A stretch of DNA of 64,000 nucleotides, from assembly GCA_016187515.1 (NCBI GenBank), contig JACPJN010000009.1, positions 132,891 to 196,890 on the forward strand, given 5' to 3'. A model generated the notes under the pieces. That model worked only from the letters and a program-made list of their open reading frames with translations, was not told the DNA's origin and made no database searches. This stretch comes from Candidatus Uhrbacteria bacterium (GTDB taxonomy: Bacteria > Patescibacteriota > Patescibacteriia > GWA2-47-26). Shown piece after piece: positions 1 through 64,000 of this stretch (its first letter is position 1; the number at the start of each line of letters is the position of its first letter). The translations under genes and the position numbers were made by a program.

Positions 1-1790
1 CACGTCGAACACGCTCGGGTAGCCATTGGGGTCGGTGATTTGTTTCATGCCAATAACCACCCATTCTCTCATAGGCTGGTCAGTATAGGAAAGACGGTAA
101 TGAGGACCGACTTCGGTAGGACAGAGTTCTAATCCGAGTGCTTGAGCTTTGTCATAGATTTCTTGAGTGGTTGCGCCTTGGGAAAAGCCAAGGTCTTTTA
201 CTGTGAGCCGAACAAGATCTGCCTGTTCGGCTTTTTTCAAAGTTGTAAAATCCGGGTGTTCCATCATGGCTTTAGCATAAGGATTTATCTGCATACCGGC
301 TTGTTTGAATTCTGCTTCGATCTGTTTTACTGTCCTGCCGCCAATTACGATTTGCTCACGGCGGATTCTTTCTGCAGGAAAAGAAGTATAGATATGTTCC
401 AGATGGGAGTAGGTTTTGAAAATATTCGGGAATAATGGACCGACGTATGCTTTGGTATTTGCGTTTACTTCTTCCTTGCTCCAGGCGATTTGGTCCGGAG
501 CGCAGTCCAGAATAATCGGCGCGTCTTCTTTGGGATTGCGTTTGGAGCGCAGTTCGGCAATGCGAGGGTCTTTGGGATTGTAGCCAAAGTTCTCAATAGG
601 AGCGTTGATTTCGTAGAGAAAAATAAGGTCGTCTTTGGTAAGCGCTTGCTTGGCCTGGACCTTCCGCTCCAAAGCAGTGAGCATTTTCATATCCTGCGCT
701 TTCTTTTCGTACGATTTTCCGTCAGGAAGTGCGGCGAGTTTTGCTTGCGCCACCTCCCCAATATAGCGATCATGCTCTTCGTTTTTTCCCACCCCGCGAA
801 ACTCCAAAATGCGATCGCCTTGGCTCACAAGCACTAATCTTGGCACTGCTGGATTACCGTCCTTATCATTGGAATAATATACTTCCAAATCATTGCCGCC
901 CTGTTCGCGTTCTCCTTGCAAGTAACGCCGGGCCGTAGATTCGCCACGAATGCACCAGCCCGTGCCATAAGGAGCAAGAGAATCCACCAGCGCTTTCGGA
1001 TCTGATCCTTTGGGATATTTGACCCACCTCCCTTTGGTTTGCTTTAGTAGTTCCTCGGATATGGGCTTAAACTCTTCAATGGTCAGACCGTAGAGCTTGG
1101 CAAAGTTTTCTTTATTCAGAAGATCAAGAAATTTCTGCTTGGTTTCCGCGGAAATGTCATAGCCAAACTCTGGGGACTGACCAGCAAATTTCTTCTCCAT
1201 GGCGTCAAAGACCAAAGACAATGCCTGTTGATTCAGTTCCGGAAAAGGACTCACGGTGCCGCCATAGCGCTCGGTAAACTTTTTCTTCTCTTTGTCATAT
1301 CTTCCCATTTTCAAAACACTGCGAAAGGCCCAGTATTTGAGATAGTCCGGATATTTGGCATCCGAGGAGGCAAGATAGTCAACCCATTGATCCAACGATC
1401 GCTTTTGATCTTCAATCACTGGTTCAATAAGCTCTTTGCGCTGGTCTTGTGGAATTTCAATGTCGCCATATCCTTCTTCACGATGACGCGCAATGATTGA
1501 TTGAAAGTATGCTTCTGGAATTTCCGCGGGCTTTATTACATGGCGGGCGTACAAAGATTGCTTAATACCATCAATGCCGCGCTCCCGTTCTTGTTCATCC
1601 GGGCGCTCCACGAGATTTTTGAGGAAATCAAGATAGGCCTGGATGCGCTCATCGGGCTTGGTGGGCGGGATGGGTTCGCCAGGTCGCGTAAAATCAATGA
1701 TGTCTTGCACCTCTGCGCTTTTGGCAAGATCGCGGTATTTTTTGTGGAGAAATCCTGGGCGTTCGGGCATAGTACAATAATTTACCATGA
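1..1790 (-). CDS. Hypothetical protein, C-terminus cut by window edge. Minus-strand frame from the ATG at 1788-1790 stays open to position 1 (>590 aa, begins MPERPGFLHKKYRDLAKSAE).
   Basis: My manual translation of the minus strand shows no stop codon. Only short shadow ORFs are listed on the plus strand here. I recognise no family. Confidence 0.5.
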
Positions 1791-1916
1791 GAAACAACCG
1801 ACGTCAATTATGTTCGTGAGGTTGAACTCCCCCCGCCACCAACAAGAAAACGCAGGCGAGCGCCTCGGGGCGGCCGACTGCGGTTTTTGCGTGAGTTGCC
1901 GGCGCGGGGCGCTCGC

Positions 1917-2225
1917 CTACGTTTTTGACAAATCCCCAAATATCATTTTCTCCGTCTCTTGCGCGCGGGTGGCCAGTTCAATGTCTTTTTCCGTAATCCC
2001 CATCAGATCATAGGTGGTGGTCGCGAGTTTTACCGTATTATGGTGAATAGCGATATCCGGGTGGTGTCCCATATCCTCCGCCGCTTGCGCCACTTCATTT
2101 ACAAATACCATGGCGTCAGTAAAGGTGGGGAATACAAATTCCTTGCGCAAAAACTGGCCGTCCTGCTCCCAGCCCGGAAGGTCACTAAGCGACTTCTGAA
2201 TTTCCTCCTGTGCTAAAAGTGACAT
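1917..2225 (-). CDS. Pterin-4-alpha-carbinolamine dehydratase (PCD/DCoH)
   Basis: Motif EDMGHHPDIAIHHNTVKLATTTYD matches the PCD signature. The first 29 codons of the 131-aa track ORF overlap tRNA-Ser, so I trimmed the start to Met30 (MSLLAQEE). Confidence 0.75.
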   Translation of the reverse strand: MSLLAQEEIQKSLSDLPGWEQDGQFLRKEFVFPTFTDAMVFVNEVAQAAEDMGHHPDIAIHHNTVKLATTTYDLMGITEKDIELATRAQETEKMIFGDLSKT

Positions 2226-2230
2226 ATTAT

Positions 2231-2318
2231 TGGCGGAAGGAGTGGGATTCGAACCCACGGTGAGTTTCCCCACACACGCTTTCCAAGCGTGCTCCTTAAA
2301 CCACTCGGACATCCTTCC
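2231..2318 (-). tRNA. tRNA-Ser(GGA), 88 nt, long variable arm, CCA encoded
   Basis: Reverse complement reads GGAAGGATGTCCGAGTGGTTTAAGGAGCACGCTTGGAAAGCGTG...GGTTCGAATCCCACTCCTTCCGCCA. Anticodon loop is TTGGAAA and the acceptor pairs 7 bp. Confidence 0.85.
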
Positions 2319-2467
2319 AATTTACTCGGCCACGGCGTCTATCCCGCGCCTTTCCTTTATGGTGCGGGACGACCCCACCAAATTTCACCCCATCTCTCTC
2401 TTCCTTGGAAACCTTTAGGAGTTGCCTGGCGAGGAGACCCGCAGGCCCATTTATCTCTTAAGCGAGA

Positions 2468-2600
2468 AGTGGCCGACGGCGGTGTGTGAGCGCAGCATTG
2501 GGAGCGTCTGCAGTCCTCTCTGCAATTTTCCCTATGCTCTTAAATTGCAGAGGGACGGAAGAGGACCCTTGCAGCTGCGAGCACACACTGCCGGCGGGCG
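2468..2600. ncRNA. Candidate structured RNA: long hairpin with nested internal helices
   Basis: Outer pairing cggcggtgtgtgagcgcagc / gctgcgagcacacactgccg. Inner stems are ctgcagtcctct/agaggacccttgcag and ctctgcaatt/aattgcagag. Lies between a minus-strand CDS and tRNA-Ser. Confidence 0.3.
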
Positions 2601-2656
2601 CTTTGAGCGACCCTACCACGAGCGTGTTCCGAGACAGGCACTCCTGATGGTTTCCA

Positions 2657-3037
2657 TCACCTCCCCAATCCTACCACAACTGCCTCAACCAGTTCAACCC
2701 GCATAAGATACCAAGCCACGGCCAGGAGACCGCCAACCGCCGTCATTCCAAAACCAACCCCCAGCCAAAATGAGATACGCGGCGGCGCTAACGGGCGGTG
2801 AATCATTCTAGGCCGCATTTGCAACGGTTGATTATCTTGCGGAACTGCCGGGACCGGCTGCGGGAGTTGACTAACCCGTGACGGATTTATCAGCTGTTCC
2901 TTGGCTATTCCAAGCGTCGCGGCATTAAGCACGCTTTTTAGCGCCCTTTTTTTAATCGGCGACCCGCGTCCGGCTCGGGCACGGCGCTTTTTCAGTTGAT
3001 GGCCTTGCGATTTTTGAGAAATTTGCTTTTGGGTCAT
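2657..3037 (-). CDS. Hypothetical basic/Pro-rich protein with C-terminal transmembrane segment
   Basis: ORF only; a hydrophobic stretch sits at the C-terminus. Confidence 0.35.
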   Translation of the reverse strand: MTQKQISQKSQGHQLKKRRARAGRGSPIKKRALKSVLNAATLGIAKEQLINPSRVSQLPQPVPAVPQDNQPLQMRPRMIHRPLAPPRISFWLGVGFGMTAVGGLLAVAWYLMRVELVEAVVVGLGR

Positions 3038-3081
3038 GTAAATATTCTATCAGCATTATCTAAAACCGGCAACTTACCACT

Positions 3082-3477
3082 TCAGGACTTCTTGAAAAGC
3101 CGAAAAAATCTCTCCGGCGCAGCGGAAGTAAATAGCGCCAAGGTTGCCGCCAGCAGTCCCACGTCGCGCACCGTAATCTCATTGATTCCGGAAACCGTAA
3201 GCACAATGATCAGGTGAATGGATCCCACTGCCGCGGCAAGCCAAGTCAGTACGCCGCTCAAAAACAATACCCCGATCATAATGTCCAATACCGCGGTCCC
3301 AATCATGGCCTCGCGAAGCGGAACCGGCAAAAGTCCGGCGGCCCAGGGCGCAATAAAACCGGTTCCCCAAAGCTCCGGCGCTTTCAAAATCAAAATCCCG
3401 ATCCAAATGAAGGTTACCGCCACCCCCACGCGCAGAATGTGAAAACCCAAGACACGCATATACAATCTGCCTATCAT
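3082..3477 (-). CDS. Small integral membrane protein (about 4 TM)
   Basis: Hydrophobic helices through most of the ORF. Confidence 0.4.
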   Translation of the reverse strand: MIGRLYMRVLGFHILRVGVAVTFIWIGILILKAPELWGTGFIAPWAAGLLPVPLREAMIGTAVLDIMIGVLFLSGVLTWLAAAVGSIHLIIVLTVSGINEITVRDVGLLAATLALFTSAAPERFFRLFKKS

Positions 3478-3523
3478 TATGAGACCATTGAACAGGTGTT
3501 AGTTCTTCAACATTTTCATTATA

Positions 3524-5872
3524 TCACAAGCGCAGCCGACGCAACAGTTGGGCGTTAAAGGCCACGATAACCGTGGAAAGCGACATCAATATTGCGGCAA
3601 AGGCCGGCGCCAGAATAATGCCGAGTGGCAGAAACGCGCCCGCGGCCGCCGGAATCGCAAAGGCGTTATATCCGGTTGCCCAAATTAAATTTTCCACCAT
3701 TTTCCGGTAAGTCGCCCGCGCGAGTTTAATAATCCGCACAATATCGCGCGGGTCGCTTTTGATTAGCACAATGCCCGCGGATTCGATGGCCACATCAGTG
3801 CCCGCGCCTATCGCGATTCCCACATCCGCCGCGGTAAGCGCCGGCGCGTCATTAATGCCGTCCCCGACCATCGCCACCCGCATCCCGCGCTTTTGCAGCT
3901 CCTGAACTTTCTCCACTTTTTGCTCCGGCAACACTTGCGCAAAATATTCATCAATTCCAAGCTCCTTTGCCACCCACTCCGCTACCGGTTTTGCGTCGCC
4001 GGTTATCATTGCCACTTTCACTCCCATATCATGAAGCACGTGCACTGCCGCGCGCGACTCTTCGCGAATAATATCGGCTACTCCGAATGCCGCGACAGTT
4101 TTATCATCAGCAATGAGATATATCACAGTTTTACCTTGTGCCTGTAGTACAGTAATGTCTTTTGACAAAAGTTCCATACTTGGAACTATGGAACTTTTTT
4201 CTGGAGACGCGGAAAGTAAATTTTCTCCTCCCACCCGCACCATTTTACCATTTACAAAACCCTCTACTCCACGTCCTGGCAATGCTTTTACATCCGCCGC
4301 TTTCGGTATTGTCAAGCCGCGCTCTTGCGCGGCCTTAACAATCGCTTTGGCAATCGGATGCTCGGACTCGCGATCCACCGCCGCCGCCAGCGCCAACAAT
4401 TCATTCTGCGCGGACTGTGAACTGTGAACTGATGACTGTGAACTCACTAGTATATCAGTGACACCGTATTCGCCACGGGTTAATGTTCCGGTTTTATCAA
4501 AAAGCACTATGTCAATCTTTCGCGCCAACTCCAGCGCCAGTTTCTCGCGCACCAGCAGCCCACTGCGTGCCGAAAGCGTAGTGGAAATTGAAGCGACGAG
4601 CGGCACGGCCAATCCCAGCGCGTGCGGACAGGCAATGACGAGCACGGCCACCACACGGGTCAGCGCTACCGCGATTCCGGCATCAAGCGCTAACCATGCC
4701 ACGACTGTAACTGCGCCCACCGTAACCGCGATAATTGTCAACACCAGCGCGGCTTTGTCCGCCAGCGCTTGCACGCGGCTGCGCGAGGCCTGGGCCTGGG
4801 CCACGAGCCGCATAATACCCGCGAGCGCGGTTTGCTCGCCGACTTTGGCCACGCGCACTTTAAGCGCGCCTTCGCCATTGATTGTCCCGGCAATCACCGG
4901 ACTGCCCGGTTTTTTGTCAACCGGTTTTGACTCGCCGGTAATCATGGATTCATTCACGCTGGAAACACCCTCAACAATTTCTCCGTCCGCCGGCACCTTG
5001 GTACCCGGCCGCACAAGAACAATATCACCAACACGTAATTCTGAAACCGGTACGATCTCAATACCTTCATTCATAACCCCCCTATCCCCCCTTATCTTAA
5101 GGGGGGTATTTGTTGTGTCTCCCTCCCTTAAGGTAAGGGAGGGCGGGGGTGGGTTATGCATTGCAATCCGCTCCGCCGTATCCGGTAAAAGCTTTGCCAA
5201 CTCCCGCAGCGCGCCCGAAGCATGTCCCACTGCCGCCATTTCAATCCAATGGCCCAAAAGCATGATCGTAATCAGCGTGGCAATTTCCCAAAACAGCGGC
5301 TCGCCAATTGGCCAAAACACCGTGAGCACGCTATACGAATACGCCACCGTTATAGCCAGCGCGATAAGCGTCATCATCCCGGGCAAACGATGCTTCAGTT
5401 CCGCAATCGCGCCCCGGATAAACACCCAACCGCCGTAGAAAAAAATCATACTCGCCAACGCGAGCGTCAAATACATGTGTCCTGGAAATTCCGGAAAGTG
5501 CACGCGGAACAACTTCTGTACCACGTCAGCGTACGCCAAAACCGGCAAGGTCAGCGCCAAACACACCCAAAACCGTTGCTTGAACATATTCACACTATGC
5601 CCCGCATGTCCCGACGCTTCGGTCGGGATCCCGACTTTACGTCGGGACTTGTCCACCAATTTGTCATTTCGAGGGAGCGCGGCAACCGAGAAATCTCTAC
5701 CGCCTTGCATACCACGGTGTAGAGATTCCTCACTACGTTCGGAATGACGAATTGGTTGCGGCCGATGATGGCTACAATAATAATGCATCACCCCTTGCGC
5801 GTCCTTTTCCGCATACTCGGCCACCATCCCGCATAATTCACATTTTTGTCCTTTAGGAATTTCGTGTTTCAT
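3524..5872 (-). CDS. copB: Copper-translocating P1B-type ATPase, CopB-like (CPH motif, His-rich N-terminus)
   Basis: DKTGTLT phosphorylation motif; CPH in the TM6 segment [11 protein letters not shown]; [10 protein letters not shown] hinge; N-terminal CxxC (CELCGM). Carries three in-frame palindromic inserts. Confidence 0.9.
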
Positions 5873-7100
5873 AATCTCTTAAGAGTTTAGCCACTCCCAG
5901 CGCGGTTCCATCGTCTGTGATTTGCCGGCGCACGTTGACTCCCGATACCTTCGCTTGTATGGAAACCATGCGGACATCACGCGTAATACCGCCGTCAATC
6001 ACCAGCGTACGCGGACGAATTGGCAGCTTTTTTAAATATCCATCCACATCTTTGGCAATATACGTGAGCGCCCTATCCAATTTATTGACATCATGTAAGA
6101 CCTTGTCTATTGCGGACCCGCTTCCTTCAATTTTTGCCTCCAGCGCGAATTGTGGACGCCGCGCGCCGGGCATAAGGGTGGTAAAAAACGGCTGCCTCAA
6201 CACATACTTCGACCCTAGTGATTGCACCAAAAACGTTCCTGTGCCATAAGTGACTTTGGTAGTACCTGGACTAACCCCTACTCCATACATACTGGCTTGC
6301 TGATCGCCGCATACCGCACGCACCGGCAAACGTGCGCCAACCACCTCATGGCGCAAAACACCGAATTTTGACTGTGATGGGCGCACTTCCGGCAGTATCG
6401 CGCGCGGCACACCAAATATCTCGAGCAACTCATCATCCCACTTTAAAGTACGGATATTATACAAAAGCGTGCGCGAAGCATTAGTCCAGTCAGTCAAATG
6501 CGGCCGGCCTTCAAGCAGATTCCATAAGATCCAAGTGTCCACGGTGCCGAAAAATAGTTCACCACCCCTAACCCCTCCTCGGCGAGGAGGGGAAACGATT
6601 CGCTTTCCTCCCCTGCCCGAGGGTAGGATTAAGGAGGGGTGGGAGCGATTGCTAACCACATTCCTTAAAATCCACCCCACCTTTGTCGCGGAAAAATACG
6701 GATCAATAGCCAGTCCGGTTTTACCGCGCACCTCGTCGCTAAGAGACGGACGCCGTCTCTTAGCGACGGCACACTCTTTCGCGGTCCTTTTATCTTCCCA
6801 AACAATCGCGGGATAAATCGGTTTTCCGGTTTTGCGATTCCACACGATTGCGGTTTCTCGCTGATTGGTAAGACCGAAGGCGCGCAGTGATTTTAGCGGA
6901 ACTCGGCTTGCCCGCACTGCAGTGCGCAGCACTTGTTTGCTGACTGCCAGGAGCTCGGAGGGCGATTGCTCAACGAATCCCGGCTTTGGATGCGTTTTTC
7001 TAATACGCGCATACGCGCGTCCCACAATTTCAATACTCTGCGAAAAAACCAAGGCCTTAATTCCGGTTGTACCTACGTCAAGCACCAAATAATATCTCAT
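5853..7100 (-). CDS. FGGY-family carbohydrate kinase (glycerol kinase-like) with in-frame GC-rich insert
   Basis: N-terminal YYLVLDVGTTGIKALVF, then TNQRETAIVWN and GTVDTWILWNL, all typical of GlpK/FGGY. The insert encodes SGRGGKRIVSPPRRGGVRGG. Confidence 0.7.
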   Translation of the reverse strand: MRYYLVLDVGTTGIKALVFSQSIEIVGRAYARIRKTHPKPGFVEQSPSELLAVSKQVLRTAVRASRVPLKSLRAFGLTNQRETAIVWNRKTGKPIYPAIVWEDKRTAKECAVAKRRRPSLSDEVRGKTGLAIDPYFSATKVGWILRNVVSNRSHPSLILPSGRGGKRIVSPPRRGGVRGGELFFGTVDTWILWNLLEGRPHLTDWTNASRTLLYNIRTLKWDDELLEIFGVPRAILPEVRPSQSKFGVLRHEVVGARLPVRAVCGDQQASMYGVGVSPGTTKVTYGTGTFLVQSLGSKYVLRQPFFTTLMPGARRPQFALEAKIEGSGSAIDKVLHDVNKLDRALTYIAKDVDGYLKKLPIRPRTLVIDGGITRDVRMVSIQAKVSGVNVRRQITDDGTALGVAKLLRDYETRNS

Positions 7101-8200
7101 AGCGCAGTATCGGCAAAAAATTTCTTAATCTCCTTGCAGGGGTCGGCGCCGCGGTATAACACGCGACACACCAGATTAAGCAGCGGCGCTTTTACTTTTT
7201 TGCGGCGCGCCAAATCGAAAAAAACTTTCGTGGCGGCAACGCCTTCATGAGTTTGACTGCTTTTCTGCCATACAAATTTGCAATGCCCTTCTTTACAAAT
7301 ACGCTCGCCCAAGGCGCGATTGCGGCCATCGCCTAACCCCGTAACCACCAAATCCCCCACCCCGGCCAATCCGTGGACCGTAATCGCTTTACCGCCAAGC
7401 GCCACAACCACCTGTTCCATCTCGGCAACCGCCAGAGTAAACATAAACGCCTTCATATTCATCGGCAAACCAATTTCGTGATATTTCGTGTCCGACCATC
7501 GGTATCCTTTCGTGGTCTTTCGTGTATAACCATCGCACATCCCGAGCGCGATCGCATAAACATTTTTAAGCCCTCCGCATATACCCACCCCTTTCCAGTC
7601 CGCGGAAACCGCCACCTTAAATGTGGAGGAGGTAAAGACATCGCGCACTAATTCACGCGCTTTCTTGTCCTGACTTGCCGCGACTACCGCGGTCGGTACA
7701 CCGCGGACCAATTCCTTGGCAATGGACGGCCCGGAAATAGTAACCACCCTACGACGCAGCGCCGCGGGCAATTCCGATTGCACAACTTCGTGCATGGTAA
7801 GATTAGTCTTGGCTTCCAATCCCTTTACGACATGCGCAATTACCAACCTCCGCCCCTCACCCTCCCCTCTCCCACGGGGAGAGGGTGGCCGTAGGCCGGG
7901 TGAGGGAATTAGGCACTGTGCCAACTTCCGCACCGTCTGGCGCACATACGGCGACGCGCACGCCACGATCACTAGTGCGGCGTTTTCCACCGCCCGTTCC
8001 ATGCTCGCCTCCGGCACAATATTCTTGGATAATTTCACTCCTGGTAAAAATCGTTCATTCTTTCCAGTTCGTGCGATTACCTCGACAGTTCGTGATTCAT
8101 AATCCCAAAGCGCGGCGCGATGTCCGCGCAACGCTAAAATCTGCGCCAGCGCGGTTCCCATATTTCCGGCGCCTAAAACCGTGGTATTTATTTTTGCCAT
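7097..8200 (-). CDS. gpsA: NAD(P)H-dependent glycerol-3-phosphate dehydrogenase with in-frame palindromic insert
   Basis: Rossmann motif TVLGAGNMGTALAQIL and a GpsA-like C-terminal domain. Insert encodes SPGLRPPSPRGRGEGEGRR. Confidence 0.85.
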   Translation of the reverse strand: MAKINTTVLGAGNMGTALAQILALRGHRAALWDYESRTVEVIARTGKNERFLPGVKLSKNIVPEASMERAVENAALVIVACASPYVRQTVRKLAQCLIPSPGLRPPSPRGRGEGEGRRLVIAHVVKGLEAKTNLTMHEVVQSELPAALRRRVVTISGPSIAKELVRGVPTAVVAASQDKKARELVRDVFTSSTFKVAVSADWKGVGICGGLKNVYAIALGMCDGYTRKTTKGYRWSDTKYHEIGLPMNMKAFMFTLAVAEMEQVVVALGGKAITVHGLAGVGDLVVTGLGDGRNRALGERICKEGHCKFVWQKSSQTHEGVAATKVFFDLARRKKVKAPLLNLVCRVLYRGADPCKEIKKFFADTAL

Positions 8201-8204
8201 ACGA

Positions 8205-8579
8205 TTACTTCAACCACGCTTTCCCTTTTGGCCAGCCATACAGCATCAGCAAGGCGAGCGGCGCGCCCCAGTTGGCCCAGCGCTCCACAAAATCCCAAAC
8301 CGGCTCGCCGGCAATCGGCCGCAGGAGCGCGGTCCAAAATCCCCAGAATGCCATCCACAGAAGAGCCAACCGCACTGGCCGGACCAGCACCAACAATGCC
8401 AGCAAAATATCCATCGCCCCGATCCACGGCATGAGCGTCAGCGCCTGATCTCCGGAAAATCCCACCGCCGTAAAGTATTTAATCCAACCGGCTTTTTGCT
8501 GCAGGGCAAACACGCCGTGCCCGATAAATTCTCCGGCCACGGCAATCCGCAGAATCCACTCAATTTTTTTGATATTCAT
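8205..8579 (-). CDS. Integral membrane protein (DoxX-like topology?)
   Basis: Three to four hydrophobic helices. Confidence 0.4.
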   Translation of the reverse strand: MNIKKIEWILRIAVAGEFIGHGVFALQQKAGWIKYFTAVGFSGDQALTLMPWIGAMDILLALLVLVRPVRLALLWMAFWGFWTALLRPIAGEPVWDFVERWANWGAPLALLMLYGWPKGKAWLK

Positions 8580-8582
8580 ATA

Positions 8583-8852
8583 TTAAGCGCCTGGTTTCAT
8601 GAATGCGTTGTAAATACTTACAAAAACCGCCGCAATAACCCAGCCGTACACAAAGGCCTCCACCAAAAGAATTACTACTCCGCCCGCACTTAACATGGCA
8701 AACCCGGGATGTCCCAGTCCGGCAAGCTGCTCCATGAAGGCCCGGGACTGGCCGGTCAAGGTCGCCATCCGAATGATCGCGACAATGTGCACAATGACCG
8801 CGAAAAGTGAAAGCGTCCAGCCTACGCGAGTAATACTTAATTTATGATCCAT
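8583..8852 (-). CDS. Small membrane protein
   Basis: ORF with two TM helices. Confidence 0.35.
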   Translation of the reverse strand: MDHKLSITRVGWTLSLFAVIVHIVAIIRMATLTGQSRAFMEQLAGLGHPGFAMLSAGGVVILLVEAFVYGWVIAAVFVSIYNAFMKPGA

Positions 8853-8874
8853 ATTTTTGTGCGATTACTAATTA

Positions 8875-9201
8875 TTATTTACAACAAGCCCCGCCTTCTT
8901 TCCCTTCCTCACCATGCGCTTGCGTATGCCCGCCTCCCGCACAGCAAATTCCCGCCAATTTCCATACTCCGACCGCGATCAGGCCCCAAACAAAGGACTG
9001 CACTAAACCTGAAATGAAACTTGCCGCGTTAAATCCGCTAAATCCAAAGAACGCGATCTGCCACATCTGCAAGTGCAGCGCTGAAAGTTCAGCATCCAGT
9101 CCGCGAATCGCCGGCCAGAAAAAACACAGCACATAAAGCCCGCCAAACAATGCGCCCACTTGCAAAGCCAGTCGTGTATACGTTTTAGGATGTACGCACA
9201 T
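8875..9201 (-). CDS. Membrane protein with Cys/His-rich C-terminal tail (CCAGGGHTQAHGEEGKEGGACCK)
   Basis: Hydrophobic core plus a tail that looks metal-binding; sits in the copper locus. Confidence 0.4.
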   Translation of the reverse strand: MCVHPKTYTRLALQVGALFGGLYVLCFFWPAIRGLDAELSALHLQMWQIAFFGFSGFNAASFISGLVQSFVWGLIAVGVWKLAGICCAGGGHTQAHGEEGKEGGACCK

Positions 9202-9213
9202 ATCGTTTGTTAG

Positions 9214-9762
9214 TTATTTAAATAATTCTTTTAAATACTTTGCGATGACGAGCGCGAGCGCCACGGCCGCGAGGATTCCAACCACAGACCACAACGTGCT
9301 AAAACCAGCCGAGTATGATCCGCCCATCATCGTGCCCAATCCGGATAGTGCGCTCCTTGATCCCATCATTCCGCTTCCGCTCATCATGCCGCCTCCGCTT
9401 CCCATCATGGTCATCATATTCATCATTCCGCTCATCATTCCGGCCGGCATTGGGGCGCTGCCGTCACAGCCGGACATCCGTTTGCCCATGGCCGTATGCA
9501 TCTGCGCCTCGCTCCCCTCTCCCATCATTTTTTCCATTAGCGCGTCCATGCTTTCATGCGCCTCCCCCAGCATCTGTTCCATATAATAATCCCCCATGCT
9601 CTCAAACTTTTCATCATCCAGCATGGCGCATTGCGCGGCGCCCGCGCGCAAATCTTCCGCCAATTGCTGACCCAGGGCGCGATCAGCGCCGTGCGCGTCT
9701 GCCGCTGCCGGGGCTACCGCTAACACCAGCGTTGTTAACCCCAGGATTATCTTTTGCTTCAT
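9214..9762 (-). CDS. Secreted Met-rich protein, putative copper-binding
   Basis: Signal peptide, runs such as MMSGMMNMMTMMGSGGGMMSGSGMMG, C-terminal TM anchor. Adjacent to copB and csoR. Confidence 0.6.
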   Translation of the reverse strand: MKQKIILGLTTLVLAVAPAAADAHGADRALGQQLAEDLRAGAAQCAMLDDEKFESMGDYYMEQMLGEAHESMDALMEKMMGEGSEAQMHTAMGKRMSGCDGSAPMPAGMMSGMMNMMTMMGSGGGMMSGSGMMGSRSALSGLGTMMGGSYSAGFSTLWSVVGILAAVALALVIAKYLKELFK

Positions 9763-9788
9763 ACTCCCACCCCCTTTCCGCCGTCTGA

Positions 9789-10061
9789 TTATTTGTTATG
9801 CAGTTCAAATACCGCCAAAAGCTCCTTAATCGCTTTTTCTTCACTTTTCGCGTGCTTCATCTGGCGCGTTACATGGCGACGCAGGTGTTGCTCCAATAAA
9901 AGCACATTCATACTTTGCAAGGATTTCTGAATGGAAAGCGAATGACGGAGCAAGTCAATGCAATAGGTTTCGCTTTCAATCGCCCGCGTCAGTCCCCGCA
10001 TCTGCCCTTCCAAAATCTTTGCCCGATGCACCGCCCGTTTTTTCAGTTTCTGATCAATCAC
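9789..10061 (-). CDS. csoR: CsoR/RcnR-family metal-sensing transcriptional repressor
   Basis: ILEGQMRGLTRAIE...YCIDLL matches the CsoR family; about 90 aa; apparent GTG start. Confidence 0.75.
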   Translation of the reverse strand: MIDQKLKKRAVHRAKILEGQMRGLTRAIESETYCIDLLRHSLSIQKSLQSMNVLLLEQHLRRHVTRQMKHAKSEEKAIKELLAVFELHNK

Positions 10062-10062
10062 A

Positions 10063-10209
10063 ATTAGGAATTAGGTGAATTAGGTGAATTAGGTGAATTA
10101 GGTGAATTAGGTGAATTAGGTGAATTAGGTGAATTTGTCATTCCCCGCCCGTATCACAATCTCAATCAATCCAATTTTAGGAATTAGGTGAATTAGGTGA
10201 ATTAGAAAT
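10063..10209. repeat. Tandem 9-nt repeat (gaattaggt) x about 7, then a second block of about 2.5 units
   Basis: Direct read; lies immediately upstream of the csoR start. Confidence 0.9.
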
Positions 10210-10262
10210 TCTCAAATACCCCCCTCCCCTATTACCAATTCTATCACGCCGGTTATCCACAG

Positions 10263-10616
10263 TCAAGGCAACTCGCATCCGCTTTCCTGCGCGAGTTTTT
10301 CTATCCCCTGTTCCCCCACCAACCGATGCCCGTCCTCAAATATCCATGTAGGGTATCCCTCCACTCCCCTATCCAGACATGTTTGCGGATTTTTCGGACA
10401 TTCCACATAAGGCACATACTGGAAGGCGCTACCGAAGGCCTTTTTTTCTTGCTGGCAATGCGCGCACCAGTCCGCGCCGTACATCGTGACGCCTTTTTCC
10501 GCAAGACACTGGGCAAATCCATCCAACGAATTCGGCTTTGCCAGTTGGGCACTTTTCCACCATACACCACCTGCCACGGCTACGATCCCGATGACGCTGA
10601 ATAGATATTTTTTCAT
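10263..10616 (-). CDS. Membrane-anchored thioredoxin-fold protein (WCAHC active site), DsbA/BdbD-like
   Basis: N-terminal anchor and the motif YGADWCAHCQ. Confidence 0.65.
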   Translation of the reverse strand: MKKYLFSVIGIVAVAGGVWWKSAQLAKPNSLDGFAQCLAEKGVTMYGADWCAHCQQEKKAFGSAFQYVPYVECPKNPQTCLDRGVEGYPTWIFEDGHRLVGEQGIEKLAQESGCELP

Positions 10617-10625
10617 ACTATCGAC

Positions 10626-11135
10626 TCAACAGCACTGTTCTAATCCCTTCTCGATGTTCTGCACATTTTGCGCGTCGGATCGGTGCGGCGCGTGCGGTTC
10701 GCCATGGATCCCGCGCCGAATAAAGAACACATACACCACACCCGACAGTACTACGAGTTCAACTCCCAGTGTGGCCCAGCTCATATATTGCACCGCGCCG
10801 TACACTAGCGGAAACCCTACCACCATAACCGCAAGTTTCCACGCGATCGGATAGCGCCGAACCCAGTGCAGGGATTTTTCGCCTTGATACGCAATACCAA
10901 CCACCGTGCCGCCCATGAGGATTGAGATGGGAATTATGAATGATGAATCCCCGCACCAGAGCAAGCTCGGTGCGGGGCAGGTAGGAATTATGCCACTAAG
11001 CACAAGAACGCTAAGCGTGATCCATGTACTGCTGACTCCGGCGCATACCGGACACAATTTGAATGGCAAGAGCTTGTTCAAGAACCAAACCACGCCTGTG
11101 ATAATGAGAATGAGCAGTATAGCAAGCCACATCAT
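10626..11135 (-). CDS. Integral membrane protein with CPVC motif, putative DsbB/VKOR-like thiol oxidoreductase
   Basis: Four to five TM helices; CPVC after TM1 and a second Cys pair TCPAPSLLWC. Family assignment is uncertain. Confidence 0.4.
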   Translation of the reverse strand: MMWLAILLILIITGVVWFLNKLLPFKLCPVCAGVSSTWITLSVLVLSGIIPTCPAPSLLWCGDSSFIIPISILMGGTVVGIAYQGEKSLHWVRRYPIAWKLAVMVVGFPLVYGAVQYMSWATLGVELVVLSGVVYVFFIRRGIHGEPHAPHRSDAQNVQNIEKGLEQCC

Positions 11136-11139
11136 AGTA

Positions 11140-11928
11140 TTAGAATAAGAAGATTAGAATACCAAGCGCGACCATGGCCACTCCGCCCCATAGCCGCATC
11201 CCTTTGCGTTCTTGTTTTTGCCACGCCTGCACTTTATCCAACAGCAATTTGTTCGATGCGATCGCCAGAATAATCACCAATGGGAGCACAAACAAGATGT
11301 TGTAATAAAGCAGATACGCTAGACCTTTTGCATAGGTAATTTTATCGTGGAGCAATCCCAGAATCATGAGATACGGCCCGCCGGTGCACGGGAATTCGCA
11401 GAGTCCCACCAGCACCCCGAGCACAAACGCCGTCGGCGCGGATCCTTTTTCCATGAGCACCGCCATTTTATGATGCGCCGCGTGCGGAATTTTCAATTTC
11501 AGCGGGAAGCGCGGGAAAAACTCATTTATCAAGTTAATCCCACCGAGCACGATAAGCAGCGTGGCCCCGACTTTAGCCATGAAGTGCGGGGTATTGAAGA
11601 TATGCAGCGCGTGAAGTAAACCCAGACCAATGGCAATGTAGACCGCAAACAATCCCAGAATATACACGCTTCCGATTTTCAAGATACTGGCGCGCATTTT
11701 TCCAATACTCAAAAGAAACGCGATCGTGAGCAGGAGCACGGAAAACGCGCAGGGATTAATGCTATCAATCAGAGCGGCCACACTTACTAGAGGAAACATC
11801 CAGGTTCCACCTTTTGAAATGCCCCACAGCATGGACGTTCCGATATTGCCGATCTGTAAAACAAGCACTCCGCCAATCAGCACGAAGGCGGCAATAATAA
11901 GCCCGATAAGTTGTTTATGTTGCCGCAT
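11140..11928 (-). CDS. ccdA: CcdA/DsbD-family thiol-disulfide transporter
   Basis: Multi-TM protein; INPCAF and CEFPCTGGP resemble the conserved Cys motifs of CcdA. Confidence 0.65.
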   Translation of the reverse strand: MRQHKQLIGLIIAAFVLIGGVLVLQIGNIGTSMLWGISKGGTWMFPLVSVAALIDSINPCAFSVLLLTIAFLLSIGKMRASILKIGSVYILGLFAVYIAIGLGLLHALHIFNTPHFMAKVGATLLIVLGGINLINEFFPRFPLKLKIPHAAHHKMAVLMEKGSAPTAFVLGVLVGLCEFPCTGGPYLMILGLLHDKITYAKGLAYLLYYNILFVLPLVIILAIASNKLLLDKVQAWQKQERKGMRLWGGVAMVALGILIFLF

Positions 11929-11931
11929 AGT

Positions 11932-12459
11932 TTATGGCGTTACCGTGGCGCTGAATTTAAACTCAAACGGCGTGCCAGCGTTATTTTCCAGATACACCAC
12001 GCGGCTAATCCGCCCGACTCCGGCTGGCCCGTGGGCGGCTGGATCAAACGTTACTTCAATCGGAACCGTCTGTCCGGGAGCGAGTGTCTGATTGATTTCC
12101 GGAATTGGCCCGTGCATCGGCATTCCAAATGGCCCATAGGTTTGCCCATCCTTTAGCATTGAAGCCGTAGTACACATGCACGACGTGTATAATTTCTTCA
12201 CGGTGAGTGGATCCGTTCCGGTATTGCGCACGGAAAAAGTATGTTTGACCCTTCCCGCGGCCATGGAAATAACTCCAAAATCGTAGGACCGCGCGTCCGC
12301 GGATAATGCTCCGCCGCTGTCCGCTGCTCCGACATTGTTCTCCGGAGTCGCGGACGGCCTAGCCAACCAGACCGCTCCGGCCAGTAACACCACCGCGACA
12401 ACTCCAATAATAATGTGATTCTGATATTTTTTAAGCATTAGTTTAGTGGTTAATTTCAT
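11932..12459 (-). CDS. DUF1573 domain protein (membrane anchored)
   Basis: YDFGVISMAAGRVKHTFSVRNTGTDPLTV...SCMCT matches the DUF1573 pattern. Confidence 0.6.
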   Translation of the reverse strand: MKLTTKLMLKKYQNHIIIGVVAVVLLAGAVWLARPSATPENNVGAADSGGALSADARSYDFGVISMAAGRVKHTFSVRNTGTDPLTVKKLYTSCMCTTASMLKDGQTYGPFGMPMHGPIPEINQTLAPGQTVPIEVTFDPAAHGPAGVGRISRVVYLENNAGTPFEFKFSATVTP

Positions 12460-12522
12460 AATTATAAAACACCCCGAGTTTGAAATCGGGGTGCATGTTA
12501 AAACTTATAACAACAACCGGAG

Positions 12523-12945
12523 TCATGCACCCATCAATGCTACATCCGCCCGCGATTCATGCAACGCTAGCCAATAAATAATCCGCTGCCGGGTCTTTTG
12601 CCAAAGTTGCGCCAGGCGAATAACTCTCGCGCAACTGCACGCCCATTCTGCTTTCGGCTCATCGCTGATTAATCGCTCTTGACTAGACCGCGCGGCCAAA
12701 AAAAGGCCGACCAAAAGTAAGGTTGCTCCAATCAAGGCTTGCGAAAAAGATTTGAAGGTTTGAATGTGAAATAATAGTGACTCGGTATTCTCTCCGGAAC
12801 CCGGACAGCTTGGCAGGCCGTTGGCCGTTGCCGCAATGCAGCCGCCATGAGCGTGACCACTCCCTCCACCCATGGCGATAAATCCAAACACGGCAATGGC
12901 AATAAAGCTTACCAGGAGTATTATGCCGATATTTCTACGAGACAT
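12523..12945 (-). CDS. Hypothetical membrane protein with His/Gly-rich loop (GGGSGHAHGGC)
   Basis: ORF with TM segments. Confidence 0.35.
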   Translation of the reverse strand: MSRRNIGIILLVSFIAIAVFGFIAMGGGSGHAHGGCIAATANGLPSCPGSGENTESLLFHIQTFKSFSQALIGATLLLVGLFLAARSSQERLISDEPKAEWACSCARVIRLAQLWQKTRQRIIYWLALHESRADVALMGA

Positions 12946-12951
12946 ATTAAT

Positions 12952-13593
12952 CTATTCAAACACAATCCGAATTACATGATCCTTTGCCTCCGGTGTGTAC
13001 TGACCCACGTATTCCCGGAACTCCATATTTGCCTCACCGTTGACAAACATCTTCACCTGTCCAGGTTTTCCCGGCGTACACTCATCGCCATTTTTCTTAT
13101 CCATAATCCGATCGCGATCAAAGGAAATCCGATGCTTATCAAAGAAACGACCGAGTGTAATATCTTCTTTTTGAAGAATGCGCCCCTCAATGTGCCAGGT
13201 GTTATCGCCATGATGGTGATAAAGAGGAATGCCTACCATCTGCCCGCTTTTTGATCCAGGCAAATCGCGCTTCTCACCACATACGTCAATATCAATCTTG
13301 GCATGCCAATGCACCGGTTTATCCGTATAGGTCGTCGCGGCCGGAGTCGGGCCATTCGACGAGGTTGGCTTTGCGCTATAAATCACGGCGCCCACCACAC
13401 CGATACCCAACACTAAACTAATGACATGCCAGGCGTGAATCCGCCGCACTTTCGGCGCGCGCTCGCGCGCTTGTTCTGTTTTTTTAAGTAAACGTCGCTG
13501 TCGTCGCGTCATTGGTTGTTGATCCATATTTATTAGGCATTGTTGATTACAATTTGACTTCGATAATATCGCCGTCCTTAAATACATAGTCAA
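12952..13593 (-). CDS. Hypothetical membrane-anchored protein with His-rich segment (LYHHHGDNTWH)
   Basis: ORF only. Confidence 0.35.
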   Translation of the reverse strand: MTMYLRTAILSKSNCNQQCLINMDQQPMTRRQRRLLKKTEQARERAPKVRRIHAWHVISLVLGIGVVGAVIYSAKPTSSNGPTPAATTYTDKPVHWHAKIDIDVCGEKRDLPGSKSGQMVGIPLYHHHGDNTWHIEGRILQKEDITLGRFFDKHRISFDRDRIMDKKNGDECTPGKPGQVKMFVNGEANMEFREYVGQYTPEAKDHVIRIVFE

Positions 13594-14596
13594 GGCCTTG
13601 TACTGGTGATGCTCCGCCCACTACCACTTTAATGTGTTTCGGATCGTAAGTCAATCCCATACTGTCAAACCAAAACTTTAGCGGTACGCCAGTGGCATGC
13701 ATGTGCAAACGATTAAAGTTTGGTCCTTCCACATGGAGGAAACTTGAGCTTTTGCCATCATCATTGCCTCCCATACGATGCCCATACGGGGTAAGATCAA
13801 GTTCCTTGCCATTCTGAAGTACATGAAACTCTGCATGAATATGCGCTGACTGCAACAGCCCGATTTTTGCATCCGGATCCATGGTACACTCCATCATACC
13901 ACTTTCAATGCATTGATCAATGGCCATCCCGCACGCATCGCACGCTCCGTCGCCGTTTTTATCCATGAGTTCTTTGGCCTGGGCAATGTCGAAAAGGGTG
14001 AATTTCATCTGGCTCGTAACCCCCCTGTCCCCCCTTACCCTAAGTGGGGAATCGCTTTCGTCTCCTCCCCTTAAGATAAGGGGAGGTTGGGAGGGGTTAT
14101 GAGTCGCGAAAAACAGTCCCACCACCGCCACCACTCCCACCAACCCTCCCGCCACCTTCTTCCCCTGCTCCACAAAATCCACCACCCACCCGGTTTCCAC
14201 GCGTTTCACGATCAAATCTTTCAGATACCATCCAAGCACGCCCAGCACCAGCACTAATCCCACTGTTCGCGCGCCGGCAACCCACTCGCCGGCAAATGGC
14301 AATCCCGCCAGTAAAAGTCCGGCATTTCCAAACACGCCGCGTGTGGTAATGCAGCGCATCCTCATCCCCGCACGAATAAAAAGCAGCACACCAAATAATA
14401 CCACTGCCGCGATCCACAATGGCCACTGAAAACGATTTAAAAACAAAAGCGGCATGCCTTGGAGCGCAATGCCAAAAGTGGCTACGAGCGCGATAAGCGA
14501 AGTGCAGACATTATGACAAATCTGCCATGAACCTAAAATTGAGGCACAACCCGAGATTTTACTTCCGCGAGAGAACCAATTTGTTGAAATCTTCAT
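13547..14596 (-). CDS. Hypothetical membrane protein with in-frame palindromic insert (SPLRVRGDRGVT) and Cys-rich C-terminal domain
   Basis: Start trimmed to MKISTNWF at 14596; the track ORF extends upstream across a palindromic element and the trxB 3' end. Confidence 0.4.
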   Translation of the reverse strand: MKISTNWFSRGSKISGCASILGSWQICHNVCTSLIALVATFGIALQGMPLLFLNRFQWPLWIAAVVLFGVLLFIRAGMRMRCITTRGVFGNAGLLLAGLPFAGEWVAGARTVGLVLVLGVLGWYLKDLIVKRVETGWVVDFVEQGKKVAGGLVGVVAVVGLFFATHNPSQPPLILRGGDESDSPLRVRGDRGVTSQMKFTLFDIAQAKELMDKNGDGACDACGMAIDQCIESGMMECTMDPDAKIGLLQSAHIHAEFHVLQNGKELDLTPYGHRMGGNDDGKSSSFLHVEGPNFNRLHMHATGVPLKFWFDSMGLTYDPKHIKVVVGGASPVQGLDYVFKDGDIIEVKL

Positions 14597-14666
14597 AGCA
14601 ATATAGCGACTTGCGCAAAAAGTTCCATACTTGTGCTCCCAAGGCGCATCAGCCCACGGCTGAGAA

Positions 14667-15692
14667 CTATGGAACTTTTTTCTTATTTCTTGGGGGTATA
14701 GATTTAGGCGCGATAATCGGCAACGCATGCACCTCGCAGGCCATTCCACCGTGAACTCCCAGATCTTGATACGCCGAGGTGGCCGCCATCGCGCCTTGCG
14801 CGGCCGCAATAATATCCTGACGGAATGGCCCGGCGCCGTCGGTAATATCTCCTGCCGCGAATATGCCATCCACATTGGTTTTCATAAATTTATCCACATG
14901 GATATATCCTTTCTCGTCTAATTCCACCCCAAGTTTTTTTGCCATCTCATTGTTTGGCAACGCACCGATCTGCACGAATAAACCGCCTGCCTTGAGAACA
15001 TCCGACTCTTTATACGGCTTAGAAAGCCGCACACCTTCAAATTTGTCCGTGCCTAAAATTTCTTTTATCGCGGTGTTGTACAAAATTTCCGCCTTTCCGG
15101 TCTTTACGAGATTGGTCTCAAACCGATCCCAATTCACCGGCTCTGCGGTAATTTTGCCACCACGCACAATGAAATAAATCTTTGTCACGTATTCACCTGC
15201 CAGATTTGCGCCTTTCACGGAAGAATCGCCGCCGCCAACAATAATAATCTCTTTGCCTTTGTAAAGCGGCGCATCACAAGTCGTACAATACGAAATTCCG
15301 CGGCCGGTCAGTTCTTTTTCCTTGGGTAATCCCAGCCGCCGATGCCGCGCGCCCAGCGCGAAACAAATCGTCCGCGATAAAAGATGCGTGCCGTCCGTAA
15401 GTAGGAGATCAAAACAATGCTTTTGTCGAAGTACATCAATGACTTCTCCATCGCGCAGCTCCACACCGGTGGAGACCGCGTGATCTTCCATCTTTTGAAT
15501 AAGCTCATAGCCATCAATGCTCTTGAACCCCGGATAATTTTCAACTGTGGCCGCAATCGCGGTCTCCCCTCCGGGATCCTTGCCGCGCACCACCACGGTT
15601 TTCATCTTATATCGCTCAGCATAAATCCCGGCCGAAAGTCCGGCCGCCCCGCCGCCGATGATTGCGAAATCATACAATTTATCATCCGCCAT
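14667..15692 (-). CDS. trxB: Thioredoxin-disulfide reductase
   Basis: FAD motif DFAIIGGGAAGLSAG; redox CTTCD; NADPH motif IIIVGGGDS. Confidence 0.9.
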   Translation of the reverse strand: MADDKLYDFAIIGGGAAGLSAGIYAERYKMKTVVVRGKDPGGETAIAATVENYPGFKSIDGYELIQKMEDHAVSTGVELRDGEVIDVLRQKHCFDLLLTDGTHLLSRTICFALGARHRRLGLPKEKELTGRGISYCTTCDAPLYKGKEIIIVGGGDSSVKGANLAGEYVTKIYFIVRGGKITAEPVNWDRFETNLVKTGKAEILYNTAIKEILGTDKFEGVRLSKPYKESDVLKAGGLFVQIGALPNNEMAKKLGVELDEKGYIHVDKFMKTNVDGIFAAGDITDGAGPFRQDIIAAAQGAMAATSAYQDLGVHGGMACEVHALPIIAPKSIPPRNKKKVP

Positions 15693-15695
15693 ATC

Positions 15696-15929
15696 CTAGG
15701 ACTTTAACGCGGCTTCAATTTTTGGCTTATCAAAGCCCGTGATAATCGTACCGTTGATGTCAATCACCGGCACGCCCATAAATCCTCCGCTTTTCTTGGT
15801 CATCTCCGCTTGCGCCGCAGAATCTGCCGACACATCTTTCTCCTCGTACTGCACATTATGTTCTTTAAAATATTGCTTGGCCTGCTTGCAGTACGGGCAG
15901 GTTGGCGTAGAGTAAATGATGACGGACAT
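15696..15929 (-). CDS. Glutaredoxin (CPYC)
   Basis: IIYSTPTCPYCKQAK and GVPVIDINGTII match glutaredoxin/NrdH. Confidence 0.8.
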   Translation of the reverse strand: MSVIIYSTPTCPYCKQAKQYFKEHNVQYEEKDVSADSAAQAEMTKKSGGFMGVPVIDINGTIITGFDKPKIEAALKS

Positions 15930-15955
15930 AGTCGAATGGGTTATGAGTTATTAAG

Positions 15956-16135
15956 TTATTGGTTATTATTTTGTTTTTGATTTTCTAGGGCGTGTTTGGT
16001 AATTTCGACGTTGCAACTGTTTTGTGTGGTACACCACTGCTCACACTGGTTAGCCAAATCTTCTGATTCATAATGAAATCCGCACGCTTCACATTGATAT
16101 AATGGCTTATTGTCCTGTGATATGGATTTAACCAT
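15956..16135 (-). CDS. Small zinc-ribbon/rubredoxin-like protein (59 aa; not in ORF track)
   Basis: My translation: MVKSISQDNKPLYQCEACGFHYESEDLANQCEQWCTTQNSCNVEI... Shows a CxxC...CxxxC pattern. Sits directly upstream of grx and trxB. Confidence 0.4.
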   Translation of the reverse strand: MVKSISQDNKPLYQCEACGFHYESEDLANQCEQWCTTQNSCNVEITKHALENQKQNNNQ

Positions 16136-16147
16136 AAGTTTTCTATG

Positions 16148-16603
16148 TTACTTAATTTTGTATCGCATAAGTGCGCTGACTTGCACCGGATTTAAATGCG
16201 TAATCGGCCGGCGCTTTTTTATAAATGCTGCGGCCTGCAGTGTATTCATGCCAGTGGTCATCAAATATGCTGCGACAAGCGTAGGCGCCCGGCCATGTCC
16301 ATTTTTGCAATGTACATATACCGGAATCCTGTTCTGCGCACAAAATCGCAGCATGGCAATACCAAGCTCAAGTTGCCTAGCCGTTGGCGCTTTATGATCC
16401 GCAACCGGAAGCCACAAGTAATAGTCAACTCCAAACGGCGCGTCCAGTCGGTTTTTCTCCAACGAAATGTCCGCGCGGATTTTTTTCGCCAGCAGCCGCT
16501 CATCAAAATGCGTTTGGCAGCATTGATTCGTGCCGATATAGATGTATTCAGTGATTTTATGATAATCAAGTTTTGGATGTTGCGTGTGTCGCATATCTTG
16601 CAA
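16148..16603 (-). CDS. Dual-specificity/tyrosine protein phosphatase
   Basis: VHCKNGHGRAPTLVAAYL matches the HCxxGxxR P-loop. Confidence 0.8.
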   Translation of the reverse strand: MQDMRHTQHPKLDYHKITEYIYIGTNQCCQTHFDERLLAKKIRADISLEKNRLDAPFGVDYYLWLPVADHKAPTARQLELGIAMLRFCAQNRIPVYVHCKNGHGRAPTLVAAYLMTTGMNTLQAAAFIKKRRPITHLNPVQVSALMRYKIK

Positions 16604-16620
16604 TATTACACTCTCCGCAT

Positions 16621-17571
16621 TTACTTGTACAATTCAGTATCCTGATGCGCAGCAGTCCAGGCGAACCAAAATGAGCTGAAGGGATTAATGCGTTCCTGCC
16701 CTCCTTCTGGCAGACGGCGATACACGCGCACCACATCAAGCGCTTTGTCGTACTTAAGCACAAGGGTTTGGCCGGCAAATTCATCTACGACTTCGCCTTT
16801 TTGTTTTACCGCTTCTACCGGGTACGCTTTTGCCTTGCCATCCGTCACAATTCCAAATATAAAGGTGTCAGGCGTAAGTCGCGTATCTCGACCACCAGCC
16901 AACGAGCGCGCAAAACCCACCGAGGAAAAATAATCTCCATATGGACTTGTTCCATAAAAACGCGTGGCTCCGGTCTCCCGCGACAACACTTGCCCGTCCG
17001 GATGCGTAGCGCGCCACTTGCCGAACAACACCTGATCCGATGGCAAGAGCTCTAATTTTGCGCCAATCATCTCTCCCGCAATCGCCTCGCCTAAAATCTG
17101 CGACCATAAACTGTCGGTTTTGCGGTCGTACATCACCAGATTGGATTTCCAAAGCTTTCCTGATGTTCCAAACTCTATGCGCTCACCTTTCACTAAAGGA
17201 TCAAATACAAACCCGGTAAGGCACAGTGGGCAGTAAGTCACCAGAGTCCGCTCACCTTCAGCTGTGTCGTTGACGATCTCATGCCACACTAAAATTTGAT
17301 AGGGATAAAACCGGTGCGTAGCTCCGCGAGAAAATGCGATCCCCGGCTCGCTGTCATCCAGCCACCCCGACGCCTCTGCCGGTGCCATGAAAATTGGATT
17401 ATCAATTGACGGAATGCTATCCCTTCCTAATAGGTTTTTGATTTCACTCTGTGGAACACGACTTGGCGTCTCTTGCGTTGGTATTGGCATTTGATTGTGA
17501 AACAGCTTCCACCAAATTACAAATCCTGCCGCAACTAGAATAATGGCCAAAAATAAGATCCCTTTTTTCAT
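16621..17571 (-). CDS. DUF3179 family protein (signal-anchored)
   Basis: VWHEIVNDT...VTYCPLCLTGFVF...FGTSGKLWKSNLVMYDRKTDSLWSQ matches the conserved DUF3179 core. Confidence 0.65.
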   Translation of the reverse strand: MKKGILFLAIILVAAGFVIWWKLFHNQMPIPTQETPSRVPQSEIKNLLGRDSIPSIDNPIFMAPAEASGWLDDSEPGIAFSRGATHRFYPYQILVWHEIVNDTAEGERTLVTYCPLCLTGFVFDPLVKGERIEFGTSGKLWKSNLVMYDRKTDSLWSQILGEAIAGEMIGAKLELLPSDQVLFGKWRATHPDGQVLSRETGATRFYGTSPYGDYFSSVGFARSLAGGRDTRLTPDTFIFGIVTDGKAKAYPVEAVKQKGEVVDEFAGQTLVLKYDKALDVVRVYRRLPEGGQERINPFSSFWFAWTAAHQDTELYK

Positions 17572-17812
17572 ATTGAAACTTTACTACTTCAACACATGCA
17601 AAAGATACCCAAAAACCATAAATACAATGCCGGCAACGCCCGCATGCTGTTCCCGCTTCATTGCCCGAAAGACCGTTCGGTCAATTTTATGTTCCACCTG
17701 CACGCGGCGGTGCACCGATAGCGCAGTATAAGCAACCATAATTTTTCCAATGATGTCAAGTGTTGAGGCAAGGATATCCATATTGCTTACTCATATCCAC
17801 TCCTGCTATCAA

Positions 17813-18388
17813 TTAATTGCAACCGCAAGTTGACCCGTTTTGTGTTCCGCAGCTGCGGCAAGTGCCGGCCGGCTTGGCATTAGAAGTTTTTCCGCCGTCA
17901 ACCAGATGATTATGCTCCTGATGCGCCTGGCATGAGCATGAACATGCCGTGCAAGTTGTTTTTTTATCTTTCTGATCCATATTTTTGAATTGATAAACCG
18001 CATTGGATGTTTTAATTTTCGACCTTTTGAATTGTCTTTTGTTGTACGCAATCGCGACAATTATGATAATCGCGCCCGGCCCCCAAATCTGCCACGCTCC
18101 CCACGTGCTTAAGAATACATAACGACCAACATAGAGAAGCGCGACACCAATGACCAATAATATAAGCGGTCTCGGATTTTTGTGCGCTCGATAATCAAAA
18201 AGAAAACCAACGGCTCCGATAGCAATTAAACCAAATGCAAGCCACCGCCAGACAGGAATTAAAGCGCCTAATCCCAAATACGTAAGGAGCGAAGCCGAAC
18301 CAATCCAACAAAGCGGACAAACGCCTACTGCTCCAGCGCCTAAAACCGGCGCCAATCTTGTGAGTGCCTTTTCTATTGTTTTGCTCAT
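17813..18388 (-). CDS. Membrane protein with CPLC motif in TM1 and Cys-rich C-terminal tail (putative metal transport/binding)
   Basis: TM helices; tail CTACSCSCQAH...CRSCGTQNGSTCGCN; next to an ArsR regulator. Confidence 0.45.
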   Translation of the reverse strand: MSKTIEKALTRLAPVLGAGAVGVCPLCWIGSASLLTYLGLGALIPVWRWLAFGLIAIGAVGFLFDYRAHKNPRPLILLVIGVALLYVGRYVFLSTWGAWQIWGPGAIIIIVAIAYNKRQFKRSKIKTSNAVYQFKNMDQKDKKTTCTACSCSCQAHQEHNHLVDGGKTSNAKPAGTCRSCGTQNGSTCGCN

Positions 18389-18394
18389 ACTGAA

Positions 18395-18706
18395 TTACAC
18401 GCACGCTTTACATCGCTTGCAAAATTTTGAAATATGGCGATCCATGAGCTTTAGAAGTGGACCCACGGTCTCGCGATTAAGGAAATAGTGTCGCTCCCTG
18501 CCGCGCTGGACTACCCTCACAAATCCGCACAGTTCCAACCGACGCAGATGATGAGAGGCAAGACTTTGCTCCAATTTCAGTTTTTTAGCGATCCGGGTCG
18601 CGCTGATTGCCTTCTCCCGATTTAGAAGGTGCACAATATCCCAGCGCGCTTGATTACCAAGGGTCTCAAAAAATATCTGATGCGGCGCATGCGGAATGTG
18701 GGCCAT
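18395..18706 (-). CDS. ArsR/SmtB-family metalloregulator
   Basis: Winged-HTH core NQARWDIVHLL...ISATRIAKKLKLEQSLASHHLRRL and C-terminal Cys CKRCKAC. Confidence 0.75.
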   Translation of the reverse strand: MAHIPHAPHQIFFETLGNQARWDIVHLLNREKAISATRIAKKLKLEQSLASHHLRRLELCGFVRVVQRGRERHYFLNRETVGPLLKLMDRHISKFCKRCKACV

Positions 18707-18768
18707 ATAATATATGAATTATATATCATATGAAATATATGTCAAGTAATAATTATCCACACCCGGCA

Positions 18769-19632
18769 CTACAGCCTTGGTTGCGGAAGAAATTGATTGA
18801 GATTCGCCTGAAAATAACGGTCCACTCCCAGCCACAAGGCGATTGCCCAGATCACGAGAATAATTCCGCCAACTTGTCGAATACGCGCCGAGGCGCGCGC
18901 AAATCCCTTGATGCGCAGCGTAAGCGCCCGGCCGCCGTAGCCGATTAAGAGCATGGGCACAGCCGCGCCAAGGCCGTAGGTGAAAAATAGCAAGCCGCTT
19001 TGGAATACATTCTGTGTATTTGCGGCAAAGGTGAGAATCGCGCCAAGAATCGGACCGGCGCACGGGGTCCACACCACGCCAAGGGTTGACCCAATTCCAA
19101 ACCCGCCCCAGAAGCCGTTGCCCCCTCCCCTCGCCCCTCCCACAGGTGGAGGGGAAATGTGGGATTGTTTTCCTCCCCTGATGGGAGGAAAATTTTCAAT
19201 TGTTTCCTCCCCCCTTGTGGGGGAGGATGAAGGAGGGGGGTTGCAACACGATCCACGCGCACTGATTTTCCTCCACACAAATGTCCCCCTCACCACCATC
19301 CACTCCCACAGCGCCGGCACGGCCAACGCCACCCCGAATAAAAACAAGAGCACAATAGAGGCCACGCGCAGCGTGCCTTTGGAAATTCCCAGTACATCCA
19401 GAAAAATCGCAAACGCCGTGCCAAAAATGGTAAACGTCACCACGAGTCCAGCCACAATTCCAAGCGGCCGCCACTTACTTGTGCCCAAAGAACCGCCCAA
19501 AATCGCCGGAAGCACCGGCAAAAGGCAAGGCGCGGCAACGGTCAGCACCCCGGCGGCAAAAGAAAGAGGGAGAAGAGAAAACACAAAATGACAATTTCTA
19601 ATTGACCTAATTGCTCTAATTATTCTAAACAA
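18769..19632 (-). CDS. CcdA/DsbD-family transmembrane thiol-disulfide transporter carrying a ~46-aa in-frame GC-rich insert
   Basis: AAPCLLPVLP and VWTPCAGPILG match CcdA Cys motifs. Insert encodes CCNPPPSSSPTRGEE...GGARGGGNGFWGG. Confidence 0.65.
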   Translation of the reverse strand: MFRIIRAIRSIRNCHFVFSLLPLSFAAGVLTVAAPCLLPVLPAILGGSLGTSKWRPLGIVAGLVVTFTIFGTAFAIFLDVLGISKGTLRVASIVLLFLFGVALAVPALWEWMVVRGTFVWRKISARGSCCNPPPSSSPTRGEETIENFPPIRGGKQSHISPPPVGGARGGGNGFWGGFGIGSTLGVVWTPCAGPILGAILTFAANTQNVFQSGLLFFTYGLGAAVPMLLIGYGGRALTLRIKGFARASARIRQVGGIILVIWAIALWLGVDRYFQANLNQFLPQPRL

Positions 19633-19750
19633 ATCTCAATTCCCAATAACCAATTTTGGGATTTTGCGCCTCAGGCGCATCCGCCTTGGGCGTGAGGTGC
19701 TTGGACATTTCTTAGGTCAATTAGGATAATTAGGTTAATTAGGTTAATTT
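19601..19750. repeat. AT-rich degenerate repeats (ctaattg / aattagg units, inverted arrangement)
   Basis: Direct read; promoter region of the ccdA-like gene. Confidence 0.7.
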
Positions 19751-20274
19751 TACAACACCTGCTGCACTTTCTGTCTCAACTCTTCTTCGGAGTGATCTCC
19801 GTAGAACCGATCCACGGGGTTTCCGCTTTTATCAAGCAACACATAACTATGCTGATAGTTGATGCGATACTGCCGCATGAGCGGCTGATTATCATCCACA
19901 TTTACCCGCACGCCCATCACGGCCAGATTATCCTGCCGGGCGCGATTAAAAAACGCTTCATTAATCGGCTCTTGCCCCCGGCAGGTTCCGCACCAGTTCG
20001 CATAAAAGTAGAGAAGCGTGGCGTTACCGCTCGCCAGCGCTGCACTCAATACTTCCGGCGTGTACTCTTTATAATTCTCGGTCGCGGTAAACGGAATTTT
20101 TGGCCCGCCCAGCGACGGCTCCCCTACCACGGTGGGTAAATCGGCCCCGGGTGTTCCCGCATAGGGCGCTGGAGGCGAATTTCCCCGAGAGGCCCAAACC
20201 ACTCCGCCAATCACAATCACCGCCAGCACTCCACCCACTGCATAAATTAGATTTTTTTGAATTTTAATCTCCAT
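19750..20274 (-). CDS. Thioredoxin-family thiol-disulfide oxidoreductase (TlpA/ResA-like, WCGTC)
   Basis: Signal anchor and the motif LYFYANWCGTCRGQEP. Confidence 0.7.
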   Translation of the reverse strand: MEIKIQKNLIYAVGGVLAVIVIGGVVWASRGNSPPAPYAGTPGADLPTVVGEPSLGGPKIPFTATENYKEYTPEVLSAALASGNATLLYFYANWCGTCRGQEPINEAFFNRARQDNLAVMGVRVNVDDNQPLMRQYRINYQHSYVLLDKSGNPVDRFYGDHSEEELRQKVQQVL

Positions 20275-20332
20275 AAGGAAAGTTATTGAGTTATTATGTT
20301 ATTAAGTTCAAAGTTCTCAATAACTTAATGAC

Positions 20333-21106
20333 TTAATGGCTAACCGCCACTCCATGCATCCCATCCGCCCCGGCGCCGCCATGAGTTTGGTGACCCAGCG
20401 CATCCACCCGACCAGTGGCCAAAAGATAATCCTCAATCACTCCTTTGGGATACCAAACTCCCTTCCACCTCTGCAATTCGCCTAAAATCTCTTCATCGGT
20501 GTATTGGCCTCCATATCCCTGTAAAATATGCTTGGCAATACTGCGATACGCTTTGGCATGACGGCAGCCGCAGTTATTAATGGCCGTAACCCGCGTAGGC
20601 CCGCCGCAACAGTAATCGCAAGTCATGGTGCTAACAATTTTTTCCCACCGCGTCTGAAGATCGCCGTTTAACTGAATCTGATCTTCAAACGGCTGCCAAG
20701 CGGCCAGCGCGCCAACCGGATCATCAAAACTGATCCCGGGCGGCGCGTAAAACGGCGTTCCGGTCGCGATCATCACTATTTTGGCCGCCTCCACCGCGTC
20801 CAGCCCCTTTGGTTCTGCCGGAACTTCGGTAATCGTGGGCTGTTTAACCACTGCAGTCGTTCGCCCATCCGGATTGATTTTTGTCGCGATAATTTCCCGC
20901 GCCGAAGCGCCTTGAGTGGTAAACAATGCTTTAATACTCTTCAGTGTATTTGAGGATCCCTGGGCCTTCGGCACCATCGCGCCAATCATAAATTGGTTGA
21001 CCGCCACAAGAATTGTAACTAGCCAAATGCCTAGTTTATAAGAAAGCTCATGACTCAACTGTTCTCCAATTTGCAATTTCATATATAGGTAATTTCCAAA
21101 TTCCAA
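20333..21106 (-). CDS. Hypothetical protein with Cys cluster (CDYCCGG...CGCRHAKA)
   Basis: ORF; real start may be the internal MKLQIGE. Confidence 0.35.
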   Translation of the reverse strand: MEFGNYLYMKLQIGEQLSHELSYKLGIWLVTILVAVNQFMIGAMVPKAQGSSNTLKSIKALFTTQGASAREIIATKINPDGRTTAVVKQPTITEVPAEPKGLDAVEAAKIVMIATGTPFYAPPGISFDDPVGALAAWQPFEDQIQLNGDLQTRWEKIVSTMTCDYCCGGPTRVTAINNCGCRHAKAYRSIAKHILQGYGGQYTDEEILGELQRWKGVWYPKGVIEDYLLATGRVDALGHQTHGGAGADGMHGVAVSH

Positions 21107-21230
21107 GCACCAAATTACAAGGAAATCCTAATCTCCAAATCACAAATTACAATTATTTGTAATTTGGAATTTGTGGTTTGGTATTTGTTTGTTTTTTGGG
21201 ATTTGTGATTTGTGATTTCTCAATTAGCAC
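21101..21230. repeat. AT-rich inverted/tandem repeats (caaattaca / tgtaatttg, tttgtgatttgtgattt)
   Basis: Direct read. Confidence 0.7.
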
Positions 21231-21454
21231 CCCCCTACCATTCCTTGCAGCCCTTGATGACCAGATCCGCCCGCGGCAGGCGCTGCCGCGGCTGATGCTG
21301 ATGTAGCCGATGCCGGACGCACGCTAACCGCGCCCTTCAACCGCGCGAGTTGAAAGGTCTGAAACCCGGCAATAACGGCGACAAGAATTAAAGCCCCAAT
21401 CTGCCAATTGATTTTAGGCAGTCGCAGTGTAATCGTATTCGGTGTATCTGACAT
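21224..21454 (-). CDS. Small membrane-anchored hypothetical protein
   Basis: ORF only. Confidence 0.25.
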   Translation of the reverse strand: MSDTPNTITLRLPKINWQIGALILVAVIAGFQTFQLARLKGAVSVRPASATSASAAAAPAAGGSGHQGLQGMVGGC

Positions 21455-21497
21455 ATGAGTTATAAAGTTATTGGTTATTAAGTTACTGGGTGATTAG

Positions 21498-22352
21498 CTA
21501 TTGGGTTGGTGGCACAGTAGGCGCTTGCGCCGGTGGTTCTGGTTTTACCACTTTTCCGGTTTTTAAATCATGGTAAACGCCCATGAGCTGCTGACCGGCC
21601 CGAAAGATGTGCGTCCCGTCCTTTTCCACCGTACCGACCTGCGTCCAGACCTGCTGAAATTGCGGATACTCGGCCAGGTCGCCGGAAATCAAAATGGTCG
21701 GGGCGCTGACAATCTTGTAGAGTGCGATCAAGCGCTGTCCTTCTCCTTCACCACGATCCACAAACTTTTCTTCCGAGGGAGTCATGGCCAATCCAGCGAG
21801 CGCCCGGCGATGCAGCGCCACATCATAACACTCCGCGCAGGATTTATCCGAGACATAGGTAACGCTGAATTTTCCCTTTACGGCTCCGGAGGGAACTTCG
21901 ATATAGGGAGCCGGGACATTACTGACGACCAACGTCCCATCCTCGGCCCGCTTGCCCAGATTCTCGATAAACGAGGGCTGATCAAAAACTTTTTCAATCT
22001 CTCCTCGGATCAGCACGGTTGGCACCCGAGTAATTCCGTATTGCTTAATCAAGGCAATCCCTTGATCGCTAGTATGCTCAAAGAATTCTTCCTTGCTGAT
22101 TTCCGCCCCGGGATTGCTCTTAATCGCCTCCACTACATTTTCAACCCTAAAACATTCTTTGCAATCCGTCGCGGTAAGTAGGACTAGTTCAATTTTGGCC
22201 GGCTTGGCGGCTTCCTCCGCCAAGAGTTTCTCTTGTGCAACTTTATTTTGCGCGCGATATAACATTGCCGCGTTTACCGCCATAATCCCCCCGACCACCA
22301 GAAAAAGGGTTAGATGAACGGCGGTTTTTCTTGAAATGTGTGTGATACGCAT
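21498..22352 (-). CDS. Membrane-anchored protein with two CxxC motifs (CKEC, CAEC), putative tandem thioredoxin-like disulfide oxidoreductase
   Basis: TATDCKECF and SDKSCAECYD; N-terminal TM. Confidence 0.45.
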   Translation of the reverse strand: MRITHISRKTAVHLTLFLVVGGIMAVNAAMLYRAQNKVAQEKLLAEEAAKPAKIELVLLTATDCKECFRVENVVEAIKSNPGAEISKEEFFEHTSDQGIALIKQYGITRVPTVLIRGEIEKVFDQPSFIENLGKRAEDGTLVVSNVPAPYIEVPSGAVKGKFSVTYVSDKSCAECYDVALHRRALAGLAMTPSEEKFVDRGEGEGQRLIALYKIVSAPTILISGDLAEYPQFQQVWTQVGTVEKDGTHIFRAGQQLMGVYHDLKTGKVVKPEPPAQAPTVPPTQ

Positions 22353-22369
22353 AGTAGAGAATCAATAAA

Positions 22370-23260
22370 TTAAAATTGCGATGGCATTAAGGATGCCGCC
22401 CCATAAGTCGGCGGGTTCGCGCAAGAACGCACTGCCGCTCCCGCGCAGGTACTCAAATTGCTCTTCGGCGCCTCCGGACGCGAAAGCAGCAGCGCCATCG
22501 AGACCAGCATTGCGCCGGAAAGGAATACAAAACTTTTTGGAATCACTAATTTCATTTCCCATTGCGGATTGATAATTCGCTCAATTCGTTCATAAATTGC
22601 CGAAGCAAACGCGGCGCGCCCGTCTAATGCCTCGGGAGTATAGGTAACGTGCAAGAGTGCCCGGCCAAGATTTTCCCGATCCGGGACGGTTTTATCGGCC
22701 GCGATTTCCGCGGCCGTGCGATAAGCGGAAATAAGCGCACGCAATACCGGCACGAAAAAATACATTCGCTGCAGTAGCTCCAGGATTAGGAATCGCAAAG
22801 GATCCCGGCGCTGGACATGATACTCTTCATGGATGAGCATCGCGCTAATCTCCGTACTCGGCAATAGCTTAACGCAATGGCGGCACACCGCGATTTTTGG
22901 AAAAATAAATCCAAAAGTAAACGCGCCGCAACAATCGCCATCCTGGAGATAAAATCCTACTCCCGCAAGCGAGGACTGCTCTTGCTTTTTAAGCTCCAGC
23001 GCCATTCTCCGGGTTCGCAGATAGGTTGCCAAAAGATATACTAAAGCCGCTATAAAACCAACCGCGAAAACACCGGCAATTCCAACCGTAAGCCAGCTTG
23101 AAAAATTCATCGCGGTTCCGGCCAGGCAGGCGCAGCTTTCCTCGGTCTGCCGTGCGTTCCAGATATTTTTGACTGCTCCAATGGTAAACCACTCGGCCAC
23201 AAAAAGTGTAACAACCACTGCGGTAATGCCACGGGTGAGATTTTTTTTAGTAATCCTCAT
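22370..23260 (-). CDS. BlaR1/M56-family membrane metallopeptidase (signal transducer)
   Basis: HExxH-type motif IHEEYHVQRRDPL in a multi-TM protein. Confidence 0.7.
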   Translation of the reverse strand: MRITKKNLTRGITAVVVTLFVAEWFTIGAVKNIWNARQTEESCACLAGTAMNFSSWLTVGIAGVFAVGFIAALVYLLATYLRTRRMALELKKQEQSSLAGVGFYLQDGDCCGAFTFGFIFPKIAVCRHCVKLLPSTEISAMLIHEEYHVQRRDPLRFLILELLQRMYFFVPVLRALISAYRTAAEIAADKTVPDRENLGRALLHVTYTPEALDGRAAFASAIYERIERIINPQWEMKLVIPKSFVFLSGAMLVSMALLLSRPEAPKSNLSTCAGAAVRSCANPPTYGAASLMPSQF

Positions 23261-23282
23261 ATAAGGGATAGTAAGCGGCGCT

Positions 23283-23678
23283 TCAGCGTTTTTGCAGTCG
23301 CCGCTCCAGTGCTCTCATCTGTTCCGGATCAACTTTTTCAAGCGCGTCCACGAATTGCGCGACCGCGATAGATCCTAAATTCCGAATCAGTTGCGAGAAA
23401 AGCGCGTTACTGGTCTTGGCATAAAACTCCTCCCGACTATAGCAAGGACGGTAAAGATAGCGGCCGTTTTGCAATTCCTCTCGGCAAAGATAACCTTTCT
23501 CCACCATGCGCAGCATCACCGTCATTACCGTAGTATAGGCCAAACTCCGGCGCGAAGTTACGACGGCAACCACTTCCCGTCCGGTCCCTTTTCCTAGTTT
23601 CCAAAGCGCCTGAAGAATCAGCTCTTCCAGCTCACCCAGCACTTTTCCCTTGCGCTCCACAATTCCCCGCAAACTCAT
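23283..23678 (-). CDS. BlaI/MecI/CopY-family transcriptional repressor
   Basis: Winged-helix core LELILQALWKLGKGTGREVV...LAYTTVMTVMLRMVEKGYL. Confidence 0.8.
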   Translation of the reverse strand: MSLRGIVERKGKVLGELEELILQALWKLGKGTGREVVAVVTSRRSLAYTTVMTVMLRMVEKGYLCREELQNGRYLYRPCYSREEFYAKTSNALFSQLIRNLGSIAVAQFVDALEKVDPEQMRALERRLQKR

Positions 23679-23761
23679 AAAAGTAGTGGTTTATTAAGAT
23701 TACTACATTATGTAGTTTAAAATATATGCCGTCAAGCGATGGCTGTGGATAACCTTATAAC

Positions 23762-24580
23762 TCAAGTGATGTCGTGCTGATGCTCTCCCCAAGAGCAAAA
23801 TCCGCACTGACTATGATGCGCCGGCGACTGATCGCTCTGCAGTAGTCGAGCGGCGTTTTCGAATAATTGCCGAGCGCGCTTTATACTGGTTTCCATCCGT
23901 TTGGGCGTTATTTCAAACTGCACGACTCCATTCTCGCGCACTTCAATCGGGTGATAATACACTAACCATCCCACTCCTTTGGTTTTATAACCATTCTCGT
24001 GCAAAAGCCACTCGTAAATATCTAACTGGTGCTGATAAAATCCGGAAGAATCCTCTTTTGGCGCGTACCCGCGGGTTTTGTAATCAAGCGGTACGTAATA
24101 GCGTGCCAAATTCCTTTTACTGCTCCCCTCTCCCCCGTGTGGGAGAGGGCTAGGGTGAGGGGATTCAGTAACCACCAAACAATCATCCAAAAGTCCGATG
24201 AGTTTCGTGTTGAGTTTTTTATCAAAATAGCGCAGACCACCAGTGCGCGCGCGCCAGCCATTCAGTAATTTCTGGTCAGCGAGCAGCTTCCCCTCCACTT
24301 TTCCGCGGATTTCCGGCGGTAACCCTTCCTTTGTTCCGCGAAACTTATCAAAGTAAGTTTTTATAACACCATCCATTCCTCCCGGAAGTGAAGGGAAAAT
24401 GGTTTTTGGACGATGCACGCCCATTTTAAGCTGTAACCAAAAACACCGCGGACATTCTTTAAAAAGCGAGAGCGTGGAGGCGGAAAGCTGGATAAATCGT
24501 CCAACCTCACGGTCATTGCGAGGAGCTTTCATTGCTCCGCCAAGCGGTAACCTTCCATTCGTTCCCATAGGGTTATTCAT
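23762..24580 (-). CDS. PD-(D/E)XK nuclease superfamily protein with Cys cluster (Cas4/RecB-like fold), carries in-frame palindromic insert
   Basis: N-terminal CPRCFW; LLDDCLVV...VPLDYK fits D...ExK; C-terminal CGFCSW. Insert encodes SPHPSPLPHGGEGSS. Confidence 0.5.
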   Translation of the reverse strand: MNNPMGTNGRLPLGGAMKAPRNDREVGRFIQLSASTLSLFKECPRCFWLQLKMGVHRPKTIFPSLPGGMDGVIKTYFDKFRGTKEGLPPEIRGKVEGKLLADQKLLNGWRARTGGLRYFDKKLNTKLIGLLDDCLVVTESPHPSPLPHGGEGSSKRNLARYYVPLDYKTRGYAPKEDSSGFYQHQLDIYEWLLHENGYKTKGVGWLVYYHPIEVRENGVVQFEITPKRMETSIKRARQLFENAARLLQSDQSPAHHSQCGFCSWGEHQHDIT

Positions 24581-24752
24581 CCTCGTTTTCAGCGTTCTTT
24601 TCGCCTTCCTCCTCGCCGCCTCGGCGATGCTCTCCGTCCTCGCAATTACACTCCGTAAGCTCCTCGGCGTAAAACGGGCACTCTTCGGCCTTACACATGC
24701 CGGGCATCTCGGAGACGCCTCCGCATCCGCCGGTGCAAATAAAATGGGACAT
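24573..24752 (-). CDS. Small acidic Cys-rich protein (59 aa; not in ORF track)
   Basis: My translation: MSHFICTGGCGGVSEMPGMCKAEECPFYAEELTECNCEDGEHRRGGEEEGEKNAENEDE. Confidence 0.3.
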   Translation of the reverse strand: MSHFICTGGCGGVSEMPGMCKAEECPFYAEELTECNCEDGEHRRGGEEEGEKNAENEDE

Positions 24753-24821
24753 AGTTGTTAAATTATGAATTACGAATCATGAATTATGGACGAGGGACAA
24801 ATTCAAGCGGATAGCGCTGAA

Positions 24822-24895
24822 CTGGCTGCGGGACTAGGATTCGAACCTAGATAGGCAGGTCCAGAACCTGCTGTCCTACCATTAGACGATCCCGC
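24822..24895 (-). tRNA. tRNA-Gln(CTG), 74 nt, CCA encoded
   Basis: Reverse complement TGCGGGATCGTCTAATGGTAGGACAGCAGGTTCTGGACCTGCC...GGTTCGAATCCTAGTCCCGCAGCCA. Anticodon loop TTCTGGA. Confidence 0.85.
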
Positions 24896-24900
24896 ATCAT

Positions 24901-26103
24901 CTATTGCGTAGGTATATACTGCCATGGATTAAGCCACTGGTCAAGTTCTGTTTTTGATTTCACATATCCACGAAGATCCAGACGCGTACCTTTATGAATT
25001 CCGAAGTGCAGGTGTTTGCGCTCGCCATCGGTCTCGCTCGTGCCACCCGCACCCAACACACCAATTATGTCACCGGGCGCAACATATTCACCTACGCCCT
25101 CTTTCTCCCCCTCCTGGAAAGGGCTCTCCCCTTTTTTCTCCCCCTCTCCCCTTGTGGGAGAGGGCGGGGGTGAGGGGTCAATTTTCAAATGCCCATACAC
25201 CACCGTAACCGCTTGATCACCGAGCACGCACTCCTGCACTACTACTCCCCCATAGCCATCCGCAGTGCGTTTTTCACGGATCGTCCCACCACAGAACGCG
25301 CGCACCTCCACGTCCCGATCCTTTTCTTCATCCGACACTTCAAAATCCACCGCAGTATGGTAACCGGAAAAACGTTCGGGCTGCACCGGAGAATTTTCTG
25401 GAGCAACTTTCAGTCCAAACGGCTTTTTGGTAACGCGCGCGGCGGCACGATCGATCGGCGCACTGAAACTCACGCGATCATTGTGGAATTGAATGCTTTG
25501 GAAAAATTTTTCAAACTCCTCTTTGGGGAGATCTGGATTGCGTCCGAACACGTAAAATACGCCCGGACTGTTCTTTGCGAAGCGCACATCCGTAACCTCA
25601 TGAGTTTCATTTCGCCAGGACGGCTGATATGGAAAATCCGCTACCCCTTTTTTCTTACGAATCGTGTAGCGCACGGCAGCGTGTCCCTGCGCTTCCAACT
25701 GTGCGCGCTCCAAAATATCCACGGTACGCAGGGTAAGAAAATCGCTCGCCTCAAAATAACGGATAAAAATCTGGGAAAGCTCCCGCGCGGGCATTGCCGC
25801 CTGCACCGGTCCATAGATATTCAGCGCTTCAATCTCCGGCACATATTCCGCCTGCCATGTACTCGGAAGCTCGGCGGAAAATCGAAACACCGGATTAAAC
25901 TCCGAAAAATCTACTCGAATTAAAGCAGACGATTGTTCTCGTGTCGCTTCTTCACTCTCCGGCAATTGTCCCAAATTCTCACGGCCGTGAGAATTTGGGA
26001 CAATTAGAACTGGGGTTGTAGTGGTTTTCCCTTGCTCTTGTGGCTGCCCCGCACAGCCAGACCCGAGCAAAATAATGACTATAAAAAGTAAAATAAATCT
26101 CAT
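24901..26103 (-). CDS. M23-family metallopeptidase lipoprotein with in-frame GC-rich insert
   Basis: Lipobox GSGCAG; M23 HxH (HLHFGIH). Insert encodes SPPPSPTRGEGEKKGESPFQEGEKEGVGE. Confidence 0.8.
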   Translation of the reverse strand: MRFILLFIVIILLGSGCAGQPQEQGKTTTTPVLIVPNSHGRENLGQLPESEEATREQSSALIRVDFSEFNPVFRFSAELPSTWQAEYVPEIEALNIYGPVQAAMPARELSQIFIRYFEASDFLTLRTVDILERAQLEAQGHAAVRYTIRKKKGVADFPYQPSWRNETHEVTDVRFAKNSPGVFYVFGRNPDLPKEEFEKFFQSIQFHNDRVSFSAPIDRAAARVTKKPFGLKVAPENSPVQPERFSGYHTAVDFEVSDEEKDRDVEVRAFCGGTIREKRTADGYGGVVVQECVLGDQAVTVVYGHLKIDPSPPPSPTRGEGEKKGESPFQEGEKEGVGEYVAPGDIIGVLGAGGTSETDGERKHLHFGIHKGTRLDLRGYVKSKTELDQWLNPWQYIPTQ

Positions 26104-26777
26104 AAAAATTTCTTTAGTTGTTTTTTATTAATCGCGCCCTCCCGCAGTATCTTGGGAGGACTCACCGTAAGATCCAGTACCGTGGAAGGCACTCGGACTG
26201 AAGTGGAACCGGCATCCAACACCAGGTCTACGCGCCTAAGCAAAGCCCGTGAAATATCGGAAACGCGCGTGGGTGGCTTCTCGCCGGAAAAATTTGCCGA
26301 GGGCGCGGCCAGCGGACCGGCCGCGCGAATGAGCGCCAGCGCCACCTTGTGCGCCGGCATCCGCACCGCCACTGTTTTCACCCTCCCCTTCGGTTGAATA
26401 AAAAGTTCCATACTTGGAACTATGGAACTATTTAATTTACCCAATACTAAATCCGGAAGAGCTTTTTGCGCATGAAACACAAGAGTCAAAGGTCCTGACC
26501 AAAATTTACGCACAAGCGCACGCGCCACGCTTGGCACATCACGCGCGAGTATATCAATCGTGGATTTTTTTGATATATGCACAATCAGCGGCTTTTTTTC
26601 CGGCCGCCCTTTTATTTTAAAAATCTTCCGCACCGCGCGGGCATTAAACGCATCCGCCCCCAGCCCATACACCGTCTCGGTCGGAAAAACCACCAACCCG
26701 CCGCGGCGAATAATTTCCGCCGCATGCGCAATCACCTTCGAATCCGGCCTTTGCGCCGATATTTTTACAATCTTCAT
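26100..26777 (-). CDS. tsaC: L-threonylcarbamoyladenylate synthase (YrdC/TsaC domain) with short in-frame palindromic insert
   Basis: VVFPTETVYGLGADAFNARAVRKIFKIKGRPEKKPLIVHI. Insert encodes [11 protein letters not shown]. Confidence 0.8.
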   Translation of the reverse strand: MKIVKISAQRPDSKVIAHAAEIIRRGGLVVFPTETVYGLGADAFNARAVRKIFKIKGRPEKKPLIVHISKKSTIDILARDVPSVARALVRKFWSGPLTLVFHAQKALPDLVLGKLNSSIVPSMELFIQPKGRVKTVAVRMPAHKVALALIRAAGPLAAPSANFSGEKPPTRVSDISRALLRRVDLVLDAGSTSVRVPSTVLDLTVSPPKILREGAINKKQLKKFL

Positions 26778-26779
26778 AT

Positions 26780-26900
26780 CAGTCCCCTCCCCTTAGATTA
26801 AGTGGGGTTGGGTGGGGTTACGCCTGACCGCTTGCCTGCTTGTCCGCCTCTGGCGGGCCTTTGGCACGGCCTCTGGAGGGAAACGGAGAACAGAACTTAT
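26780..26900. repeat. GC-rich mosaic palindromic element, intergenic
   Basis: cccctccccttagattaagtggggttgggtgggg plus gtccgcctctggcggg, shared with the 29290-29320 element. Confidence 0.7.
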
Positions 26901-27784
26901 ATCAATGGCACCGTATCGGAAATATCCTGCTGATTGGGAAATTCCGTTCTCAACCGTTCAATATCGGCTGGATTCATGGTCCATCCGACTGCTCCGAGAT
27001 TTTCCTTCAAATGCTCAATCGCGGTCGTCTTGGCCAGCGTCACAATACCCGGCTGTGAAATAAGCCAATTAATTGCGATTTGTGCGGGCGTCTTGCCATA
27101 CTTAATACACATTTCGTCAAGCACTGGAGTACCCGGCTTGGTGAGCGCCCCTTTCTCAACCGGACGCCAGGCAATAAACATAATGTCGTGTGCCTGACAA
27201 TATTGAATTAACCCCTTTCGCTCCGGCTCTCGGAATATCAAATTATAGTGAACTTGATTGGCGACAATTTTATTTTTAGTATATGATTGGGCCTCTTCAA
27301 TACGCTCTTTACTAAAATTACTAACCCCGATGTGGCGGATCAAGCCAGAATCTAAAAGCGTATCCAACGCCCGCATGGTTTCCCGAATTGGAATCTCGGG
27401 ATTCGGCGCGTGGATAAGATACAAATCCAAATATGCTGTCCCCAATCGCTCCCGGCTCGCGCGTGCCGCCTTTATCACGTCATCATAGCGCAAATGTTCG
27501 TCAGATACTTTAGAGACAATAAAGAGATTACCGCGGTCCTGGCCCTTAATTGCCTCACCCGCAAGGCGCTCCGCATGCCCGTCCGCGTAACTTTCCGCAG
27601 TATCAATATGAGTTACTCCCCAATCTATCGCGACACGAATCGCCGCGATATCAGCCGCATCGTTATTTTCCGGATTACGCTCAAATCGCCCGCCCATTTG
27701 CCAGGTCCCAATTCCAAACACCGGCATTTCAAAACCACTCTTTAATTTTTTTGTCGGTATTGTCATATTGAATCTATTCTCCAA
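26897..27784 (-). CDS. Aldo/keto reductase
   Basis: GIGTWQMGG, IDTAESYADGHAE and IGVSNFS are AKR signatures. Confidence 0.85.
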   Translation of the reverse strand: MENRFNMTIPTKKLKSGFEMPVFGIGTWQMGGRFERNPENNDAADIAAIRVAIDWGVTHIDTAESYADGHAERLAGEAIKGQDRGNLFIVSKVSDEHLRYDDVIKAARASRERLGTAYLDLYLIHAPNPEIPIRETMRALDTLLDSGLIRHIGVSNFSKERIEEAQSYTKNKIVANQVHYNLIFREPERKGLIQYCQAHDIMFIAWRPVEKGALTKPGTPVLDEMCIKYGKTPAQIAINWLISQPGIVTLAKTTAIEHLKENLGAVGWTMNPADIERLRTEFPNQQDISDTVPLI

Positions 27785-27820
27785 TTCCCTCCCAAGGCGG
27801 GCAAGCGCGCCTGGAGATCA

Positions 27821-28459
27821 TCATTTTTTAATTTTGTTGAGACAGTGGCTGATTGAGGCGCGCAATTGAGCGCGCATGGTTTTATCACGCAGAATATGGA
27901 TAATGCTGGGGAGCACGGAAAGAAAAATAATCCCGACAATGATGGGCAGAAGATAGCGGTCGATATTGGGAACTACGCTGCCAAGGAAAAAGCCGAGCAT
28001 ACTCATGCCGATGGCCCAGAGCGCGCCGCCGATCACGTTGTACATAAAAAACGTGGAATAACGCATAACTCCAACACCCGCGATAATCGGCGCGAAAGTA
28101 CGCACAATGGGCATAAAGCGCGCCAGAATTATGGTCTTGCCGCCATGCGCTTCATAAAACCGGTGCGCACGCTCAAGATGATCCTTGTGAAACCAAAATG
28201 AATTCTCGCGCTTAAAAATCGCCGGGCCGACTCGTCGGCCAAACGCGTAACCAACGCCATCCCCGGCGACCGCGCATATAAAACTCCCCAGAGCAAGTAC
28301 CCAGATATTTAAAAATCCTTGCGAAGCCAAAAACCCGGCGGTAAACAGCAAACTGTCGCCCGGAAAGAAAAAACCAATCAGCAGTCCGGACTCCGCAAAC
28401 ACAATCCCAAACACCCCAAAATACCCCGCGGCTTTAATCAGTGAGATAAGATCAAACAT
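27821..28459 (-). CDS. DedA-family membrane protein
   Basis: GFFFPGDSLLFTAGFLA matches the DedA/SNARE-associated motif. Confidence 0.8.
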   Translation of the reverse strand: MFDLISLIKAAGYFGVFGIVFAESGLLIGFFFPGDSLLFTAGFLASQGFLNIWVLALGSFICAVAGDGVGYAFGRRVGPAIFKRENSFWFHKDHLERAHRFYEAHGGKTIILARFMPIVRTFAPIIAGVGVMRYSTFFMYNVIGGALWAIGMSMLGFFLGSVVPNIDRYLLPIIVGIIFLSVLPSIIHILRDKTMRAQLRASISHCLNKIKK

Positions 28460-28469
28460 ATCTGTAAAA

Positions 28470-28539
28470 TTCCGGGGCTTGGATTCGAACCAAGATAGCC
28501 AGGACCAAAACCTGGAGTCCTACCATTAGACGACCCCGG
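28470..28539 (-). tRNA. tRNA-Gln(TTG), CCA not encoded
   Basis: Reverse complement TCCGGGGTCGTCTAATGGTAGGACTCCAGGTTTTGGTCCTGG...GGTTCGAATCCAAGCCCCGGAA. Anticodon loop TTTTGGT. Confidence 0.8.
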
Positions 28540-28610
28540 AATTTTATAGACAACAAATAGACATTTGCCTTGCTGATAATATCATAGTTTATCGGATTTG
28601 TATATGCCAC

Positions 28611-28745
28611 GAGCGACAACCACTCCTTCTCCCACCCCCTCTAACTCCCCCTCGGGCAGGGGGAGAAACCTCCTTGAAAAGGAGGGGGGACTTTTTAATT
28701 TCCCCTCCTCTTTGAGGAGGGGTTAGGGGTGGTGAGAGAGTTCTT
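28611..28745. repeat. GC-rich mosaic palindromic element (ccaccccctctaactccccctcgggcagggggagaaacctcc; cccctcctctttgaggagggg)
   Basis: Direct read; a related copy sits at 29228-29290. Confidence 0.75.
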
Positions 28746-29094
28746 TGATAATCCCGGCGATTACCTCGCCAACATTCTCACATACATCATTGTCGGTAAA
28801 TCGAAGCACGCGAATTCCTTGGGCTTCAATGAACTTCTGCCGTTGTGCATCCCGCCGCTTCGCTCCCTCCTGATAATGACTATCCCCATCCAGCTCGACG
28901 ACCAATTTTACCCTGGGACAATAAAAATCGACCACATGAGGGCCGATTCCTTGCTGCCGACGAAATTTATACCCTTCCACATTACTCCCTCGCAGATAGT
29001 ACCAGAGAATTTTCTCACTCCGTGTCATTCGACTACGAAGTTTTTGACGCGTGGATTTTTGTGCGTTCGGGTTAAACAATTTTACCATAACCAC
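28723..29094 (-). CDS. DUF559 (Vsr-like) endonuclease-domain protein
   Basis: GYKFRRQQGIGPHVVDFYCPRVKLVVELDGDSH...RDAQRQKFIEAQGIRVLRF matches the DUF559 pattern. Confidence 0.75.
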   Translation of the reverse strand: MVMVKLFNPNAQKSTRQKLRSRMTRSEKILWYYLRGSNVEGYKFRRQQGIGPHVVDFYCPRVKLVVELDGDSHYQEGAKRRDAQRQKFIEAQGIRVLRFTDNDVCENVGEVIAGIIKELSHHP

Positions 29095-29330
29095 CCCTTA
29101 ATCCCCTCCTTGGAAAGGAGGGGAAATCTTAACCACCCCTTAATCCCCTCCTTGGAAAGGAGGGGAAATCTTAACCACCCCTTAATCCCCTCCTTGGAAA
29201 GGAGGGGAAATCTTAACCGCCCCTTCTCCCACCCCCTCTAACTCCCCCTCGCCTGCCCGCCTCTGGAGGGGGCAGGGGGAGAAACCTCCTTGCCTGTCCG
29301 CCTCTGGCGGGGAAAGGAGGGGAAATCAAA
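29095..29330. repeat. Three tandem copies of a 42-bp hairpin unit (cttaaccaccccttaatcccctccttggaaaggaggggaaat), then a GC-rich palindromic segment
   Basis: Direct read. Confidence 0.85.
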
Positions 29331-30240
29331 CGCGCAAGTAGCGCCGCACCGCGAAAAAGCTGGAAAGGGCGGTTAGGAAAAAAATGCCGACGAATTGCGC
29401 TCCGAAGATAAAGATCGCGTTGGCGCTGTAATAGCCGATCAGCGAAAGCGAGACATTTTCAAACAGCCGGTCAAAATGCGGCTGGACAAAATAAAGTCCA
29501 AGATAGACCACGGCGGCGGTCAAGATCGTCGCCGCAAATGAAAACAGCAAGGCCTCGAACAAAAATGGCCCCCGCACAAACCAACTGGACGCGCCAACCA
29601 AACGCATAATGCGGATCTCGCCGCGATGCGTATAGACCGCCACGCGCACCGTATTAATCACGACCAAGATCGCGATCACCCCGAATACTCCGGCCACGCC
29701 CAAACCAAACGAACGGATATTGCGCATCAGGGTGTTTATTCTGCTGATTACCAAGCGATGATCCTCAAAATTTTTCTCCTCAATAATCTCTTTGTACTCG
29801 GGGGCCTCAAGAAATTCAATAATCTTTGGGTACTGTTCCGGGTCGTGCGCGGAAACAGCCAGCGTTGCTCCAAAAGGATTTTCACCGAGTTCCTGCAGTG
29901 ATTCTGAAATTACCGGATCGTCTTTGTGCCGCTCCTTAAAACGCGCCAGCGCCCCTTCTTTGGGAATATAAGCGACTTCTTTTACTTCACTGCGCTTAAG
30001 CAGGGTATTGCGCACCTGTTCCACCTCTTCATTGGACACCTCGGGCTTGAAATACACGCTGACATCAATCTTGTCTTGTACCACCGTTACCGCCGCCTGC
30101 GAGACCGCGCCAAGGGCCACGACCAGGTTAACGGTTAAAAGCGAAAGGATGAGCAAGGTAATCGTCGCGATCGAAAGCCAAAGATTCCGGTGGAATTGCT
30201 GAAGTGAAAGTCGAACCACGCGGGCAAATGATAGAAACAT
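29326..30240 (-). CDS. ftsX: Cell-division permease FtsX
   Basis: N-terminal TM, periplasmic loop and three C-terminal TM helices (FtsX topology); ftsE is adjacent. Confidence 0.8.
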   Translation of the reverse strand: MFLSFARVVRLSLQQFHRNLWLSIATITLLILSLLTVNLVVALGAVSQAAVTVVQDKIDVSVYFKPEVSNEEVEQVRNTLLKRSEVKEVAYIPKEGALARFKERHKDDPVISESLQELGENPFGATLAVSAHDPEQYPKIIEFLEAPEYKEIIEEKNFEDHRLVISRINTLMRNIRSFGLGVAGVFGVIAILVVINTVRVAVYTHRGEIRIMRLVGASSWFVRGPFLFEALLFSFAATILTAAVVYLGLYFVQPHFDRLFENVSLSLIGYYSANAIFIFGAQFVGIFFLTALSSFFAVRRYLRV

Positions 30241-30325
30241 AGATCTTAATTGGGTAAATCAGGTAAAGCAAGCAAGTCAAGCACTTGATTTACCTGTCTC
30301 GCTTGATTTACTTGACTTGCTACAA

Positions 30326-31006
30326 TTATAACACGTATTTACCGTTTTCGTGGTCGGACATGATCTCCCCGCCATTTAAAGTAATCACCCGACGCCGGAG
30401 CTGGTTAACGACTTCGCGATTATGGGTTACCAAGACGACCGTGGTGCCAAAGCTGTTAATCTTTTTCAGTATATCAATAATCTCGCGCGTATTCAAGGCG
30501 TCCAGATTGCCGGTTGGTTCATCGGCAAGAAAAATCTTGGGACGATGCACCAAGGCGCGGGCAATCACCACCCGCTGCTGTTCTCCTCCGGAAAGCTGTA
30601 AGGGATAGCGGTGCGCTTTATCTTCCAGGCCAACGATGCGCAGCACCTGGGGAACCACTTCTTTGATGCGCCTCGGCAGCGCGCCGACCACTTCCAGCGC
30701 AAACGCGATATTTTCGTAAGCGGTCATGGCCGGGAGCAGTTTTAAGTCCTGAAACACTACTCCGATTTGTCGGCGCAGCATGGGTATGTCTCCCGCGCGA
30801 ATTCTGGTGATATCCCAATCCCCGATCTCCACTTGGCCTTTCGTCGGCCGCTCTTCGGCAATCAAAATTTTGATGATGGTGCTTTTGCCGGTCCCGCTCT
30901 GACCAACAATGGAAACAAACTCTCCGGACTTTACCGCGAAACTGATGTTCTTCAGCGCCACCGCATCCTCGGAATACATTTTTGTAACATTATGCAAATT
31001 GATCAT
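30326..31006 (-). CDS. ftsE: Cell-division ATP-binding protein FtsE
   Basis: Walker [10 protein letters not shown]; ABC signature LSGGEQQRV; Walker [12 protein letters not shown]. Confidence 0.9.
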
Positions 31007-31034
31007 AAGTTCCCTTCAAGAATCTGACTGTGGG

Positions 31035-31829
31035 TCAATTTATGCTCTCCACCTTAACGCTCACCACCCCCACTTTCGGATTGGCCAAGTGTTCAAATGC
31101 GGCCCGATCCAGATCAATCACCCGCTCCGGGTGCTTTAGCCGGTCCGGGCCAAAATCATTAACCTTCACGACTACGGATTTACCGTTATCCACATTGGTT
31201 ACTTTCAACCGCGCGCCTGGAGGATAGTCCGGGGAAGCGGCACAATGGCAGTTCTTATATTTATACCAGCTCGCGAGCCCTTTTTCAAGTACCTGATTGT
31301 GGGAAAATACCGCTAAATAAGTCGTCCCTGTGGAAATCTCCGCCCGCAAGCGGTTTTTATCCGCAACGCTTTGCGAAGGAATATCCCGCCAGACATTATC
31401 ATCACCCCAGACCCGCAGGATTTTTTTTCCTAACGCTTCGCTAGGATAGCGAATTTCAACCGGCAGAGTTACCCCGGCGTTTCCCTTGATCACCAGACGA
31501 TACATGGGGGTAATCCGATGGACTTCCCCCAGGTTTAAATAGTACTCCGAGGCAAAAGTCGCGATCTCCACGCGGCTGCCGCCTAGAAGCGCTCCGGGCA
31601 TTATCCCGATTTTGACTCGCTCTCCCAGATTGCCCAACGTTATCCCTTTAACCGCCGTATCACTGTCAATCGTCCAGGCCTTTTGCTCCACCCCGATTGC
31701 CAATACTTGGGCCTGGGCGGAAGGAATGAAGAATGGAGAATGCAGAGAAAGAAAGAGCATGAAAAATGAAGCGTGAAGAATGAAGAATCTTGAACGATTG
31801 GTATTCATAATTCTTAATTCTACATTCAT
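31035..31829 (-). CDS. RlpA-like double-psi beta-barrel lipoprotein (septal lytic transglycosylase family)
   Basis: C-terminal GLASWYKYKNCHCAASPDYPPGARLKVTNVDNGKSVVVKVNDFGP fits the DPBB fold. Confidence 0.65.
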   Translation of the reverse strand: MNVELRIMNTNRSRFFILHASFFMLFLSLHSPFFIPSAQAQVLAIGVEQKAWTIDSDTAVKGITLGNLGERVKIGIMPGALLGGSRVEIATFASEYYLNLGEVHRITPMYRLVIKGNAGVTLPVEIRYPSEALGKKILRVWGDDNVWRDIPSQSVADKNRLRAEISTGTTYLAVFSHNQVLEKGLASWYKYKNCHCAASPDYPPGARLKVTNVDNGKSVVVKVNDFGPDRLKHPERVIDLDRAAFEHLANPKVGVVSVKVESIN

Positions 31830-31833
31830 ATTC

Positions 31834-31878
31834 TGGAGCCACCTCCGGGGATCGAACCCGGGACCTCTGCTTTACGAA
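31834..31878 (-). other. Orphan tRNA 3' half (anticodon loop to CCA): TTCGTAAAGCAGAGGTCCCGGGTTCGATCCCCGGAGGTGGCTCCA
   Basis: Canonical T-arm plus CCA but no matching 5' acceptor strand. Its first 17 nt equal the anticodon/variable region of the adjacent tRNA-Thr. Confidence 0.6.
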
Positions 31879-31898
31879 CCCCGCACCTTAAGCGCCAA

Positions 31899-31971
31899 AG
31901 CCGATGGTGGGATTTGCACCCACGACCTCTGCTTTACGAAAGCATTGCTCTGCTGGCTGAGCTACATCGGC
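31899..31971 (-). tRNA. tRNA-Thr(CGT), 73 nt, unusual T-loop TGCAAAT, no CCA
   Basis: Reverse complement GCCGATGTAGCTCAGCCAGCAGAGCAATGCTTTCGTAAAGCAGAGGTCGTGGGTGCAAATCCCACCATCGGCT. Enclosed by the 17-bp inverted repeat ccccgcaccttaagcgc / gcgcttaaggtgcgggg. Confidence 0.7.
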
Positions 31972-32073
31972 GCTTAAGGTGCGGGGCTACCGGCTGAGTC
32001 CCGACGCCCCTCGGGGTCGGGAGGCCGACCACAGCGTCGGCCCTAGGTCGGCGAACGCAAAAATTATACGCCA

Positions 32074-32895
32074 TCAAATGTCCGGTGTCAACTTGCCCTC
32101 ACCGGCAGGATTATAGCCCCGGTCAATCTCATCCCCATCCAGAAAGGTGTCATTGTCGCTATCGGGGTTGGCCGGATCAGTTCCCCAAAATATCTCCAAG
32201 GCGTCGGATAGGCCATCCTGGTCAAAATCCGCGAAAAATTCCGCGGTATCAACCGAACCGCCGGTAAGATAAGGCAGCGGCTTTGGCGCGCCATTGCGCT
32301 GCGCAGTAAGGTCCTGGAGTTGAGCGACCACTGCCCCAAGCTCTCGAACGGATACCGCCGCCGCGCTTAAGAACGGGTCTTGATATTGCGCTGCTCCCCT
32401 AAACTGGCCAACGCTGAAATTTATGGGCAGTCCGGAACTCCTCTTAAAAGCGAGCATTCCATTTTGATTGGGTATGCCCTTAAATAATTCCAAGACCTCC
32501 GGATCCCACTCAAACGCGTAACGCTCGCGCCCATGAATAAAATCCTTAAAGGCGGTCAGGCGTTTAACCAAGCGCAAGTGCGAAAAGACATGATTGCTTT
32601 TACCCAGGGTAATCCAGCGATTATTCAAAAGTTTTACCGGCGGATAAGCGATCCGCAGCCAGAGCTCCCCTTTTCTTTTCACCAGGTCAAGATACATTGG
32701 TTCCTTTCCGATCTGGCCTTCAAAGCGCATGCTCCAGACCGGCTCACGGTCCAAAGCGGCTTCCATATCCATCCGCGCGGCCTCGGGCGGATAATAAAAA
32801 AAGGCCGCGGCGGCCAAGAGCGCCGAGACGATCAAACTCTTTAATGCCGTTTCAATTCTCATACCGTGGGAAGCGGCGCTTTTATCTCTTCCCAT
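32074..32895 (-). CDS. Secreted hypothetical protein with C-terminal Asp-rich calcium-binding-like repeats (DQDGLSD, DPANPDSDND, DGDEID)
   Basis: Signal anchor and TSP3-like Asp motifs. Confidence 0.4.
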   Translation of the reverse strand: MGRDKSAASHGMRIETALKSLIVSALLAAAAFFYYPPEAARMDMEAALDREPVWSMRFEGQIGKEPMYLDLVKRKGELWLRIAYPPVKLLNNRWITLGKSNHVFSHLRLVKRLTAFKDFIHGRERYAFEWDPEVLELFKGIPNQNGMLAFKRSSGLPINFSVGQFRGAAQYQDPFLSAAAVSVRELGAVVAQLQDLTAQRNGAPKPLPYLTGGSVDTAEFFADFDQDGLSDALEIFWGTDPANPDSDNDTFLDGDEIDRGYNPAGEGKLTPDI

Positions 32896-33188
32896 TCCTG
32901 CAAATCGTCATTCCATTTGAAGGCCTGCAGCTTCTCGACAAACTCGCTATCGCTATAGATATAATCAATCTGCCCGGCGCGGCCGCTCGTTTTTGAGTAG
33001 GTAGTTTTCTTGTCCAGGACCGCCGGACGCACCACATACTCCAGCCGCATCATTCCCTGCGGCCCTTGAAATTCCAAAAATTCCCGGCTGGAGCGCGGGA
33101 TATCCTCAATCGGCCCTTTGCCCTCTTTAAGCACGGTAAATTTCGCCTTGACCATGGCTTTGGTGTCGAGCCATTTATCCTCACGCAT
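32859..33188 (-). CDS. Hypothetical protein
   Basis: ORF only. Confidence 0.3.
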   Translation of the reverse strand: MREDKWLDTKAMVKAKFTVLKEGKGPIEDIPRSSREFLEFQGPQGMMRLEYVVRPAVLDKKTTYSKTSGRAGQIDYIYSDSEFVEKLQAFKWNDDLQEWEEIKAPLPTV

Positions 33189-33290
33189 AGCACTCGGTGT
33201 ACGAATTACGAATGACGTTGCGAATATTACAAATTTGAACTCAACAACTTATTCGTAGTATTCGTTCAAGATTCGTAATTCGTACACAAT
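33181..33290. repeat. AT-rich repeats (cgaattacgaatg, attcgtaattcgtac)
   Basis: Direct read; upstream of the 32859..33188 start. Confidence 0.7.
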
Positions 33291-34321
33291 CAAAATGTTT
33301 TTCCTCGATCTTTTCCGCGCCGGACGTATTCATCGCCAATTACGCCCTCATCATACAAACGCTTGACTTTCATTTCCATGGTGACCATGCCCTCCTTGGC
33401 CGAGGTCTGAATGACCGAAGGAATCTGCGCCACTTTATTTTCGCGGATCAAATTGGCAACGGCCGGATTCATAATCATCATCTCGCGGGCGGCCACCAGT
33501 CCTCCTTTGAGCGCCGGAATCAGCTGCTGCGAGATTACGGCGCGCAAGGAACCGGCCAACTGCAAGAGCACTTGCTTTTGCCGCAAGCCCTCAAACATAT
33601 CAATGACGCGCTCGACAGTGGTGGCCGCGGTTTGCGTATGCAAGGTCGAAAGCACCAAGTGGCCGGTCTCGGCCGCGGTGAGCGCCGCTTGAATGGTCTC
33701 CAAATCGCGCATCTCGCCAACCAGAATGACATTGGGGTCCTGGCGGAGCACGTATTTCAAGGCCGCGGCAAAAGTCGGCGTATCATCATCAACCTCGCGC
33801 TGTTCAATCAAACTGCGCGCGTTGGAATAAACAAACTCAATCGGGTCTTCAATCGTAATGATATGCGCGTGCCGCTCCTGGTTCATAATTTCAATCATCG
33901 CGGCCAGCGTAGTGGATTTTCCGGAGCCGGACGGACCGGTAACGAGCACCAGCCCGCTATTCAATTTAGTAAGACCGTAGATCGTCTCGTCAAATCCCAG
34001 GGCAACCGGATCGGGAATTTGCTTGGGTATCAGCCGCGCGGCCAGTCCCATCAGGCCCTGCTGAAAATGAAAATTAATGCGAAAGCGCCAGCTATCGAGC
34101 GAATAAGCAATATCCAAATCCCGCTCCCGCTCCAGCCGCTCCAGCTGCGCTTTATTCAAAAGTTCCTGCGCGATTTGCTCCACCTCGCCTTTCGGTATTA
34201 CCGTCTGATTAACAAAAGTAAGCTCTCCGGCAACGCGCAAAGTCGGGGCGGAGCCGCTCACCACATGGATGTCCGAGGCCTTTTTCTCAATCGCGAGTTT
34301 AAAGTATTTGTCGATTTTCAT
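33290..34321 (-). CDS. pilT: Type IV pilus retraction ATPase PilT
   Basis: Walker A VTGPSGSGKSTT and the PilT/PilU secretion-ATPase core. Confidence 0.9.
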   Translation of the reverse strand: MKIDKYFKLAIEKKASDIHVVSGSAPTLRVAGELTFVNQTVIPKGEVEQIAQELLNKAQLERLERERDLDIAYSLDSWRFRINFHFQQGLMGLAARLIPKQIPDPVALGFDETIYGLTKLNSGLVLVTGPSGSGKSTTLAAMIEIMNQERHAHIITIEDPIEFVYSNARSLIEQREVDDDTPTFAAALKYVLRQDPNVILVGEMRDLETIQAALTAAETGHLVLSTLHTQTAATTVERVIDMFEGLRQKQVLLQLAGSLRAVISQQLIPALKGGLVAAREMMIMNPAVANLIRENKVAQIPSVIQTSAKEGMVTMEMKVKRLYDEGVIGDEYVRRGKDRGKTF

Positions 34322-34327
34322 ATTTTT

Positions 34328-34400
34328 GGTCGGGGCACTGGGAATTGAACCCAGCCCTCACGCACCCGAAGCGTGTATACTGCCGATATACTATGCCCCG
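34328..34400 (-). tRNA. tRNA-Pro(CGG), CCA encoded
   Basis: Reverse complement CGGGGCATAGTATATCGGCAGTATACACGCTTCGGGTGCGTG...GGTTCAATTCCCAGTGCCCCGACCA. Anticodon loop TTCGGGT. Confidence 0.8.
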
Positions 34401-34530
34401 CTAGTCGGTATTTTATTATACCCCATCCTCACCCCATTTGACAAATCCACCTCATTTTTCTATAATATACCCGCTTTGGGGACAACCCCAGCACAACCAA
34501 GCATGCCTGAAAAAGGCAAGGAGGATTTCA

Positions 34531-35187
34531 ATGGCCAAAACCACCGGCTTGACGCCCCGTTTCGAAGTACATGAGCTGGGTCCTGGCTACCACGCCACGG
34601 ACATCTGGGACGAAGACGGCGATCACGAATCGCGCGGAACCGTCTGCAACAACGAGCGCACCTTCGATTCCGGCGTGCTCGCCACCGACGAGACCATCGA
34701 GGTCACCTGCGGCCGGCTCATCGTGATCTGCCTGGACTACAGCGACAGGCAGAACGAGGACGCGGAACCCTCGCACGATCTCGAACCGGACGACGACTCG
34801 GTGGTGCTCCACAAGGGCAGCCGCTACCGCCTCGTCGCCGTAGGACTGACCCAGTACCATCGCGTGTACGGCCCCGAGGAAGAGGCCGAGGAGGAACCCG
34901 CGGCCGAGGAGCCGCCTCCGCCGCCGGATGCTTCCGCCGCCCCGGCCGAAGACGCGCCGCGCACCGTCCCGGAAACGCCGGCCGCGAGCCGGTCGGACAC
35001 GCCTTCGGCGAGCGCGCCGTCCGCGAGCCCGGTGCCGCCCCCGTCCCGCGGCGGACTGGGACTGCCGTCCGTCACGCGCAGCAGCGTTCCGGAAGGGAGC
35101 GGCATCAGCGTGCCGCCCGGGTCGAGTGCCGACCTCGCGCCCCGCGCGACCGGAGGCGAAGAGGGCGAGGACGGTTCGTCCGCCTAG
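34531..35187 (+). CDS. Hypothetical protein: about 110-aa globular N-domain plus acidic Pro/Ala-rich disordered tail; strongly GC-rich relative to surroundings
   Basis: A perfect AAGGAGG sits 8 nt upstream of the ATG. The overlapping minus ORF translates as Arg-rich nonsense. Confidence 0.5.
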   Translation: MAKTTGLTPRFEVHELGPGYHATDIWDEDGDHESRGTVCNNERTFDSGVLATDETIEVTCGRLIVICLDYSDRQNEDAEPSHDLEPDDDSVVLHKGSRYRLVAVGLTQYHRVYGPEEEAEEEPAAEEPPPPPDASAAPAEDAPRTVPETPAASRSDTPSASAPSASPVPPPSRGGLGLPSVTRSSVPEGSGISVPPGSSADLAPRATGGEEGEDGSSA

Positions 35188-35293
35188 ACCAATAGGCCAA
35201 GCGCACCTTCCAACAACGGCGCGCAAGCAGAACCTGCTTGCGCGCCTTTTCACTTACTGGCCCGAAATTTCGCTTGACAATCCTATGCTAATC

Positions 35294-36619
35294 CTATTGA
35301 GCCGGCGCTGGCACAGGCGCGGGCGCGGTTTCCCCAAAGGGATTGGCTCCCTCTGGTTGCGCCGGTTTTTCAAGCGCCTCGAATTTTTGCTGTAGCCGTT
35401 CAATGCGCTCCAAAACATTGCCCGGCACGGCGCGGCGCTTGCGTTCACTGTCAAAAATCAAATTAAACATTTTCTGTCCCAGCTCGCGCTGGATCGCTTC
35501 CATGGTCTCGCGCGCCACGCGGTATTCTCCGTCCCGTAAGGCCTCTTTAACCGGTATTAACAGATCATCCAGCTGCGTTTTAAGTTCCGGATCTTTAACG
35601 CGGCGAAGCGGCTCAATAAACCCGCGCATCATCTGCAGCGCACCGTTTACGTCGCCGGGCCAGCCGGGCTCATGAAACGCGTCCTGAAGAATACCGCGCG
35701 CATCCTCATACTCTCCCGCTTGATAAGCCGCTTTGGCTTCCGCGTATTTGGCGGCAAAATTCGCCATGATCGTATTGCACTCCTCCCGGCTAAACACCTT
35801 ATCCACCCATTTCTGTTTACAAAGATTCTTGGCGCGATTCAGGTCGCGCAAAACATTATTAAGCTCCTTCGGGAGTTCCACGGCCTGCCGAATCCGATTG
35901 ATCTCTTCCCAAAACTCTCCGGTATCTCCGCACTCTTCTCCCTCGAGTACGTCTTTCATGGCATCGTTATCCGTAGCCGCGTTTAATTGCGTCTGACACT
36001 GGGTTAGGCGTTCCTTAATCGCGTCCAGCTTAACCAGTTCATCTTGAGAACCTTTAAGGCGCACCAGTTGCTTGCGCACTTTCGCTGATTCCCGCAACTG
36101 ATCGCGCCACTCGCGCAGCCGGTCTTGTTTCCACCGCGCGGTATCTTGCCCCTCACGCTGCTCATGATCATCATCCTTCATCTCCGGCCTCGACTCGCCC
36201 GGACCCGCGTCCTTTAATTCTCCTTGCGGCGGATAATTACTGCATGGGCCGGGCATCTCCACTCCATTTACTCGACAGGTCTCCTTTACCGGCTCTTTCA
36301 CTTCCAAACCCGGCTGCGGGACCGGTGGCTGCCCTTCTACGGCGGGGGGCTGGGGTTGCACTGGCTGCGCGGGCTGTGTAAGTTCGGCGGACGGCGCTGG
36401 CGGCGTCACGGTTTGCCCTTGATCTTGGGCAATCAAATACCCGGGCTCCGGAAGCAGCTCGGATAAAATCGCCCCCTGCTGCTGCGCCGCGCTACCCAGC
36501 TGGATTGACCCGGAAAGCAGAAATAACGCGGTGGCGGCCAAAACGCTGCCCGCGATTTTAATCGTCTTTTCCTTTACGTCGCCACGATGATAGTGGCAAA
36601 AATAACAGAGATTGCGCAT
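35294..36619 (-). CDS. Secreted/anchored coiled-coil protein, hypothetical
   Basis: N-terminal TM, Pro/Gln-rich linker, long charged helical region. Confidence 0.45.
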   Translation of the reverse strand: MRNLCYFCHYHRGDVKEKTIKIAGSVLAATALFLLSGSIQLGSAAQQQGAILSELLPEPGYLIAQDQGQTVTPPAPSAELTQPAQPVQPQPPAVEGQPPVPQPGLEVKEPVKETCRVNGVEMPGPCSNYPPQGELKDAGPGESRPEMKDDDHEQREGQDTARWKQDRLREWRDQLRESAKVRKQLVRLKGSQDELVKLDAIKERLTQCQTQLNAATDNDAMKDVLEGEECGDTGEFWEEINRIRQAVELPKELNNVLRDLNRAKNLCKQKWVDKVFSREECNTIMANFAAKYAEAKAAYQAGEYEDARGILQDAFHEPGWPGDVNGALQMMRGFIEPLRRVKDPELKTQLDDLLIPVKEALRDGEYRVARETMEAIQRELGQKMFNLIFDSERKRRAVPGNVLERIERLQQKFEALEKPAQPEGANPFGETAPAPVPAPAQ

Positions 36620-36625
36620 ATAACT

Positions 36626-36686
36626 TAGAGTTTAGAGTTTAGAGTTTAGAGTTTAGAGTTTAGAGTTTAGAGTTTAGAGTTTAGAT
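36626..36686. repeat. Tandem 8-nt repeat (agagttta) x about 8
   Basis: Direct read; between the coiled-coil gene start and the GT4 gene end. Confidence 0.9.
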
Positions 36687-36687
36687 A

Positions 36688-37818
36688 TTATAGCACACCC
36701 TTGTCCACAAGCGAAGTGTATAACTTTTCGGTCTCCGCCACCACTTTATCCCAGTCAAAATACCGCTTAATAAAGCCCAAGGCCAGCTTCCCTTTCTCCC
36801 GCACAATTTCCGGGTGATTGATTAGTCCGACAATCTTTTCGGCCAGATCGCTGACGTTCCCCACTGCAAATGGCACTCCGGAATGGTCAATGGCTTCCAG
36901 ATTCTCCGGGATATTGGAAATCAAGACGCATTTTCCGAAACTCATGGCTTCCAAAATCGTCAGTGATAATCCTTCGGACTCGGAAGGATGCACATAAAAA
37001 TAGGCGTGCGCGTAAAGCTGCTTCAGCTCGTCTCCGGTTTGATAACCGGTAAAAATAATCCGGTGATCTGCGGCTGCCAACTGTTTCAGGTACGCGCTGT
37101 AATCCGCGGTAAAAGAAGGCGCCCCCACAATAACCAGCTTCATCTCGCCCTTGACTTCCTCCGGAACTTGTCGGTAGGCCTCGATCAGATAGTGAATTCC
37201 TTTATGTTTAATCAGACGCGCCACGGTGACCAAATAACCATTTTTCTGCAGTCCCCATTGTTTAAGCGCCGCGCTGGATTCCATTTTGTGAATTTCTACC
37301 GCGTTGGGAATATAATGAACATTTTTTTTGTATGCTTGCCGGCAATATCTCACAATTGAATGTGAGACGCCAATCGTGGTATGCGGAATATGCGTGGCAC
37401 ACCACTCTCCGATGCGCAGCACGAACCGCGCCCAAAACCCCCACTTGGCATGAAACCGATCAATGGAATGAAACGTCACTACGATTTTAGCGCGCGTAAA
37501 AAGCCGAGGAATCCAGGATAAGAGCGCCGGGCCGACACCGTGGAAATGGATGATGTCGTACCTAGAGCGTAGAGCATAGAGCGTAGAGCATAGCGTAGAG
37601 GAAATCGTGCCTAAGTGTTTGGTTGGAATTTCCGGCACGCGCGTGAGTTTCACGCCATTCCACATATCATCTTTGGTGGCCACATATCTTTTACGCACAA
37701 ATACCGTAACCTCATGCCCGCGCTTCGCCAAGCGCGTAGATAATTCCTCCACATGCCGCTCCACTCCCCCGTCCCGATAGAAAGGTATGGCCTTCTGTCC
37801 AATGAATGCTATTTTCAT
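36688..37818 (-). CDS. Family 4 glycosyltransferase (GT4)
   Basis: C-terminal EGLSLTILEAMSFGKCVLISN resembles the GT4 E-x7-E region; N-terminal Rossmann-like fold. Confidence 0.8.
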   Translation of the reverse strand: MKIAFIGQKAIPFYRDGGVERHVEELSTRLAKRGHEVTVFVRKRYVATKDDMWNGVKLTRVPEIPTKHLGTISSTLCSTLYALRSRYDIIHFHGVGPALLSWIPRLFTRAKIVVTFHSIDRFHAKWGFWARFVLRIGEWCATHIPHTTIGVSHSIVRYCRQAYKKNVHYIPNAVEIHKMESSAALKQWGLQKNGYLVTVARLIKHKGIHYLIEAYRQVPEEVKGEMKLVIVGAPSFTADYSAYLKQLAAADHRIIFTGYQTGDELKQLYAHAYFYVHPSESEGLSLTILEAMSFGKCVLISNIPENLEAIDHSGVPFAVGNVSDLAEKIVGLINHPEIVREKGKLALGFIKRYFDWDKVVAETEKLYTSLVDKGVL

Positions 37819-37828
37819 AAAAACGCTA

Positions 37829-38569
37829 TCAAACTACTAACGATAACCTCGCCCGCTCGTCGCGTATGAGCGTCAAGACCTCTCGTTTCAGAACTTTTCG
37901 GACTAGCTGAAACTTCGCTGCGGGAAGGAGATAATTTAGGTCCTCCGAAAGTATCCGGTCGGTAATCTCTTGATCCACAAAGACATACAATTTCGCAAAA
38001 AAATCTTTTACCTTCATTCCGCTCCCCTCCCGGATCACCTCGGCGGAATAGTGGTACCCGCGCATAAAGAAAAAATGGACATCATACACGTCTCTTCCGG
38101 CAATGTTTCCGTGCGCCTCCGATCTTCCGATGAGCGCAAGAAGTTTATGCGCAAACATCGTCTCGATCGTCTGACACGTCAAAATACGATCAATCTCGGG
38201 CAGACGTTGCGGAGCGTAAGTATTCGCAGAAAGCAATGGAAATGCTGTGTCAATCTTTATAGCATTTCTTCCCTCCTCAATATACCGAAGAAAATATTGG
38301 ATGCCTTTTTTACTTGAATCCTTCACGGAAAGTCCAAGCGCCGTAAAGATGCGCTCAAGCGCGGTACGCGTTGCGACAATTTGTTTTTTGTCACCCGCAA
38401 AGTCAAAGTCAAGGTCAACGGAAAACCGATCAAGCCACCCGAGCATTGAGGCGCAAGTCCCTCCTTTAAAATAAAGCACATCTGGCAAAAACGGATCGTC
38501 CGCAATTTGCTCCAATACTCTATAAAGCCACGCTTTGTGCAGGGCGTCGTTTTTATTTGGTATGGTCAT
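37829..38569 (-). CDS. AbiEii/AbiGii-family nucleotidyltransferase toxin (type IV TA)
   Basis: YFKGGTCASMLGWLDRFSVDLDFDF matches the AbiEii signature. Confidence 0.7.
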   Translation of the reverse strand: MTIPNKNDALHKAWLYRVLEQIADDPFLPDVLYFKGGTCASMLGWLDRFSVDLDFDFAGDKKQIVATRTALERIFTALGLSVKDSSKKGIQYFLRYIEEGRNAIKIDTAFPLLSANTYAPQRLPEIDRILTCQTIETMFAHKLLALIGRSEAHGNIAGRDVYDVHFFFMRGYHYSAEVIREGSGMKVKDFFAKLYVFVDQEITDRILSEDLNYLLPAAKFQLVRKVLKREVLTLIRDERARLSLVV

Positions 38570-39176
38570 AACCTTTCATAATAGAGGACGGGTATCCAAT
38601 CGCGCGAACAATATCCCGCACGGCATCCCAATCAACTGCGGAAGGAACATCAAAGTGTTTTTTGGGATTAAAATAAAGCGTATCGGCAACCGCGCGCGGC
38701 AGATCGGCCATGCGAATTCCATCCCGAGTGTGCACTCCCGCGTCATTAAAAAGGAATTCGTCTGCCAACTTTCGTGAGCGATAGTCGTAACCGGCCAGAG
38801 CGAATCGCCGTGACACGCCGCTCACTATTGAAACAGAACGCGGCGGCTGACTAATAACCCCGGCCTCGAAAAGGACCGTCTCGCACGAAATATACGCCGA
38901 GCCATGCAATGCTTTTAGACCGATTAGATACGGATGAAGATCGGCCGGTTTTTTTATGGAATACAAACCCTTCTGAATCCTAAACAGCAGTCCCTGCGCT
39001 ACATACCGGGAAAGAGTCATATGCAGGGTGGAGGCCTTGCGGATATCCCATAGATTGGCAAGATCATTAACATGAAATACCTGCTCGCGAAGCGCCGCCA
39101 AACGCGAAAAACGCTCGCCGGACGACTCTCGGGAGCGAATAATGCGTTTATCGGCTTTTAGCATATTGCTGTTCAT
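38553..39176 (-). CDS. AbiEi-like antitoxin/transcriptional regulator
   Basis: Position and size relative to AbiEii; start trimmed to MNSNMLKADKRII. Confidence 0.5.
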   Translation of the reverse strand: MNSNMLKADKRIIRSRESSGERFSRLAALREQVFHVNDLANLWDIRKASTLHMTLSRYVAQGLLFRIQKGLYSIKKPADLHPYLIGLKALHGSAYISCETVLFEAGVISQPPRSVSIVSGVSRRFALAGYDYRSRKLADEFLFNDAGVHTRDGIRMADLPRAVADTLYFNPKKHFDVPSAVDWDAVRDIVRAIGYPSSIMKGYDHTK

Positions 39177-39352
39177 TAACCTATACTTATATGTATAGTA
39201 TAAATGAACTAAAAAATTTGTCAAAAGCCGTGGGCAAGGATTGGAAAATGCAACTAACCTCATCTTTCCGCTAGCTGCTTTTTATACAAAAAAACGCCCC
39301 CGGGACAAATCCCAAAGGGCTGAACAAGGAACAGCAGCGGAGAAGAATGGCA

Positions 39353-39964
39353 CTAGGTGCGGCACGGCACTCCGGGCTTGTTGCACTTGCATTCTGCGCG
39401 ACTATCGTAGCACCCGCCTGGCGGAAACGCCCCGGGTGGACAAGGCACGCTTACTCGCACACACCAGCCACATGGCGTTTCATTATCCGGACAGCAGATA
39501 TGGCAGGTACGCTGGAATCCGCAGTATTGAGTGCGGCAATTACCGCTCGGATCGGAAGGACCGCTGTGGTCTTCGTCAGCCGGATCCACGCACTCCCCTA
39601 CTGTTTCCTGCGTTGACCGACACATATTTGTCAACGGCGGGCAGGTACACGGCTTACGCTCTTCCTGCCATCCACCGCAGCATTCACCGCGGCGAGGCGC
39701 AGGACAGTACTCCCTGCAGACATACTTCACTTCTTCGCATCGCACGCAGCAGGGCGCGTCAGTCGGCCCCGGCCTATGCTCTACGCAGTGGCAGGGCTTG
39801 TTCGGCTTGGGAAGCGATCCTTGTGGCGCGTTTTCTTGAACGCCCTGGGCAAACACCAAGGTTTCCAGGGCAACGCGCTTGAGCAATCCGGTGGTGTAGC
39901 TGAACCAGAATGTGCCGATCACCAGTGGCACCAAAAACACGTACTTTCGTGATTGGCGGTTCAT
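39353..39964 (-). CDS. Secreted cysteine-rich protein (about 30 Cys), hypothetical
   Basis: N-terminal TM/signal, then dense Cys patterns (CHCVEH, CCVRCEE, CCGGW, CTCPP, CHICCPD). Confidence 0.5.
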   Translation of the reverse strand: MNRQSRKYVFLVPLVIGTFWFSYTTGLLKRVALETLVFAQGVQENAPQGSLPKPNKPCHCVEHRPGPTDAPCCVRCEEVKYVCREYCPAPRRGECCGGWQEERKPCTCPPLTNMCRSTQETVGECVDPADEDHSGPSDPSGNCRTQYCGFQRTCHICCPDNETPCGWCVRVSVPCPPGAFPPGGCYDSRAECKCNKPGVPCRT

Positions 39965-39973
39965 GATTATCTC

Positions 39974-40615
39974 CTACGGACGCTCGCGGGGTGGTTCAGG
40001 ACAAGGCCCGCAAGGATACGTGTCACATACAAAATAACACCCTTTGCTATCCTTACAACAACGCTCCGGTAGTTTTTCCGTGCATTGACGGCCTCGGCAC
40101 CTGGTATAACAACCGTTCGGTCCGTGGATGTTATGTGCGTCACAAAGCTGTGCTTCGCACCGCTGCTTAGTTTGGCAGTGGCTGACTTCTTCGGCGTCGG
40201 ATGCGTGTCGCGGATTCTCGCATGCACTCGGACATGAGCACTTCCGCTCATTGCACATGATCCAGCCAATGTCGGTCCGGCAGCATGTGGTGAACACAAA
40301 CTGACCGCAGCTATCACACCCGCTCCTGCATCGCTCACCTTTGAGCGCCTCACGGCACTTCTCACGCGTCGGGAAGCTCGGGCTGGCGCGAGCCGGCTCC
40401 GGCTCCTCGTCCGCCGCGATAGCATCGTTACTCACATGCGGAGTCGTGGCCTCGGCAGTGACCTGTGCCTGCCTTTCCTGCGCGTCTTGCGCGTAGGCCC
40501 ACGCCACCGCGCCACTGATGAGGATGACCGTCAGTATGACGCTCAACATGGACGTCCATGCCTTCTGGCTGAGAAGACCGCCGAAGTAGCGCTTTCGCGA
40601 ACGATTGATTGTCAT
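39974..40615 (-). CDS. Secreted cysteine-rich protein (paralog-like), hypothetical
   Basis: Signal anchor, then Cys-dense region (CRSGCDSCGQ, TTCCRTD, CSCPSACENP, CGPCPEPP). Confidence 0.5.
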   Translation of the reverse strand: MTINRSRKRYFGGLLSQKAWTSMLSVILTVILISGAVAWAYAQDAQERQAQVTAEATTPHVSNDAIAADEEPEPARASPSFPTREKCREALKGERCRSGCDSCGQFVFTTCCRTDIGWIMCNERKCSCPSACENPRHASDAEEVSHCQTKQRCEAQLCDAHNIHGPNGCYTRCRGRQCTEKLPERCCKDSKGCYFVCDTYPCGPCPEPPRERP

Positions 40616-40748
40616 GGTACTACCTCCTATTTAAACCATAACCCCTTATTTAATATATGTCAACCCTAATTTGTCCACAGAATTTTAAGCAAGAAAAGAC
40701 CGAGTGCGAGATACTTCAACACTCGGTATTCATGTGCCTCCATAATTG

Positions 40749-41921
40749 TTACCACTGCCAGGGAGAAATCTCAAACTGCAAACCAGTGGTAATCCGCAGA
40801 TCCTGTCCGGGGTTAACATGGACGATTTCCTGTTCAAGCCGCATCCACTCAAACCCTATCCAATTCCAGACCAACGTAACTTGCCCACTCACCGGAATGC
40901 GTAGACCAAACTTCCCATTGGCCTCCCGATGCAGACTTTCCGAAGAGAGCGGCAAAAACAAACGCAATTCTCCGAACGGCTGTACCACCCCGCCGAGTTT
41001 GGGCATTACCCCCTCAAGTAACACCATCCAAAATGAGGAATGCGCGTAAACTACCTCGGGCATTGCCGGTTTTTCCATCTGCGGTGACACGCGATTCATC
41101 ATTGTTTCCGCGTGATGAATGTGCCGCAGGCGCCAATCCGCGCCGCCGGGTCCGACATGCAGCCGCAGACGCCAACTATCCGGATCAAACATACTTTCCG
41201 GTATGCTCCCGGACGTGCGTTCCACAAGCCCGTCCAATTCCGCTTGCAGGTCTGCACACCGCTCGGCGCTTTGTTCATCCGACTTGGCCGCATCCCGAGC
41301 TTGCCTGCTAACGGCCTTAAGAGTATCCCGCAAAACCGGACATAACGGCGCAGTCCGTTGCGTTCGCGCGACAAGCACCAGCCCGACTCCTCCGCTTCCT
41401 CGAAGATGCGAAAGTATATCATTATGCACCCCTTCCTCAACATCCCCAAACACAATTCCGGATCGCTTTCCATCTCCATACAAACTCACTCCCAAAATCA
41501 AAACGCCCCAGGAAAACGCTCGGCCATACGCTGCTTGCGGAAGAATCGCGTCAGCGGCTCCTGTCCAATCCACCAGTACATCATCGTGTATTTCTTCCCC
41601 GTCATCTGCTGTGGATTGCTCCGGACTTCTCGCTTCTTCAGCATGCCATCGCAACATCAAGGCGGTCCGCACATTCGCGTACCATGCACCAAACCCGCCA
41701 GCCGGTTTTATCAAACCGTAGGTGGTCAATTGCAGTTCCACTCCACCGCTGACGGTAAAATGCGGCTGATCTTCATGAATTTCCGCCCCCATCTGAACAT
41801 CACGCAGATTCAATTGCGGCCTGAGATACCACGACCTGCCTTGCGCATAACCATTTGGCAAAGCCATGACTTGCGCAAGCACAACCACTACAGCATGCCG
41901 ATAGAAAACTGTGCAGATCAT
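40749..41921 (-). CDS. Putative outer-membrane beta-barrel protein
   Basis: Signal peptide, amphipathic alternating strands, C-terminal aromatic end FEISPWQW. Start codon overlaps the upstream gene (ATGA). Confidence 0.4.
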   Translation of the reverse strand: MICTVFYRHAVVVVLAQVMALPNGYAQGRSWYLRPQLNLRDVQMGAEIHEDQPHFTVSGGVELQLTTYGLIKPAGGFGAWYANVRTALMLRWHAEEARSPEQSTADDGEEIHDDVLVDWTGAADAILPQAAYGRAFSWGVLILGVSLYGDGKRSGIVFGDVEEGVHNDILSHLRGSGGVGLVLVARTQRTAPLCPVLRDTLKAVSRQARDAAKSDEQSAERCADLQAELDGLVERTSGSIPESMFDPDSWRLRLHVGPGGADWRLRHIHHAETMMNRVSPQMEKPAMPEVVYAHSSFWMVLLEGVMPKLGGVVQPFGELRLFLPLSSESLHREANGKFGLRIPVSGQVTLVWNWIGFEWMRLEQEIVHVNPGQDLRITTGLQFEISPWQW

Positions 41922-43507
41922 TGGGAATCTCCTTTATTGATTGGTGGTTTCTTCGATCCGCTATAAAGCGAAAATCCCAGATACCCTCCGCCTCCTTGTT
42001 CACCCATCAATGCGCCAAAATGCACATCCAGGTTAAGATCCCGCAACAGTAATGACAAGGGTTCAATAGCCACAGTCACACCGACCATATTCGGAATTGG
42101 AATTATGCCTGCCGTAGGCGGCACTATAGACCCACCGGAACGTTCACCCATCGGCTCATAACCCAACCACAGGTAGCGGGCCTCAAATCCAGCTCCCACA
42201 TTGCGCACGCCGCCGTTATTCCAAAAGCGTCCACGGATACCAAAGCCGCCACCGCCTGCCAAATCAGGCGGAGGGCTGCCAGCAAGATACCCGACAAGAC
42301 CAAAGCGTAACCGCAAGAGCAGGCATAGATCCATCGGCACTTCACCCTCGTAGGTGAGTACATATGGAATTGGCGTAAGCGAAGTTCCAACTACCCCACC
42401 GCCCCGCACCAATCTGCCCGCCGCAAATGACGGCACACCGCACCACCAGCATGGCGGCCAAAGGATCTGCACCGGGCCTTTACAGCATCCGGGCCAAAAC
42501 CAACTCTTGAGCCCACGCTCGCAGGTCAGGCACGTCCACCGCAACCAGGTTTCCCAGCATTTCACGCAGTCCTCTTCATTTTCTGATTCTTCTGGTGTTG
42601 GTGGCCTGGGACTGGGTGGCGCTGGGGGTTTAGGCAGTGGGGAGGGCAACTTAATCGCCACCCTAAGAGATACTACCACGTGCAAGGCCGCAAAACGCTC
42701 CTCATCACCTGATTTTTCCGCTCGCCCAAGCCGCTCATAGCGCGGAGGATTTCGTTTGATGGATGTGGCCTTCGCGTTAGGAAATACCTCGCTCCACAGC
42801 TTACCTACCTTGTCCTTCAAGTGGTCATACGCCCAGTTATCAGCAAAGAAGATCCGTAGCAGTCCCAGTTGAACATGCGGGATTTGCTCTTTAGCATATT
42901 CATCGCTTTGCGCGACCTTCTGATACTCTTCCTTTTGCCCATCCGTAAGCGCAGCCCGATCTTCTCGGGCCAACTGGAGGTCCGCCTGGCCGGTAGAGCG
43001 CGTATTAAAATCCTGCGCATCAGATTGGCCGCGTCCGGTTGCGGTGAACTCGGAATGAACGACAGCAGTGTACCCTTTCGGCAGCGCGTCATTCAGACAC
43101 GCGCGGAGCGTTTCTCCCCACTCTTCTATATCGTTGGCGGTGTCAACCACGCTATACGCAAATTTTTGGTATTCTGAATACTTTCGAAGACCGTCCGCAT
43201 CCCACGCATGACTGCCGGATATCCAACTTTCGAGTCCGGGTATCAGCGGCATCTCTTCAGGCAATCTGAATTGCCCAAGTTTGTATCCAGAGACCTTAAA
43301 TTCTTGCGTAATCTCGTAGCTCACAACTCCATTTTCACAGCGCACCACGCGATCGCTTGCGACCGCATTGAGTTGAACGATACAAGGCGCAAGCGCGTCG
43401 CACACATCAGTCGTCACGTCTTGCGCAGCGTTGGCGTACGCCGAACTGCTGACCATGGCCCAAAGGATGCACACCCCGGGCCAGGCGTTCGTAAGTGGCC
43501 TTTCCAT
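41918..43507 (-). CDS. Large secreted protein with Trp/Cys-rich module (CVKCWETWLRWTCLTCERGLKSWFWPGCCKG...CWWCG) and Gly-rich C-terminal region
   Basis: Signal peptide; first gene of the apparent 4-gene operon. Confidence 0.45.
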   Translation of the reverse strand: MERPLTNAWPGVCILWAMVSSSAYANAAQDVTTDVCDALAPCIVQLNAVASDRVVRCENGVVSYEITQEFKVSGYKLGQFRLPEEMPLIPGLESWISGSHAWDADGLRKYSEYQKFAYSVVDTANDIEEWGETLRACLNDALPKGYTAVVHSEFTATGRGQSDAQDFNTRSTGQADLQLAREDRAALTDGQKEEYQKVAQSDEYAKEQIPHVQLGLLRIFFADNWAYDHLKDKVGKLWSEVFPNAKATSIKRNPPRYERLGRAEKSGDEERFAALHVVVSLRVAIKLPSPLPKPPAPPSPRPPTPEESENEEDCVKCWETWLRWTCLTCERGLKSWFWPGCCKGPVQILWPPCWWCGVPSFAAGRLVRGGGVVGTSLTPIPYVLTYEGEVPMDLCLLLRLRFGLVGYLAGSPPPDLAGGGGFGIRGRFWNNGGVRNVGAGFEARYLWLGYEPMGERSGGSIVPPTAGIIPIPNMVGVTVAIEPLSLLLRDLNLDVHFGALMGEQGGGGYLGFSLYSGSKKPPINKGDSQ

Positions 43508-43584
43508 GGGTTGCTCCTTAATTTGTTGGCTGTTTTATTTCAAAGGACTATCTTTGTCTTAACATGACTATAAATATCTGTCAA

Positions 43585-43680
43585 TGACCGTAACCTCATG
43601 TCCGCGCCGCGCCAACCGCACCGACAACTCCTCAACATGCCTTTCCACTCCCCCATCTCTTTTCGGGTTTAAATCAAGTG
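43585..43680 (-). pseudogene. Truncated 5' fragment of a GT4 glycosyltransferase paralog (about 80% identical to 37700-37790)
   Basis: Encodes NPKRDGGVERHVEELSVRLARRGHEVTV versus FYRDGGVERHVEELSTRLAKRGHEVTV in the intact GT4 gene; no downstream gene body. Confidence 0.55.
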
Positions 43681-43717
43681 CGCTTTTGAGGTTTAATTAA
43701 CATGTGGAAAACATTGC

Positions 43718-43890
43718 CTTGACAAGTAATTACTTATATGATAAAGTGATAATACGCAAAGTAAGTCTTGCCGAACACCGACCCTATGGCGGGTCGTTCG
43801 ATGAAAATCGAACTAGGCAGTACCCCCTTTATGGGGGCGTTTGCGTTTTATAGGGCAGAAAGTATGCCCTGCTTTTTTAATTTACGCAGA
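43718..43890 (+). ncRNA. Candidate small RNA: sigma70-like promoter (TTGACA...TATGAT), three hairpins, intrinsic terminator GGGCAgaaagtaTGCCCTGCTTTTTT
   Basis: Hairpins cgaccctatggcgggtcg and ccccctttatggggg, then the terminator stem and U-tract at 43858-43887. No ORF. Confidence 0.4.
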
Positions 43891-44144
43891 ATATCTAGCG
43901 CCCATTGATTGCCATCATGTGCGTCACGCACAAGACCACAAAAAGTGCTCCATCTGTATCCTGTCCCGACTCGTCAACGTAGGCGTAGAGTTTTTGCATA
44001 GGTGTTCATTGTACCACGGATGCGGTGCTGTTATCTAGAAATCCAGAAACAAAAAACCCGCCCGCGGATTTTCCCGGGGCGGAAAGGACAAAAGGATGAT
44101 CTGATGTTTTTACGGCGCGGCGTTTCGCGGGACCGGATGCCTCC

Positions 44145-44390
44145 TTATAAGACAAAGGCCGCGATTCCCAATCCGATCCCGGCAACCGCGCATAGGCAGC
44201 CGCACACCGCGACGGACAAGCCCGTCCAAAACAGCCGATCGAATTGATCGGAGGTGTCGGGGCCTTCCGGGTCTCCCGAATCCTCAAACGCCATGACAAA
44301 ACACTCCATCCACGCAATGGCCGCGCCTCCTATGCCGAAAACTATCGCCAGAATTCCGACGAGGAAAAGAACCATAGCCCAGATGATCAT
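44145..44390 (-). CDS. Small two-TM membrane protein
   Basis: ORF with two hydrophobic helices. Confidence 0.35.
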   Translation of the reverse strand: MIIWAMVLFLVGILAIVFGIGGAAIAWMECFVMAFEDSGDPEGPDTSDQFDRLFWTGLSVAVCGCLCAVAGIGLGIAAFVL

Positions 44391-44555
44391 GATGGTTGCC
44401 CCCTGGCTTCAGTACACCTCTTTTTGAAACTGCTTGCCGCAACAGTCACACGTGTATAGAGCTCCTCGCACGTAATCCTCTCTTGGCTTCCGATCATGGT
44501 CTAACCTCCTGCTGTAAGTACACCACACTGCTTTTCCACTGTCAAGCGCGCAAAT

Positions 44556-45380
44556 CTACCGATTGATATAGGCCTGGTAATCCGCGGAGGATCGCCAACT
44601 CGCCGCGGGGATTGTCGGATGCACGGTTTTTCCGCCGAAGCGGACGGATTGCTTAATTTCATCCAAAGTATATCCGCCGTATGTATAGGCATTCACATAT
44701 CCGTACCACCACTGCTTTGAACTGACGGTTTTTTGATGAAATAAACGGTTGAATACTCCGGGCAAACGCTCGTCCAGCCCTTGGGCCAGATTTTTTGCCA
44801 ACGCTTGCTCGGTCGGCAGAGCGCGGACGCGAGCAAATCCGTAAGCAAAAGTTCCGGCGCTTAACTCTTCGCTTGCGCCGTTGACCGCCGGTGTTGACCT
44901 GGCTGGCGGACGAACTGGCGCGGCCGGAGCAACTGGAATAGCAGTTGTCACGGCAGGCGCCGGAGCTGACGCGGCGGCCGGGGGCGGAGCGGCGGAAACC
45001 GCCACGGCATACTCCTCCGAGAGCCGCGTATTCAAGGTGAGGTCGGAAACGCGCAGGCGATAGCGATAATCTTCCCCGGTACGCACCGAGCCGTCCTCAT
45101 AACGTTGTATCCCCTTGCCGATCCGTATCCGCACATCTCCCGTAACCGCGGTTCCGGTCCCGTCATTGCGAAGAATTTCAACAAAATAAAAGTCCGACTC
45201 GGGCGGATCAATCCAGGTCAGCTCGACCCGGACGCCATCGCTAACCAAGCGCACCTCCGTCGGTATGGCCGGCGCGCTGAAATCCCGCGCCGCGCCGGAA
45301 GACGGCTCTGGCCCGATAGTCGCCAGTCCCGGAAAGGGCAGCGCTATAGCCATGAAGATGATCCAGAAAAAATACCGCAT
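44556..45380 (-). CDS. Secreted protein with FN3-like N-domain, Pro/Ala-rich linker, conserved C-domain (WWYGYVNAYTYGGYTLDEIKQS)
   Basis: Signal peptide and domain layout. Confidence 0.45.
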   Translation of the reverse strand: MRYFFWIIFMAIALPFPGLATIGPEPSSGAARDFSAPAIPTEVRLVSDGVRVELTWIDPPESDFYFVEILRNDGTGTAVTGDVRIRIGKGIQRYEDGSVRTGEDYRYRLRVSDLTLNTRLSEEYAVAVSAAPPPAAASAPAPAVTTAIPVAPAAPVRPPARSTPAVNGASEELSAGTFAYGFARVRALPTEQALAKNLAQGLDERLPGVFNRLFHQKTVSSKQWWYGYVNAYTYGGYTLDEIKQSVRFGGKTVHPTIPAASWRSSADYQAYINR

Positions 45381-45535
45381 AATGATAACTTGAAACCGTT
45401 GAGCAATTGATTATTCGTGTTCATTCGTCAGGCCGCCTGGCCAGGGCAGCGCAGGAAACCGTCGATTCCGGCGGCCGTCTATTCGTGAATATTCGTGTGC
45501 ACCTGCGCAGGTGTTAATTCTTCAACAATCTCAAT

Positions 45536-47047
45536 TTACCTTAACAGACGGCCGAATAAACGCCCCACCCGCCCGATGGTGTTTTGCACCGTATTGGCGG
45601 CCAGCTCCAATACGGATGGCAGCGTTTCGGTAAATATTCCGGTAACCGGACTCACGATTGGCGTAACCACGCTCCCCACTGCCGACGCCGTGCGCTTAAA
45701 GGCCAGTTGAAGGGGGACAATCGCGTCTTGCGGCTGCGGCACCGCGCGCGCCAGATCGCGCAGAGCGGCGCGCGTTTCGGTAAATGTCGCTTTAATATTT
45801 TGACCGATCTCTTGCGCGCTTGATTGTAAGCGTGAAAGCGCTTCGTAAGTCACTTCCAAAGGCGCCTCCGGAGTCGGCGCTTCCGTAAACGACGGCGCGG
45901 TTTTGGGAATTTCCAGCGGTTGAGCCGGAGGTAACCCGGGCGCAACTGGCGGCGCCGAAACTTGTCCCCGGGCGCGCAACTCCCGAGGCGAAACCGGAGG
46001 CGGCCGCACTCCGGCAGACGGCGTTGGCCCCACTCCCGGCTCCGGCGGCTCTAAAGTCGGAACCGTTGCTTTTGGCGGTTCTTCCTTAGTCCTTACGCGT
46101 TCTTCCTTGAATAAGGGAGCGGGTTTTAGCGGCGCCGGAGTAATTTCTTCTTTCGGAGTTAACTTCGGCGGCGGAGGTTGCGCCACCGGCGGAGTCGGCA
46201 GTCCCGCGATCGTAAGCGCCTGGGGCAAACTGTATTCGCTTTCTTGGCCAGCGGACTTGGCGCGCACGTAAATTGAATGGACACCGGGCGGCACATCTTT
46301 TGTATCGAGGATCGTTTCCCACTGCCCGCGCGCGTCCGCGACAGTACGCGCTTCCAGCCGCGCCGGAATTTCTACGGTTACCGCGCTTTGGGGAAACGCG
46401 GCGCCCCTTAGATCAACTTTCTCGCCTTGCGCGACGTTAAAACGCGCCAGCGCTACGGTGGGGGGAAGAAAAATATCGGAAAGCTTAAACTGCACCACTC
46501 CCGCCGGCACATTCACCGTGTAGGTCAGCCGCGCGGATATCCGTCCCGCGCTATCGCGTCCATACACGCCAAAGGTATGCGTCCTTCCGGCCGGAATTGC
46601 CGAAATCAACGCGGCAAAAAAACCGTCCGCTCCGGCGCCGGCCTCTTTTACGACTTGCTCATTTTGTAAAATCGTCACGGCCGCGCCGGGATAAGCGCGC
46701 CCGGCGAGCGCCGCGTCCACCACGGTCGGCCCGGAGGTCGTTGATCCGCCCGCGCTGATGCCGGAAATCACTGTCGTACCGCCCGTGGCTGCCGCGGGTT
46801 GAACAAACGCCGCGCTTCCGGCTACTGCGGCATAAGACAAGCTGGTACTGCGCCCAATCGCGGTCTCCCCCACCCGTCCGTGCAAAATATAAGAAGCGGA
46901 AGCGGAGCGCGTCCCGCCATCATCCAGTATCGGATCAAGAATTTTAAAAGACGTGCTCGTAATTTCCGTCGCCGATACTCCACGAATTCCGACGAATAAA
47001 AATACGAATACCAACGAACACAACATTATTCGTCGCCATTTGTTCAT
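45536..47047 (-). CDS. Secreted Ig-like/Pro-rich surface protein, hypothetical
   Basis: Signal peptide (start trimmed to MNKWRRIM), beta-rich repeats, Pro-rich C-terminal half. Confidence 0.45.
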   Translation of the reverse strand: MNKWRRIMLCSLVFVFLFVGIRGVSATEITSTSFKILDPILDDGGTRSASASYILHGRVGETAIGRSTSLSYAAVAGSAAFVQPAAATGGTTVISGISAGGSTTSGPTVVDAALAGRAYPGAAVTILQNEQVVKEAGAGADGFFAALISAIPAGRTHTFGVYGRDSAGRISARLTYTVNVPAGVVQFKLSDIFLPPTVALARFNVAQGEKVDLRGAAFPQSAVTVEIPARLEARTVADARGQWETILDTKDVPPGVHSIYVRAKSAGQESEYSLPQALTIAGLPTPPVAQPPPPKLTPKEEITPAPLKPAPLFKEERVRTKEEPPKATVPTLEPPEPGVGPTPSAGVRPPPVSPRELRARGQVSAPPVAPGLPPAQPLEIPKTAPSFTEAPTPEAPLEVTYEALSRLQSSAQEIGQNIKATFTETRAALRDLARAVPQPQDAIVPLQLAFKRTASAVGSVVTPIVSPVTGIFTETLPSVLELAANTVQNTIGRVGRLFGRLLR

Positions 47048-47090
47048 AATTTGTGGCCATTCGCGGATTATTATAACCATTCGTGGATTA

Positions 47091-49358
47091 TTATTCCTCC
47101 GATTGTGGAGGGGAGATTGGTGGCGCGAGCTGGCCAGTAAGCGTCTGTATCTTCGCCTTCACTTCCGCATTACCCGGATTAAGTTCTTCCACTTTCCTGA
47201 AATCAGCCACGGCCTCCGCGCTCTTGCCCTGTTTTTCGTATAGCGTTCCCCGAATGAAACGCGCGTTGGCATAGTCCGGATTGCGCGCCAAAAGCGCGTT
47301 CAAAATCCGTTCGGCATTGGCGCGATCATCATCCTTATCGCGATTGACATACGCTCGCGCGAGTTGCACCAAAAATTCCATATTGCCGGAGCCGTACGGC
47401 AGCGCCCGCTCCAGTATTTGAACCGCGCCATCGCGATTACCCTCCGCCTCTAAAAAGACGGCCATTACAATATGCGCTTCCAAATAATTCGGCTTGAGTT
47501 CAATCGCGCGCTCCAGGTCGCGCCGCGCTTCCTCGGGTTTTTGCATCGCGCTTTGCAGCTGTCCGCGCCATAAATACAGCACGGGATTTGACGGCTCCAG
47601 TTCGATCGCCCGCGAAAACGCGTCAACGGCCCACTGCCTCGCCTCCGGGGCAAGCGCGATCACCTGCGCGTACATGGTCCCCAACTGCTCCCAGGCCGCG
47701 GCGGAATTGGGGGCCAGCTCGGTCGCGCGGCGCGCGGTTTGCACCGCGCCGACAATGCGCGCGCCGACTTTATCCGCGTCCGGTTTTTCCTGGCGTGACG
47801 CTTCCGTCGCGCTCTGAAATTGCAAACGCGTCAGGGTAAGATAATAGCGCACGCTCTCCGGATTACGCCCCGCCGCGCGCGCGACCGTATCAATAGCCAA
47901 ATCGTATTCCCGCCGCGCTCCCTGACTCAACCCTCGCGCAAACGCGATCTCACCGGCGTAAAAACGCCCCAGATACACCCCCAGCGTGAGAAAAGCCGCC
48001 AAAAGCGCCAGAGTGCAAAATGACGCGCCGATCGCGTATCGCGTACTATCATAGGCAATATTCCATTTTTTGAATGTCTCCGACGGTCTGGTCAATCCAA
48101 ACGCGGCCATGGTAAGCGCGAGCGCGGAAAAAAACGCGACCCAAAGCGCGGTCGTAAACGGCACGGCGAAAAGCGCGAAAACCACAATCAGCCAAAGTAT
48201 GCCGCTATGCCGAACCAGGTCAGTATTCTGCGAGCCGGCGTTTGATCTGGGCGCGGATCTGCCGCTAAATATCATGCTCCCGACCGTCAATACTAAAAAC
48301 AAAAACGGCAGTAATCCCAAAATACCCAGCGTGGCGAGCAATCCGGACGCTTCGGAAAACGGCGCGGAAAAACGCAGCGACCAGAGCAGATTCAAATTGA
48401 AACTTTCCGGCCGAAACGCGGAAAACGCGTGCGCGAAAGTTCCCGGACCGCTGCCGATAAGCGCCCGTCCGATTCCGTCCATAATCGTCCCCCCCGCGAT
48501 CTTGAAGGAAGTGAGCTGGGCCAAAGAGACCTCGGCGGGCAATACCGTAAGCGTGAGAAATCGCAGACCCTTGAAGATAGCCAGCAGTACAAAAATTAAA
48601 AGCGCGGTAAGCATTACCGAGATTACGGCCGGCCGCTCCTGCGACTTTTCACCGGTTGCCAGAATCACCGCGGCGGCCAAAGCGACAGCCCCAAAGATGA
48701 GTATCGCGGTATGTCCGATCGCCAGCATGGTGATATACGCAATCGCGGCCATAATTCCAAGACCGATCTTCGCGCGCCGCCCCCCGGCGTCCATCAATCC
48801 CAAAAAACCGGCCGCAAGCGGGATGGCCAGCAATATCCCAAAGCGCCCCTGGGTCAGCGCGGCCGGATTCCATTGCGGCAAAAACGGGTGGACCGGAACC
48901 GCGCCAATGACCTTTAGCCAAAAATATATCGCTCCCAGCGTGATTCCCCAAGCTAGCAGTCGGACGAGGCGCGCGATCTGCTTTTTATTGTCAACACTTT
49001 GTATAATCAAAAAATAAAGCAGCAGATAAAATGTAAGCGGTATAAATCCAAAAGTAAGCTGATCGTACGAACCAAAAAAACTCACCGTGCGATCTTTTGA
49101 AAAGATGCTGGAGATGAGCGCCACGACCCAAAGCATCAGGAGCGCCAGATCCGCCGGCGTGCGCCGAATTTCAATTTTCCGCTCCAAAAATCCGCGCAAC
49201 AGCCAAGCCAGAAAACCAATTCCCACGAGCGCGTACATAAGATATTGCTTTGGCAACTCCACGATCTCCGAGGTAAAAGGCAGAAAGAAAATGGGTATTA
49301 TAAGTAAAAGAACATATAATGACCACCGCGGAATTATTGATAAAATACGAATAAACAT
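47091..49358 (-). CDS. O-antigen ligase-like (Wzy_C) polytopic membrane protein with C-terminal TPR repeats
   Basis: Ten or more TM helices, then TPR-like repeats (AWEQLGTMYAQ..., ANARFIRGTLYEKQGKSAEAVADFRKVEELNP). Confidence 0.65.
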   Translation of the reverse strand: MFIRILSIIPRWSLYVLLLIIPIFFLPFTSEIVELPKQYLMYALVGIGFLAWLLRGFLERKIEIRRTPADLALLMLWVVALISSIFSKDRTVSFFGSYDQLTFGFIPLTFYLLLYFLIIQSVDNKKQIARLVRLLAWGITLGAIYFWLKVIGAVPVHPFLPQWNPAALTQGRFGILLAIPLAAGFLGLMDAGGRRAKIGLGIMAAIAYITMLAIGHTAILIFGAVALAAAVILATGEKSQERPAVISVMLTALLIFVLLAIFKGLRFLTLTVLPAEVSLAQLTSFKIAGGTIMDGIGRALIGSGPGTFAHAFSAFRPESFNLNLLWSLRFSAPFSEASGLLATLGILGLLPFLFLVLTVGSMIFSGRSAPRSNAGSQNTDLVRHSGILWLIVVFALFAVPFTTALWVAFFSALALTMAAFGLTRPSETFKKWNIAYDSTRYAIGASFCTLALLAAFLTLGVYLGRFYAGEIAFARGLSQGARREYDLAIDTVARAAGRNPESVRYYLTLTRLQFQSATEASRQEKPDADKVGARIVGAVQTARRATELAPNSAAAWEQLGTMYAQVIALAPEARQWAVDAFSRAIELEPSNPVLYLWRGQLQSAMQKPEEARRDLERAIELKPNYLEAHIVMAVFLEAEGNRDGAVQILERALPYGSGNMEFLVQLARAYVNRDKDDDRANAERILNALLARNPDYANARFIRGTLYEKQGKSAEAVADFRKVEELNPGNAEVKAKIQTLTGQLAPPISPPQSEE

Positions 49359-49373
49359 AGGGTGAGTTAAGCG

Positions 49374-50978
49374 TTATTGAGTTATTACCGGCAGTTCCTC
49401 CGCGGCCACCTCCTCTGCCGTCGTCTCTTCAAGCTGCTCCGCCGCTTCGGTCTGCGCCGCGGATTCTGGCGCGGGCGCTGGCTCCACTACTGGCGCGGGT
49501 TCCACCGGTACCGGCGTTTCCACTGCTGGCCCGGCTTCCTCCCCCTCTCCCTCGGCGGGAGAGGGCGGGGGTGAGGGGGCGCTGACACTATCCCCCTCTC
49601 CCCCGGCGGGAGAGGGTTGGGGTGAGGGGGCACTTGCCTCGCTTGATTTACTTGCTTCACTTGATTCACTGCTGCCACGCGGGGTCCCGCACGCGCCGGG
49701 CCGCACCACTACTCCGCCATTGCGCAGCGACACGCATGAAGGCGAACCGGTTACCTCATCATGCAGTGTAATCCCGGTCGGCCGCTCCGGACTTCCCACC
49801 GTCAAATCCCGCACTTGCAGCTGGCCATCTTGCGAAATACTCCAAACCCCGGAAATTCCGGCAATGCGTCCGACCTCAAGGATCGCGTAGCCATTCATGT
49901 TCAGATTATGCTCCGCCACCGTTATCAAACCGTCGGATCCTTGACTGGCGGTCAACTCATCCGGGCCATGCCAGTAGAAATTATTGACCAACATCATAAT
50001 CTGGCCATTTCCGCTCTCCCAATTTTCAAGCGCGATACCGATAACCTTCCCTGAACGCGCGGTCTTCATCGCATGACCCGCCAATGACGAGCTTACCAAA
50101 TAATCACCAACGCCAATCGCGCCGTTTTCATCGGTAACTTTGACCGGCACGCGCCCGGAAAGAGCGACGGGCAAAGGATGACGGCCCTGTTTTTGTATAT
50201 CACCGCCAATGGTCTGGACCGGTGATCCGGAAATCACGCCGAATATCTTCGCGCTATATGATTCTTGGGACTTCCCGAGTATGGCAATGGTCTCTCGTCC
50301 ATTTTCCTCGGCAATAAGACCGGTAAACGGATCAACTCTCGTGGCCTCATACGTAAAATAGGCATCGGTCAGCGCCACCACGTCCCCCACCTCTACATTT
50401 TGTTCGGTTTCATACCATTCCGCAAGGTCGCCGGCGCCATTATTGCAAGCCACGAGCGCTTCGGTCGTATCGGAAGCCGCGTCAAGATCAGATCCGGAAT
50501 GACATACCCCATTGGTGGTCGCGGTTGAATTAAAATTCACCGACGTTATTCCGGCCGGTGTTACGGTAAACTTGCTGTTATTCACGTTAATCGCGTTATC
50601 CCAACCGCTGCTGATAAACAGACCGGATGAACTCACCGTACCGGTTCCGGCTTCCGTCATACTGCCAACACTAATACCGGTGGCGATGAGATTATTGGTG
50701 GTGGAAGTGGCCGTGATATTGGCGATATTTAGAACAGTATTCGTGCTGTTGTTGGTGGTGGAGGCAAAAGTGGCATTGAGGTTTAAGAGGTTAGAACCAG
50801 TAGCGCCTTCCGCCGTAATCAGGGTAATGTTGAGCGCGTCCACATTGGCAGTGGCGGTGGTGTCGCCCGAGCCGATCGTGACCAGATCAGCTGTCGGGGT
50901 CGCATCGCCATCCAGATTAATGGTTTGTCCGTCAATAATGGCCTCACGCCTCCCGAGGCCAAAAACAGATCGCCCCAC
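49374..50978 (-). CDS. C-terminal part of a giant repetitive Thr/Ser/Gly-rich surface protein (frame-disrupted); contains two in-frame GC-rich hairpin inserts
   Basis: Repeats LNITLITAEGATGSNLLNLNATFASTT; inserts encode SAPSPQPSPAGGEGDS and SAPSPPPSPAEGEGEE. Confidence 0.45.
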   Translation of the reverse strand: MGRSVFGLGRREAIIDGQTINLDGDATPTADLVTIGSGDTTATANVDALNITLITAEGATGSNLLNLNATFASTTNNSTNTVLNIANITATSTTNNLIATGISVGSMTEAGTGTVSSSGLFISSGWDNAINVNNSKFTVTPAGITSVNFNSTATTNGVCHSGSDLDAASDTTEALVACNNGAGDLAEWYETEQNVEVGDVVALTDAYFTYEATRVDPFTGLIAEENGRETIAILGKSQESYSAKIFGVISGSPVQTIGGDIQKQGRHPLPVALSGRVPVKVTDENGAIGVGDYLVSSSLAGHAMKTARSGKVIGIALENWESGNGQIMMLVNNFYWHGPDELTASQGSDGLITVAEHNLNMNGYAILEVGRIAGISGVWSISQDGQLQVRDLTVGSPERPTGITLHDEVTGSPSCVSLRNGGVVVRPGACGTPRGSSESSEASKSSEASAPSPQPSPAGGEGDSVSAPSPPPSPAEGEGEEAGPAVETPVPVEPAPVVEPAPAPESAAQTEAAEQLEETTAEEVAAEELPVITQ

Positions 50979-51346
50979 ATTAAGGAAGTGGTGCCCAACG
51001 CATTGGAGTCCGAGGTAGAAGGAGCAAGCGCGCTGGAGGTGAGCGTCAATTCAGCAGTGCCGCCAATGCCCAGAATCAAGTTGGTGGTAGCGTTGATGTC
51101 GGTGTCCCAAGTGTCGCCAATGCTGATGGCGGCGGAAGCCACGGTGCCAGTGCCGGCTTCGGTCAAGGTGCCAATGTCCAGACCCCGCACGGTCATGGCA
51201 TTGGTGGTCGAAGTGGCCGTAAACGCGGCAATGTTGGCAACCCTGAAAGTACTGGCGGTGGTCGCGGCAAAAGTGGGGTTCAGGTTCAGCAAGGTGGAGC
51301 CGTCTGCGCCTTCCGCCGTAATCAGGGTAATGTTGAGCGCGTCCAC
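50819..51346 (-). CDS. Middle fragment of the same surface-protein gene (lies within a ~503-bp tandem duplication)
   Basis: Shares DALNITLITAEGADGSTLLNLNPTFAATT and GTTSLMWGDLFLASGGV with the flanking fragments. Confidence 0.4.
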   Translation of the reverse strand: MDALNITLITAEGADGSTLLNLNPTFAATTASTFRVANIAAFTATSTTNAMTVRGLDIGTLTEAGTGTVASAAISIGDTWDTDINATTNLILGIGGTAELTLTSSALAPSTSDSNALGTTSLMWGDLFLASGGVRPLLTDKPLIWMAMRPRQLIWSRSARATPPPLPMWTRSTLP

Positions 51347-51434
51347 ATTGGCAGTGGCGGTGGTGTCGCCCGAGCCGATCGTGACCAGATCAGCTGTCGG
51401 GGTCGCATCGCCATCCAGATTAATGGTTTGTCCG

Positions 51435-53198
51435 TCAATAATGGCCCGCGTGGGTCAAGGTCACATCCCCGTTGTCAAAGTTGATCACGCCTCCAGAGGC
51501 GAGGAACAGATCGCCCCACATTAAGGAAGTGGTGCCGAGCGCGGAACCGTCGGAAGTGGACGGCGAAAGAGCAGTGCCATCAAGCTGCAGCTCATCCGCA
51601 AGCGTTCCGGCCGTAACCACGCCAAAATCCAGCCGCCCATCTACGCTGGTGGCGGCATTCACATCAGTGGCCACCCAAGTCAGCCGCCCAAATTCGGTCT
51701 GGGTCCCGGCATCATTGGAAAGACGCAAGGTCAGATAGGCCTCGTCATTGTCCGCCATGGTCGCGCGATCGCCCTGTAAAATTGCCGCCTGTACCGCGGC
51801 ATTGTCAGTCGTGTTGGTCAGCACCGCCGTGTTTCCGGCCAAGGACACGGTAAGCAGACCGTCGGCCGTAATCGCGCCGATGCCAGTTGCCGCCCCGTCG
51901 GTTGAAATATTCCAGTCCGAAGAATCAATCGCCACTGTAGCGCTGTCGTTGCCAAGCGTGGTGGCGCCGGTGGAGGAAAGCGTGGTAAACGCGCCGGAGG
52001 ATGCCGTGGTCGCGCCAACCGAGGCATTGTTGATGGTGCCTCCGGAAATTGTTATGGCGCCGGTGACGGTCAGATTGCCGGTCGTACCCGCATCAACGAT
52101 CGTCATTAAATCATTTCCGGACGTATCTTCAATCGTAAGCGTGCCGGTCGCGCCTTCAAAAATCCGCACTCCGTCAAACAGCGCGAAATTGCCGCCGATT
52201 GAAAACGCATTGGTCAGCTGGGCATCGGAAACATCCAGGCCGGTCGTAATCGCGCCGGTAGAGGATCCCAGAATCTCCAAAGCGGTGGTCAGCGTGCTGT
52301 CGTCCGCGTTTTCCAGCACGACCAAACGCTCGGTGGTTCCGCCGGTGGCGGACTCGTTTTTAATCACCAGTCCGCGTTGGGTAGTCGCATCAGTTGACGC
52401 GTCATTGGTAAGCGACAGCGTAAGGCCGTCAAACGCGGCAGCGGTCGCGCCGGTATTCCATGAAAAAGTCGTCGCGTATTCAGCCATGGCCAGCGAAAGC
52501 GCCGCGTCCGGCGCGGTAAGGTCGTCCCAGGCGGACGAACCGCTTCCGCCCACCAGATTGGCATACGCTCCGGCGTGCTCGGACACGCGAAATCTATTAG
52601 TGGTGGAATCAAAATAAATTTTGCCTTGCCCGGAGGCGGAGACGGCGGGCGCGCTCATGCCTTGCAAATTGAAAAAGCTGGCGATATCAATTCCGCCAGC
52701 CGAATTAAGCTGAAGCACATTGTTGGCCGAAGTTCCGGCATGCGCGCCGTCAACCGTGTCCGCGTTAATCGCAAATCCCGAGGATACGATACGCTGGCGC
52801 GGAGTCAAGGTTTCGGAACTGGAAAAATCAACGTTCGGGGAAATCCCGATTTGGAGATAAATACTCGGGTCAGTGTGAAAATCCAAATTCAGCGCGTCAA
52901 AGCCGGCAGCGGTGTCACCGATAAGCGCGTTGAACACTCCGCTTTGCACGGTCAGCCCCACCGTTGCCGGCGTGCCGGACGGCCAAAGCTGGGTTCCGCC
53001 CGCCGCGTCAGACCAAATGGAAAATCGGAAATAATAGGTGGTGCCTGATGAACTGCCCAGGAGAGTTCCGCCCGCGTCCGTTAGCCGCCCTTGATAGCTT
53101 AAAATACTCGGCGGCGCGGCAAAAGACGCCCTGGCTATGCTAAAAATTACCGCCAGGGCTATCCCGAAAAATACGGCTCGCAGTGAGCTTTTCCGCAT
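51435..53198 (-). CDS. N-terminal part of the giant surface protein (signal peptide MRKSSLRAVFFGIALAVIFSIARASFA)
   Basis: Signal peptide and T/S/G/A-rich beta-repeat composition. Confidence 0.5.
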   Translation of the reverse strand: MRKSSLRAVFFGIALAVIFSIARASFAAPPSILSYQGRLTDAGGTLLGSSSGTTYYFRFSIWSDAAGGTQLWPSGTPATVGLTVQSGVFNALIGDTAAGFDALNLDFHTDPSIYLQIGISPNVDFSSSETLTPRQRIVSSGFAINADTVDGAHAGTSANNVLQLNSAGGIDIASFFNLQGMSAPAVSASGQGKIYFDSTTNRFRVSEHAGAYANLVGGSGSSAWDDLTAPDAALSLAMAEYATTFSWNTGATAAAFDGLTLSLTNDASTDATTQRGLVIKNESATGGTTERLVVLENADDSTLTTALEILGSSTGAITTGLDVSDAQLTNAFSIGGNFALFDGVRIFEGATGTLTIEDTSGNDLMTIVDAGTTGNLTVTGAITISGGTINNASVGATTASSGAFTTLSSTGATTLGNDSATVAIDSSDWNISTDGAATGIGAITADGLLTVSLAGNTAVLTNTTDNAAVQAAILQGDRATMADNDEAYLTLRLSNDAGTQTEFGRLTWVATDVNAATSVDGRLDFGVVTAGTLADELQLDGTALSPSTSDGSALGTTSLMWGDLFLASGGVINFDNGDVTLTHAGHY

Positions 53199-53284
53199 AG
53201 CGGTATTATAGCACTTTTATGGGAATCCAATATAAAACGAATGTGGATAACTCCCCTAGCTCTTTTCAACTGATTCCGAAATGG

Positions 53285-54571
53285 CTAGCTAATCAAGAGC
53301 CACTTCCACAACGGTATATACCGAATCAGCTTTCGTTGTACGCGCTCATCTTTTTCCTCGTCATGAGTAATAACAAAAAGCGTGCTGCATTTGAGTGCGT
53401 CACTCGCGCGCGTAAGCGCGGCTACTTCACGCGTTCGGGTATTATAATCCTCAATATCATATGCCACCTGAATCAACGCCTTCACGCGCGCTCTTGTTTT
53501 AATGACAAAATCAACCTCCCGTTGCTCACTATCCTGCCAATAATATACCGAATCAAGGTGTCCCTGCGCTTTGCGCCGCAACAATTCAATCGCAACCACA
53601 TTTTCATACAAATGTCCAACATCGGGAGAAAAACGGGTTGAGATCGCATTGATGAGACCAGTATCAATAACATATACTTTTCTTGGGGCGCTGACGCGCG
53701 TTTTCGGCTTATACGAAAACCGCTCAATGAAACGAATCAGATACGCCTCTTCCAGATATGACGCATACTTCTGCGCGGTGTGCACACTTTTGATGGCCAG
53801 CGCCCGCGCAAGCACATTGTACGAAAGCTGTCGCCCAAAAGAATTGAGCAGATAATGGGCGCAGGCCTTGAGCGCGGAGACCGACCGCACCTTGTGGCGA
53901 AGCGCCACATCTTTTGTGATAATTGAGGAATACAATGCGTTGAGATACTGTGAATACTGTTCTCCTTGCACGACCTCGGGAAATCCGCCGGCGCGGATAT
54001 AATCTACAAGCAATTTTTTAAACGCGGCAACTTCCTTCGTGGTAAAAACCTTTTTCTTCCATTGTACCTGATGAAAATCCAGATATTCGCGAAATGAAAA
54101 CGGAAAAATCTCAAACGCGTAATGCCTGCCCGTCAAATGAGTCGCAAGTTCCTGACTCAAAAGGTAGGCGCTGCTTCCCGTGATGACGATGTTGTAACGC
54201 GACCGTTGCAGCCGATTGACAAACAGCTCCCAGCGCGGCACGTTTTGTATTTCGTCAAAAAAAAGATACTCCATATCTGGCGTCATCTCCTGGAGCGCTT
54301 GGAGCAGCGTATTAAGATCATCTGTCCGCAAATTCGCAAGCCGCTCATCGTCAAAATTGACATAACCAAAATGCTCACCCCTCAAGAGTTCATGGCAGAG
54401 AACGGATTTACCCGCTCGCCGCGGCCCAGTGATTACTTTTACGAGCGGGGAGGCCAGCTGTGTTTTACAGCGCCACGCATCCTCTCGGGTGATGATTTTT
54501 CTTCCTTTTACAGAATTTTCAAGCGCTTCCCGTTGATCCGCAAAACAACGGAGCATGTGTTGTATATCCAT
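53285..54571 (-). CDS. AAA-type ATPase with DUF4143-like C-terminal domain
   Basis: Walker A ITGPRRAGKS; Walker B LFFDEIQ. Confidence 0.7.
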   Translation of the reverse strand: MDIQHMLRCFADQREALENSVKGRKIITREDAWRCKTQLASPLVKVITGPRRAGKSVLCHELLRGEHFGYVNFDDERLANLRTDDLNTLLQALQEMTPDMEYLFFDEIQNVPRWELFVNRLQRSRYNIVITGSSAYLLSQELATHLTGRHYAFEIFPFSFREYLDFHQVQWKKKVFTTKEVAAFKKLLVDYIRAGGFPEVVQGEQYSQYLNALYSSIITKDVALRHKVRSVSALKACAHYLLNSFGRQLSYNVLARALAIKSVHTAQKYASYLEEAYLIRFIERFSYKPKTRVSAPRKVYVIDTGLINAISTRFSPDVGHLYENVVAIELLRRKAQGHLDSVYYWQDSEQREVDFVIKTRARVKALIQVAYDIEDYNTRTREVAALTRASDALKCSTLFVITHDEEKDERVQRKLIRYIPLWKWLLIS

Positions 54572-54698
54572 AATGCCTGGATTTCCCTTTTTTTATGCAG
54601 TACACTGCATACCATATTTTGTCAGTTTAACAAATAGCCGCGCTAAACGCAATCAATCTTATCCACATCTTTACTCTAACCGTAACAAGGTCAAAAAA

Positions 54699-55745
54699 TC
54701 AATCGCCGTTGAATTCTTCCCGTGCCACCTCCCAAAGTTGCGGATAGCCCTTAAGTTTTAGCCACCGCCACCATTCCGCTCCCCAGCCATAAATTTCGTC
54801 CAGGCCGGTGCGCCGCGCGTAGTCAATTGCCGCGCGCATTTTTTCCGGCGACATCACTGCCAGCTGTTCCTCAATCGGCATATTTAAAATTCCCTCCGGC
54901 GCCCAGGCCTCCAGCTGAAGCTCGGTGATAATGAAACGCCCGGCCCACGGTTTTAGGAGATTGGCTTTGCGCGCGTAAAACGAGGGGGACATTGGATAGG
55001 TTATAAAACCCCAGATCGGACTCCAGACCTCGCGATACAAACTTGTTCCGACGATATCAGCCACCAGTGCGGACTTTATTCCAGTGGCCAGCTCACCGGA
55101 TTCGGTCATCAGTATCGGCCGCGGATCAAGTGAGCGCGTAAATTCGGCCTCGCGGCGCACAAACGAATTCTTAATCGGCGGACAATCGCCAAACCACCCG
55201 ATAAATCCTTCGTTTTCCACTTGCCACACGTGAATGTTAGGGCGATCTTTAAAATGTTCCACCACTTCGCGCATCATCTTAAGCTGGGCTTCTTCAAACT
55301 GTTTCCGGTAAGGTCCAAGACGGATATCAAACATCCTGGCAAAAAGTGAACTGCGCTCCGGAAGCCAGGCGCGAGCCCAAGCGGGCGCCCGACATTCCGG
55401 CCAGCGCGGAAGTTTAAACCCAATCGCCGGCACGACCGTCACTCCCCTTTTTTCTGCCTCGTCGAACATCCAGTCGTAGTCATCAAACACAAACCTTCCT
55501 CGCTCCACCTCAATCTCATCCCAATTGATCCCGATGCGGATCGCGTCAATCTTCAAATCATCTAGAATTGCCAGGTACGTCTCGCGCCAATCCAGTCCCA
55601 GATACTCGGCGTAGGACTTGGTAAAAGTCGTACCCCAGACTATGTTTTCCGATGGTTTAACAGTGACAGGAATCACCAAATACAGGCCGACTACAATGAT
55701 AATTACCGTAAACGAAAAAATAATCCTTTTCATCCAACGGAACAT
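54699..55745 (-). CDS. Glycoside hydrolase, TIM-barrel (GH5/cellulase-like), signal-anchored
   Basis: HVWQVENEGF resembles the catalytic NEP region of clan GH-A. Family is not resolvable by eye. Confidence 0.55.
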   Translation of the reverse strand: MFRWMKRIIFSFTVIIIVVGLYLVIPVTVKPSENIVWGTTFTKSYAEYLGLDWRETYLAILDDLKIDAIRIGINWDEIEVERGRFVFDDYDWMFDEAEKRGVTVVPAIGFKLPRWPECRAPAWARAWLPERSSLFARMFDIRLGPYRKQFEEAQLKMMREVVEHFKDRPNIHVWQVENEGFIGWFGDCPPIKNSFVRREAEFTRSLDPRPILMTESGELATGIKSALVADIVGTSLYREVWSPIWGFITYPMSPSFYARKANLLKPWAGRFIITELQLEAWAPEGILNMPIEEQLAVMSPEKMRAAIDYARRTGLDEIYGWGAEWWRWLKLKGYPQLWEVAREEFNGD

Positions 55746-55767
55746 AAAATTCCAAATTACACTTCTT

Positions 55768-55822
55768 TCGTCATCTCGACCGAGGCCCCGATCGGAATCG
55801 GGGCGGAGTGGAGAGATCTCAC
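55768..55822. repeat. Left terminal inverted repeat of the GIY-YIG element (cgtcatctcgaccgaggccccgatcggaatcggggcggagtggagagatctcacc)
   Basis: Imperfect inverted match to 56124-56180; related to the termini of the copB insert at 5608-5750. Confidence 0.7.
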
Positions 55823-56115
55823 CCCTTCCAATCCTGCGACAAGTCCTTAAAGTTTGGATTTACTTTTTTAATTAAATCCACCTTCTTCTTTCTTGACCAT
55901 CGTTTAAGCTGTTTCTCGCGAGCAATGGCATCATATGCAGTCTCATACACTTCATAGTACACTAGTTTATTGATATTGTATTTTTTGGTAAACCCTTCCA
56001 CCGCTTTCGCTTTGTGCTGGGCCGTTCTAGCCGGCAATACACTCGTCATACCAATATAGGAAGTGGTGTCCCACTTATTCATCATGATATACACGCAATA
56101 CTGTTTATCCTGCAT
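55819..56115 (-). CDS. GIY-YIG nuclease-family protein (UPF0213-like)
   Basis: YCVYIMMNKWDTTSYIGMTSVLPARTAQH matches the GIY-YIG motif; 98 aa. Confidence 0.8.
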   Translation of the reverse strand: MQDKQYCVYIMMNKWDTTSYIGMTSVLPARTAQHKAKAVEGFTKKYNINKLVYYEVYETAYDAIAREKQLKRWSRKKKVDLIKKVNPNFKDLSQDWKG

Positions 56116-56123
56116 AGCATGAT

Positions 56124-56180
56124 GTGAGATCCCTCGACTTCGCCCCGACTGCGGTCGAGGCTCCGCTCGGGATGACCACG
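56124..56180. repeat. Right terminal inverted repeat of the GIY-YIG element (gtgagatccctcgacttcgccccgactgcggtcgaggctccgctcgggatgaccacg)
   Basis: Reverse complement aligns with 55768-55822 (shared ends GTCATCYCGA ... GAGRGATCTCAC). Confidence 0.7.
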
Positions 56181-56257
56181 TTGTTTGAATTTGAAATTTC
56201 GGTCATTGGTATTTGTTTGTAATTTGTGATTTGTAATTTGGAATTTCAAGAACTGCG

Positions 56258-57601
56258 CTATTTTCGCAGTTCTTGCTCAATATCTTCCGCCTTATCCACC
56301 ACCAAATTCGCGTAATAATTGCAAATACTGCGCGAACAGTTGGGACTGCCCCCGATATAAGCCCGGGAGGCCCTCATCTCCCCTTCTCGGGTTTTGCTCG
56401 ACGCTCCGCCGCGGGCCAGTTTAAGCGCCGCTGCCGTAAAAGCATCTTCAATATTCCAAGGATCCGGCGGATTATGCCCGGTCAGCCGCGCCACTTCCCC
56501 TTCATAAGCCATCCAAGTGTTGGGTAAAAACTGCGCCGGACCCATGGCCCCGCCCCAACCATAAGAGGGCGCGCGGGAGACCGGGGTGGTATCCGGATCG
56601 CGCCCGAGTTTGGCGGTAATCGCCTTAAAGGCCTCGTGATCGCGCGGATGCATATCCTTTTTCCAGTTCCCTTTCCCCACGTTCAGTCCCAAACGCGACT
56701 CCACCTCTAAGACGGCGATCAAAAATGAAGTGCGCACCCCGGCCCGAATCGCCGCGAGCTCTCCAAAACGCACCGCCTCTTCCGCGGAAATGCCGGCCTG
56801 CTGCAAATAAGTAATCTGCTCCTTAATCTTATCCAAATCCTGTTTTTTGGTGGCAATCGTGCCAATCAGTTTGCCTTTTTCCTTCTCAATTTGAGCGAGC
56901 AGCTTGGTCTGCTGGCCCTTGCGCTTGGCCACGGTTTCCTTCTGGGATTCCTCAATCCGCTTTAAGCGTTCCTGGGCTTGTTTTTCCTCCACAATTTCAT
57001 CGCGAATCTGTTCTAACTCGCCCTTTGTCTCTTTAAGGCCGCCTAATACATCTTTCAGTCCGACGTGCAGCTGCTCCAGCTCGCTTAACGCCAAAAACAT
57101 TTCGGAGAGGCGCTGCGCCTCCGCGAAACGCAAGAGCAGCGGGGCTTCCTCCCGCGCGCGCAAAAAACGCAGCGAGGCGCCCAGCCGGTCCCGGGCGGCC
57201 TGCAGCTTGTCCGTGACCTCGCCAATCTTGGCTTCGGTCTGCTTAAGCTTATAGCCGGACTGCTCAATCGCCAGTTTCAGACCGCGAATTTCCAATTCGC
57301 TTTGGGCGATTTTTGCCTTCAGAATTTCTATGTCATTCTGGACCGAGGCGCCCTTATTTTTCCGTTCATCCACTTGCTTCCAGTATTCCGAGATTTGATT
57401 TTCGATCTCCGCGATCTGCTGCTGCCTCGTTTCAATCAACTGCGCAATATCCGCCGGGGTCTCGGCACGCGCCGGCAAAGGCGCGACAAACGTCGCGACT
57501 ATGGGAATAATGAATAATGAATAATGAATTAGGGGATTGAATCGTCGTTTCAGCCAACTCAACCCATAATTCCTAATTCTTAATTCCTGATTCCTATTCA
57601 T
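56258..57601 (-). CDS. Lytic murein transglycosylase (MltB/Slt-like catalytic domain) with N-terminal coiled-coil
   Basis: C-terminal YGWGGAMGPAQFLPNTW matches the MltB-type motif; long coiled-coil; signal peptide. Confidence 0.65.
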   Translation of the reverse strand: MNRNQELRIRNYGLSWLKRRFNPLIHYSLFIIPIVATFVAPLPARAETPADIAQLIETRQQQIAEIENQISEYWKQVDERKNKGASVQNDIEILKAKIAQSELEIRGLKLAIEQSGYKLKQTEAKIGEVTDKLQAARDRLGASLRFLRAREEAPLLLRFAEAQRLSEMFLALSELEQLHVGLKDVLGGLKETKGELEQIRDEIVEEKQAQERLKRIEESQKETVAKRKGQQTKLLAQIEKEKGKLIGTIATKKQDLDKIKEQITYLQQAGISAEEAVRFGELAAIRAGVRTSFLIAVLEVESRLGLNVGKGNWKKDMHPRDHEAFKAITAKLGRDPDTTPVSRAPSYGWGGAMGPAQFLPNTWMAYEGEVARLTGHNPPDPWNIEDAFTAAALKLARGGASSKTREGEMRASRAYIGGSPNCSRSICNYYANLVVDKAEDIEQELRK

Positions 57602-57702
57602 CTCGCTAATAGCCATAGTGCCGATTAGGATTAGTGCCCTAGTATACCACATTTCTACAAACACAAAAAGCGCCCCGGCGGAGCGTGTCTTACGGCCTCC
57701 CG

Positions 57703-58092
57703 TTACTTAAGGGACAGCTTATCTTTAATCTTCTTCACGATATCTTCCAATTTCCAGTCCAGCTTCATCAGATAATCTTGGTAAGCAACACCGCTCTCCT
57801 TGGCTGCCGCTACGGCAGCCGCGTCGCTTAAATTGGTGAGGACCATGACCGGGACGCGCGCGCCCCACTGATCTTGCCGCAACGCCTTGAGCATGGTGAT
57901 GCCGTCCATCTTGGGCATCAGTAGATCCAGGAGAATCAGATCCGGCTGGCGCGCCAGCGCTTCCGCCAGACCGGCCGCGCCATCCGCTGCCGTAAATACA
58001 GAAAATCCCTCCCGCGCCAGCTGGGTTTTGAAAATCTCGCGCAGGAGCGTCTCGTCTTCAACGATCAAAATCTTTTTTACGGCTTCCTCCAT
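57703..58092 (-). CDS. Response-regulator receiver domain protein (CheY-like)
   Basis: ILIVEDE ... LILLDLLMPKMDG ... receiver-domain motifs. Confidence 0.85.
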   Translation of the reverse strand: MEEAVKKILIVEDETLLREIFKTQLAREGFSVFTAADGAAGLAEALARQPDLILLDLLMPKMDGITMLKALRQDQWGARVPVMVLTNLSDAAAVAAAKESGVAYQDYLMKLDWKLEDIVKKIKDKLSLK

Positions 58093-58101
58093 ATATGCCC
58101 A

Positions 58102-59370
58102 TTAGTATTGACCGCCGGCCACGGGCAAGGTGACATAAAACGTGGTCCCTTCCCGCTCTTTGGATTCAAATCGAATGGACCCCCCGGCGCGATCAACAAT
58201 CGCTTTCACGATATAGAGTCCCAATCCTACTCCATCGGGATCGGCCTTTCTCACATTATCAGCCCTAAACAATTTTGTAAAGACCCGCGCTTGTTGGTCC
58301 TGGGGAATTCCCAAACCGGTATCGGACACGGCAATAACCACCGCGCCCTTTTTAAAAGAGATCGCTAGGGTGATCTTCCCTCCCGGGGGAGTATATTTTA
58401 CGGCATTGCCAAGGAGATGGTGAAAAATAATTCGGAGGAATTCCGGATCAAACTCCACCATCGGCGCCGCGCGACTGTAGCGCTCCTCTATTTTCAGCTT
58501 TTTTTCCTTAATTGCAAGCGTGAGCGCGTGGATCACTTGCGAAGCGATCTCCTGAACCTGCAGAGGTTCCGACTGCATGATCAGCGTGCTAATCTCGATT
58601 CGCGCCGTGATCAGGAGATCGTTGACAAGCGCGATCAGCCGTTCATTACTATATTCTATTTTCTCCAAATAATCCCGCTGCGCCCGCCGGAGGGGTCCGG
58701 CATCACCGGCAAGCAGTACTTCGGTATACCATTTCGCGGCAGAAAGGGGGGTGCGAATCCGGTGCGTGGCCAGCGCGATAAATTCATTTCTCGCGCGCTT
58801 GGCTTCCTGCCATTTTGCAAGATTCATAAGGAGGAACACGGCAAACCCCATCATACTTCCGGTGATGACGATAAGAGCGATGATAATCAACGCGCCCGAT
58901 CGGTGCAAAATAGCGGCCTCCTCGCGCTCGACGCCCTTGGCCAGACGAAAGGCATCCGCAACCATCGTGCGCGTTTCCGCCAAAAGCTGACCCAAAAGCT
59001 GGTTGCGGCGCGCCAGATCCGGCTCTCCCGTCAGCTGCGTAAAAATCGCTTTCAACCCTTGGTGTCCCTCCTTCAGGTCATAAAGCACGATCTGCTCTGA
59101 CGAGGCATTAAACACCGCCGACCTTAAAAACGCCCCGATGGACTCATGCTTCAAAATCCACCGCGTACGCTCCGCGACAGTCGGATCCAGCAGAAAATTA
59201 TAGGTAATGACGTTGAGCGCGGAAACCTCGCGGATCACTCCATCGGTGATGCTTCTTTTTACGCTGGCCTCTTTTTGCTGACGCGCCGCGAAAAAAAGCA
59301 TCGCGCCGATGCCGATGGCCAATAAAATCGAGAATGCCGCGGTGAGTTGTACCTTCGCTTTGGTATTCAC
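58102..59370 (-). CDS. Sensor histidine kinase
   Basis: H-box ATHRIRTPLSAA; N and G boxes (HHLLGNAVKYT, GLGLGLYIVK); N-terminal TM sensor. Confidence 0.85.
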   Translation of the reverse strand: MNTKAKVQLTAAFSILLAIGIGAMLFFAARQQKEASVKRSITDGVIREVSALNVITYNFLLDPTVAERTRWILKHESIGAFLRSAVFNASSEQIVLYDLKEGHQGLKAIFTQLTGEPDLARRNQLLGQLLAETRTMVADAFRLAKGVEREEAAILHRSGALIIIALIVITGSMMGFAVFLLMNLAKWQEAKRARNEFIALATHRIRTPLSAAKWYTEVLLAGDAGPLRRAQRDYLEKIEYSNERLIALVNDLLITARIEISTLIMQSEPLQVQEIASQVIHALTLAIKEKKLKIEERYSRAAPMVEFDPEFLRIIFHHLLGNAVKYTPPGGKITLAISFKKGAVVIAVSDTGLGIPQDQQARVFTKLFRADNVRKADPDGVGLGLYIVKAIVDRAGGSIRFESKEREGTTFYVTLPVAGGQY

Positions 59371-59474
59371 AGTGGATTAAGTATACACCTAATCGCCGCT
59401 CTTTTCAACTCACCGGCCGCTTGTGGATAAATCACAATTTTGATATAATACCCAAGCGCCAAACGAATAATAAT

Positions 59475-60644
59475 ATGCCCAGGTACTCAAAACCACTGCC
59501 ATGGGGTATTGCCGCGGGGCTTTTCCTGCTTACGCTTGCCGGTGGACTCACCATCTACACGCTCATCAACCGGCCAGAAGCTCCGGCGCTGCCCCCCTAT
59601 CTTCTCTACAATTCAACCCTGCGGTTTGAACCGGAATCCGGTCTTATCGAACTGGCCTCCCTTGCTCCCTACCGGGTGGATATTCGCGTTAACCCCGGGG
59701 GAGAGGCAATCAACGCCGCTGGAGTGCTGGTCGAGTATGACCCGGAGATGGTCATGGTTTCCGAGATTGATACGACGCGCTCATTTTGCGGTCAGGATTT
59801 TTTCCTGGAAAAAACCATAGATCAGCAGCAAGGACGCGTGAATATATCCTGCATTGCTCCTGGCGCGGGCTTTTCCGGACCGGACGCCACGGTCGCCGCC
59901 CTCCGTATCAAACCCTTGCGCGAAGGAACTTTTAGTTTGCGCTTCAATAAGGAAACCCACATCTTGGCCGCGGACGGCTTGGGCACGAATGTCTTGCGCA
60001 CCACCACCAATGGGAGCTATCGCGTCGCGCGTATAGGGACAGCGCTAGAAACAGCGCAGAATAACCATCTCGCCGCCCCACTGGTGGTGTCTGACTCGCA
60101 CCCCAATAGTGAACGCTGGTATCCGCGTACCAGTGTGCGTCTTTCCTGGGATAAAGCCGCTCCGGGGGAAGTGTATCGCTACGCGCTAGATCGTCTGCCG
60201 GATACGGCGCCTTCCGAAGGGCGCACCGTAGCGGGAGATACCATCACTCTGCAAATCGAGCGCGACGGAATATATTATTTCCATATCGCGCGCCAAAAAA
60301 ATAACCGGCTCGGACCGGCTACTCATTTTAAATTCATGGTGGATGCCACCCCGCCCCATCCTCCGGCAATCAAAGCCAGCGCCGCCGCGGTGACGGCGAA
60401 TGAAACCGTACGACTGGAATTTTCCAGTCAGGATGAAGCCAGCGGCCTGCAATCGCGCTACTTTTACGTAAAACTTGATGAGGGGGTATTTCTGCCCGTT
60501 GCCTCCCCGCTCTATGTGGCGTTCTCCGAGCCGGGCAGTCATACGGTTACGGTACGCGCCTTTGACAACGCCGGTAACAGCCGCGATGCCAGTAAAATCA
60601 TCACGATAAAACTCCGCCCGTGGTTACAGCGCCTGAAACTGTAA
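59475..60644 (+). CDS. Signal-anchored surface protein with cohesin-like N-terminal domain
   Basis: Start trimmed to MPRYSKPLPWG; shares domain blocks with 60647..62449. Confidence 0.5.
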   Translation: MPRYSKPLPWGIAAGLFLLTLAGGLTIYTLINRPEAPALPPYLLYNSTLRFEPESGLIELASLAPYRVDIRVNPGGEAINAAGVLVEYDPEMVMVSEIDTTRSFCGQDFFLEKTIDQQQGRVNISCIAPGAGFSGPDATVAALRIKPLREGTFSLRFNKETHILAADGLGTNVLRTTTNGSYRVARIGTALETAQNNHLAAPLVVSDSHPNSERWYPRTSVRLSWDKAAPGEVYRYALDRLPDTAPSEGRTVAGDTITLQIERDGIYYFHIARQKNNRLGPATHFKFMVDATPPHPPAIKASAAAVTANETVRLEFSSQDEASGLQSRYFYVKLDEGVFLPVASPLYVAFSEPGSHTVTVRAFDNAGNSRDASKIITIKLRPWLQRLKL

Positions 60645-60646
60645 CT

Positions 60647-62449
60647 TCAGCGCACCTCTTTTTCAACATCGGACAGCTCTTTTTGCACGACTCGTTCGAT
60701 CTCGTCAAAATCCCGCTTAAGCTGCCGGATCAGCTTGGTCTCCTCCGTCGTGAGCTCGCGCTTGGTTTTGGCGCGCTCAAGCAATTGAATCTGTTTGCCG
60801 ATATTGCCGCGCAGCGTTTTGAAAGACGCGTGCAATACCGCTTCAACCTCGCTCACCTCTTTCCTTATTTTTTTTCTGAACTTCGTAAACCGATACCAGG
60901 CGTAAATAAGAATCGCGGCCAGCAGAAAAAGCAGGGCGAGCAGGGTAATCACGACCGAAAGGTAAGTCACCACCAGCGACCCGACGCGCAAAAGCGGCCG
61001 CTGTCGCGCTAAAATCGTAAGCGGCGCCGATCGTTCGCTTTTCGCGCCGCGGCTGTCAGTTACTTGCGCGGCAATGGTGTAGAGACCGGCTTTAAGCCGT
61101 GTCGGCCAGATTAAAACAAACGCGCCGTTTTGATCGCTTTCCGCTTCACTCCATTCTTCCCGGCCATCTTCCGCGACAACCACCACGGACACCCGGGAGT
61201 TTGGATACGCTTTGCCCGCGACCTTCAGCGCCTCTCCCTCGGGAAGTTCGGAAGGATACCGCGTAATCTCCGGAACGGTCAGCGAACGCACGGTAAACTC
61301 TTCCGCCGCGACCGTAACATTGCCCGCATAATCAAACGCTTGGATTACCAGCGTGTGCGGTCCCGGCTCTTGCGGCGCGATCGCTTTATATATTCCGTCC
61401 CGCATTTCTTCCGGACGCACCCGTACCGCGTCCTGCTCGCCAATTGTCATCACATAGTACTCAATGCCCGAGGCGGCATCCGCCGCTGAAAATCGCACCG
61501 GCGGGCTGGGAATTTCCGACTCCTTACCTTCCGGAAAGGTAATCACAAAAGGATCCGGGGGCGTAGTATCAATCTGGAATCGAAAATGAGAAATCGCGCC
61601 CCAGCCGCGGGCATTGCGCAGACGGAGGTGGAAATACCAGGTGCCCTCCTCCACGTCCTCGTAGGTATACGCTGAAAATAATCCATCCGAACGTGTCCCC
61701 GGATCCGTGTTTGGATTGCGATCCGCAAGCACATTGACCCCGGTGATACCGGAGGACGATAGCCATGAAAAGGTGGCGGTTTTCTTGGCGTACCAGCGAT
61801 TGGGATCCGGATGAGTGGAAGAGGACACCTGGGGAGCCGCCGGCACGCCCGCTGCTGGCACCGGCGTGGTTGCCTCCGGCGCCGCCGGCCCGGTAACCGG
61901 AACTTCCAGGGCAAAACTTGCGCTTCCTAAACTTGATAAAATATTGGTCCCCTTGCCGTCATTAGCTAAAACCGAACCGGAAGAAAAATTTAAAGGCGCC
62001 GCTCCAGCCGCCTTAACGCGGAAAGTGACGCCAAGAATTTTCCCGGAAGCGCCGGTAAATCCCGGATTTAACACAATACCTTCAAAACTAACCGTGCCGG
62101 CCGAATTATTAAACACCGGCTCTTGAACCCACAAGCTGAAAATCGAGCCGGTTTTAGAAAGAGCGGTAATTTCCAGTTTGTCTTGCGGGAAGGAGATTGC
62201 GCCGGAAGCCGCGTTCACCGCCCGATCCGCGCTTGAGATCCCGACGGTTACCGAAAATGTCTTGCCGACATTATAAGAACCCGCGGAGGGCGAAATATAC
62301 AGCGCCGCCGCCTGCGCGGCTGAACCCACACTAAATGACACTAATAATAAACTAAAGCACACGAAAAAATTCGCTACCGCTCGTGTTTTTATTCGTGCGG
62401 ATTTGTGTTTTTCCTTTGTTTTTTCCTCCATAGCGCTCGCCACCCCCAT
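60647..62449 (-). CDS. Surface protein paralog (cohesin-like domain, Ig-like repeats, C-terminal TM anchor plus cytoplasmic coiled-coil tail)
   Basis: Block similarity to 59475..60644 (HPNSERWYPRTSVRLSW versus HPDPNRWYAKKTATFSW). Confidence 0.5.
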   Translation of the reverse strand: MGVASAMEEKTKEKHKSARIKTRAVANFFVCFSLLLVSFSVGSAAQAAALYISPSAGSYNVGKTFSVTVGISSADRAVNAASGAISFPQDKLEITALSKTGSIFSLWVQEPVFNNSAGTVSFEGIVLNPGFTGASGKILGVTFRVKAAGAAPLNFSSGSVLANDGKGTNILSSLGSASFALEVPVTGPAAPEATTPVPAAGVPAAPQVSSSTHPDPNRWYAKKTATFSWLSSSGITGVNVLADRNPNTDPGTRSDGLFSAYTYEDVEEGTWYFHLRLRNARGWGAISHFRFQIDTTPPDPFVITFPEGKESEIPSPPVRFSAADAASGIEYYVMTIGEQDAVRVRPEEMRDGIYKAIAPQEPGPHTLVIQAFDYAGNVTVAAEEFTVRSLTVPEITRYPSELPEGEALKVAGKAYPNSRVSVVVVAEDGREEWSEAESDQNGAFVLIWPTRLKAGLYTIAAQVTDSRGAKSERSAPLTILARQRPLLRVGSLVVTYLSVVITLLALLFLLAAILIYAWYRFTKFRKKIRKEVSEVEAVLHASFKTLRGNIGKQIQLLERAKTKRELTTEETKLIRQLKRDFDEIERVVQKELSDVEKEVR

Positions 62450-63024
62450 AAAACCGCCAGGGTGCTTATCCCCATTATAACCCATTTAAGATAATTAGCA
62501 TACCCGGCCCGGGACGGGCGGACCGCCTCTTTAATGGAAAGTGTAAGCGGCGCTCTCGTCAGCGGCGCGGGCGTGCCGGCTCCGTCGTTTATCAGCGCCC
62601 GATCTTGACGCGCGGTAATCTCCGCCTCGCCGGCTTTTTTAGCCCGAAGCACCAGCGAGAAAAGATATATTCGGCTGCCGCTGAATCCGCCAGGCGTAAT
62701 TCCGGAAAACTCCACCCCGGAAGCGGACGGATGCGGCCGCTCAATCCATATGCTAATCATGGAATTATCTTCACGCACCCCTTGGAGTTCAAGAAGTTTG
62801 GGGTATACCACTACGCCCTCCACCGCGTTTATTTCCTCACCCTGCGTATCAAGAAACACCCCGACCTCCGTGATCCTCCCGCTTTCCAGCTCTTGAGCTG
62901 GCGCGCCAAAATACAACTCCGCACCATTGGCAGGAATAAGGAATAGGGAATTAAGAATAATGGACAGAAAAAATCCCAACAATAATCGCCGTACGTTTTT
63001 CATAATTCCTAATTCATACTTCAT
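62389..63024 (-). CDS. Signal-anchored cohesin-like domain protein
   Basis: AELYFGAPAQELESGRITEVGVFLDTQGEEINAVEGVVVYP is cohesin-like. Confidence 0.4.
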   Translation of the reverse strand: MKYELGIMKNVRRLLLGFFLSIILNSLFLIPANGAELYFGAPAQELESGRITEVGVFLDTQGEEINAVEGVVVYPKLLELQGVREDNSMISIWIERPHPSASGVEFSGITPGGFSGSRIYLFSLVLRAKKAGEAEITARQDRALINDGAGTPAPLTRAPLTLSIKEAVRPSRAGYANYLKWVIMGISTLAVLWGWRALWRKKQRKNTNPHE

Positions 63025-63034
63025 AATTCCAAAA

Positions 63035-63991
63035 TTAGCCCGTCCAATAAAACGCCATTATTGAAAAATCCACCAGATCAACTTTGCCGTCGCCGTTTAA
63101 GTCAATCGCTGCCGGCGGAGCAGGTCTTTTATACCAATATGCCGCGATAGAAAAATCAATTAGATTCACTCGGCCATCCGCGTTCAAATCGCCTTTTATA
63201 AACTCCCGCGCGACTTTGGCGACATTTTTCGCGCCAACCAAAAAACTTATGGACTTGCTGAAAGAACTGATTCCGCCGCTGGACGCGCTTTTTGATCGTG
63301 TAAAATGCTGTTCCATCGCTAAGGGCGAGGTGTCAAAATTGTATAAATACACGCCCTCCTGGTCCGCGGGCGTTTTCGCGAAAAACTCCTCGTCGGAATT
63401 TACCGCGATCGTAATCTCGGCATTGGGCGCGCTTTGTCCGAAAATCGCGATGTTATCGCCCCGTTTCACCTCGCTTTTATCCACCGCGATGGTGGGCGCG
63501 ATAAAAATACCGCCCACATTAGTGGTGGCGCCGGAAGTTACGCTGATTGGAAAAGTTAAAAGAGATGAGCGTATGCCTTTGCTGTCTTCGCTGTAAACAG
63601 AAAAAATATAATTTCCGCCCGAGATGTCGGAAACGCTTACTTGAAAAGCGGCGTCCGCGCCGGCAATGGTAGAGGCCGCAATCTGGGCGTCCTTAAGCAG
63701 GGTAACCGTGCTTTTCGGGTAGGCGCGGCCGGAAAAAACCACTTGGGCTGCAATCGGCGGAGAAACCGCGCCCCCTCCTCCCCCGCCTCCGCCTCCTCCG
63801 GCGGAAGTGGTGACCGGCGCGGCCGGAGTAGCTGAAACTTGAGCGGAGCTTGCCGCGGTTTCAGTCGCGGCTTGGGCTTGCACGACAAAATAGTAGGTGG
63901 TGCCATTTACCAGTCCGGTTTTAGTAAAGGCCAAAACATTGCCTACTGATTCGTACGTATATGGTCCGCCGGACACTGTGGCGGTGCCCAC
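63035..63991 (-). CDS. Dockerin-containing surface protein (two DxNxDGxVNxxD-type Ca-binding repeats at the C-terminus); the N-terminus may extend past the window
   Basis: IKGDLNADGRVNLIDFSIAAYWYKR...IDLNGDGKVDLVDFSIMAFYW matches dockerin type I repeats. Confidence 0.55.
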   Translation of the reverse strand: MGTATVSGGPYTYESVGNVLAFTKTGLVNGTTYYFVVQAQAATETAASSAQVSATPAAPVTTSAGGGGGGGGGGAVSPPIAAQVVFSGRAYPKSTVTLLKDAQIAASTIAGADAAFQVSVSDISGGNYIFSVYSEDSKGIRSSLLTFPISVTSGATTNVGGIFIAPTIAVDKSEVKRGDNIAIFGQSAPNAEITIAVNSDEEFFAKTPADQEGVYLYNFDTSPLAMEQHFTRSKSASSGGISSFSKSISFLVGAKNVAKVAREFIKGDLNADGRVNLIDFSIAAYWYKRPAPPAAIDLNGDGKVDLVDFSIMAFYWTG

Positions 63992-64000
63992 GCGATAGTT

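Follow-up and report, generated by a model that had tools for sequence, protein, structure and literature searches.

Two palindromic inserts and their host genes

The window, that is, the whole 64-kb stretch of Candidatus Uhrbacteria DNA analysed here, contains two minus-strand genes that carry a copy of the same palindromic element, named family B. Gene 3524..5872 encodes a CPH-type (CopB-like) P1B heavy-metal ATPase of 782 aa, and gene 13547..14596 encodes a Cys/His-rich conserved membrane protein of 349 aa which has no Pfam family and whose sequence is identical to MBI2552755.1 (HYW17_05655) from Candidatus Uhrbacteria. Copy 1 (5072..5158, minus strand, 87 nt) corresponds to CopB residues 239-267, scores 109 bits with a covariance model of the family and has a folding energy of about -50 to -55 kcal/mol. 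Copy 2 (14015..14101, minus strand, 87 nt, 101 bits) reads HNPSQPPLILRGGDESDSPLRVRGDRGVT and follows the last predicted membrane helix of its host, in the linker that joins the membrane part to the next domain.

An earlier sequence-only reading had described two similar palindromes of the same architecture, of about 75 bp, at 5085-5155 and 14018-14098. Both copies are indeed there, but their limits and length had to be corrected to 5072-5158 and 14015-14101, 87 nt each. They align without gaps, with 20 differences over the 87 positions, and resemble each other far more than chance would allow: the 20-mer AACCCCCCTRTCCCCCCTTA has two matches in the window against 0.03 expected from a shuffle control, a 27-mer core has two against 0.00 expected, and the next-best distinct site in the window reaches 39.6 bits with the covariance model, compared with 109 and 101 for the two copies. 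No more than these two strict copies occur within the 64 kb, and in its strict form family B is a low-copy-number element.

In CopB the element sits at the N-terminal boundary of the actuator domain, with the TGES motif (around residue 312) and the CPH motif (415-417) both downstream, which agrees with the placement first given, in the actuator/transmembrane region before CPH. The more distant CopB orthologues (P0004-P0029 and P0090) are without the insert, and the alignment to Legionella pneumophila CopA (3RFU) breaks at CopB 238-271, a segment that faces just five residues (3RFU 232-236). Judging from these alignments, which had been proposed as a check, the 29-residue peptide is not a feature of P-type ATPases, and the objection that it might prove to be a conserved one falls. 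Deletion of the 87 nt from CopB leaves a loop of 13 residues, the same length as the loop AELLNPQGLAETV of the insert-free orthologue P0008. The AlphaFold model of CopB is of low quality as a whole, with a mean pLDDT of 64; it shows residues 239-268 as coil, at pLDDT below 50, between strands 232-236 and 271-275, and the insert would then make up the turn in the actuator domain's first beta-hairpin.

Structure and conservation of the element

Full 87-nt copies in the same frame were also found in metagenomes, within a TatD-like ORF and a DHH-family ORF. These two were retrieved with a DNA pattern that is blind to the reading frame and, with the window copies, make four full copies. All of them have the end motif CRTAACCC (CGTAAC in three, CATAAC in one), and the two ends of the family read CRTAACCC...GGGTTATG.

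Family B is an inverted doublet of a stem-loop unit of about 37 nt, consisting of two hairpins and an outer stem with a total of about -50 kcal/mol. Each unit has a tail, CRTAACCCCCC, followed by a hairpin of the type C-run/TTA...TAA/G-run with a stem of 9-10 bp and a loop of 3 nt, and its size is within the 20-40 nt of imperfect palindrome by which REP sequences are recognised. The left unit shows 75-80% identity to the reverse complement of the right unit in all four full copies. In copy 1 the left arm of the outer stem (5072..5082, CATAACCCCCC) pairs with the right arm (5147-5158, the GGGGGTGGGTTATG end), both arms being at the same time the terminal inverted repeats by which MITEs are defined; this helix comprises 11 pairs, with 97.7% of the cells paired over the four copies. 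Hairpin 1 (CCCCCCTTA-TCT-TAAGGGGGG, 5086..5106; counterpart in copy 2 at 14029-14049) is paired in 97% of the cells. It is separated from hairpin 2 by a variable spacer of 14 nt (5107..5120), where most of the differences between copies are located. Hairpin 2 (CCCTCCCTTA-AGG-TAAGGGAGGG, 5121..5143) is 100% paired with two pairs changed on both sides, its stem being kept in copy 2 (14064-14086) through these two compensatory changes. Over the four full copies 98% of the cells are paired, and the two compensatory pairs are both in hairpin 2. The double hairpin around TTAAG cores that had been proposed is therefore borne out in both copies. RNAfold, the folding check suggested for the element, favours one long and stable hairpin (-49 to -55 kcal/mol, z -4.8 to -5.8), and the models make it possible that family B folds either as two hairpins or as a single long one.

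Both window copies are open in-frame on the minus strand, reading HNP...RGDRGV(M/T), and the nearly identical peptides reported earlier for the two hosts were correctly quoted. All four full copies are 87 nt, or 29 codons, and all are read in one and the same frame. Only two of the six frames of family B are free of stops, and for this reason the sharing of a frame is weaker evidence than it appears. The view that one mobile element was inserted twice in the same frame is accordingly upheld as to a single family in two unrelated genes, while the argument from the frame carries little weight alone.

Among the four full copies, variable columns amount to 7 of the 60 stem positions against 18 of the 27 unpaired ones (Fisher p = 4e-7). 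By codon position they number 6, 9 and 10, and in five of the six pairwise comparisons synonymous changes are outnumbered by non-synonymous ones. Since variation spares the stems and shows no bias for third positions, the constraint is on nucleic-acid structure: the conservation of family B follows the base-paired stems and not the codons.

Further copies and turnover at the host sites

The idea of a repeated element would have suffered had no other copies been found, but further ones exist, in the TatD-like and DHH-family ORFs, in P0145 and as related peptides in other proteins. In the metagenome collection the 27-mer matched only three stretches, one of them a half element. The fifth copy, recognised at the peptide level, is in-frame within P0145, a metagenomic protein fragment of 70 aa; a protein word-index search with the 29-aa peptide plus flanks gave two candidates only. 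When 1.84 billion representative proteins were searched with a profile, 32 hits reached E <= 1e-3, and in those inspected the segment interrupts RsmA, ATP synthase gamma, MurB, a GT1 glycosyltransferase, CysRS, an M24 peptidase and RmlD. All hosts of profile hits that have a source name are Uhrbacteria. Peptides of the form HNP...RG.RG occur in MurB, O-antigen ligase and CysRS under the accession block MBI2552xxx, which is also that of the window's own protein. Apart from the segment these host proteins share nothing with the window. Copies of the element have entered unrelated genes, both in a Candidatus Uhrbacteria genome and in related genomes from metagenomes.

The 20-mer also matches sequences of Poribacteria, Nitrospinota, Geobacteraceae and Chloroflexi, which have the unit or the architecture in common; we did not accept these as members of family B, since hairpins of C-runs and G-runs might arise convergently. 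Viral contigs contained no match to the 20-mer. A scan of the whole window at the Rfam gathering thresholds returned five tRNAs only, and a permissive scan of 4900-5300 gave nothing but sub-threshold microRNA-like hairpin matches, no known RNA family fitting the element. Our literature search found no account of such elements in CPR/Patescibacteria.

The window is rich in C-run/G-run hairpins of several families, and at least seven genes in the 64 kb carry hairpin inserts. A related double-hairpin element of another family (6558..6643, minus strand, 39.6 bits) lies in-frame in an FGGY carbohydrate kinase gene, with the peptide ...HPSLILPSGRGGKRIVSPPRRGGVRGGE. An intergenic half element (family D5, 26783..26822) consists of hairpin 2 and the right end ...GGGGTTACG and is placed just upstream of a Sua5/YrdC-family gene (start 26777).

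At the loop of CopB that holds family B in the window, orthologue P0001 has a 36-nt hairpin instead, P0002 a double hairpin of about 90 nt of the CCCTCTCCC type, and P0003 a dimer, not of family B, with GTAG...CTAC ends as in GTAG REPs. The linker of gene 13547..14596 is occupied by at least five different repeat-type peptides among its orthologues, including a single-hairpin version (P0125) and the double-hairpin version of the window, which have the same ends. At both host sites, close orthologues hold different palindromes at the same codon position, and therefore an existing palindrome seems to attract, or to be overwritten by, the next element.

Relation to known elements and probable mode of spread

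In-frame palindromic repeats are a textbook case of selfish DNA within protein-coding genes, known mainly from Rickettsia and from a few REP-rich genomes. The closest architecture is that of the intragenic REP dimers, GTAG- or CGTC-tagged, which encode 20-30 residues inside known genes (Di Nocera, Rocco and De Gregorio 2013; PMC3733652). Like these, family B is made of short inverted stem-loop units with a spacer that can fold separately or as one long hairpin (PMC3733652). In the same work some genes were hit twice, different REPs were found at about the same site in recB of two Xanthomonas species, and small palindromes serve as targets for the insertion of some REP families (PMC3733652). 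Family B differs in having no GTAG tag (GTAA or ATAA in its place) and no CGTC tag (CGTA or CATA), so that its ends also separate it from the CGTC-tagged REPs, RPE-4 and RPE-6 included. It has TTAAG cores in stems of C-runs and G-runs, the 64-kb window showed no RAYT, and its host, Uhrbacteria (Patescibacteria/CPR), is outside the phyla named as hosts of GTAG repeats (PMC3733652).

The Rickettsia palindromic elements (RPEs; Ogata et al. 2000, reviewed in PMC10969869) are Rickettsia-specific sequences of about 150 bp found in-frame in a large number of unrelated housekeeping genes; within each family the encoded peptide is conserved, and the insertions were judged compatible with the fold and function of the protein (PMC10969869). 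Family B resembles them as an in-frame palindromic repeat with a family-specific peptide in many unrelated protein genes. From the published description of RPEs it differs in having 87 nt instead of about 150 bp and in occurring in a different phylum; in addition, its orthologous sites show one palindrome exchanged for another. REPINs (Bertels and Rainey) are by definition extragenic, have a GTAG head and depend on a cognate single-copy RAYT flanked by repeats of the family (PMC3337134, PMC8049555). Family B has in common with them a spaced inverted doublet of an imperfect palindrome, a long hairpin, non-autonomy and several copies, whereas all four full copies are inside ORFs, the GTAG head is absent and no RAYT was present among the scanned window ORFs. 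Bacterial MITEs such as Correia, Nezha and ERIC are small, carry terminal inverted repeats and are occasionally fused in-frame to host ORFs (PMC10969869). The small size, the terminal inverted repeats and the lack of own coding capacity are shared by family B; in contrast to MITEs, its four copies are without target-site duplication, and no parent insertion sequence with matching ends was found in the window.

Family B is probably a small non-autonomous element, RPE-like and built in the manner of a REP dimer or REPIN, that represents a new family of an already known phenomenon. A Pfam scan of 56 window ORFs found no transposase, Y1, RAYT or parent insertion sequence. Around the four full copies there is neither a direct repeat shared by the flanks, as a target-site duplication would leave, nor a conserved flanking target. 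No filled/empty polymorphism of the insert was seen; a PrmC cluster (363 vs 350 aa) considered as such a pair was rejected, the difference being one of start codon only.

The absence of a transposase among the scanned window ORFs and of a target-site duplication would also suit palindromes that are generated on the spot, at fragile C-run/G-run sites, through slippage, template switching or hairpin-primed repair, or that spread by gene conversion only, with no transposition. The same can be said of the orthologues with different palindromes at exactly the same codon position, and of the single- and double-hairpin versions with common ends in the linker of the second gene (P0125 and the window). 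We consider this explanation rather unlikely, as near-identical 87-nt sequences with specific spacers and ends are present in unrelated genes that also have orthologues without any palindrome, and gene conversion requires a pre-existing homologous target. Near-identical copies in genes with palindrome-free orthologues therefore imply that each host gene received a sequence at a naive site on at least one occasion. A coincidence of low complexity, or an assembly artefact of C-runs and G-runs, might be suspected in a window full of such hairpins of several families and with a 20-mer that is found in distant phyla too. Against it are the near-zero matches expected from the shuffle controls, covariance scores above 100 bits, both host reading frames running on across the element, and its presence in independent assemblies (NCBI, JGI, ENA, Logan); its probability is negligible.

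It could also be argued that the segment is a conserved or lineage-specific protein feature, for instance an RGD loop, gained by divergence or module exchange and not selfish DNA. The core PL(K/R)(I/V)RGDRGV hardly varies among the four full copies, and a large family of secreted proteins from Poribacteria has a similar conserved segment, TPLIRGDRGV. This is very unlikely given that the segment is missing from the distant CopB orthologues and from the solved CopA, that the hosts are unrelated enzymes with nothing else in common, that close orthologues have entirely different palindromes in the same place, and that conservation goes with the stems, which compensatory changes preserve, with no third-position bias and with non-synonymous changes mostly in excess. 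Highly improbable as well is an intervening sequence, removed after transcription and absent from the protein. The hairpin is very stable (about -50 kcal/mol) and its exact 87-nt deletion restores the orthologous loop length, but all four copies known at the DNA level are multiples of three, stop-free and in the same one of the two open frames, which excision would not enforce, and there is no Rfam match, introns included. Splicing of this kind is not known in bacteria, which also counts against it.

With a non-autonomous element as the preferred explanation, we suggest that family B spreads, by analogy with the role of RAYT for REPINs, probably via a folded single-stranded hairpin and a nuclease or transposase acting in trans. 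Copies would persist only where they are harmless, in intergenic DNA or in-frame in surface loops and inter-domain linkers, and the insert would be translated as a Pro/Gly/Arg-rich, probably disordered loop of 29 residues. A resident palindrome may then draw in the next element or be replaced by the newcomer, as the turnover at the two sites suggests.

Family B reveals no new mechanism. It extends the phenomenon to a Candidatus Uhrbacteria (CPR/Patescibacteria) genome and adds a point that is directly testable, namely that close relatives have different palindromes at identical codon positions. Many of the Pro/Gly/Arg-rich "lineage-specific insertions" of CPR proteins are repeat-encoded and should be masked when these proteins are annotated or their structures predicted. 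Such elements could also be used as markers of recent genome dynamics in unculturable organisms.

A more speculative proposal, which we regard as unlikely, is that the C-run/G-run double-hairpin families are one system that homes to palindromes in coding loops and replaces them by means of a small nuclease other than RAYT. If it were true, there would be a new pair of element and enzyme, and CPR bacteria would have a means of steadily adding new surface loops to their reduced proteomes. The only candidate seen for such an enzyme is a DUF559 (Vsr-like) gene, which in the window is embedded in arrays of related hairpins. In a Dehalococcoidia genome a DUF559 gene is located about 45 nt from a half element.

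Architecture and copies of family B

The same 87-nt palindromic element, family B, was found at positions 5072-5158 and 14015-14101 of the window, read on the minus strand in both cases, once within the gene for CopB and once within a second gene (gene 2). A gap-free alignment of the two copies shows 20 mismatches. For the left 20-mer and for a 27-nt core the window has exactly two occurrences each, against 0.03 and 0.00 expected from shuffled controls, and a covariance model, built from four copies that include these two, scored them at 109 and 101 bits, with the next distinct site at 39.6 bits. These results bear out the palindromic element that the sequence-only reading had recognised in both genes; that reading had the sites right, although the true bounds extend a few bases further at either end, and the peptides it quoted for the two hosts are correct.

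On the plus strand the element starts with a tail and the left arm of an outer stem (CRTAACCCCCC-TRT), followed by hairpin 1 (CCCCCCTTA-YCY-TAAGGGGGG), a variable spacer of 14 nt, hairpin 2 (CCCTCCCTTA-AGG-TAAGGGAGGG) and the right arm of the outer stem (NNN-GGG(N)GGGTTATG). Over the four full copies 98% of the cells are paired in this two-hairpin and outer-stem structure, and in hairpin 2 of window copy 2 the stem is preserved by two compensatory changes. RNAfold favours a single long hairpin (-49 to -55 kcal/mol, z -4.8 to -5.8); both hairpins being palindromes in their own right, the structure can be described in either way. The left half shows 75-80% identity to the reverse complement of the right half, so that family B consists of two ~37-nt units in inverted orientation, the same layout as in a REP dimer or REPIN.

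Strict matches to the 27-mer in metagenomes were found in three stretches, comprising one half element, on the same contig as a genome locus of a Chloroflexi MAG (L041), and two full 87-nt copies, in a TatD-like ORF and a DHH/DHHA1 ORF, with the orientation and frame of the window copies. A fifth copy is known as peptide only, from a 70-aa metagenomic protein fragment (P0145). Searching 1.84 billion representative proteins with a profile of the family B peptide gave 32 hits at E <= 1e-3, which is an undercount because one protein stands for each 50%-identity cluster. In the hits inspected the segment is internal to RsmA, ATP synthase gamma, MurB, a GT1 glycosyltransferase, CysRS, an M24 peptidase and RmlD, proteins that apart from the segment have nothing in common with the window. 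The source names of hits and cluster members are all Candidatus Uhrbacteria, with one exception labelled only "bacterium". MurB (MBI2552671.1), an O-antigen ligase (MBI2552150.1) and CysRS (MBI2552832.1) share an accession block with MBI2552755.1 of the window, and the MurB contig, of 202,379 nt, is as long as that of the window protein, from which we infer a common MAG for all of them; the element would thus have further relatives in its genome, the absence of which had been named as an argument against it.

Only two of the six reading frames of family B are free of stops. Variable columns among the four full copies amount to 7 of 60 in stems versus 18 of 27 at unpaired positions (Fisher p = 4e-7), they are spread evenly over the codon positions (6, 9 and 10), and five of six pairwise comparisons show more non-synonymous than synonymous codon differences. 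By these patterns the element is conserved as a nucleic-acid structure, or through recent copying, and not as a peptide under selection. The length of every copy is a multiple of three and no copy contains a stop, which argues that ribosomes probably translate the element and that it is not excised.

The family B 20-mer also occurs in 51 stretches of representative genomes, mostly of Candidatus Poribacteria, the remainder belonging to Nitrospinota, Geobacteraceae, Desulfobacterales, Zixibacteria, Chloroflexi and one Microcoleus; about 2 would be expected by chance, according to our own estimate that assumes uniform base composition. Some of these loci hold the full doublet with the same ends (e.g. 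L029, L010, L050). In Poribacteria (e.g. L006, L043) a single unit, AACCCCCCTRTCCCCCCTTATCAAGGGGG, translates as (A/T)ITPLIRGDRGV, containing an RGD tripeptide, within a linker that is conserved among the 650-1300-aa members of a large paralogous family. These proteins look like secreted ones, with an N-terminal hydrophobic segment and, by eye, an apparent C-terminal secretion-sorting domain. The cross-phylum occurrences can be explained either by horizontal spread of one unit or by convergence of low-complexity hairpins.

The two host genes

The ORF at 3524-5872(-) encodes a CPH-type P1B ATPase. In distant CopB orthologues (P0004-P0029, P0090) a short loop links LLPDTAE to the conserved ...VPVSEL strand, and compared with these the window CopB has ~29 extra residues in the loop. 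The alignment with CopA of L. pneumophila (3RFU) breaks exactly at the insert (query 97-237 with chain 81-231, query 272-781 with chain 237-735). The segment, missing from the distant orthologues and splitting the 3RFU alignment, is hence not a conserved feature of P-type ATPases. As read from alignments, the 13-residue loop left by exact deletion of the 87 nt equals in length the insert-free loop of orthologue P0008, AELLNPQGLAETV. In the AlphaFold model, which is poor overall (mean pLDDT 64), residues 239-268 are coil with pLDDT below 50, flanked by strands 232-236 and 271-275; the insert is thus predicted to enlarge a turn, that in the actuator domain's first beta-hairpin, at a position upstream of both TGES and CPH, in agreement with the earlier placement in the actuator/TM region upstream of CPH.

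The exact 782-aa CopB sequence was not found in a collection of 15 billion proteins in which the product of the neighbouring gene is present. The deposited annotation may have another start, or a pseudogene call possibly due to two palindromic inserts. A second, unrelated palindrome lies in frame near the CopB N-terminus (~5655-5755(-), residues about 42-71, a 30-residue peptide); it has inverted ends ACCAATTCGTCATTCCGA...TCGAAATGACAAATTGGT and a fold of -41 kcal/mol (z = -3.8). Of the orthologues, only P0004 has related pieces, RHSERSEES and PRNDK.

The product of gene 2 (13547-14596(-), 349 aa) is identical to MBI2552755.1 of Candidatus Uhrbacteria, and family B lies in the linker between its last predicted membrane helix and the Cys/His-rich C-terminal domain. 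Cys and His residues form invariant clusters in this protein (CDxCGM...C...C, HxH, HxH), which belongs to no Pfam family and may have a role in metal handling. The region around both hosts (3082-23260) appears to be a neighbourhood of metal and redox genes, with a DoxX-like protein, CopB, a thioredoxin-reductase-like protein (14667-15692), DUF3179, an ArsR-family regulator, a DsbD-like protein and thioredoxin-fold proteins.

Palindrome turnover at orthologous sites

The most interesting result of the analysis is the turnover of palindromes at orthologous sites. In the CopB loop, after LLPDTAER, each of the three closest orthologues has a different palindrome: a 36-nt perfect hairpin in P0001 (locus L058; -38 kcal/mol), a ~90-nt CCCTCTCCC-type double hairpin with outer stem in P0002 (L059; -69 kcal/mol) and a ~51-nt dimer in P0003 (L060; -34 kcal/mol), which by its GTAG...CTAC ends resembles a classical GTAG-tagged REP dimer. 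The left junction, after the same ATG codon, is common to the window CopB and P0001. P0002 also has a second insert, of PSP...GEG type, in the nucleotide-binding region (alignment columns about 675-700). The gene 2 linker likewise holds different palindromes among orthologues, namely a single-hairpin version with the same TAAC...GTTATG ends in P0125, another hairpin in P0123, a CCCTCTCCC double hairpin in P0122 and yet another repeat peptide in P0126 and P0127, and more distant orthologues have ordinary linkers.

It may be that very few positions tolerate inserts and that these are struck repeatedly, or else that new elements prefer a palindrome already in place as their target or overwrite it as a template. 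Insertion of REPs within small palindromic targets has been reported, and so have different REPs at about the same recB site in two Xanthomonas species (PMC3733652).

Relation to known systems and other repeats of the window

Among described systems, family B comes closest to intragenic REP dimers, with 20-30 encoded residues (PMC3733652), and to Rickettsia palindromic elements (PMC10969869). It works in a like manner but departs from their sequence definitions: its ends lack the GTAG and CGTC tags, and it is probably not a Rickettsia RPE family. The 56 window ORFs scanned gave no transposase or RAYT Pfam hits. No target-site duplication was found around the four copies, and the literature search gave no paper describing such elements in CPR bacteria. 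Family B is a new family of an already known kind of element, and what makes it notable is mainly how densely such inserts occur in a reduced genome, together with the palindrome turnover.

One sequence has been copied into unrelated genes, its conservation follows its structure and it survives in open frames at loops and linkers; the proposal of a mobile element in frame in two unrelated genes is supported. By analogy with REPINs, whose mobilisation by RAYT is the model for action in trans (PMC3337134, PMC3733652), family B would be a non-autonomous element mobilised in trans via a folded single strand. Among nuclease-like genes, only a DUF559 ORF (28738-29091(-), Vsr-like endonuclease fold) is associated with hairpin arrays. 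It has related elements on both sides: a multi-hairpin block (28618-28740) and three 42-nt tandem repeats (29088-29225) plus a further hairpin. Its ATG is the last three bases of an element end, GGTGGTTATG, and a direct repeat of 37 nt (28618-28654 and 29215-29251, 95% identical) brackets the gene. In a Dehalococcoidia MAG (L017) about 45 nt separate a DUF559 homologue (1721-2044) and a half element of family B. We regard DUF559 as a lead to the mobilising enzyme, and not as evidence for one.

Window scans found C-run/G-run hairpin elements of several families to be abundant in the genome. In-frame inserts were observed in an FGGY kinase (6558-6643), GpsA (about 7855-7905), the DsbD-like protein (19125-19245), a PD-(D/E)XK nuclease (24120-24170), an M23 peptidase (25095-25185) and, at 49534-49631, a 534-aa ORF of no Pfam family (49374-50978); at least seven genes in 64 kb contain such inserts. 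Their peptides are Pro...Gly-rich (e.g. PSPTRGEGE, PPIRGG). An intergenic half element (26783-26822; hairpin 2 and the right end ...GGGGTTACG) lies directly upstream of the start of a Sua5/YrdC-family gene (26100-26777), showing that related units occur in 5' leader regions too.

Unrelated to these C/G hairpins are AT-rich intergenic tandem repeats at 10059-10212, 19709-19758 and 36611-36700, with the 9-nt unit GAATTAGGT at two distant loci and the 7-nt unit TTAGAGT at the third. At the junction of the large minus-strand ORFs 49374-50978 and 51435-53198 there is a 190-nt direct repeat (50754-50943 and 51257-51446; 92% identical, 503 nt apart), followed by a further repeat of 88 nt (78%).

What the first reader, a model, noticed from the sequence alone, without database searches (positions are those of the whole stretch)
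4167..4200. Family C perfect palindrome AAAAGTTCCATACTTGGAACTATGGAACTTTT present three times, twice in-frame as SSIVPSMEL
The 30-bp palindrome occurs inside copB (4167-4200, peptide [14 protein letters not shown]) and inside tsaC (26401-26432, peptide [11 protein letters not shown]). A third copy (14617-14682) overlaps the trxB stop and C-terminal codons (KKVP*); in this copy the palindrome is split by a 29-bp insertion.

The same nine-residue peptide in two unrelated enzymes points to insertion rather than common ancestry. The palindrome is AT-rich and half-site symmetric, so it could also be the binding site of a dimeric regulator, or a target-site-specific mini-MITE.
Basis: seen in the sequence. 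Interest (0 to 1): 0.75.

Follow-up and report, generated by a model that had tools for sequence, protein, structure and literature searches.

The report
Hairpin repeat paired with TrpR-like gene
A 32-base hairpin-forming repeat in a Candidatus Uhrbacteria genome is translated inside two enzymes, and in related genomes it brackets one small TrpR-type DNA-binding gene, so it is most likely that protein's binding site that has been copied around the genome.

Summary
The repeat has 12-bp inverted arms around an asymmetric 8-nt centre, so it is not a perfect palindrome. The third copy carries a 30-nt insert, not 29. That copy supplies the trxB stop codon and is not an in-frame insert.

The genome is Candidatus Uhrbacteria (CPR). 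The TsaC copy lies in an 18-aa insert that basal orthologues lack. The insert is old: eight Uhrbacteria tsaC genes (63-79% nt identity) carry a perfect hairpin at the same site. Their stems differ only by mirrored, both-arm substitutions, with no G-T intermediates in the core.

A blind metagenome scan with the 26-mer led to the main new finding. In four independent lineages the hairpin flanks both sides of one ~200-aa TrpR/YerC-like gene. The upstream copy lies 20-22 nt before an extended -10 in three of them. The window's own contig encodes this protein, and it ends in the element-encoded ...KKVP*. A hypervariable dipeptide just before the recognition-helix motif TIARVN tracks the hairpin variant: QQ, QH and PT.

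Best reading: a cognate palindromic binding site that has been dispersed, including into disordered protein loops. How the copies spread is unknown. No transposase was seen.

The parts
4167..4198 (-). Family C copy 1: 12-bp arms and an 8-nt centre. It lies inside copB and is translated as [10 protein letters not shown](L).
   Evidence: As RNA it folds at -19.7 kcal/mol, z = -6.1. The peptide is absent from 26 CopB orthologues.
3524..5872 (-). Host gene copB (P1B-type Cu ATPase, 782 aa). Copy 1 lies in a length-variable loop of the nucleotide-binding domain.
26401..26432 (-). Family C copy 2, inside tsaC, translated as [11 protein letters not shown]. The 26-nt core is exact; the outer stem has one mismatch.
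   Evidence: Folds at -16.6 kcal/mol, z = -4.6.
26388..26438 (-). The roughly 17-18-codon TsaC insert (about residues 114-130) that contains copy 2 and its tail TTCAACCGAAG. Basal and outgroup orthologues lack it.
   Evidence: In the AlphaFold model, residues 108-131 have pLDDT below 50 and form a loop between two strands.
26100..26777 (-). Host gene tsaC (threonylcarbamoyl-AMP synthase, 225 aa; identical to MBI2552773.1, Candidatus Uhrbacteria).
14617..14680 (-). Family C copy 3. Both arms are intact and the loop is interrupted. It overlaps the last codons (KVP) and the TAG stop of the trxB ORF, and lies just upstream of the next gene's likely start (MKISTNW...).
14634..14663 (-). 30-nt insertion nested in the loop of copy 3. 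It has its own small hairpin, TCAGCC-GTG-GGCTGA. It is unique in the window and in all fetched loci.
14667..15692 (-). trxB ORF (341 aa). Homology to thioredoxin reductases ends near residue 310. The C-terminal tail runs into the element.

Best explanation
Family C is a lineage-specific, hairpin-forming palindromic repeat of Uhrbacteria. It has a conserved symmetric core of about 22-26 bp and stems of 12-21 bp. I propose it is the cognate DNA site of a ~200-aa two-domain protein: an N-terminal TrpR/YerC(HisR)-fold HTH domain and a C-terminal helical domain of unknown function.

Shown:
- The hairpin sits on both sides of that gene in four independent lineages.
- In three of them the upstream copy ends 20-22 nt before an extended -10 box.
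- The downstream copy abuts the stop codon in one lineage, overlaps it in another, and lies 40 to about 190 nt beyond it in the other two.
- The window's own contig encodes the protein.
- Extra copies lie at 3' ends of other genes and inside ORFs.
- Between lineages the hairpin changes only by mirrored substitutions in both arms.
- Those changes track a hypervariable dipeptide immediately before the conserved recognition-helix motif TIARVN.

Inferred:
- A dimer of the protein binds the two half-sites. At its own promoter this gives autoregulation.
- As the protein's specificity drifts, sites that stay in use change on both arms. This would explain why the copy inside tsaC keeps pace with each genome's own variant.
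- Copies survive inside genes because five of six reading frames are open and the encoded 10-18 residues sit in disordered or length-variable surface loops.

Not known:
- The mechanism that makes new copies.
- Whether the single-stranded hairpin (RNA or ssDNA) has a role of its own. The strand bias and the outer-stem complementarity suggest that it does.

For: 2. A fourth, more divergent lineage. L137-L139 (protein P0249, 61-64% identical) again has related hairpins on both sides. The upstream one has a perfect 21-bp stem and lies in a divergent intergenic region, where it cannot terminate any gene.

3. Link to this genome. P0245 (MBI2552660.1) lies on the same 202,379-bp contig as the window's TsaC (MBI2552773.1). 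It ends ...SKKVP, the element's frame-c signature. Four of 8 'QQ' proteins end in KVP, against 0 of 45 others.

4. Promoter geometry. TGGTATACT or TGGTATAAT lies 20-22 nt after the upstream copy in L119, L125 and L128.

5. Specificity covariation. In 'KVS-xx-TIARVN' the dipeptide xx takes 24 different values in 53 proteins, while the flanking residues are almost invariant. QQ goes with AGTTCCATAGT (window genome, L125, L128). QH goes with AGTGCCATAGT (L119). PT goes with ACTTTCATACT (L137).

6. Palindromy is the conserved property. On 18 copies, 12 of 17 stem pairs show changes on both sides, and no core pair shows a one-sided (G-U type) change. 85.6% of cells pair, against 72% in shuffles and 36-47% in slid controls. 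Eight tsaC orthologues carry perfect hairpins at one site with different stems.

7. The core is more conserved than the host gene. The 26-nt core is identical in L121 and L130, whose tsaC genes are 70.7% identical outside the insert.

8. Family precedent. YerC/HisR and TrpR bind 20-bp palindromes with lineage-specific consensus sequences (PMC9413887).
Against: - No binding experiment exists. The link rests on association and covariation, with only three protein/hairpin classes.
- Perfect stems extend to 15-21 bp, well beyond a 20-22-bp operator. The outer stem differs between copies within one genome yet stays complementary within each copy. A sequence-specific dimer does not explain this.
- About 13 of 14 independent copies are in the sense orientation relative to the neighbouring gene. 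A symmetric dsDNA-binding dimer would not produce that bias.
- None of the window's three copies lies in a recognisable promoter, and two are inside ORFs.
- Most flanking copies also lie just after an upstream gene's stop codon, so a terminator role could explain part of the pattern.
- One genome (RIFCSPLOWO2_01_FULL_47_24) has the QQ gene with flanking hairpins but an empty tsaC site.
Confidence: 0.45

Rival explanations
1. A selfish, non-autonomous mobile hairpin of the REP/REPIN, PATE or MITE kind. The ~750-bp unit 'hairpin - TrpR-like gene - hairpin' would be the autonomous or master element, organised like IS200 or a RAYT flanked by REPs. The solo hairpins would be its copies, inserted through a single-strand intermediate. 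In-frame copies would be parasitic insertions, tolerated as in Rickettsia RPEs.
For: - Presence/absence polymorphism: the tsaC site is empty in L132 and in basal orthologues, and CopB orthologues lack the peptide.
- Identical 26-mers occur in unrelated flanks on contigs of 46-51% G+C.
- There is a nested insertion in copy 3.
- The unit is 740-1010 bp and its gene neighbourhood differs in every lineage. In L119 it lies in a 4-kb island missing from the syntenic window.
- The strand bias fits mobilisation through ssDNA.
- Two L119 copies share 22 nt of extra 5' flank, which points to copying together with flanking sequence.
Against: - The partner protein shows only a TrpR-fold HTH domain plus a helical domain. 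No HUH, DDE, Ser- or Tyr-recombinase fold or motif was detected.
- There is no target-site duplication and no conserved target.
- Density is low: 3 copies per 64 kb.
- The tsaC copy is retained at one site across 63-79% nt divergence. That is not typical of turnover by transposition.
- No copies were found in viral contigs or phage records.
Confidence: 0.25
2. Primarily an RNA-level element: a transcription terminator or a 3'-end stabilising hairpin placed after genes. The long stem pairs the A-tract with the U-tract. An alternative 7-bp hairpin, AGUUCCA-AGUA-UGGAACU, leaves U5 free. The copies inside ORFs would be accidents.
For: - Several intergenic copies start within 70 nt of a stop codon or contain it: trxB in the window; tsaC and the TrpR-like gene in L119; L124; L125; L128.
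- The orientation is almost always sense.
- The outer stem covaries copy by copy.
- Folding energies are strong, -17 to -29 kcal/mol, z = -4.6 to -6.1.
- The consensus scan flags the short hairpin plus T-run on the sense strand in L125, and the full hairpin on the antisense strand in L119, as terminator-like.
Against: - There are no G-U pairs among 18 copies in the core. Selection on RNA normally tolerates them.
- The L137 upstream copy lies between divergent genes.
- One L128 copy is antisense.
- A terminator inside tsaC, conserved across eight lineages, would be harmful.
- This reading does not explain the exclusive pairing with one gene family or the covariation with its recognition helix.
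- The element matches no Rfam family.
Confidence: 0.15
3. A site for a site-specific recombinase, either lox/FRT/dif-like (12-13-bp inverted arms around an 8-bp asymmetric spacer) or attC-like (a folded single-strand site at cassette ends). It would serve gene-cassette exchange.
For: - The window variant has exactly the 12+8+12 architecture.
- In L119, copies separate consecutive small genes within an island downstream of tsaC, a position that varies between lineages.
Against: - Other variants have stems that continue to a 4-nt loop (L129, L133, L134, L137), so the 8-bp spacer is not conserved.
- Three directly oriented copies 10-12 kb apart would delete essential genes if they recombined.
- No integrase or recombinase gene lies next to any copy.
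- A copy inside tsaC makes no sense as a cassette boundary.
Confidence: 0.05
4. Chance similarity, or an ancestral conserved peptide motif shared by the enzymes.
For: None beyond the short length of the peptide.
Against: - The match is at the DNA level: 26-32 nt identical in three places in 64 kb, and on six unrelated metagenome contigs.
- The peptide is absent from CopB orthologues and from distant TsaC and Sua5 proteins, including solved structures.
Confidence: 0.01

Closest known systems
REP / REPIN elements with their RAYT (REP-associated tyrosine transposase)
   Same: - Short hairpin-forming palindromes dispersed mainly at 3' ends of genes.
- Lineage-specific sequence variants.
- One particular single gene flanked on both sides by the cognate hairpin, with hairpin and protein co-diverging.
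   Different: - The flanked gene encodes a TrpR-fold HTH protein, not an HUH/Y1 nuclease.
- There is no GTAG or CGTC tag.
- The element is AT-rich.
- Density is low (about 1 per 20 kb here).
- Copies occur inside ORFs and are translated.
Rickettsia palindromic elements (RPE; Ogata et al. 2000)
   Same: Palindromic repeats inserted in frame into unrelated housekeeping genes. They are translated and tolerated because they land in surface or loop regions.
   Different: - RPEs are about 100-150 bp, whereas this element has a 32-bp core and is about 54 nt in full.
- There is no sequence relationship and the phylum differs.
- RPEs have no known cognate protein gene.
TrpR / HisR(YerC) operators
   Same: - A symmetric core of about 20-22 bp with lineage-specific consensus.
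- A TrpR-family dimeric HTH protein as the likely binder.
- A site at the regulator's own promoter.
   Different: - The protein has an extra ~100-aa C-terminal domain.
- The palindromes extend to 12-21-bp perfect stems.
- Copies are dispersed to 3' ends of genes and into coding sequence, and they show strand bias.
- No amino-acid biosynthesis regulon is evident.
CIRCE / HrcA
   Same: An inverted repeat of 9 or more bp per arm around a spacer of about 9 nt. It acts as an operator for a dedicated repressor and, as an RNA hairpin, also affects mRNA stability. This is a precedent for a dual DNA and RNA role.
   Different: CIRCE has a different sequence and a different protein family. It is confined to heat-shock promoters and is not found inside ORFs.
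Small dispersed repeats (SDR) of cyanobacteria (Elhai et al. 2008, recalled from memory) and bacterial MITEs (Correia, ERIC, BOX)
   Same: Very small dispersed repeats, some of them hairpins, with nested insertions and occasional intragenic copies.
   Different: - No target-site duplication was seen here, and there are no terminal inverted repeats other than the hairpin itself.
- A specific partner gene has been identified.
- There is no sequence similarity.

Membership tests
REP/REPIN-RAYT | Conserved GTAG or CGTC tetranucleotide at one end of the palindrome (PMC3733652) | tested here: not met
   None of the 18 aligned copies has GTAG or CGTC at either stem end.
REP/REPIN-RAYT | The cognate gene flanked by the repeats is a Y1 HUH transposase (RAYT) | tested here: not met
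   The flanked gene carries PF01371 Trp_repressor only. The fold search finds TrpR-like proteins and generic HTH domains, and no HUH fold. Whether a RAYT exists elsewhere in the genome was not established.
REP/REPIN-RAYT | Extragenic location and high copy number (100 or more per genome) | tested here: not met
   Two of the three window copies are inside ORFs. Density is 3 per 64 kb. A whole-genome count was not possible.
Rickettsia palindromic elements | In-frame insertion into unrelated ORFs at structurally tolerant positions | tested here: met
   In-frame copies occur in CopB, TsaC, a ThiI-like ORF and Alr. The TsaC insert is a low-confidence loop in the model. The CopB site varies in length among orthologues.
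Rickettsia palindromic elements | Element length of about 100-150 bp and RPE sequence families | tested here: not met
   The core is 32 bp and the full insert about 54 nt.
MITE | Terminal inverted repeats derived from an IS, plus a target-site duplication | tested here: not met
   No direct repeat flanks any of about 16 copies, and no target is shared. Comparing the filled site (L121) with the empty site (L132) shows no duplication.
TrpR/HisR-type operator | A palindrome of about 20 bp with symmetric conserved positions | tested here: met
   The invariant columns T12, C15, A16, T20 / A25, T29, G30, A33 are mirror-symmetric over 22 bp. The family property comes from PMC9413887.
TrpR/HisR-type operator | Site located at the promoters of regulated genes, including the regulator's own | tested here: inconclusive
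   This is met for the regulator gene in L119, L125 and L128, where the site lies 20-22 nt before an extended -10. In L137 the site is more distal. The tool's -35-dependent scan did not call these promoters. None of the three window copies lies in an evident promoter.
TrpR/HisR-type operator | Specific binding by the TrpR-family dimer | not testable with these tools
   This needs EMSA or footprinting. Only covariation of the dipeptide with the stem variant is available.
Intrinsic terminator | G+C-rich stem followed directly by a U-tract, at the 3' end of a transcription unit | tested here: inconclusive
   The stem has 3 G-C pairs of 12, and the T-run is paired with the A-run. The window scan did not flag it. 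The alternative short hairpin plus T5 was flagged in L125, and the L119 copies were flagged on the antisense strand.
lox/FRT/dif-type recombination site | Two inverted recombinase-binding arms around a conserved 6-8-bp asymmetric spacer, with a cognate recombinase | tested here: not met
   The spacer is not conserved: other variants have 4-nt loops. No recombinase gene lies near any copy.
DNA uptake sequences (DUS/USS) | Density of about one per kb and strong genome-wide over-representation | tested here: not met
   Three copies in 64 kb.

The most novel reading that the evidence does not exclude
CPR bacteria may carry a previously undescribed two-part system analogous to REP-RAYT but built on a TrpR-fold protein. 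It would be a ~750-bp 'hairpin - gene - hairpin' unit. Its hairpin would be propagated to new sites, including in frame into essential genes. Hairpin and protein specificity would co-evolve, through a hypervariable dipeptide in the recognition helix matched by mirrored stem substitutions. All copies in a genome, even one fixed inside tsaC for a long evolutionary time, would be kept in step with that genome's own variant.
Probability: 0.25. Interest if true: 0.85.

Novelty: new variant of a known kind. Interest (0 to 1): 0.65.

Why it matters
If the pairing holds, it gives three things.

1. A testable protein-DNA recognition code in an uncultured phylum: a dipeptide in the recognition helix matched to base pairs in the stem.
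2. An example of a binding-site or hairpin family invading coding sequence and persisting there across deep divergence. This bears on how CPR proteins acquire their many unexplained inserts.
3. A possible non-HUH counterpart to the REP-RAYT relationship.

There is also a practical point. These repeats explain odd 'conserved' peptides ([19 protein letters not shown], ...KVP*) and C-terminal extensions in CPR MAG annotations.

Tried and rejected
- The genome-contig scan used too loose a pattern (9-nt arms with a variable gap).
- Looking up the window's own TsaC and P0245 by exact sequence failed both times with 'not on record'. The rest of the 202-kb contig could therefore not be read.
It was dropped.
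- I tried to screen all window ORFs for a transposase using the alignment-id shortcut. The shortcut lists only the 25 most frequent families. No transposase appeared, but the screen is not exhaustive.
- Viral contigs gave 0 hits. Phage records gave only two chance-level matches, E = 0.7. Rfam found only five tRNAs in the window.
- The 30-nt nested insert is not a repeat in the window or in any fetched locus.
- Uptake-sequence, parS and integron attC readings were considered and set aside on grounds of density, architecture and missing partner genes.
- Literature searches found nothing on such repeats in CPR or Uhrbacteria.
Full report
**What is in the window**

The 32-mer AAAAGTTCCATA-CTTGGAAC-TATGGAACTTTT is at 4167-4198. 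It recurs at 26401-26432 with one mismatch in the outer arm. At 14617-14680 both arms are intact but the loop is 38 nt instead of 8, so the insert is 30 nt, at 14634-14663.

The sequence has 12-bp perfect inverted arms around an asymmetric 8-nt centre. It is not a perfect palindrome. On the sense strand the centre GTTCCAAG repeats the left arm GTTCCATA. This creates an alternative 7-bp hairpin, AGTTCCA-AGTA-TGGAACT, followed by T5. As RNA the copies fold at -17 to -20 kcal/mol (z = -4.6 to -6.1).

All three copies are in the sense orientation relative to minus-strand genes. Two are translated: [14 protein letters not shown] in CopB and [11 protein letters not shown] in TsaC. For the third, TrxB homology ends at about residue 310 of 341. 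The ORF then runs into the element, whose third sense frame gives ..KKVP and a TAG stop. Five of the six frames of the element are open (read directly from the sequence).

**Organism**

The TsaC protein is 100% identical to MBI2552773.1 of a Candidatus Uhrbacteria MAG, on a 202,379-bp contig. The genome carries other small palindromic repeats inside genes as well. One is a clean 30-aa insert in CopB. Another is a 22-aa insert in the M23 peptidase relative to its L119 orthologue.

**Is it an insertion?**

*TsaC.* Solved Sua5/YrdC structures and basal or outgroup orthologues lack about 18 residues at this point. The AlphaFold model places residues 108-131 in a loop with pLDDT below 50, between two strands.

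The insert is not recent. Many Uhrbacteria TsaC proteins have an insert at the same position with related peptides: SAIVPSMAL, TSKLPSLEV, SAFMLHSM and TSILSSMLV. I fetched the DNA of nine orthologues.

- Every insert at the shared site contains a perfect hairpin:
  - window: AGTTCCATAGT/TCCA
  - L121, L119, L130: AGTGCCATAGT/TCC(C/T)
  - L129, L135: ACTTCCAAACT/TCCA
  - L133: GTGCTTTCATGCT/ACAT
  - L134: ACTAGCATACT/ATCC
- L136 has a hairpin from a different repeat family, a little upstream.
- L132 has an empty site.

These tsaC genes are only 63-79% identical at the nucleotide level. Yet the 26-nt core is identical in L121 and L130. A neighbour-joining tree without bootstrap support places insert-bearing orthologues mostly together and basal ones without the insert.

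*CopB.* None of 26 orthologues has the peptide. The best orthologue found is 68% identical and the net length difference is about 5 aa. The site lies in a length-variable loop of the nucleotide-binding domain.

**Palindromy is what is conserved**

I aligned 18 copies without gaps and counted pairs.

| Measure | Result |
|---|---|
| Stem pairs with changes on both sides | 12 of 17 |
| Core pairs with a one-sided (G-U type) change | 0 |
| Cells that pair | 85.6% |
| Same, in shuffles | 72.0 ± 1.5% (0 of 500 shuffles reach the observed value) |
| Same, in slid controls | 36-47% |

Nine columns are invariant. Eight of them form four mirror-symmetric pairs spanning 22 bp. The outer stem differs between copies within one genome but stays complementary within each copy.

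**Genome-specific variants**

The window has three copies of the T:A variant. L119 has four copies of the G:C variant within 2 kb: one inside tsaC and three just after genes, with 15-bp stems. The only site orthologous between the two genomes, the one in tsaC, carries each genome's own variant.

**The key lead**

A scan of metagenome contigs with the exact 26-mer found six contigs with unrelated flanks.

- In L125 and L126 (the same sequence) and in L128, two copies bracket one ~200-aa gene.
- In L119, two of the copies bracket a gene of the same size.
- The three proteins are homologous.
- A more divergent homologue, P0249 on L137-L139, is again bracketed by related hairpins. Upstream is TTTAGACAATACTTTCATACT-CTAT-AGTATGAAAGTATTGTCTAAA, with a perfect 21-bp stem, between divergent genes. 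Downstream is an imperfect copy.

*The protein.*
- Trp_repressor domain (PF01371) at residues 19-101, followed by a helical C-terminal domain with no family match.
- About 90 clusters at 50% identity match the profile at E ≤ 1e-30, and most of the best hits span both domains.

*Link to this genome.* One homologue, P0245 (MBI2552660.1), lies on the window's own contig, 113 accession numbers away from TsaC. It ends ...SKKVP, the element's stop-codon signature. Four of 8 'QQ' proteins end in KVP, against 0 of 45 others.

**Geometry and specificity**

In L119, L125 and L128 the upstream copy ends 20-22 nt before TGGTATACT or TGGTATAAT. The tool's -35-dependent scan does not call these promoters.

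In the motif KVS-xx-TIARVN the two residues xx take 24 values in 53 proteins, within an otherwise nearly invariant HTH. This motif aligns with the sTisRvN segment of YerC-like structures. From my own knowledge of the TrpR structure, it corresponds to recognition helix E.

| Dipeptide | Hairpin variant | Where seen |
|---|---|---|
| QQ | AGTTCCATAGT | window genome, L125, L128 |
| QH | AGTGCCATAGT | L119 |
| PT | ACTTTCATACT | L137 |

YerC is HisR. TrpR-family regulators bind 20-bp palindromes with lineage-specific consensus sequences (PMC9413887).

**Interpretation**

The best-supported reading (confidence 0.45) is that family C is the cognate palindromic site of this TrpR-like protein. It would be autoregulatory at the protein's own gene, and it has been dispersed to 3' ends of genes and into tolerant loops of ORFs. 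Mirrored substitutions would follow changes in protein specificity.

This reading explains several things together:
- perfect Watson-Crick symmetry without wobble pairs;
- genome-specific variants;
- a core more conserved than its host gene;
- the exclusive pairing with one gene family.

It does not explain three things: the 15-21-bp perfect stems, the copy-specific complementarity of the outer stem, or the sense-strand bias (about 13 of 14 independent copies). These point to an additional single-strand role, as a terminator, an RNA 3' end or an ssDNA hairpin, or to a copying mechanism that uses a fold-back.

Rivals:
- A REP/RAYT-like or IS200-like mobile unit (0.25).
- A pure RNA terminator or stabiliser (0.15).
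- A recombination site (0.05).

No transposase, target-site duplication or viral link was found. The transposase screen was not exhaustive, and the rest of the genome could not be read.

**Comparison with known systems**

- It works most like a TrpR/HisR operator or CIRCE that has become a dispersed repeat.
- Its genomic layout resembles REP-RAYT.
- Its behaviour inside genes resembles Rickettsia RPEs.
- It fails the defining tests for REP (no GTAG or CGTC tag, no RAYT, not extragenic), RPE (wrong size), MITE (no target-site duplication), lox/FRT sites (spacer not conserved, no recombinase) and uptake sequences (density too low).
- I found no description of such repeats in CPR.

I therefore rate it a new variant of a known kind. 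There is a 0.25 chance that it represents a distinct hairpin-plus-TrpR-fold system.

Noticed in passing
window 5118-5151, 14061-14094, 24124-24167, 25139-25182, 26783-26816, 49540-49634: A second, G+C-rich palindromic repeat family (TCCCCCTCTCCC..GGGAGAGGG..GGGGTGAGGGG). It is translated inside genes. It gives a clean 30-aa insert, [29 protein letters not shown], in CopB. It gives a 22-aa insert in the M23 peptidase relative to its L119 orthologue. It gives 'PPLILRGGDESDSPLRVRGDRGV' in gene 13547-14599.
   Followed up: partly
window about 5660-5750 (copB N-terminus): The CopB N-terminal segment [30 protein letters not shown] is absent from all 26 orthologues. It looks like a third repeat-derived insert.
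   Followed up: no
window 25964-26005, 6734-6768, 19168-19192: Single-copy long perfect palindromes (19-, 16- and 10-bp stems) lie inside ORFs. Hairpins in coding sequence are therefore a general trait of this genome, not only of family C.
   Followed up: no
window 10059-10212, 19709-19758, 36611-36700, 29088-29225: Short tandem arrays: GAATTAGGT about 8 times, at two loci 9.5 kb apart; TTAGAGT heptamers; and a 42-nt unit three times.
   Followed up: no
window 50754-50943 / 51257-51446 and 50944-51031 / 51485-51572: A 190-nt direct repeat (92% identity) followed by an 88-nt repeat (78%), spaced about 500 bp apart. This suggests an internal duplication within or between genes.
   Followed up: no
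L119 10715-14740, compared with window 26100-26103: In the window, tsaC and the M23 peptidase gene overlap. In L119 they are separated by a 4-kb island: the TrpR-like gene, AAA_33, an AAA_21/OLD-TOPRIM nuclease (defence-like) and PNPOx. Family C hairpins lie between several of these genes. The position downstream of tsaC holds different genes in every lineage examined.
   Followed up: partly
L136 about 880-930 and L119 49-79: Another hairpin family (AAGGACTGTCCTT...) is inserted in TsaC a few codons upstream of the family C site in L136. It is also present in L119 near position 49-79. TsaC's loop region seems to be a recurrent landing place for hairpins.
   Followed up: no
L137 1928-5458: The ribonucleotide reductase gene carries an intein with a LAGLIDADG endonuclease domain.
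   Followed up: no
L128 1480-1513: This copy has AAATAG...CTATTT, the same A-to-T change seen in one arm of the window's tsaC copy. Here the change is compensated on the other arm. This suggests that arms are corrected against each other.
   Followed up: no

What the first reader, a model, noticed from the sequence alone, without database searches (positions are those of the whole stretch)
7850..7912. Family A GC-rich nested palindromes (CCCTCTCCC-n-GGGAGAGGG) inserted in-frame in gpsA and at least five other unrelated genes
In gpsA the segment ccctcaccctcccctctcccacggggagagggtggccgtaggccgggtgaggg is a perfect nested hairpin. It adds the peptide SPGLRPPSPRGRGEGEGRR between conserved GpsA blocks without breaking the frame.

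Closely related hairpins occur in:
- the FGGY kinase (6562-6650, encoding SPPRRGGVRGG);
- the ccdA-like gene (19118-19255);
- the PD-(D/E)XK nuclease (24123-24163, encoding SPLPHGGEGS);
- the M23 peptidase (25095-25178, encoding PSPTRGEGE);
- twice in the giant surface protein (49536-49632, encoding PSPAGGEGD and PSPAEGEGE).

All are far more GC-rich than their hosts and read PSPxxGEG in the host frame. The pattern resembles Rickettsia palindromic elements: a selfish palindromic repeat that survives by inserting in loop regions of proteins. This element seems to proliferate here and may be undescribed.
Basis: partly seen in the sequence, partly recalled or inferred. Interest (0 to 1): 0.85.

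Follow-up and report, generated by a model that had tools for sequence, protein, structure and literature searches.

The report
Triplex-type palindromic repeats inside genes
A known kind of short GC-rich palindromic repeat (BoxC/PIT/TMECO "triplex motif") has multiplied in this Candidatus Uhrbacteria genome and sits in frame in surface loops of at least eight intact genes, and the same repeats almost always flank a small DUF559 endonuclease gene, which may be the enzyme behind these long-orphan repeats.

Summary
The gpsA segment at 7854-7906 is a nested hairpin translated in frame, and the five other listed genes carry related hairpins.

"Family A" is really three stem subfamilies. Two host genes and an intergenic cluster were missed. 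The window has 18 C/T-G/A hairpins; 30 shuffles gave none. Sixteen carry a third block that obeys the purine-motif triplex rule.

The strict copies match the published E. coli BoxC/PIT/TMECO pattern, so the core motif is already described. There it is always intergenic and has no known enzyme.

The copies are insertions, not conserved linkers:
- Orthologues of GpsA, PD-(D/E)XK and M23 lack them or carry different ones at the same loop.
- Two syntenic Uhrbacteria regions have none.
- The GpsA insert is a low-confidence coil.
- One subfamily's peptide recurs in GT4, MurB, AtpG, PrmC and KsgA.

The new lead is DUF559. The six intergenic copies all flank the window's DUF559 gene, and that whole block is missing in relatives. 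Such hairpins lie within 200 nt of 75 of 80 metagenomic DUF559 genes, of E. coli ycjD, and of eight of ten isolate genes (ten counting degenerate copies seen by eye).

Verdict: a known repeat class with Rickettsia-palindromic-element-like behaviour and a candidate cognate nuclease. The mechanism is inferred.

The parts
7854..7906 (.). Nested palindromic triplex-motif (TM) element in gpsA, aa 99-116. Layout: Y3 CCCTCACCC, then hairpin CCCTCTCCC-ACG-GGGAGAGGG, then a small GGCC hairpin, then R3 GGGTGAGGG.
   Evidence: It falls in an alignment gap against PDB 3k96. It is absent or different in homologues. It is a low-pLDDT coil in the model.
24123..24163 (+). Single TM unit matching the TMECO pattern (CCCTCTCCC N6 GGGAGAGGG N3 GGGTGAGGG) in the PD-(D/E)XK/Cas4-like gene, aa 140-153, SPHPSPLPHGGEGS.
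   Evidence: The window's insert is not shared by any of 25 homologues; about 20 have none at this loop and four carry other inserts there.
25098..25178 (+). TM element in the M23 peptidase gene, aa 309-336. The right half is an intact TMECO-type unit and the left half is decayed.
   Evidence: The orthologue L212:7817-8962 (58% identical) shows an exact 22-aa gap.
49540..49630 (+). Two tandem TMECO-type units, 51 nt apart, in ORF 49374-50978. They encode PSPQPSPAGGEGD and PSPPPSPAEGEGE.
6562..6652 (.). Inverted pair of TM units (CCCCTCCT/AGGAGGGG stem with third block GGGGTGGTG, plus a degenerate partner) in the FGGY/GlpK gene, aa 150-180.
   Evidence: Residues 154-175 fall between E. coli GlpK residues 153 and 154. 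Stem and third block are the same as in the DUF559 flanks.
19118..19243 (.). Three hairpins in the DsbD_TM/CcdA gene, aa 130-172. The outer two carry third blocks on the outer sides.
   Evidence: Pfam recovers only the part after the insert. Both Cys motifs are present in the translation.
5073..5157 (.). 85-bp inverted TM pair of subfamily 1 (termini ATAACCCC...GGGGTTAT) in the P-type ATPase gene. It encodes [28 protein letters not shown].
   Evidence: Query residues 238-271 fall between CopA residues 231 and 237.
14016..14100 (.). Second subfamily-1 pair, in ORF 13547-14875. It uses the same frame and encodes HNPSQPPLILRGGDESDSPLRVRGDRGV.
   Evidence: The same peptide lies in frame in many unrelated protein families.
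28620..28722 (.). Intergenic TM cluster just downstream of the DUF559 stop codon. The last third block encodes the C-terminal HHP and the stop.
   Evidence: Absent from the syntenic sites in L209 and L212.
28723..29094 (-). DUF559 (Vsr-like PD-(D/E)XK) endonuclease gene, 123 aa. It is the only gene in the window flanked by TM repeats.
   Evidence: Pfam PF04480 E 1.9e-33. PDB 3hrl E 6e-19. NCBIfam YcjD model 1.8e-21. Absent between ftsX and VTT/AKR in relatives.
29095..29325 (.). Intergenic TM array upstream of DUF559, running up to the ftsX stop codon. It holds three tandem units with a 42-nt period, plus a repeat of the composite seen at 28620.
   Evidence: ARAGORN miscalls part of it as tRNA-Gly, and Rfam does not support that call.

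Best explanation
The gpsA palindrome and its relatives are copies of a short repeat element of the BoxC/PIT/TMECO class. Each unit has a C/T arm, a complementary G/A arm, and a third G/T/A block that mirrors the purine arm. Together they form an intrastrand purine-motif triplex motif, which also reads as a G-quadruplex/hairpin motif. Units occur singly or as inverted pairs of about 85 bp.

Shown:
- The family has expanded specifically in this Candidatus Uhrbacteria lineage.
- Twelve hairpins sit inside eight intact genes, and each copy is translated.
- At orthologous sites the copies are absent from relatives or replaced by other copies.
- Arms made only of C/T or only of G/A cannot contain stop codons.
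- The two subfamily-1 copies use the same stop-free frame.
- The resulting peptides are rich in P, S, G, E and R, and the GpsA one is a disordered surface loop.

Inferred: insertions land widely, and selection keeps only those with a net length that is a multiple of three, in an open frame, in a tolerant loop. Local gain and loss of units happens by slippage or recombination between repeats. A 39-nt one-unit difference between the window and L125 fits this.

Shown as an association; the mechanism is inferred: the same repeats are the inverted flanks of DUF559 (Vsr-like) endonuclease genes. This holds here and almost everywhere I looked. I propose that the DUF559 cassette is the cognate, possibly autonomous, partner that recognises the motif and drives its spread or turnover. 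The relationship would resemble that of REP sequences and their RAYT transposase.
For: Identity of the repeat:
- The strict copies fit the published TMECO pattern (PMC4666352 read).
- Sixteen of 18 hairpins have a zero-mismatch mirror third block, almost always after a 3-nt loop, across different stem sequences. Shuffles give none.
- The exact composite occurs in more than 120 species of many phyla.

Insertion rather than linker:
-.
- Different elements occupy the same loop in relatives.
- There are 0 hairpins in 41.6 kb of syntenic DNA from two related species, against 8 in the window's 15 kb.

Tolerance: the AlphaFold2 model has mean pLDDT 89, and the insert is a coil with pLDDT 56-62.

Generality: a profile of the subfamily-1 peptide finds 27 representative proteins. 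Hosts include GT4 glycosyltransferases, MurB, ATP synthase gamma, aminotransferase V, Wzy_C, PrmC and KsgA.

Frame filter: the ATPase and ORF442 copies use the single stop-free sense frame.

Not an artefact: the identical GpsA is encoded on 7 contigs from several sequencing runs, and the PD-(D/E)XK protein is in an NCBI MAG.

DUF559 link:
- All six intergenic hairpins flank the DUF559 gene.
- The block 28620-29325 is absent at the syntenic site in L209 and L212.
- 75 of 80 metagenomic DUF559 loci have a hairpin within 200 nt, and 61 of 80 have a full triplex motif. Density is 8.7 per kb in the first 100 nt against 0.07 per kb at 1.6-3.2 kb.
- DUF559-adjacent gaps carry a hairpin in 51 of 61 cases, other gaps in 5 of 57 (odds ratio 53, p 2e-17).
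- The third block faces the gene in 42 of 47 upstream and 43 of 48 downstream cases.
- Stem sharing rises from 9% to 69% with DUF559 identity, across host GC of 0.29-0.68.
- E. coli ycjD ends in a degenerate hairpin and has a canonical TMECO 170 nt downstream.
- The association holds in 8 of 10 cultured isolates by the strict detector, and in all 10 counting degenerate copies seen by eye.
- DUF559 cassettes with TM ends sit in frame inside PriA and inside RM-like and HsdS-like ORFs.
- The Vsr/DUF559 clade includes a known homing endonuclease (PMC3424549).
Against: - No transposition or homing event has been seen, and there is no clear target-site duplication.
- Only one DUF559 gene lies in the 64 kb.
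- Among 120 loci chosen by the motif, only 2-3 have DUF559 nearby. This is expected for non-autonomous copies, but it also fits no functional link.
- The short pairs have their third blocks outermost, the inverse of the arrangement around DUF559. No mechanism explains this.
- Earlier E. coli work, as summarised in PMC4666352, found no promoter, terminator or polymerase-blocking activity and no triplex in vivo.
- The 80 metagenomic loci are the best matches to one subfamily, and some are near-duplicates.
- Whether the inserts are translated has not been checked by proteomics.
Confidence: 0.8

Rival explanations
1. The repeats are host-selected structural DNA or RNA elements, not selfish DNA. 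A triplex/G-quadruplex/hairpin switch would modulate replication, transcription, recombination or translation pausing. DUF559 would be a repair or processing enzyme kept next to such structures.
For: The mirror (triplex) rule is kept across several different stem sequences, which suggests selection on structure or on its recognition. PMC4666352 and PMC5100583 propose roles in genome plasticity and regulation. The elements persist in genomes with GC from 0.29 to 0.68.
Against: Closely related genomes with the same genes in the same order have none. Presence and identity of inserts vary between near relatives at the same loop. Host genes are functionally unrelated. Published tests found no promoter or terminator effect and no triplex in vivo (PMC4666352).
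Confidence: 0.12
2. The elements are MITE-like and are moved in trans by an ordinary transposase encoded elsewhere in the genome, for example one that targets TA. DUF559 genes would only be frequent passengers or preferred landing sites.
For: Subfamily 1 has terminal inverted repeats ATAACCCC...GGGGTTAT in three independent inserts, with a possible TA at both ends. Units form tandem arrays. Most motif copies are far from any DUF559 gene.
Against: No transposase, integrase or RAYT domain was found in any sizeable ORF of the window. Holder et al. also found none near TMECO sites (PMC4666352). The orientation rule and the co-divergence of stems with DUF559 are not expected for a random passenger.
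Confidence: 0.2
3. The segments are conserved low-complexity linkers, or the genes are pseudogenes, or the segments are assembly artefacts.
For: The peptides are low-complexity, and in ORF534 they lie in an already disordered region.
Against: Orthologues lack them. All eight ORFs are open with their domains intact. Identical proteins were recovered from independent assemblies.
Confidence: 0.02

Closest known systems
BoxC / PIT element / TMECO intrastrand triplex motif of E. coli and other bacteria (Holder et al. 2015, PMC4666352; described as a G-quadruplex-hairpin-duplex switch, HPG1/HPG2, by Kaplan et al. 2016, PMC5100583)
   Same: The sequence pattern is the same (CCCTCNCCC N3-6 GGGNGAGGG N3 GGGNGAGGG). 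It shares the mirror third block with T or A opposite A, the TTA or CNG second loops, the occurrence as inverted pairs and arrays, the association with local sequence instability, and the wide taxonomic spread.
   Different: In E. coli all copies are intergenic; here 12 of 18 lie in frame inside genes. The published surveys listed 262 proteobacterial genomes plus cyanobacteria, not Patescibacteria. No associated gene was reported, whereas here DUF559 is. Two of the three stem subfamilies do not fit the literal TMECO string.
Rickettsia palindromic elements (RPEs; summarised in PMC10969869)
   Same: Palindromic repeats inserted in frame in many unrelated housekeeping genes. They encode a conserved peptide and are tolerated because they fall in surface regions. 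No transposase is known.
   Different: The lineage, sequence, size (about 40-125 bp against about 100-150 bp) and composition are unrelated. The elements here have the triplex mirror architecture and a flanked nuclease gene.
REP/REPIN sequences and their RAYT (TnpA-REP, Y1) transposase
   Same: Short palindromic repeats are dispersed in many copies, and one or a few copies of a nuclease gene are flanked by the repeats in inverted orientation. Repeat sequence co-varies with the enzyme.
   Different: The enzyme is a Vsr-like PD-(D/E)XK fold (DUF559), not an HUH/Y1 transposase. The repeats have three blocks, not a simple hairpin with a GTAG head. REPs are extragenic.
Vsr-like homing endonuclease I-Bth0305I and Vsr very-short-patch repair nuclease (same PD-(D/E)XK clade as DUF559; PMC3424549)
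   Same: They share the fold and clade. One member is a selfish homing nuclease that lives inside genes, as the in-frame DUF559 cassettes do in PriA, L169 and L193.
   Different: No intron or intein context is present here. No target-site or mismatch specificity is known for DUF559.

Membership tests
BoxC/PIT/TMECO intrastrand triplex motif | Sequence pattern 5'-CCCTCNCCC N3-6 GGGNGAGGG N3 GGGNGAGGG | tested here: met
   Exact for 24126-24161, 25142-25176, 49543-49577 and 49594-49628. The gpsA copy has a 2-nt second loop on one side and a 12-nt loop on the other. The other subfamilies use other stems.
BoxC/PIT/TMECO intrastrand triplex motif | Class II purine-motif architecture: a pyrimidine arm, a complementary purine arm, and a third block that mirrors the purine arm (G for G, A or T for A) | tested here: met
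   16 of 18 hairpins with zero mismatches; 0 in 30 shuffles.
BoxC/PIT/TMECO intrastrand triplex motif | Intergenic location (always so in E. coli K-12) | tested here: not met
   12 of 18 hairpins lie inside 8 open ORFs.
BoxC/PIT/TMECO intrastrand triplex motif | Forms a stable intrastrand triplex (or G-quadruplex) as an oligonucleotide | not testable with these tools
   Only Watson-Crick folding could be computed.
Rickettsia palindromic elements | In-frame insertion of a palindromic repeat in many unrelated genes, encoding a conserved peptide | tested here: met
Rickettsia palindromic elements | Membership of the RPE sequence families of Rickettsia | not tested
   No RPE sequences were compared. 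The host is Candidatus Uhrbacteria, and size and composition differ. This is treated as an analogue, not a member.
REP/RAYT system | The repeat flanks its cognate gene in inverted orientation | tested here: met
   With DUF559 in place of RAYT: third block gene-proximal in 42 of 47 and 43 of 48 cases; odds ratio 53.
REP/RAYT system | The cognate enzyme is an IS200/IS605-like Y1 (HUH) transposase | tested here: not met
   No such Pfam domain in any window ORF. The flanked gene is PF04480.
MITE | Terminal inverted repeats, small size, target-site duplication, and a parent IS | tested here: inconclusive
   TIRs and small size are met for subfamily 1. The TA duplication is ambiguous. No parent IS was found.
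DUF559 / Vsr-like PD-(D/E)XK endonuclease (gene 28723-29094) | Match to PF04480 and to a solved DUF559 structure | tested here: met
   Pfam E 1.9e-33 over 106 of 109 positions. PDB 3hrl E 6e-19. The ELDG..H and DF.C motifs are invariant in alignment A2.

The most novel reading that the evidence does not exclude
DUF559 (YcjD-type, Vsr-like) endonucleases are the long-missing cognate enzymes of the BoxC/PIT/triplex-motif repeats. Together they would form a pan-bacterial nuclease-repeat system analogous to RAYT-REP. The triplex-forming inverted repeats would be the recognition ends. Both the cassettes and their short derivatives could live translated, in frame, inside essential proteins, most visibly in Patescibacteria.
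Probability: 0.45. Interest if true: 0.85.

Novelty: new variant of a known kind. Interest (0 to 1): 0.7.

Why it matters
BoxC/PIT/TMECO repeats have been known in E. coli since the 1990s. They are linked to genome instability, but no function and no mobilising activity has been found.

A near-universal, oriented association with one small nuclease family, which includes E. coli ycjD, turns the question of what makes and moves these repeats into a direct experiment in a model organism.

The in-frame copies give a second, independent and much broader example of the RPE phenomenon. They occur in the streamlined genomes of Patescibacteria, where intergenic space is scarce. That bears on how their proteins acquire the many lineage-specific insertions, and on gene calling and homology searches in metagenomes.

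Tried and rejected
- A word-indexed protein search with the concatenated insert peptides gave only 2 hits and was uninformative. The full HMMER scan with a small profile worked instead.
- Rfam has no family for these elements; only five tRNAs were found.
- The ARAGORN tRNA-Gly call at 29111-29193 was rejected as an artefact of the tandem hairpins.
- The PDB search for the M23 domain was too weak to place the insert. An orthologue comparison settled it.
- tblastn and a small HMM of DUF559 against the 120 motif-selected loci found it in only 2-3 of them. The association is therefore one-directional: nearly every DUF559 gene has repeats, but most repeats have no DUF559 nearby.
- The idea that in-gene pairs are simply DUF559-deleted cassettes was set aside. 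The orientation of the third blocks is inverted in the majority arrangement.
- PADLOC gave only domain-level matches for DUF559, with no defence-system assignment.
- Literature searches for CPR plus in-frame palindromes, for DUF559 and for ycjD found no prior description of either point.
- In passing, E. coli ycjD occupies the site where other phylogroups carry eefRABCD (PMC12817139).
Full report
**1. What is in the sequence**

The window has about 52% GC. Every sizeable gene is on the - strand, and GC skew is negative throughout.

At 7854-7906 the + strand reads CCCTCACCC TCC CCTCTCCC ACG GGGAGAGGG T GGCCGTAGGCC GGGTGAGGG, exactly as reported. It folds into an outer 9-bp stem enclosing two inner hairpins:
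- as DNA, -23.2 kcal/mol, z -3.96
- as the mRNA strand, -48.1 kcal/mol, z -4.55
- in both cases 0 of 200 shuffles fold as well

It lies in an open 367-aa ORF (7097-8200, - strand) with both GpsA Pfam domains, and is read as PSPGLRPPSPRGRGEGEG.

The other five listed sites are also real, and all lie in open ORFs whose identities Pfam confirms: FGGY/GlpK, DsbD_TM/CcdA, PD-(D/E)XK, M23, and a 534-aa ORF with no family.

**2. Census and anatomy**

I searched for hairpins with a C/T-only arm of at least 7 nt, a loop of 3-8 nt, and a perfectly complementary G/A arm. The search finds 18 in the window and none in 30 dinucleotide-preserving shuffles.

Sixteen of the 18 are followed or preceded, almost always after exactly 3 nt, by a third block. 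This block is the mirror image of the purine arm, with G kept as G and A written as T or A, at zero mismatches. Examples:
- GGGAGAGGG is followed by GGGTGAGGG.
- AGGAGGGG is followed by GGGGTGGTG.
- TAAGGGAGGG is followed by GGGTGGGTT.

For the asymmetric stems the third block cannot pair with the pyrimidine arm by Watson-Crick rules. The symmetry is therefore that of a purine-motif intrastrand triplex, and in the strict copies it is also a run of four G3 tracts.

There are three stem subfamilies:
- (i) CCCTCTCCC: gpsA, PD-(D/E)XK, M23 and two copies in ORF534.
- (ii) CCCCTCCT and CCTCCCC: FGGY, CcdA and the intergenic copies.
- (iii) an 85-bp inverted pair with termini ATAACCCC...GGGGTTAT: P-type ATPase at 5073-5157 and ORF 13547-14875 at 14016-14100.

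Longer elements are inverted pairs or triples with the third blocks outermost.

In total, twelve hairpins lie in eight genes. The other six all lie in the two spacers around one gene.

**3. These are insertions, not linkers**

*GpsA*
- Residues about 99-118 face a gap in the solved Coxiella GpsA.
- Among 25 close homologues, 16 have a short native loop at this position.
- The other nine, the closest relatives, carry different palindrome-encoded peptides at the same position.
- At the DNA level, L126 has no element and L127 has a subfamily-iii pair.
- L125 has the window's element plus one extra hairpin unit. That is a 39-nt difference bounded by direct repeats, as slippage would produce.
- An AlphaFold2 model (mean pLDDT 89) places the insert as a coil between helix 83-97 and strand 120-123. 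Its pLDDT is 56-62, dropping below 50 at 110-115.

*Other host genes*
- GlpK: residues 154-175 fall between adjacent E. coli residues 153 and 154.
- CopA-type ATPase: residues 238-271 fall between residues 231 and 237.
- PD-(D/E)XK: none of 25 homologues shares the window's insert. About 20 have nothing at that loop, and four (P0149, P0151, P0157, P0158) have other inserts there.
- M23: an orthologue 58% identical shows one clean 22-aa gap, DPSPPPSPTRGEGEKKGESPFQ.

*Organism and synteny*
- The PD-(D/E)XK protein is 100% identical to a protein that NCBI names from Candidatus Uhrbacteria.
- Two related species keep the gene order ftsE-ftsX-...-VTT-Sua5-...-PD-(D/E)XK.
- Their 20.9-kb and 20.8-kb stretches contain no hairpins of this kind. 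The corresponding 15 kb of the window contains eight.

*Not an assembly artefact*
- The identical GpsA is encoded on seven contigs from several runs.

**4. In-frame spread is general**

The ATPase and ORF442 copies encode nearly the same peptide: [28 protein letters not shown] and HNPSQPPLILRGGDESDSPLRVRGDRGV. Both use the only stop-free sense frame of the element. GpsA homologues P0005 and P0007 carry the same kind of peptide.

I built a four-sequence profile of this peptide and scanned 1.84 billion representative proteins. It found 27 proteins at E <= 1e-3. In the longer ones the peptide is internal to unrelated families:
- GT4 glycosyltransferases, one with three copies
- MurB
- ATP synthase gamma
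- class-V aminotransferase
- O-antigen ligase (Wzy_C)
- PrmC
- KsgA

Arms made only of C/T or only of G/A cannot contain stop codons. Stops arise only in loops and third blocks. Each orientation therefore has one or two open frames, which explains how copies survive in coding DNA.

**5. The motif is already known**

A full-text search for the two 9-mers led to two papers:
- Holder et al. 2015 (PMC4666352)
- Kaplan et al. 2016 (PMC5100583)

Holder et al. define TMECO as 5'-CCCTCNCCC N3-6 GGGNGAGGG N3 GGGNGAGGG. They equate it with the BoxC repeat of the 1990s and with the PIT element of Hoyne and Maher. Their findings:
- They counted 3610 copies in 262 proteobacterial genomes.
- All 23 E. coli K-12 copies are intergenic.
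- The loci are unusually variable.
- They never found transposase or integrase remnants nearby.

Kaplan et al. describe the same sequences as a G-quadruplex-hairpin-duplex switch, also strictly between genes.

Four window copies fit the pattern exactly. Hits came from Pseudomonadota, Planctomycetota, Chloroflexota, Verrucomicrobiota, Actinomycetota, Bacteroidota, Cyanobacteriota, Omnitrophota, Elusimicrobiota, Acidobacteriota and others. Most of these copies are intergenic arrays, as in Pseudomonas and Enterobacteriaceae.

**6. The DUF559 link**

*In the window*
- The six intergenic hairpins surround ORF 28723-29094.
- This ORF is a 123-aa DUF559/Vsr-like PD-(D/E)XK endonuclease (Pfam E 1.9e-33; PDB 3hrl E 6e-19).
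- One third block even supplies its last codons and stop.
- In the two syntenic relatives the space between ftsX and the next gene is 126 nt and 280 nt. It holds only a tRNA. The whole block 28620-29325 is therefore present or absent as a unit.

*Among the motif-selected loci*
- A Gastranaerophilales PriA gene carries a DUF559 domain in frame, bounded by DPSPQPSPARGEGV and IPSPLAGEGRVRGS.
- An Acinetobacter DUF559 gene in 36%-GC DNA is flanked by the motif.

*E. coli K-12*
- ycjD, a DUF559 gene, ends in a degenerate hairpin.
- A canonical TMECO lies 170 nt downstream, between ycjD and fabI.
- This appears to be the copy listed as 'fabI/yjcD' in Kaplan's Table 1. The coordinate match is my own reading.

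*Metagenome test*
- I retrieved 80 metagenomic DUF559 loci by protein pattern only.
- 75 have such a hairpin within 200 nt of the ORF, and 61 have a full triplex motif.
- Density falls from 8.7 per kb in the first 100 nt to 0.07 per kb at 1.6-3.2 kb.
- No hairpins lie inside the ORF.
- With crude gene calls, 51 of 61 DUF559-adjacent spacers carry a hairpin, against 5 of 57 other spacers on the same contigs (odds ratio 53, p 2e-17).

*Orientation and co-divergence*
- The nearest upstream unit has its third block facing the gene in 42 of 47 oriented cases.
- The nearest downstream unit does so in 43 of 48.
- The fraction of locus pairs sharing a stem rises from 9% at 30-40% DUF559 identity to 69% above 70% identity.
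- Host flank GC ranges from 0.29 to 0.68.

*Other cases*
- In two more loci the cassette sits in frame inside larger ORFs, one RM-like and one HsdS-like.
- In ten cultured isolates from five phyla, eight show strict hairpins next to DUF559. These include canonical TMECO units in Sinorhizobium and Klebsiella and a 1.4-kb array in Photobacterium.
- The other two isolates show shorter or degenerate versions, judged by eye.

*What the window lacks*
- No transposase, integrase or RAYT domain occurs in any sizeable window ORF.

**7. Interpretation**

Shown:
- The class of repeat.
- Its lineage-specific expansion.
- Its in-frame, loop-restricted survival.
- Unit-level indels.
- The oriented association with DUF559.

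Inferred:
- DUF559 recognises the motif and promotes its spread or turnover.
- Insertions are filtered by selection rather than targeted to loops.

The closest working analogy is REP/RAYT. The closest analogy for the coding-region behaviour is the RPE (PMC10969869). The Vsr/DUF559 clade is known to include a homing endonuclease (PMC3424549). In E. coli, ycjD sits where other phylogroups carry the eefRABCD operon (PMC12817139). That fits a locus prone to replacement.

**8. Open points**
- The short pairs have third blocks outermost, the inverse of the cassette arrangement.
- The mirror rule is maintained across different stems.
- The same loops host different subfamilies in different relatives.
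- No target duplication can be called.

I found no paper that links DUF559 or ycjD with these repeats, or that describes the in-frame copies in Patescibacteria. The searchable library is incomplete.

**9. Verdict**

The RPE-like reading is right in behaviour. The motif itself is already described, so the 'undescribed' claim fails.

The value of the finding lies in two points. First, a known intergenic repeat class lives translated inside genes of a Candidatus Uhrbacteria genome and its relatives. Second, it has a strong, testable association with DUF559 endonucleases.

Noticed in passing
window 4167-4198 and 26404-26429: A second, more AT-rich palindrome, AGTTCCATACTTGGAACTATGGAACT, lies in frame in the P-type ATPase (aa 555-572) and in Sua5/TsaC (aa 112-130). 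Both copies read SSIVPSMEL. Half-sites GTTCCATA also occur at 9576, 14622/14668 and 16949. This looks like another in-frame palindromic element family.
   Followed up: partly
window 25964-26005: A perfect palindrome with 19-bp arms, AATTGTCCCAAATTCTCACGGCCGTGAGAATTTGGGACAATT, lies inside the M23 ORF (aa 33-47).
   Followed up: no
window 6734-6768: A perfect hairpin with a 16-bp stem, CGTCGCTAAGAGACGG-ACG-CCGTCTCTTAGCGACG, lies inside the FGGY/GlpK ORF (aa 111-123). In the alignment to E. coli GlpK this region shows only a 2-aa gap.
   Followed up: no
window 7472-7528: GpsA has a second insert (aa 225-243, YTRKTTKGYRWSDTKYHEI) built from CACGAAA-like repeats. It has low pLDDT and is shared only with homologue P0003. 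Similar ACGAAT repeats form an inverted pair at 33197-33287.
   Followed up: partly
window 29111-29193: ARAGORN calls a tRNA-Gly(TCC) here. The call coincides with the three tandem 42-nt hairpin units, and Rfam's tRNA model does not support it. It is probably a false positive.
   Followed up: yes
window 28469-28541; L209 7284-7356; L212 5270-5420: The tRNA-Gln next to the DUF559 block, with about 40 nt of flank, is inverted relative to the syntenic relative L209. L212 carries an extra fragment resembling a tRNA 3' end downstream of its tRNA.
   Followed up: partly
window 37829-39263: An AbiEii-type toxin gene (PF08843) overlaps an upstream ORF that is probably its antitoxin.
   Followed up: no
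window 21091-21227: A long AT-rich imperfect palindrome or tandem region (CAAATTCCAAGCACCAAATTACAA...) lies in the spacer after ORF 20333-21106.
   Followed up: no
L128 (E. coli K-12, 1351300-1351420): The last ~25 nt of ycjD (GGAGACGGTGCTGGAGAATATTC...) are repeated just downstream of its stop codon, between the degenerate hairpin and the canonical TMECO. This looks like a partial 3'-end duplication.
   Followed up: no
L223 (Photobacterium sp. GJ3), 1883-3312: Downstream of its DUF559 gene lies an array of more than 1.4 kb, made of two alternating triplex-motif types with a period of about 148 nt.
   Followed up: no
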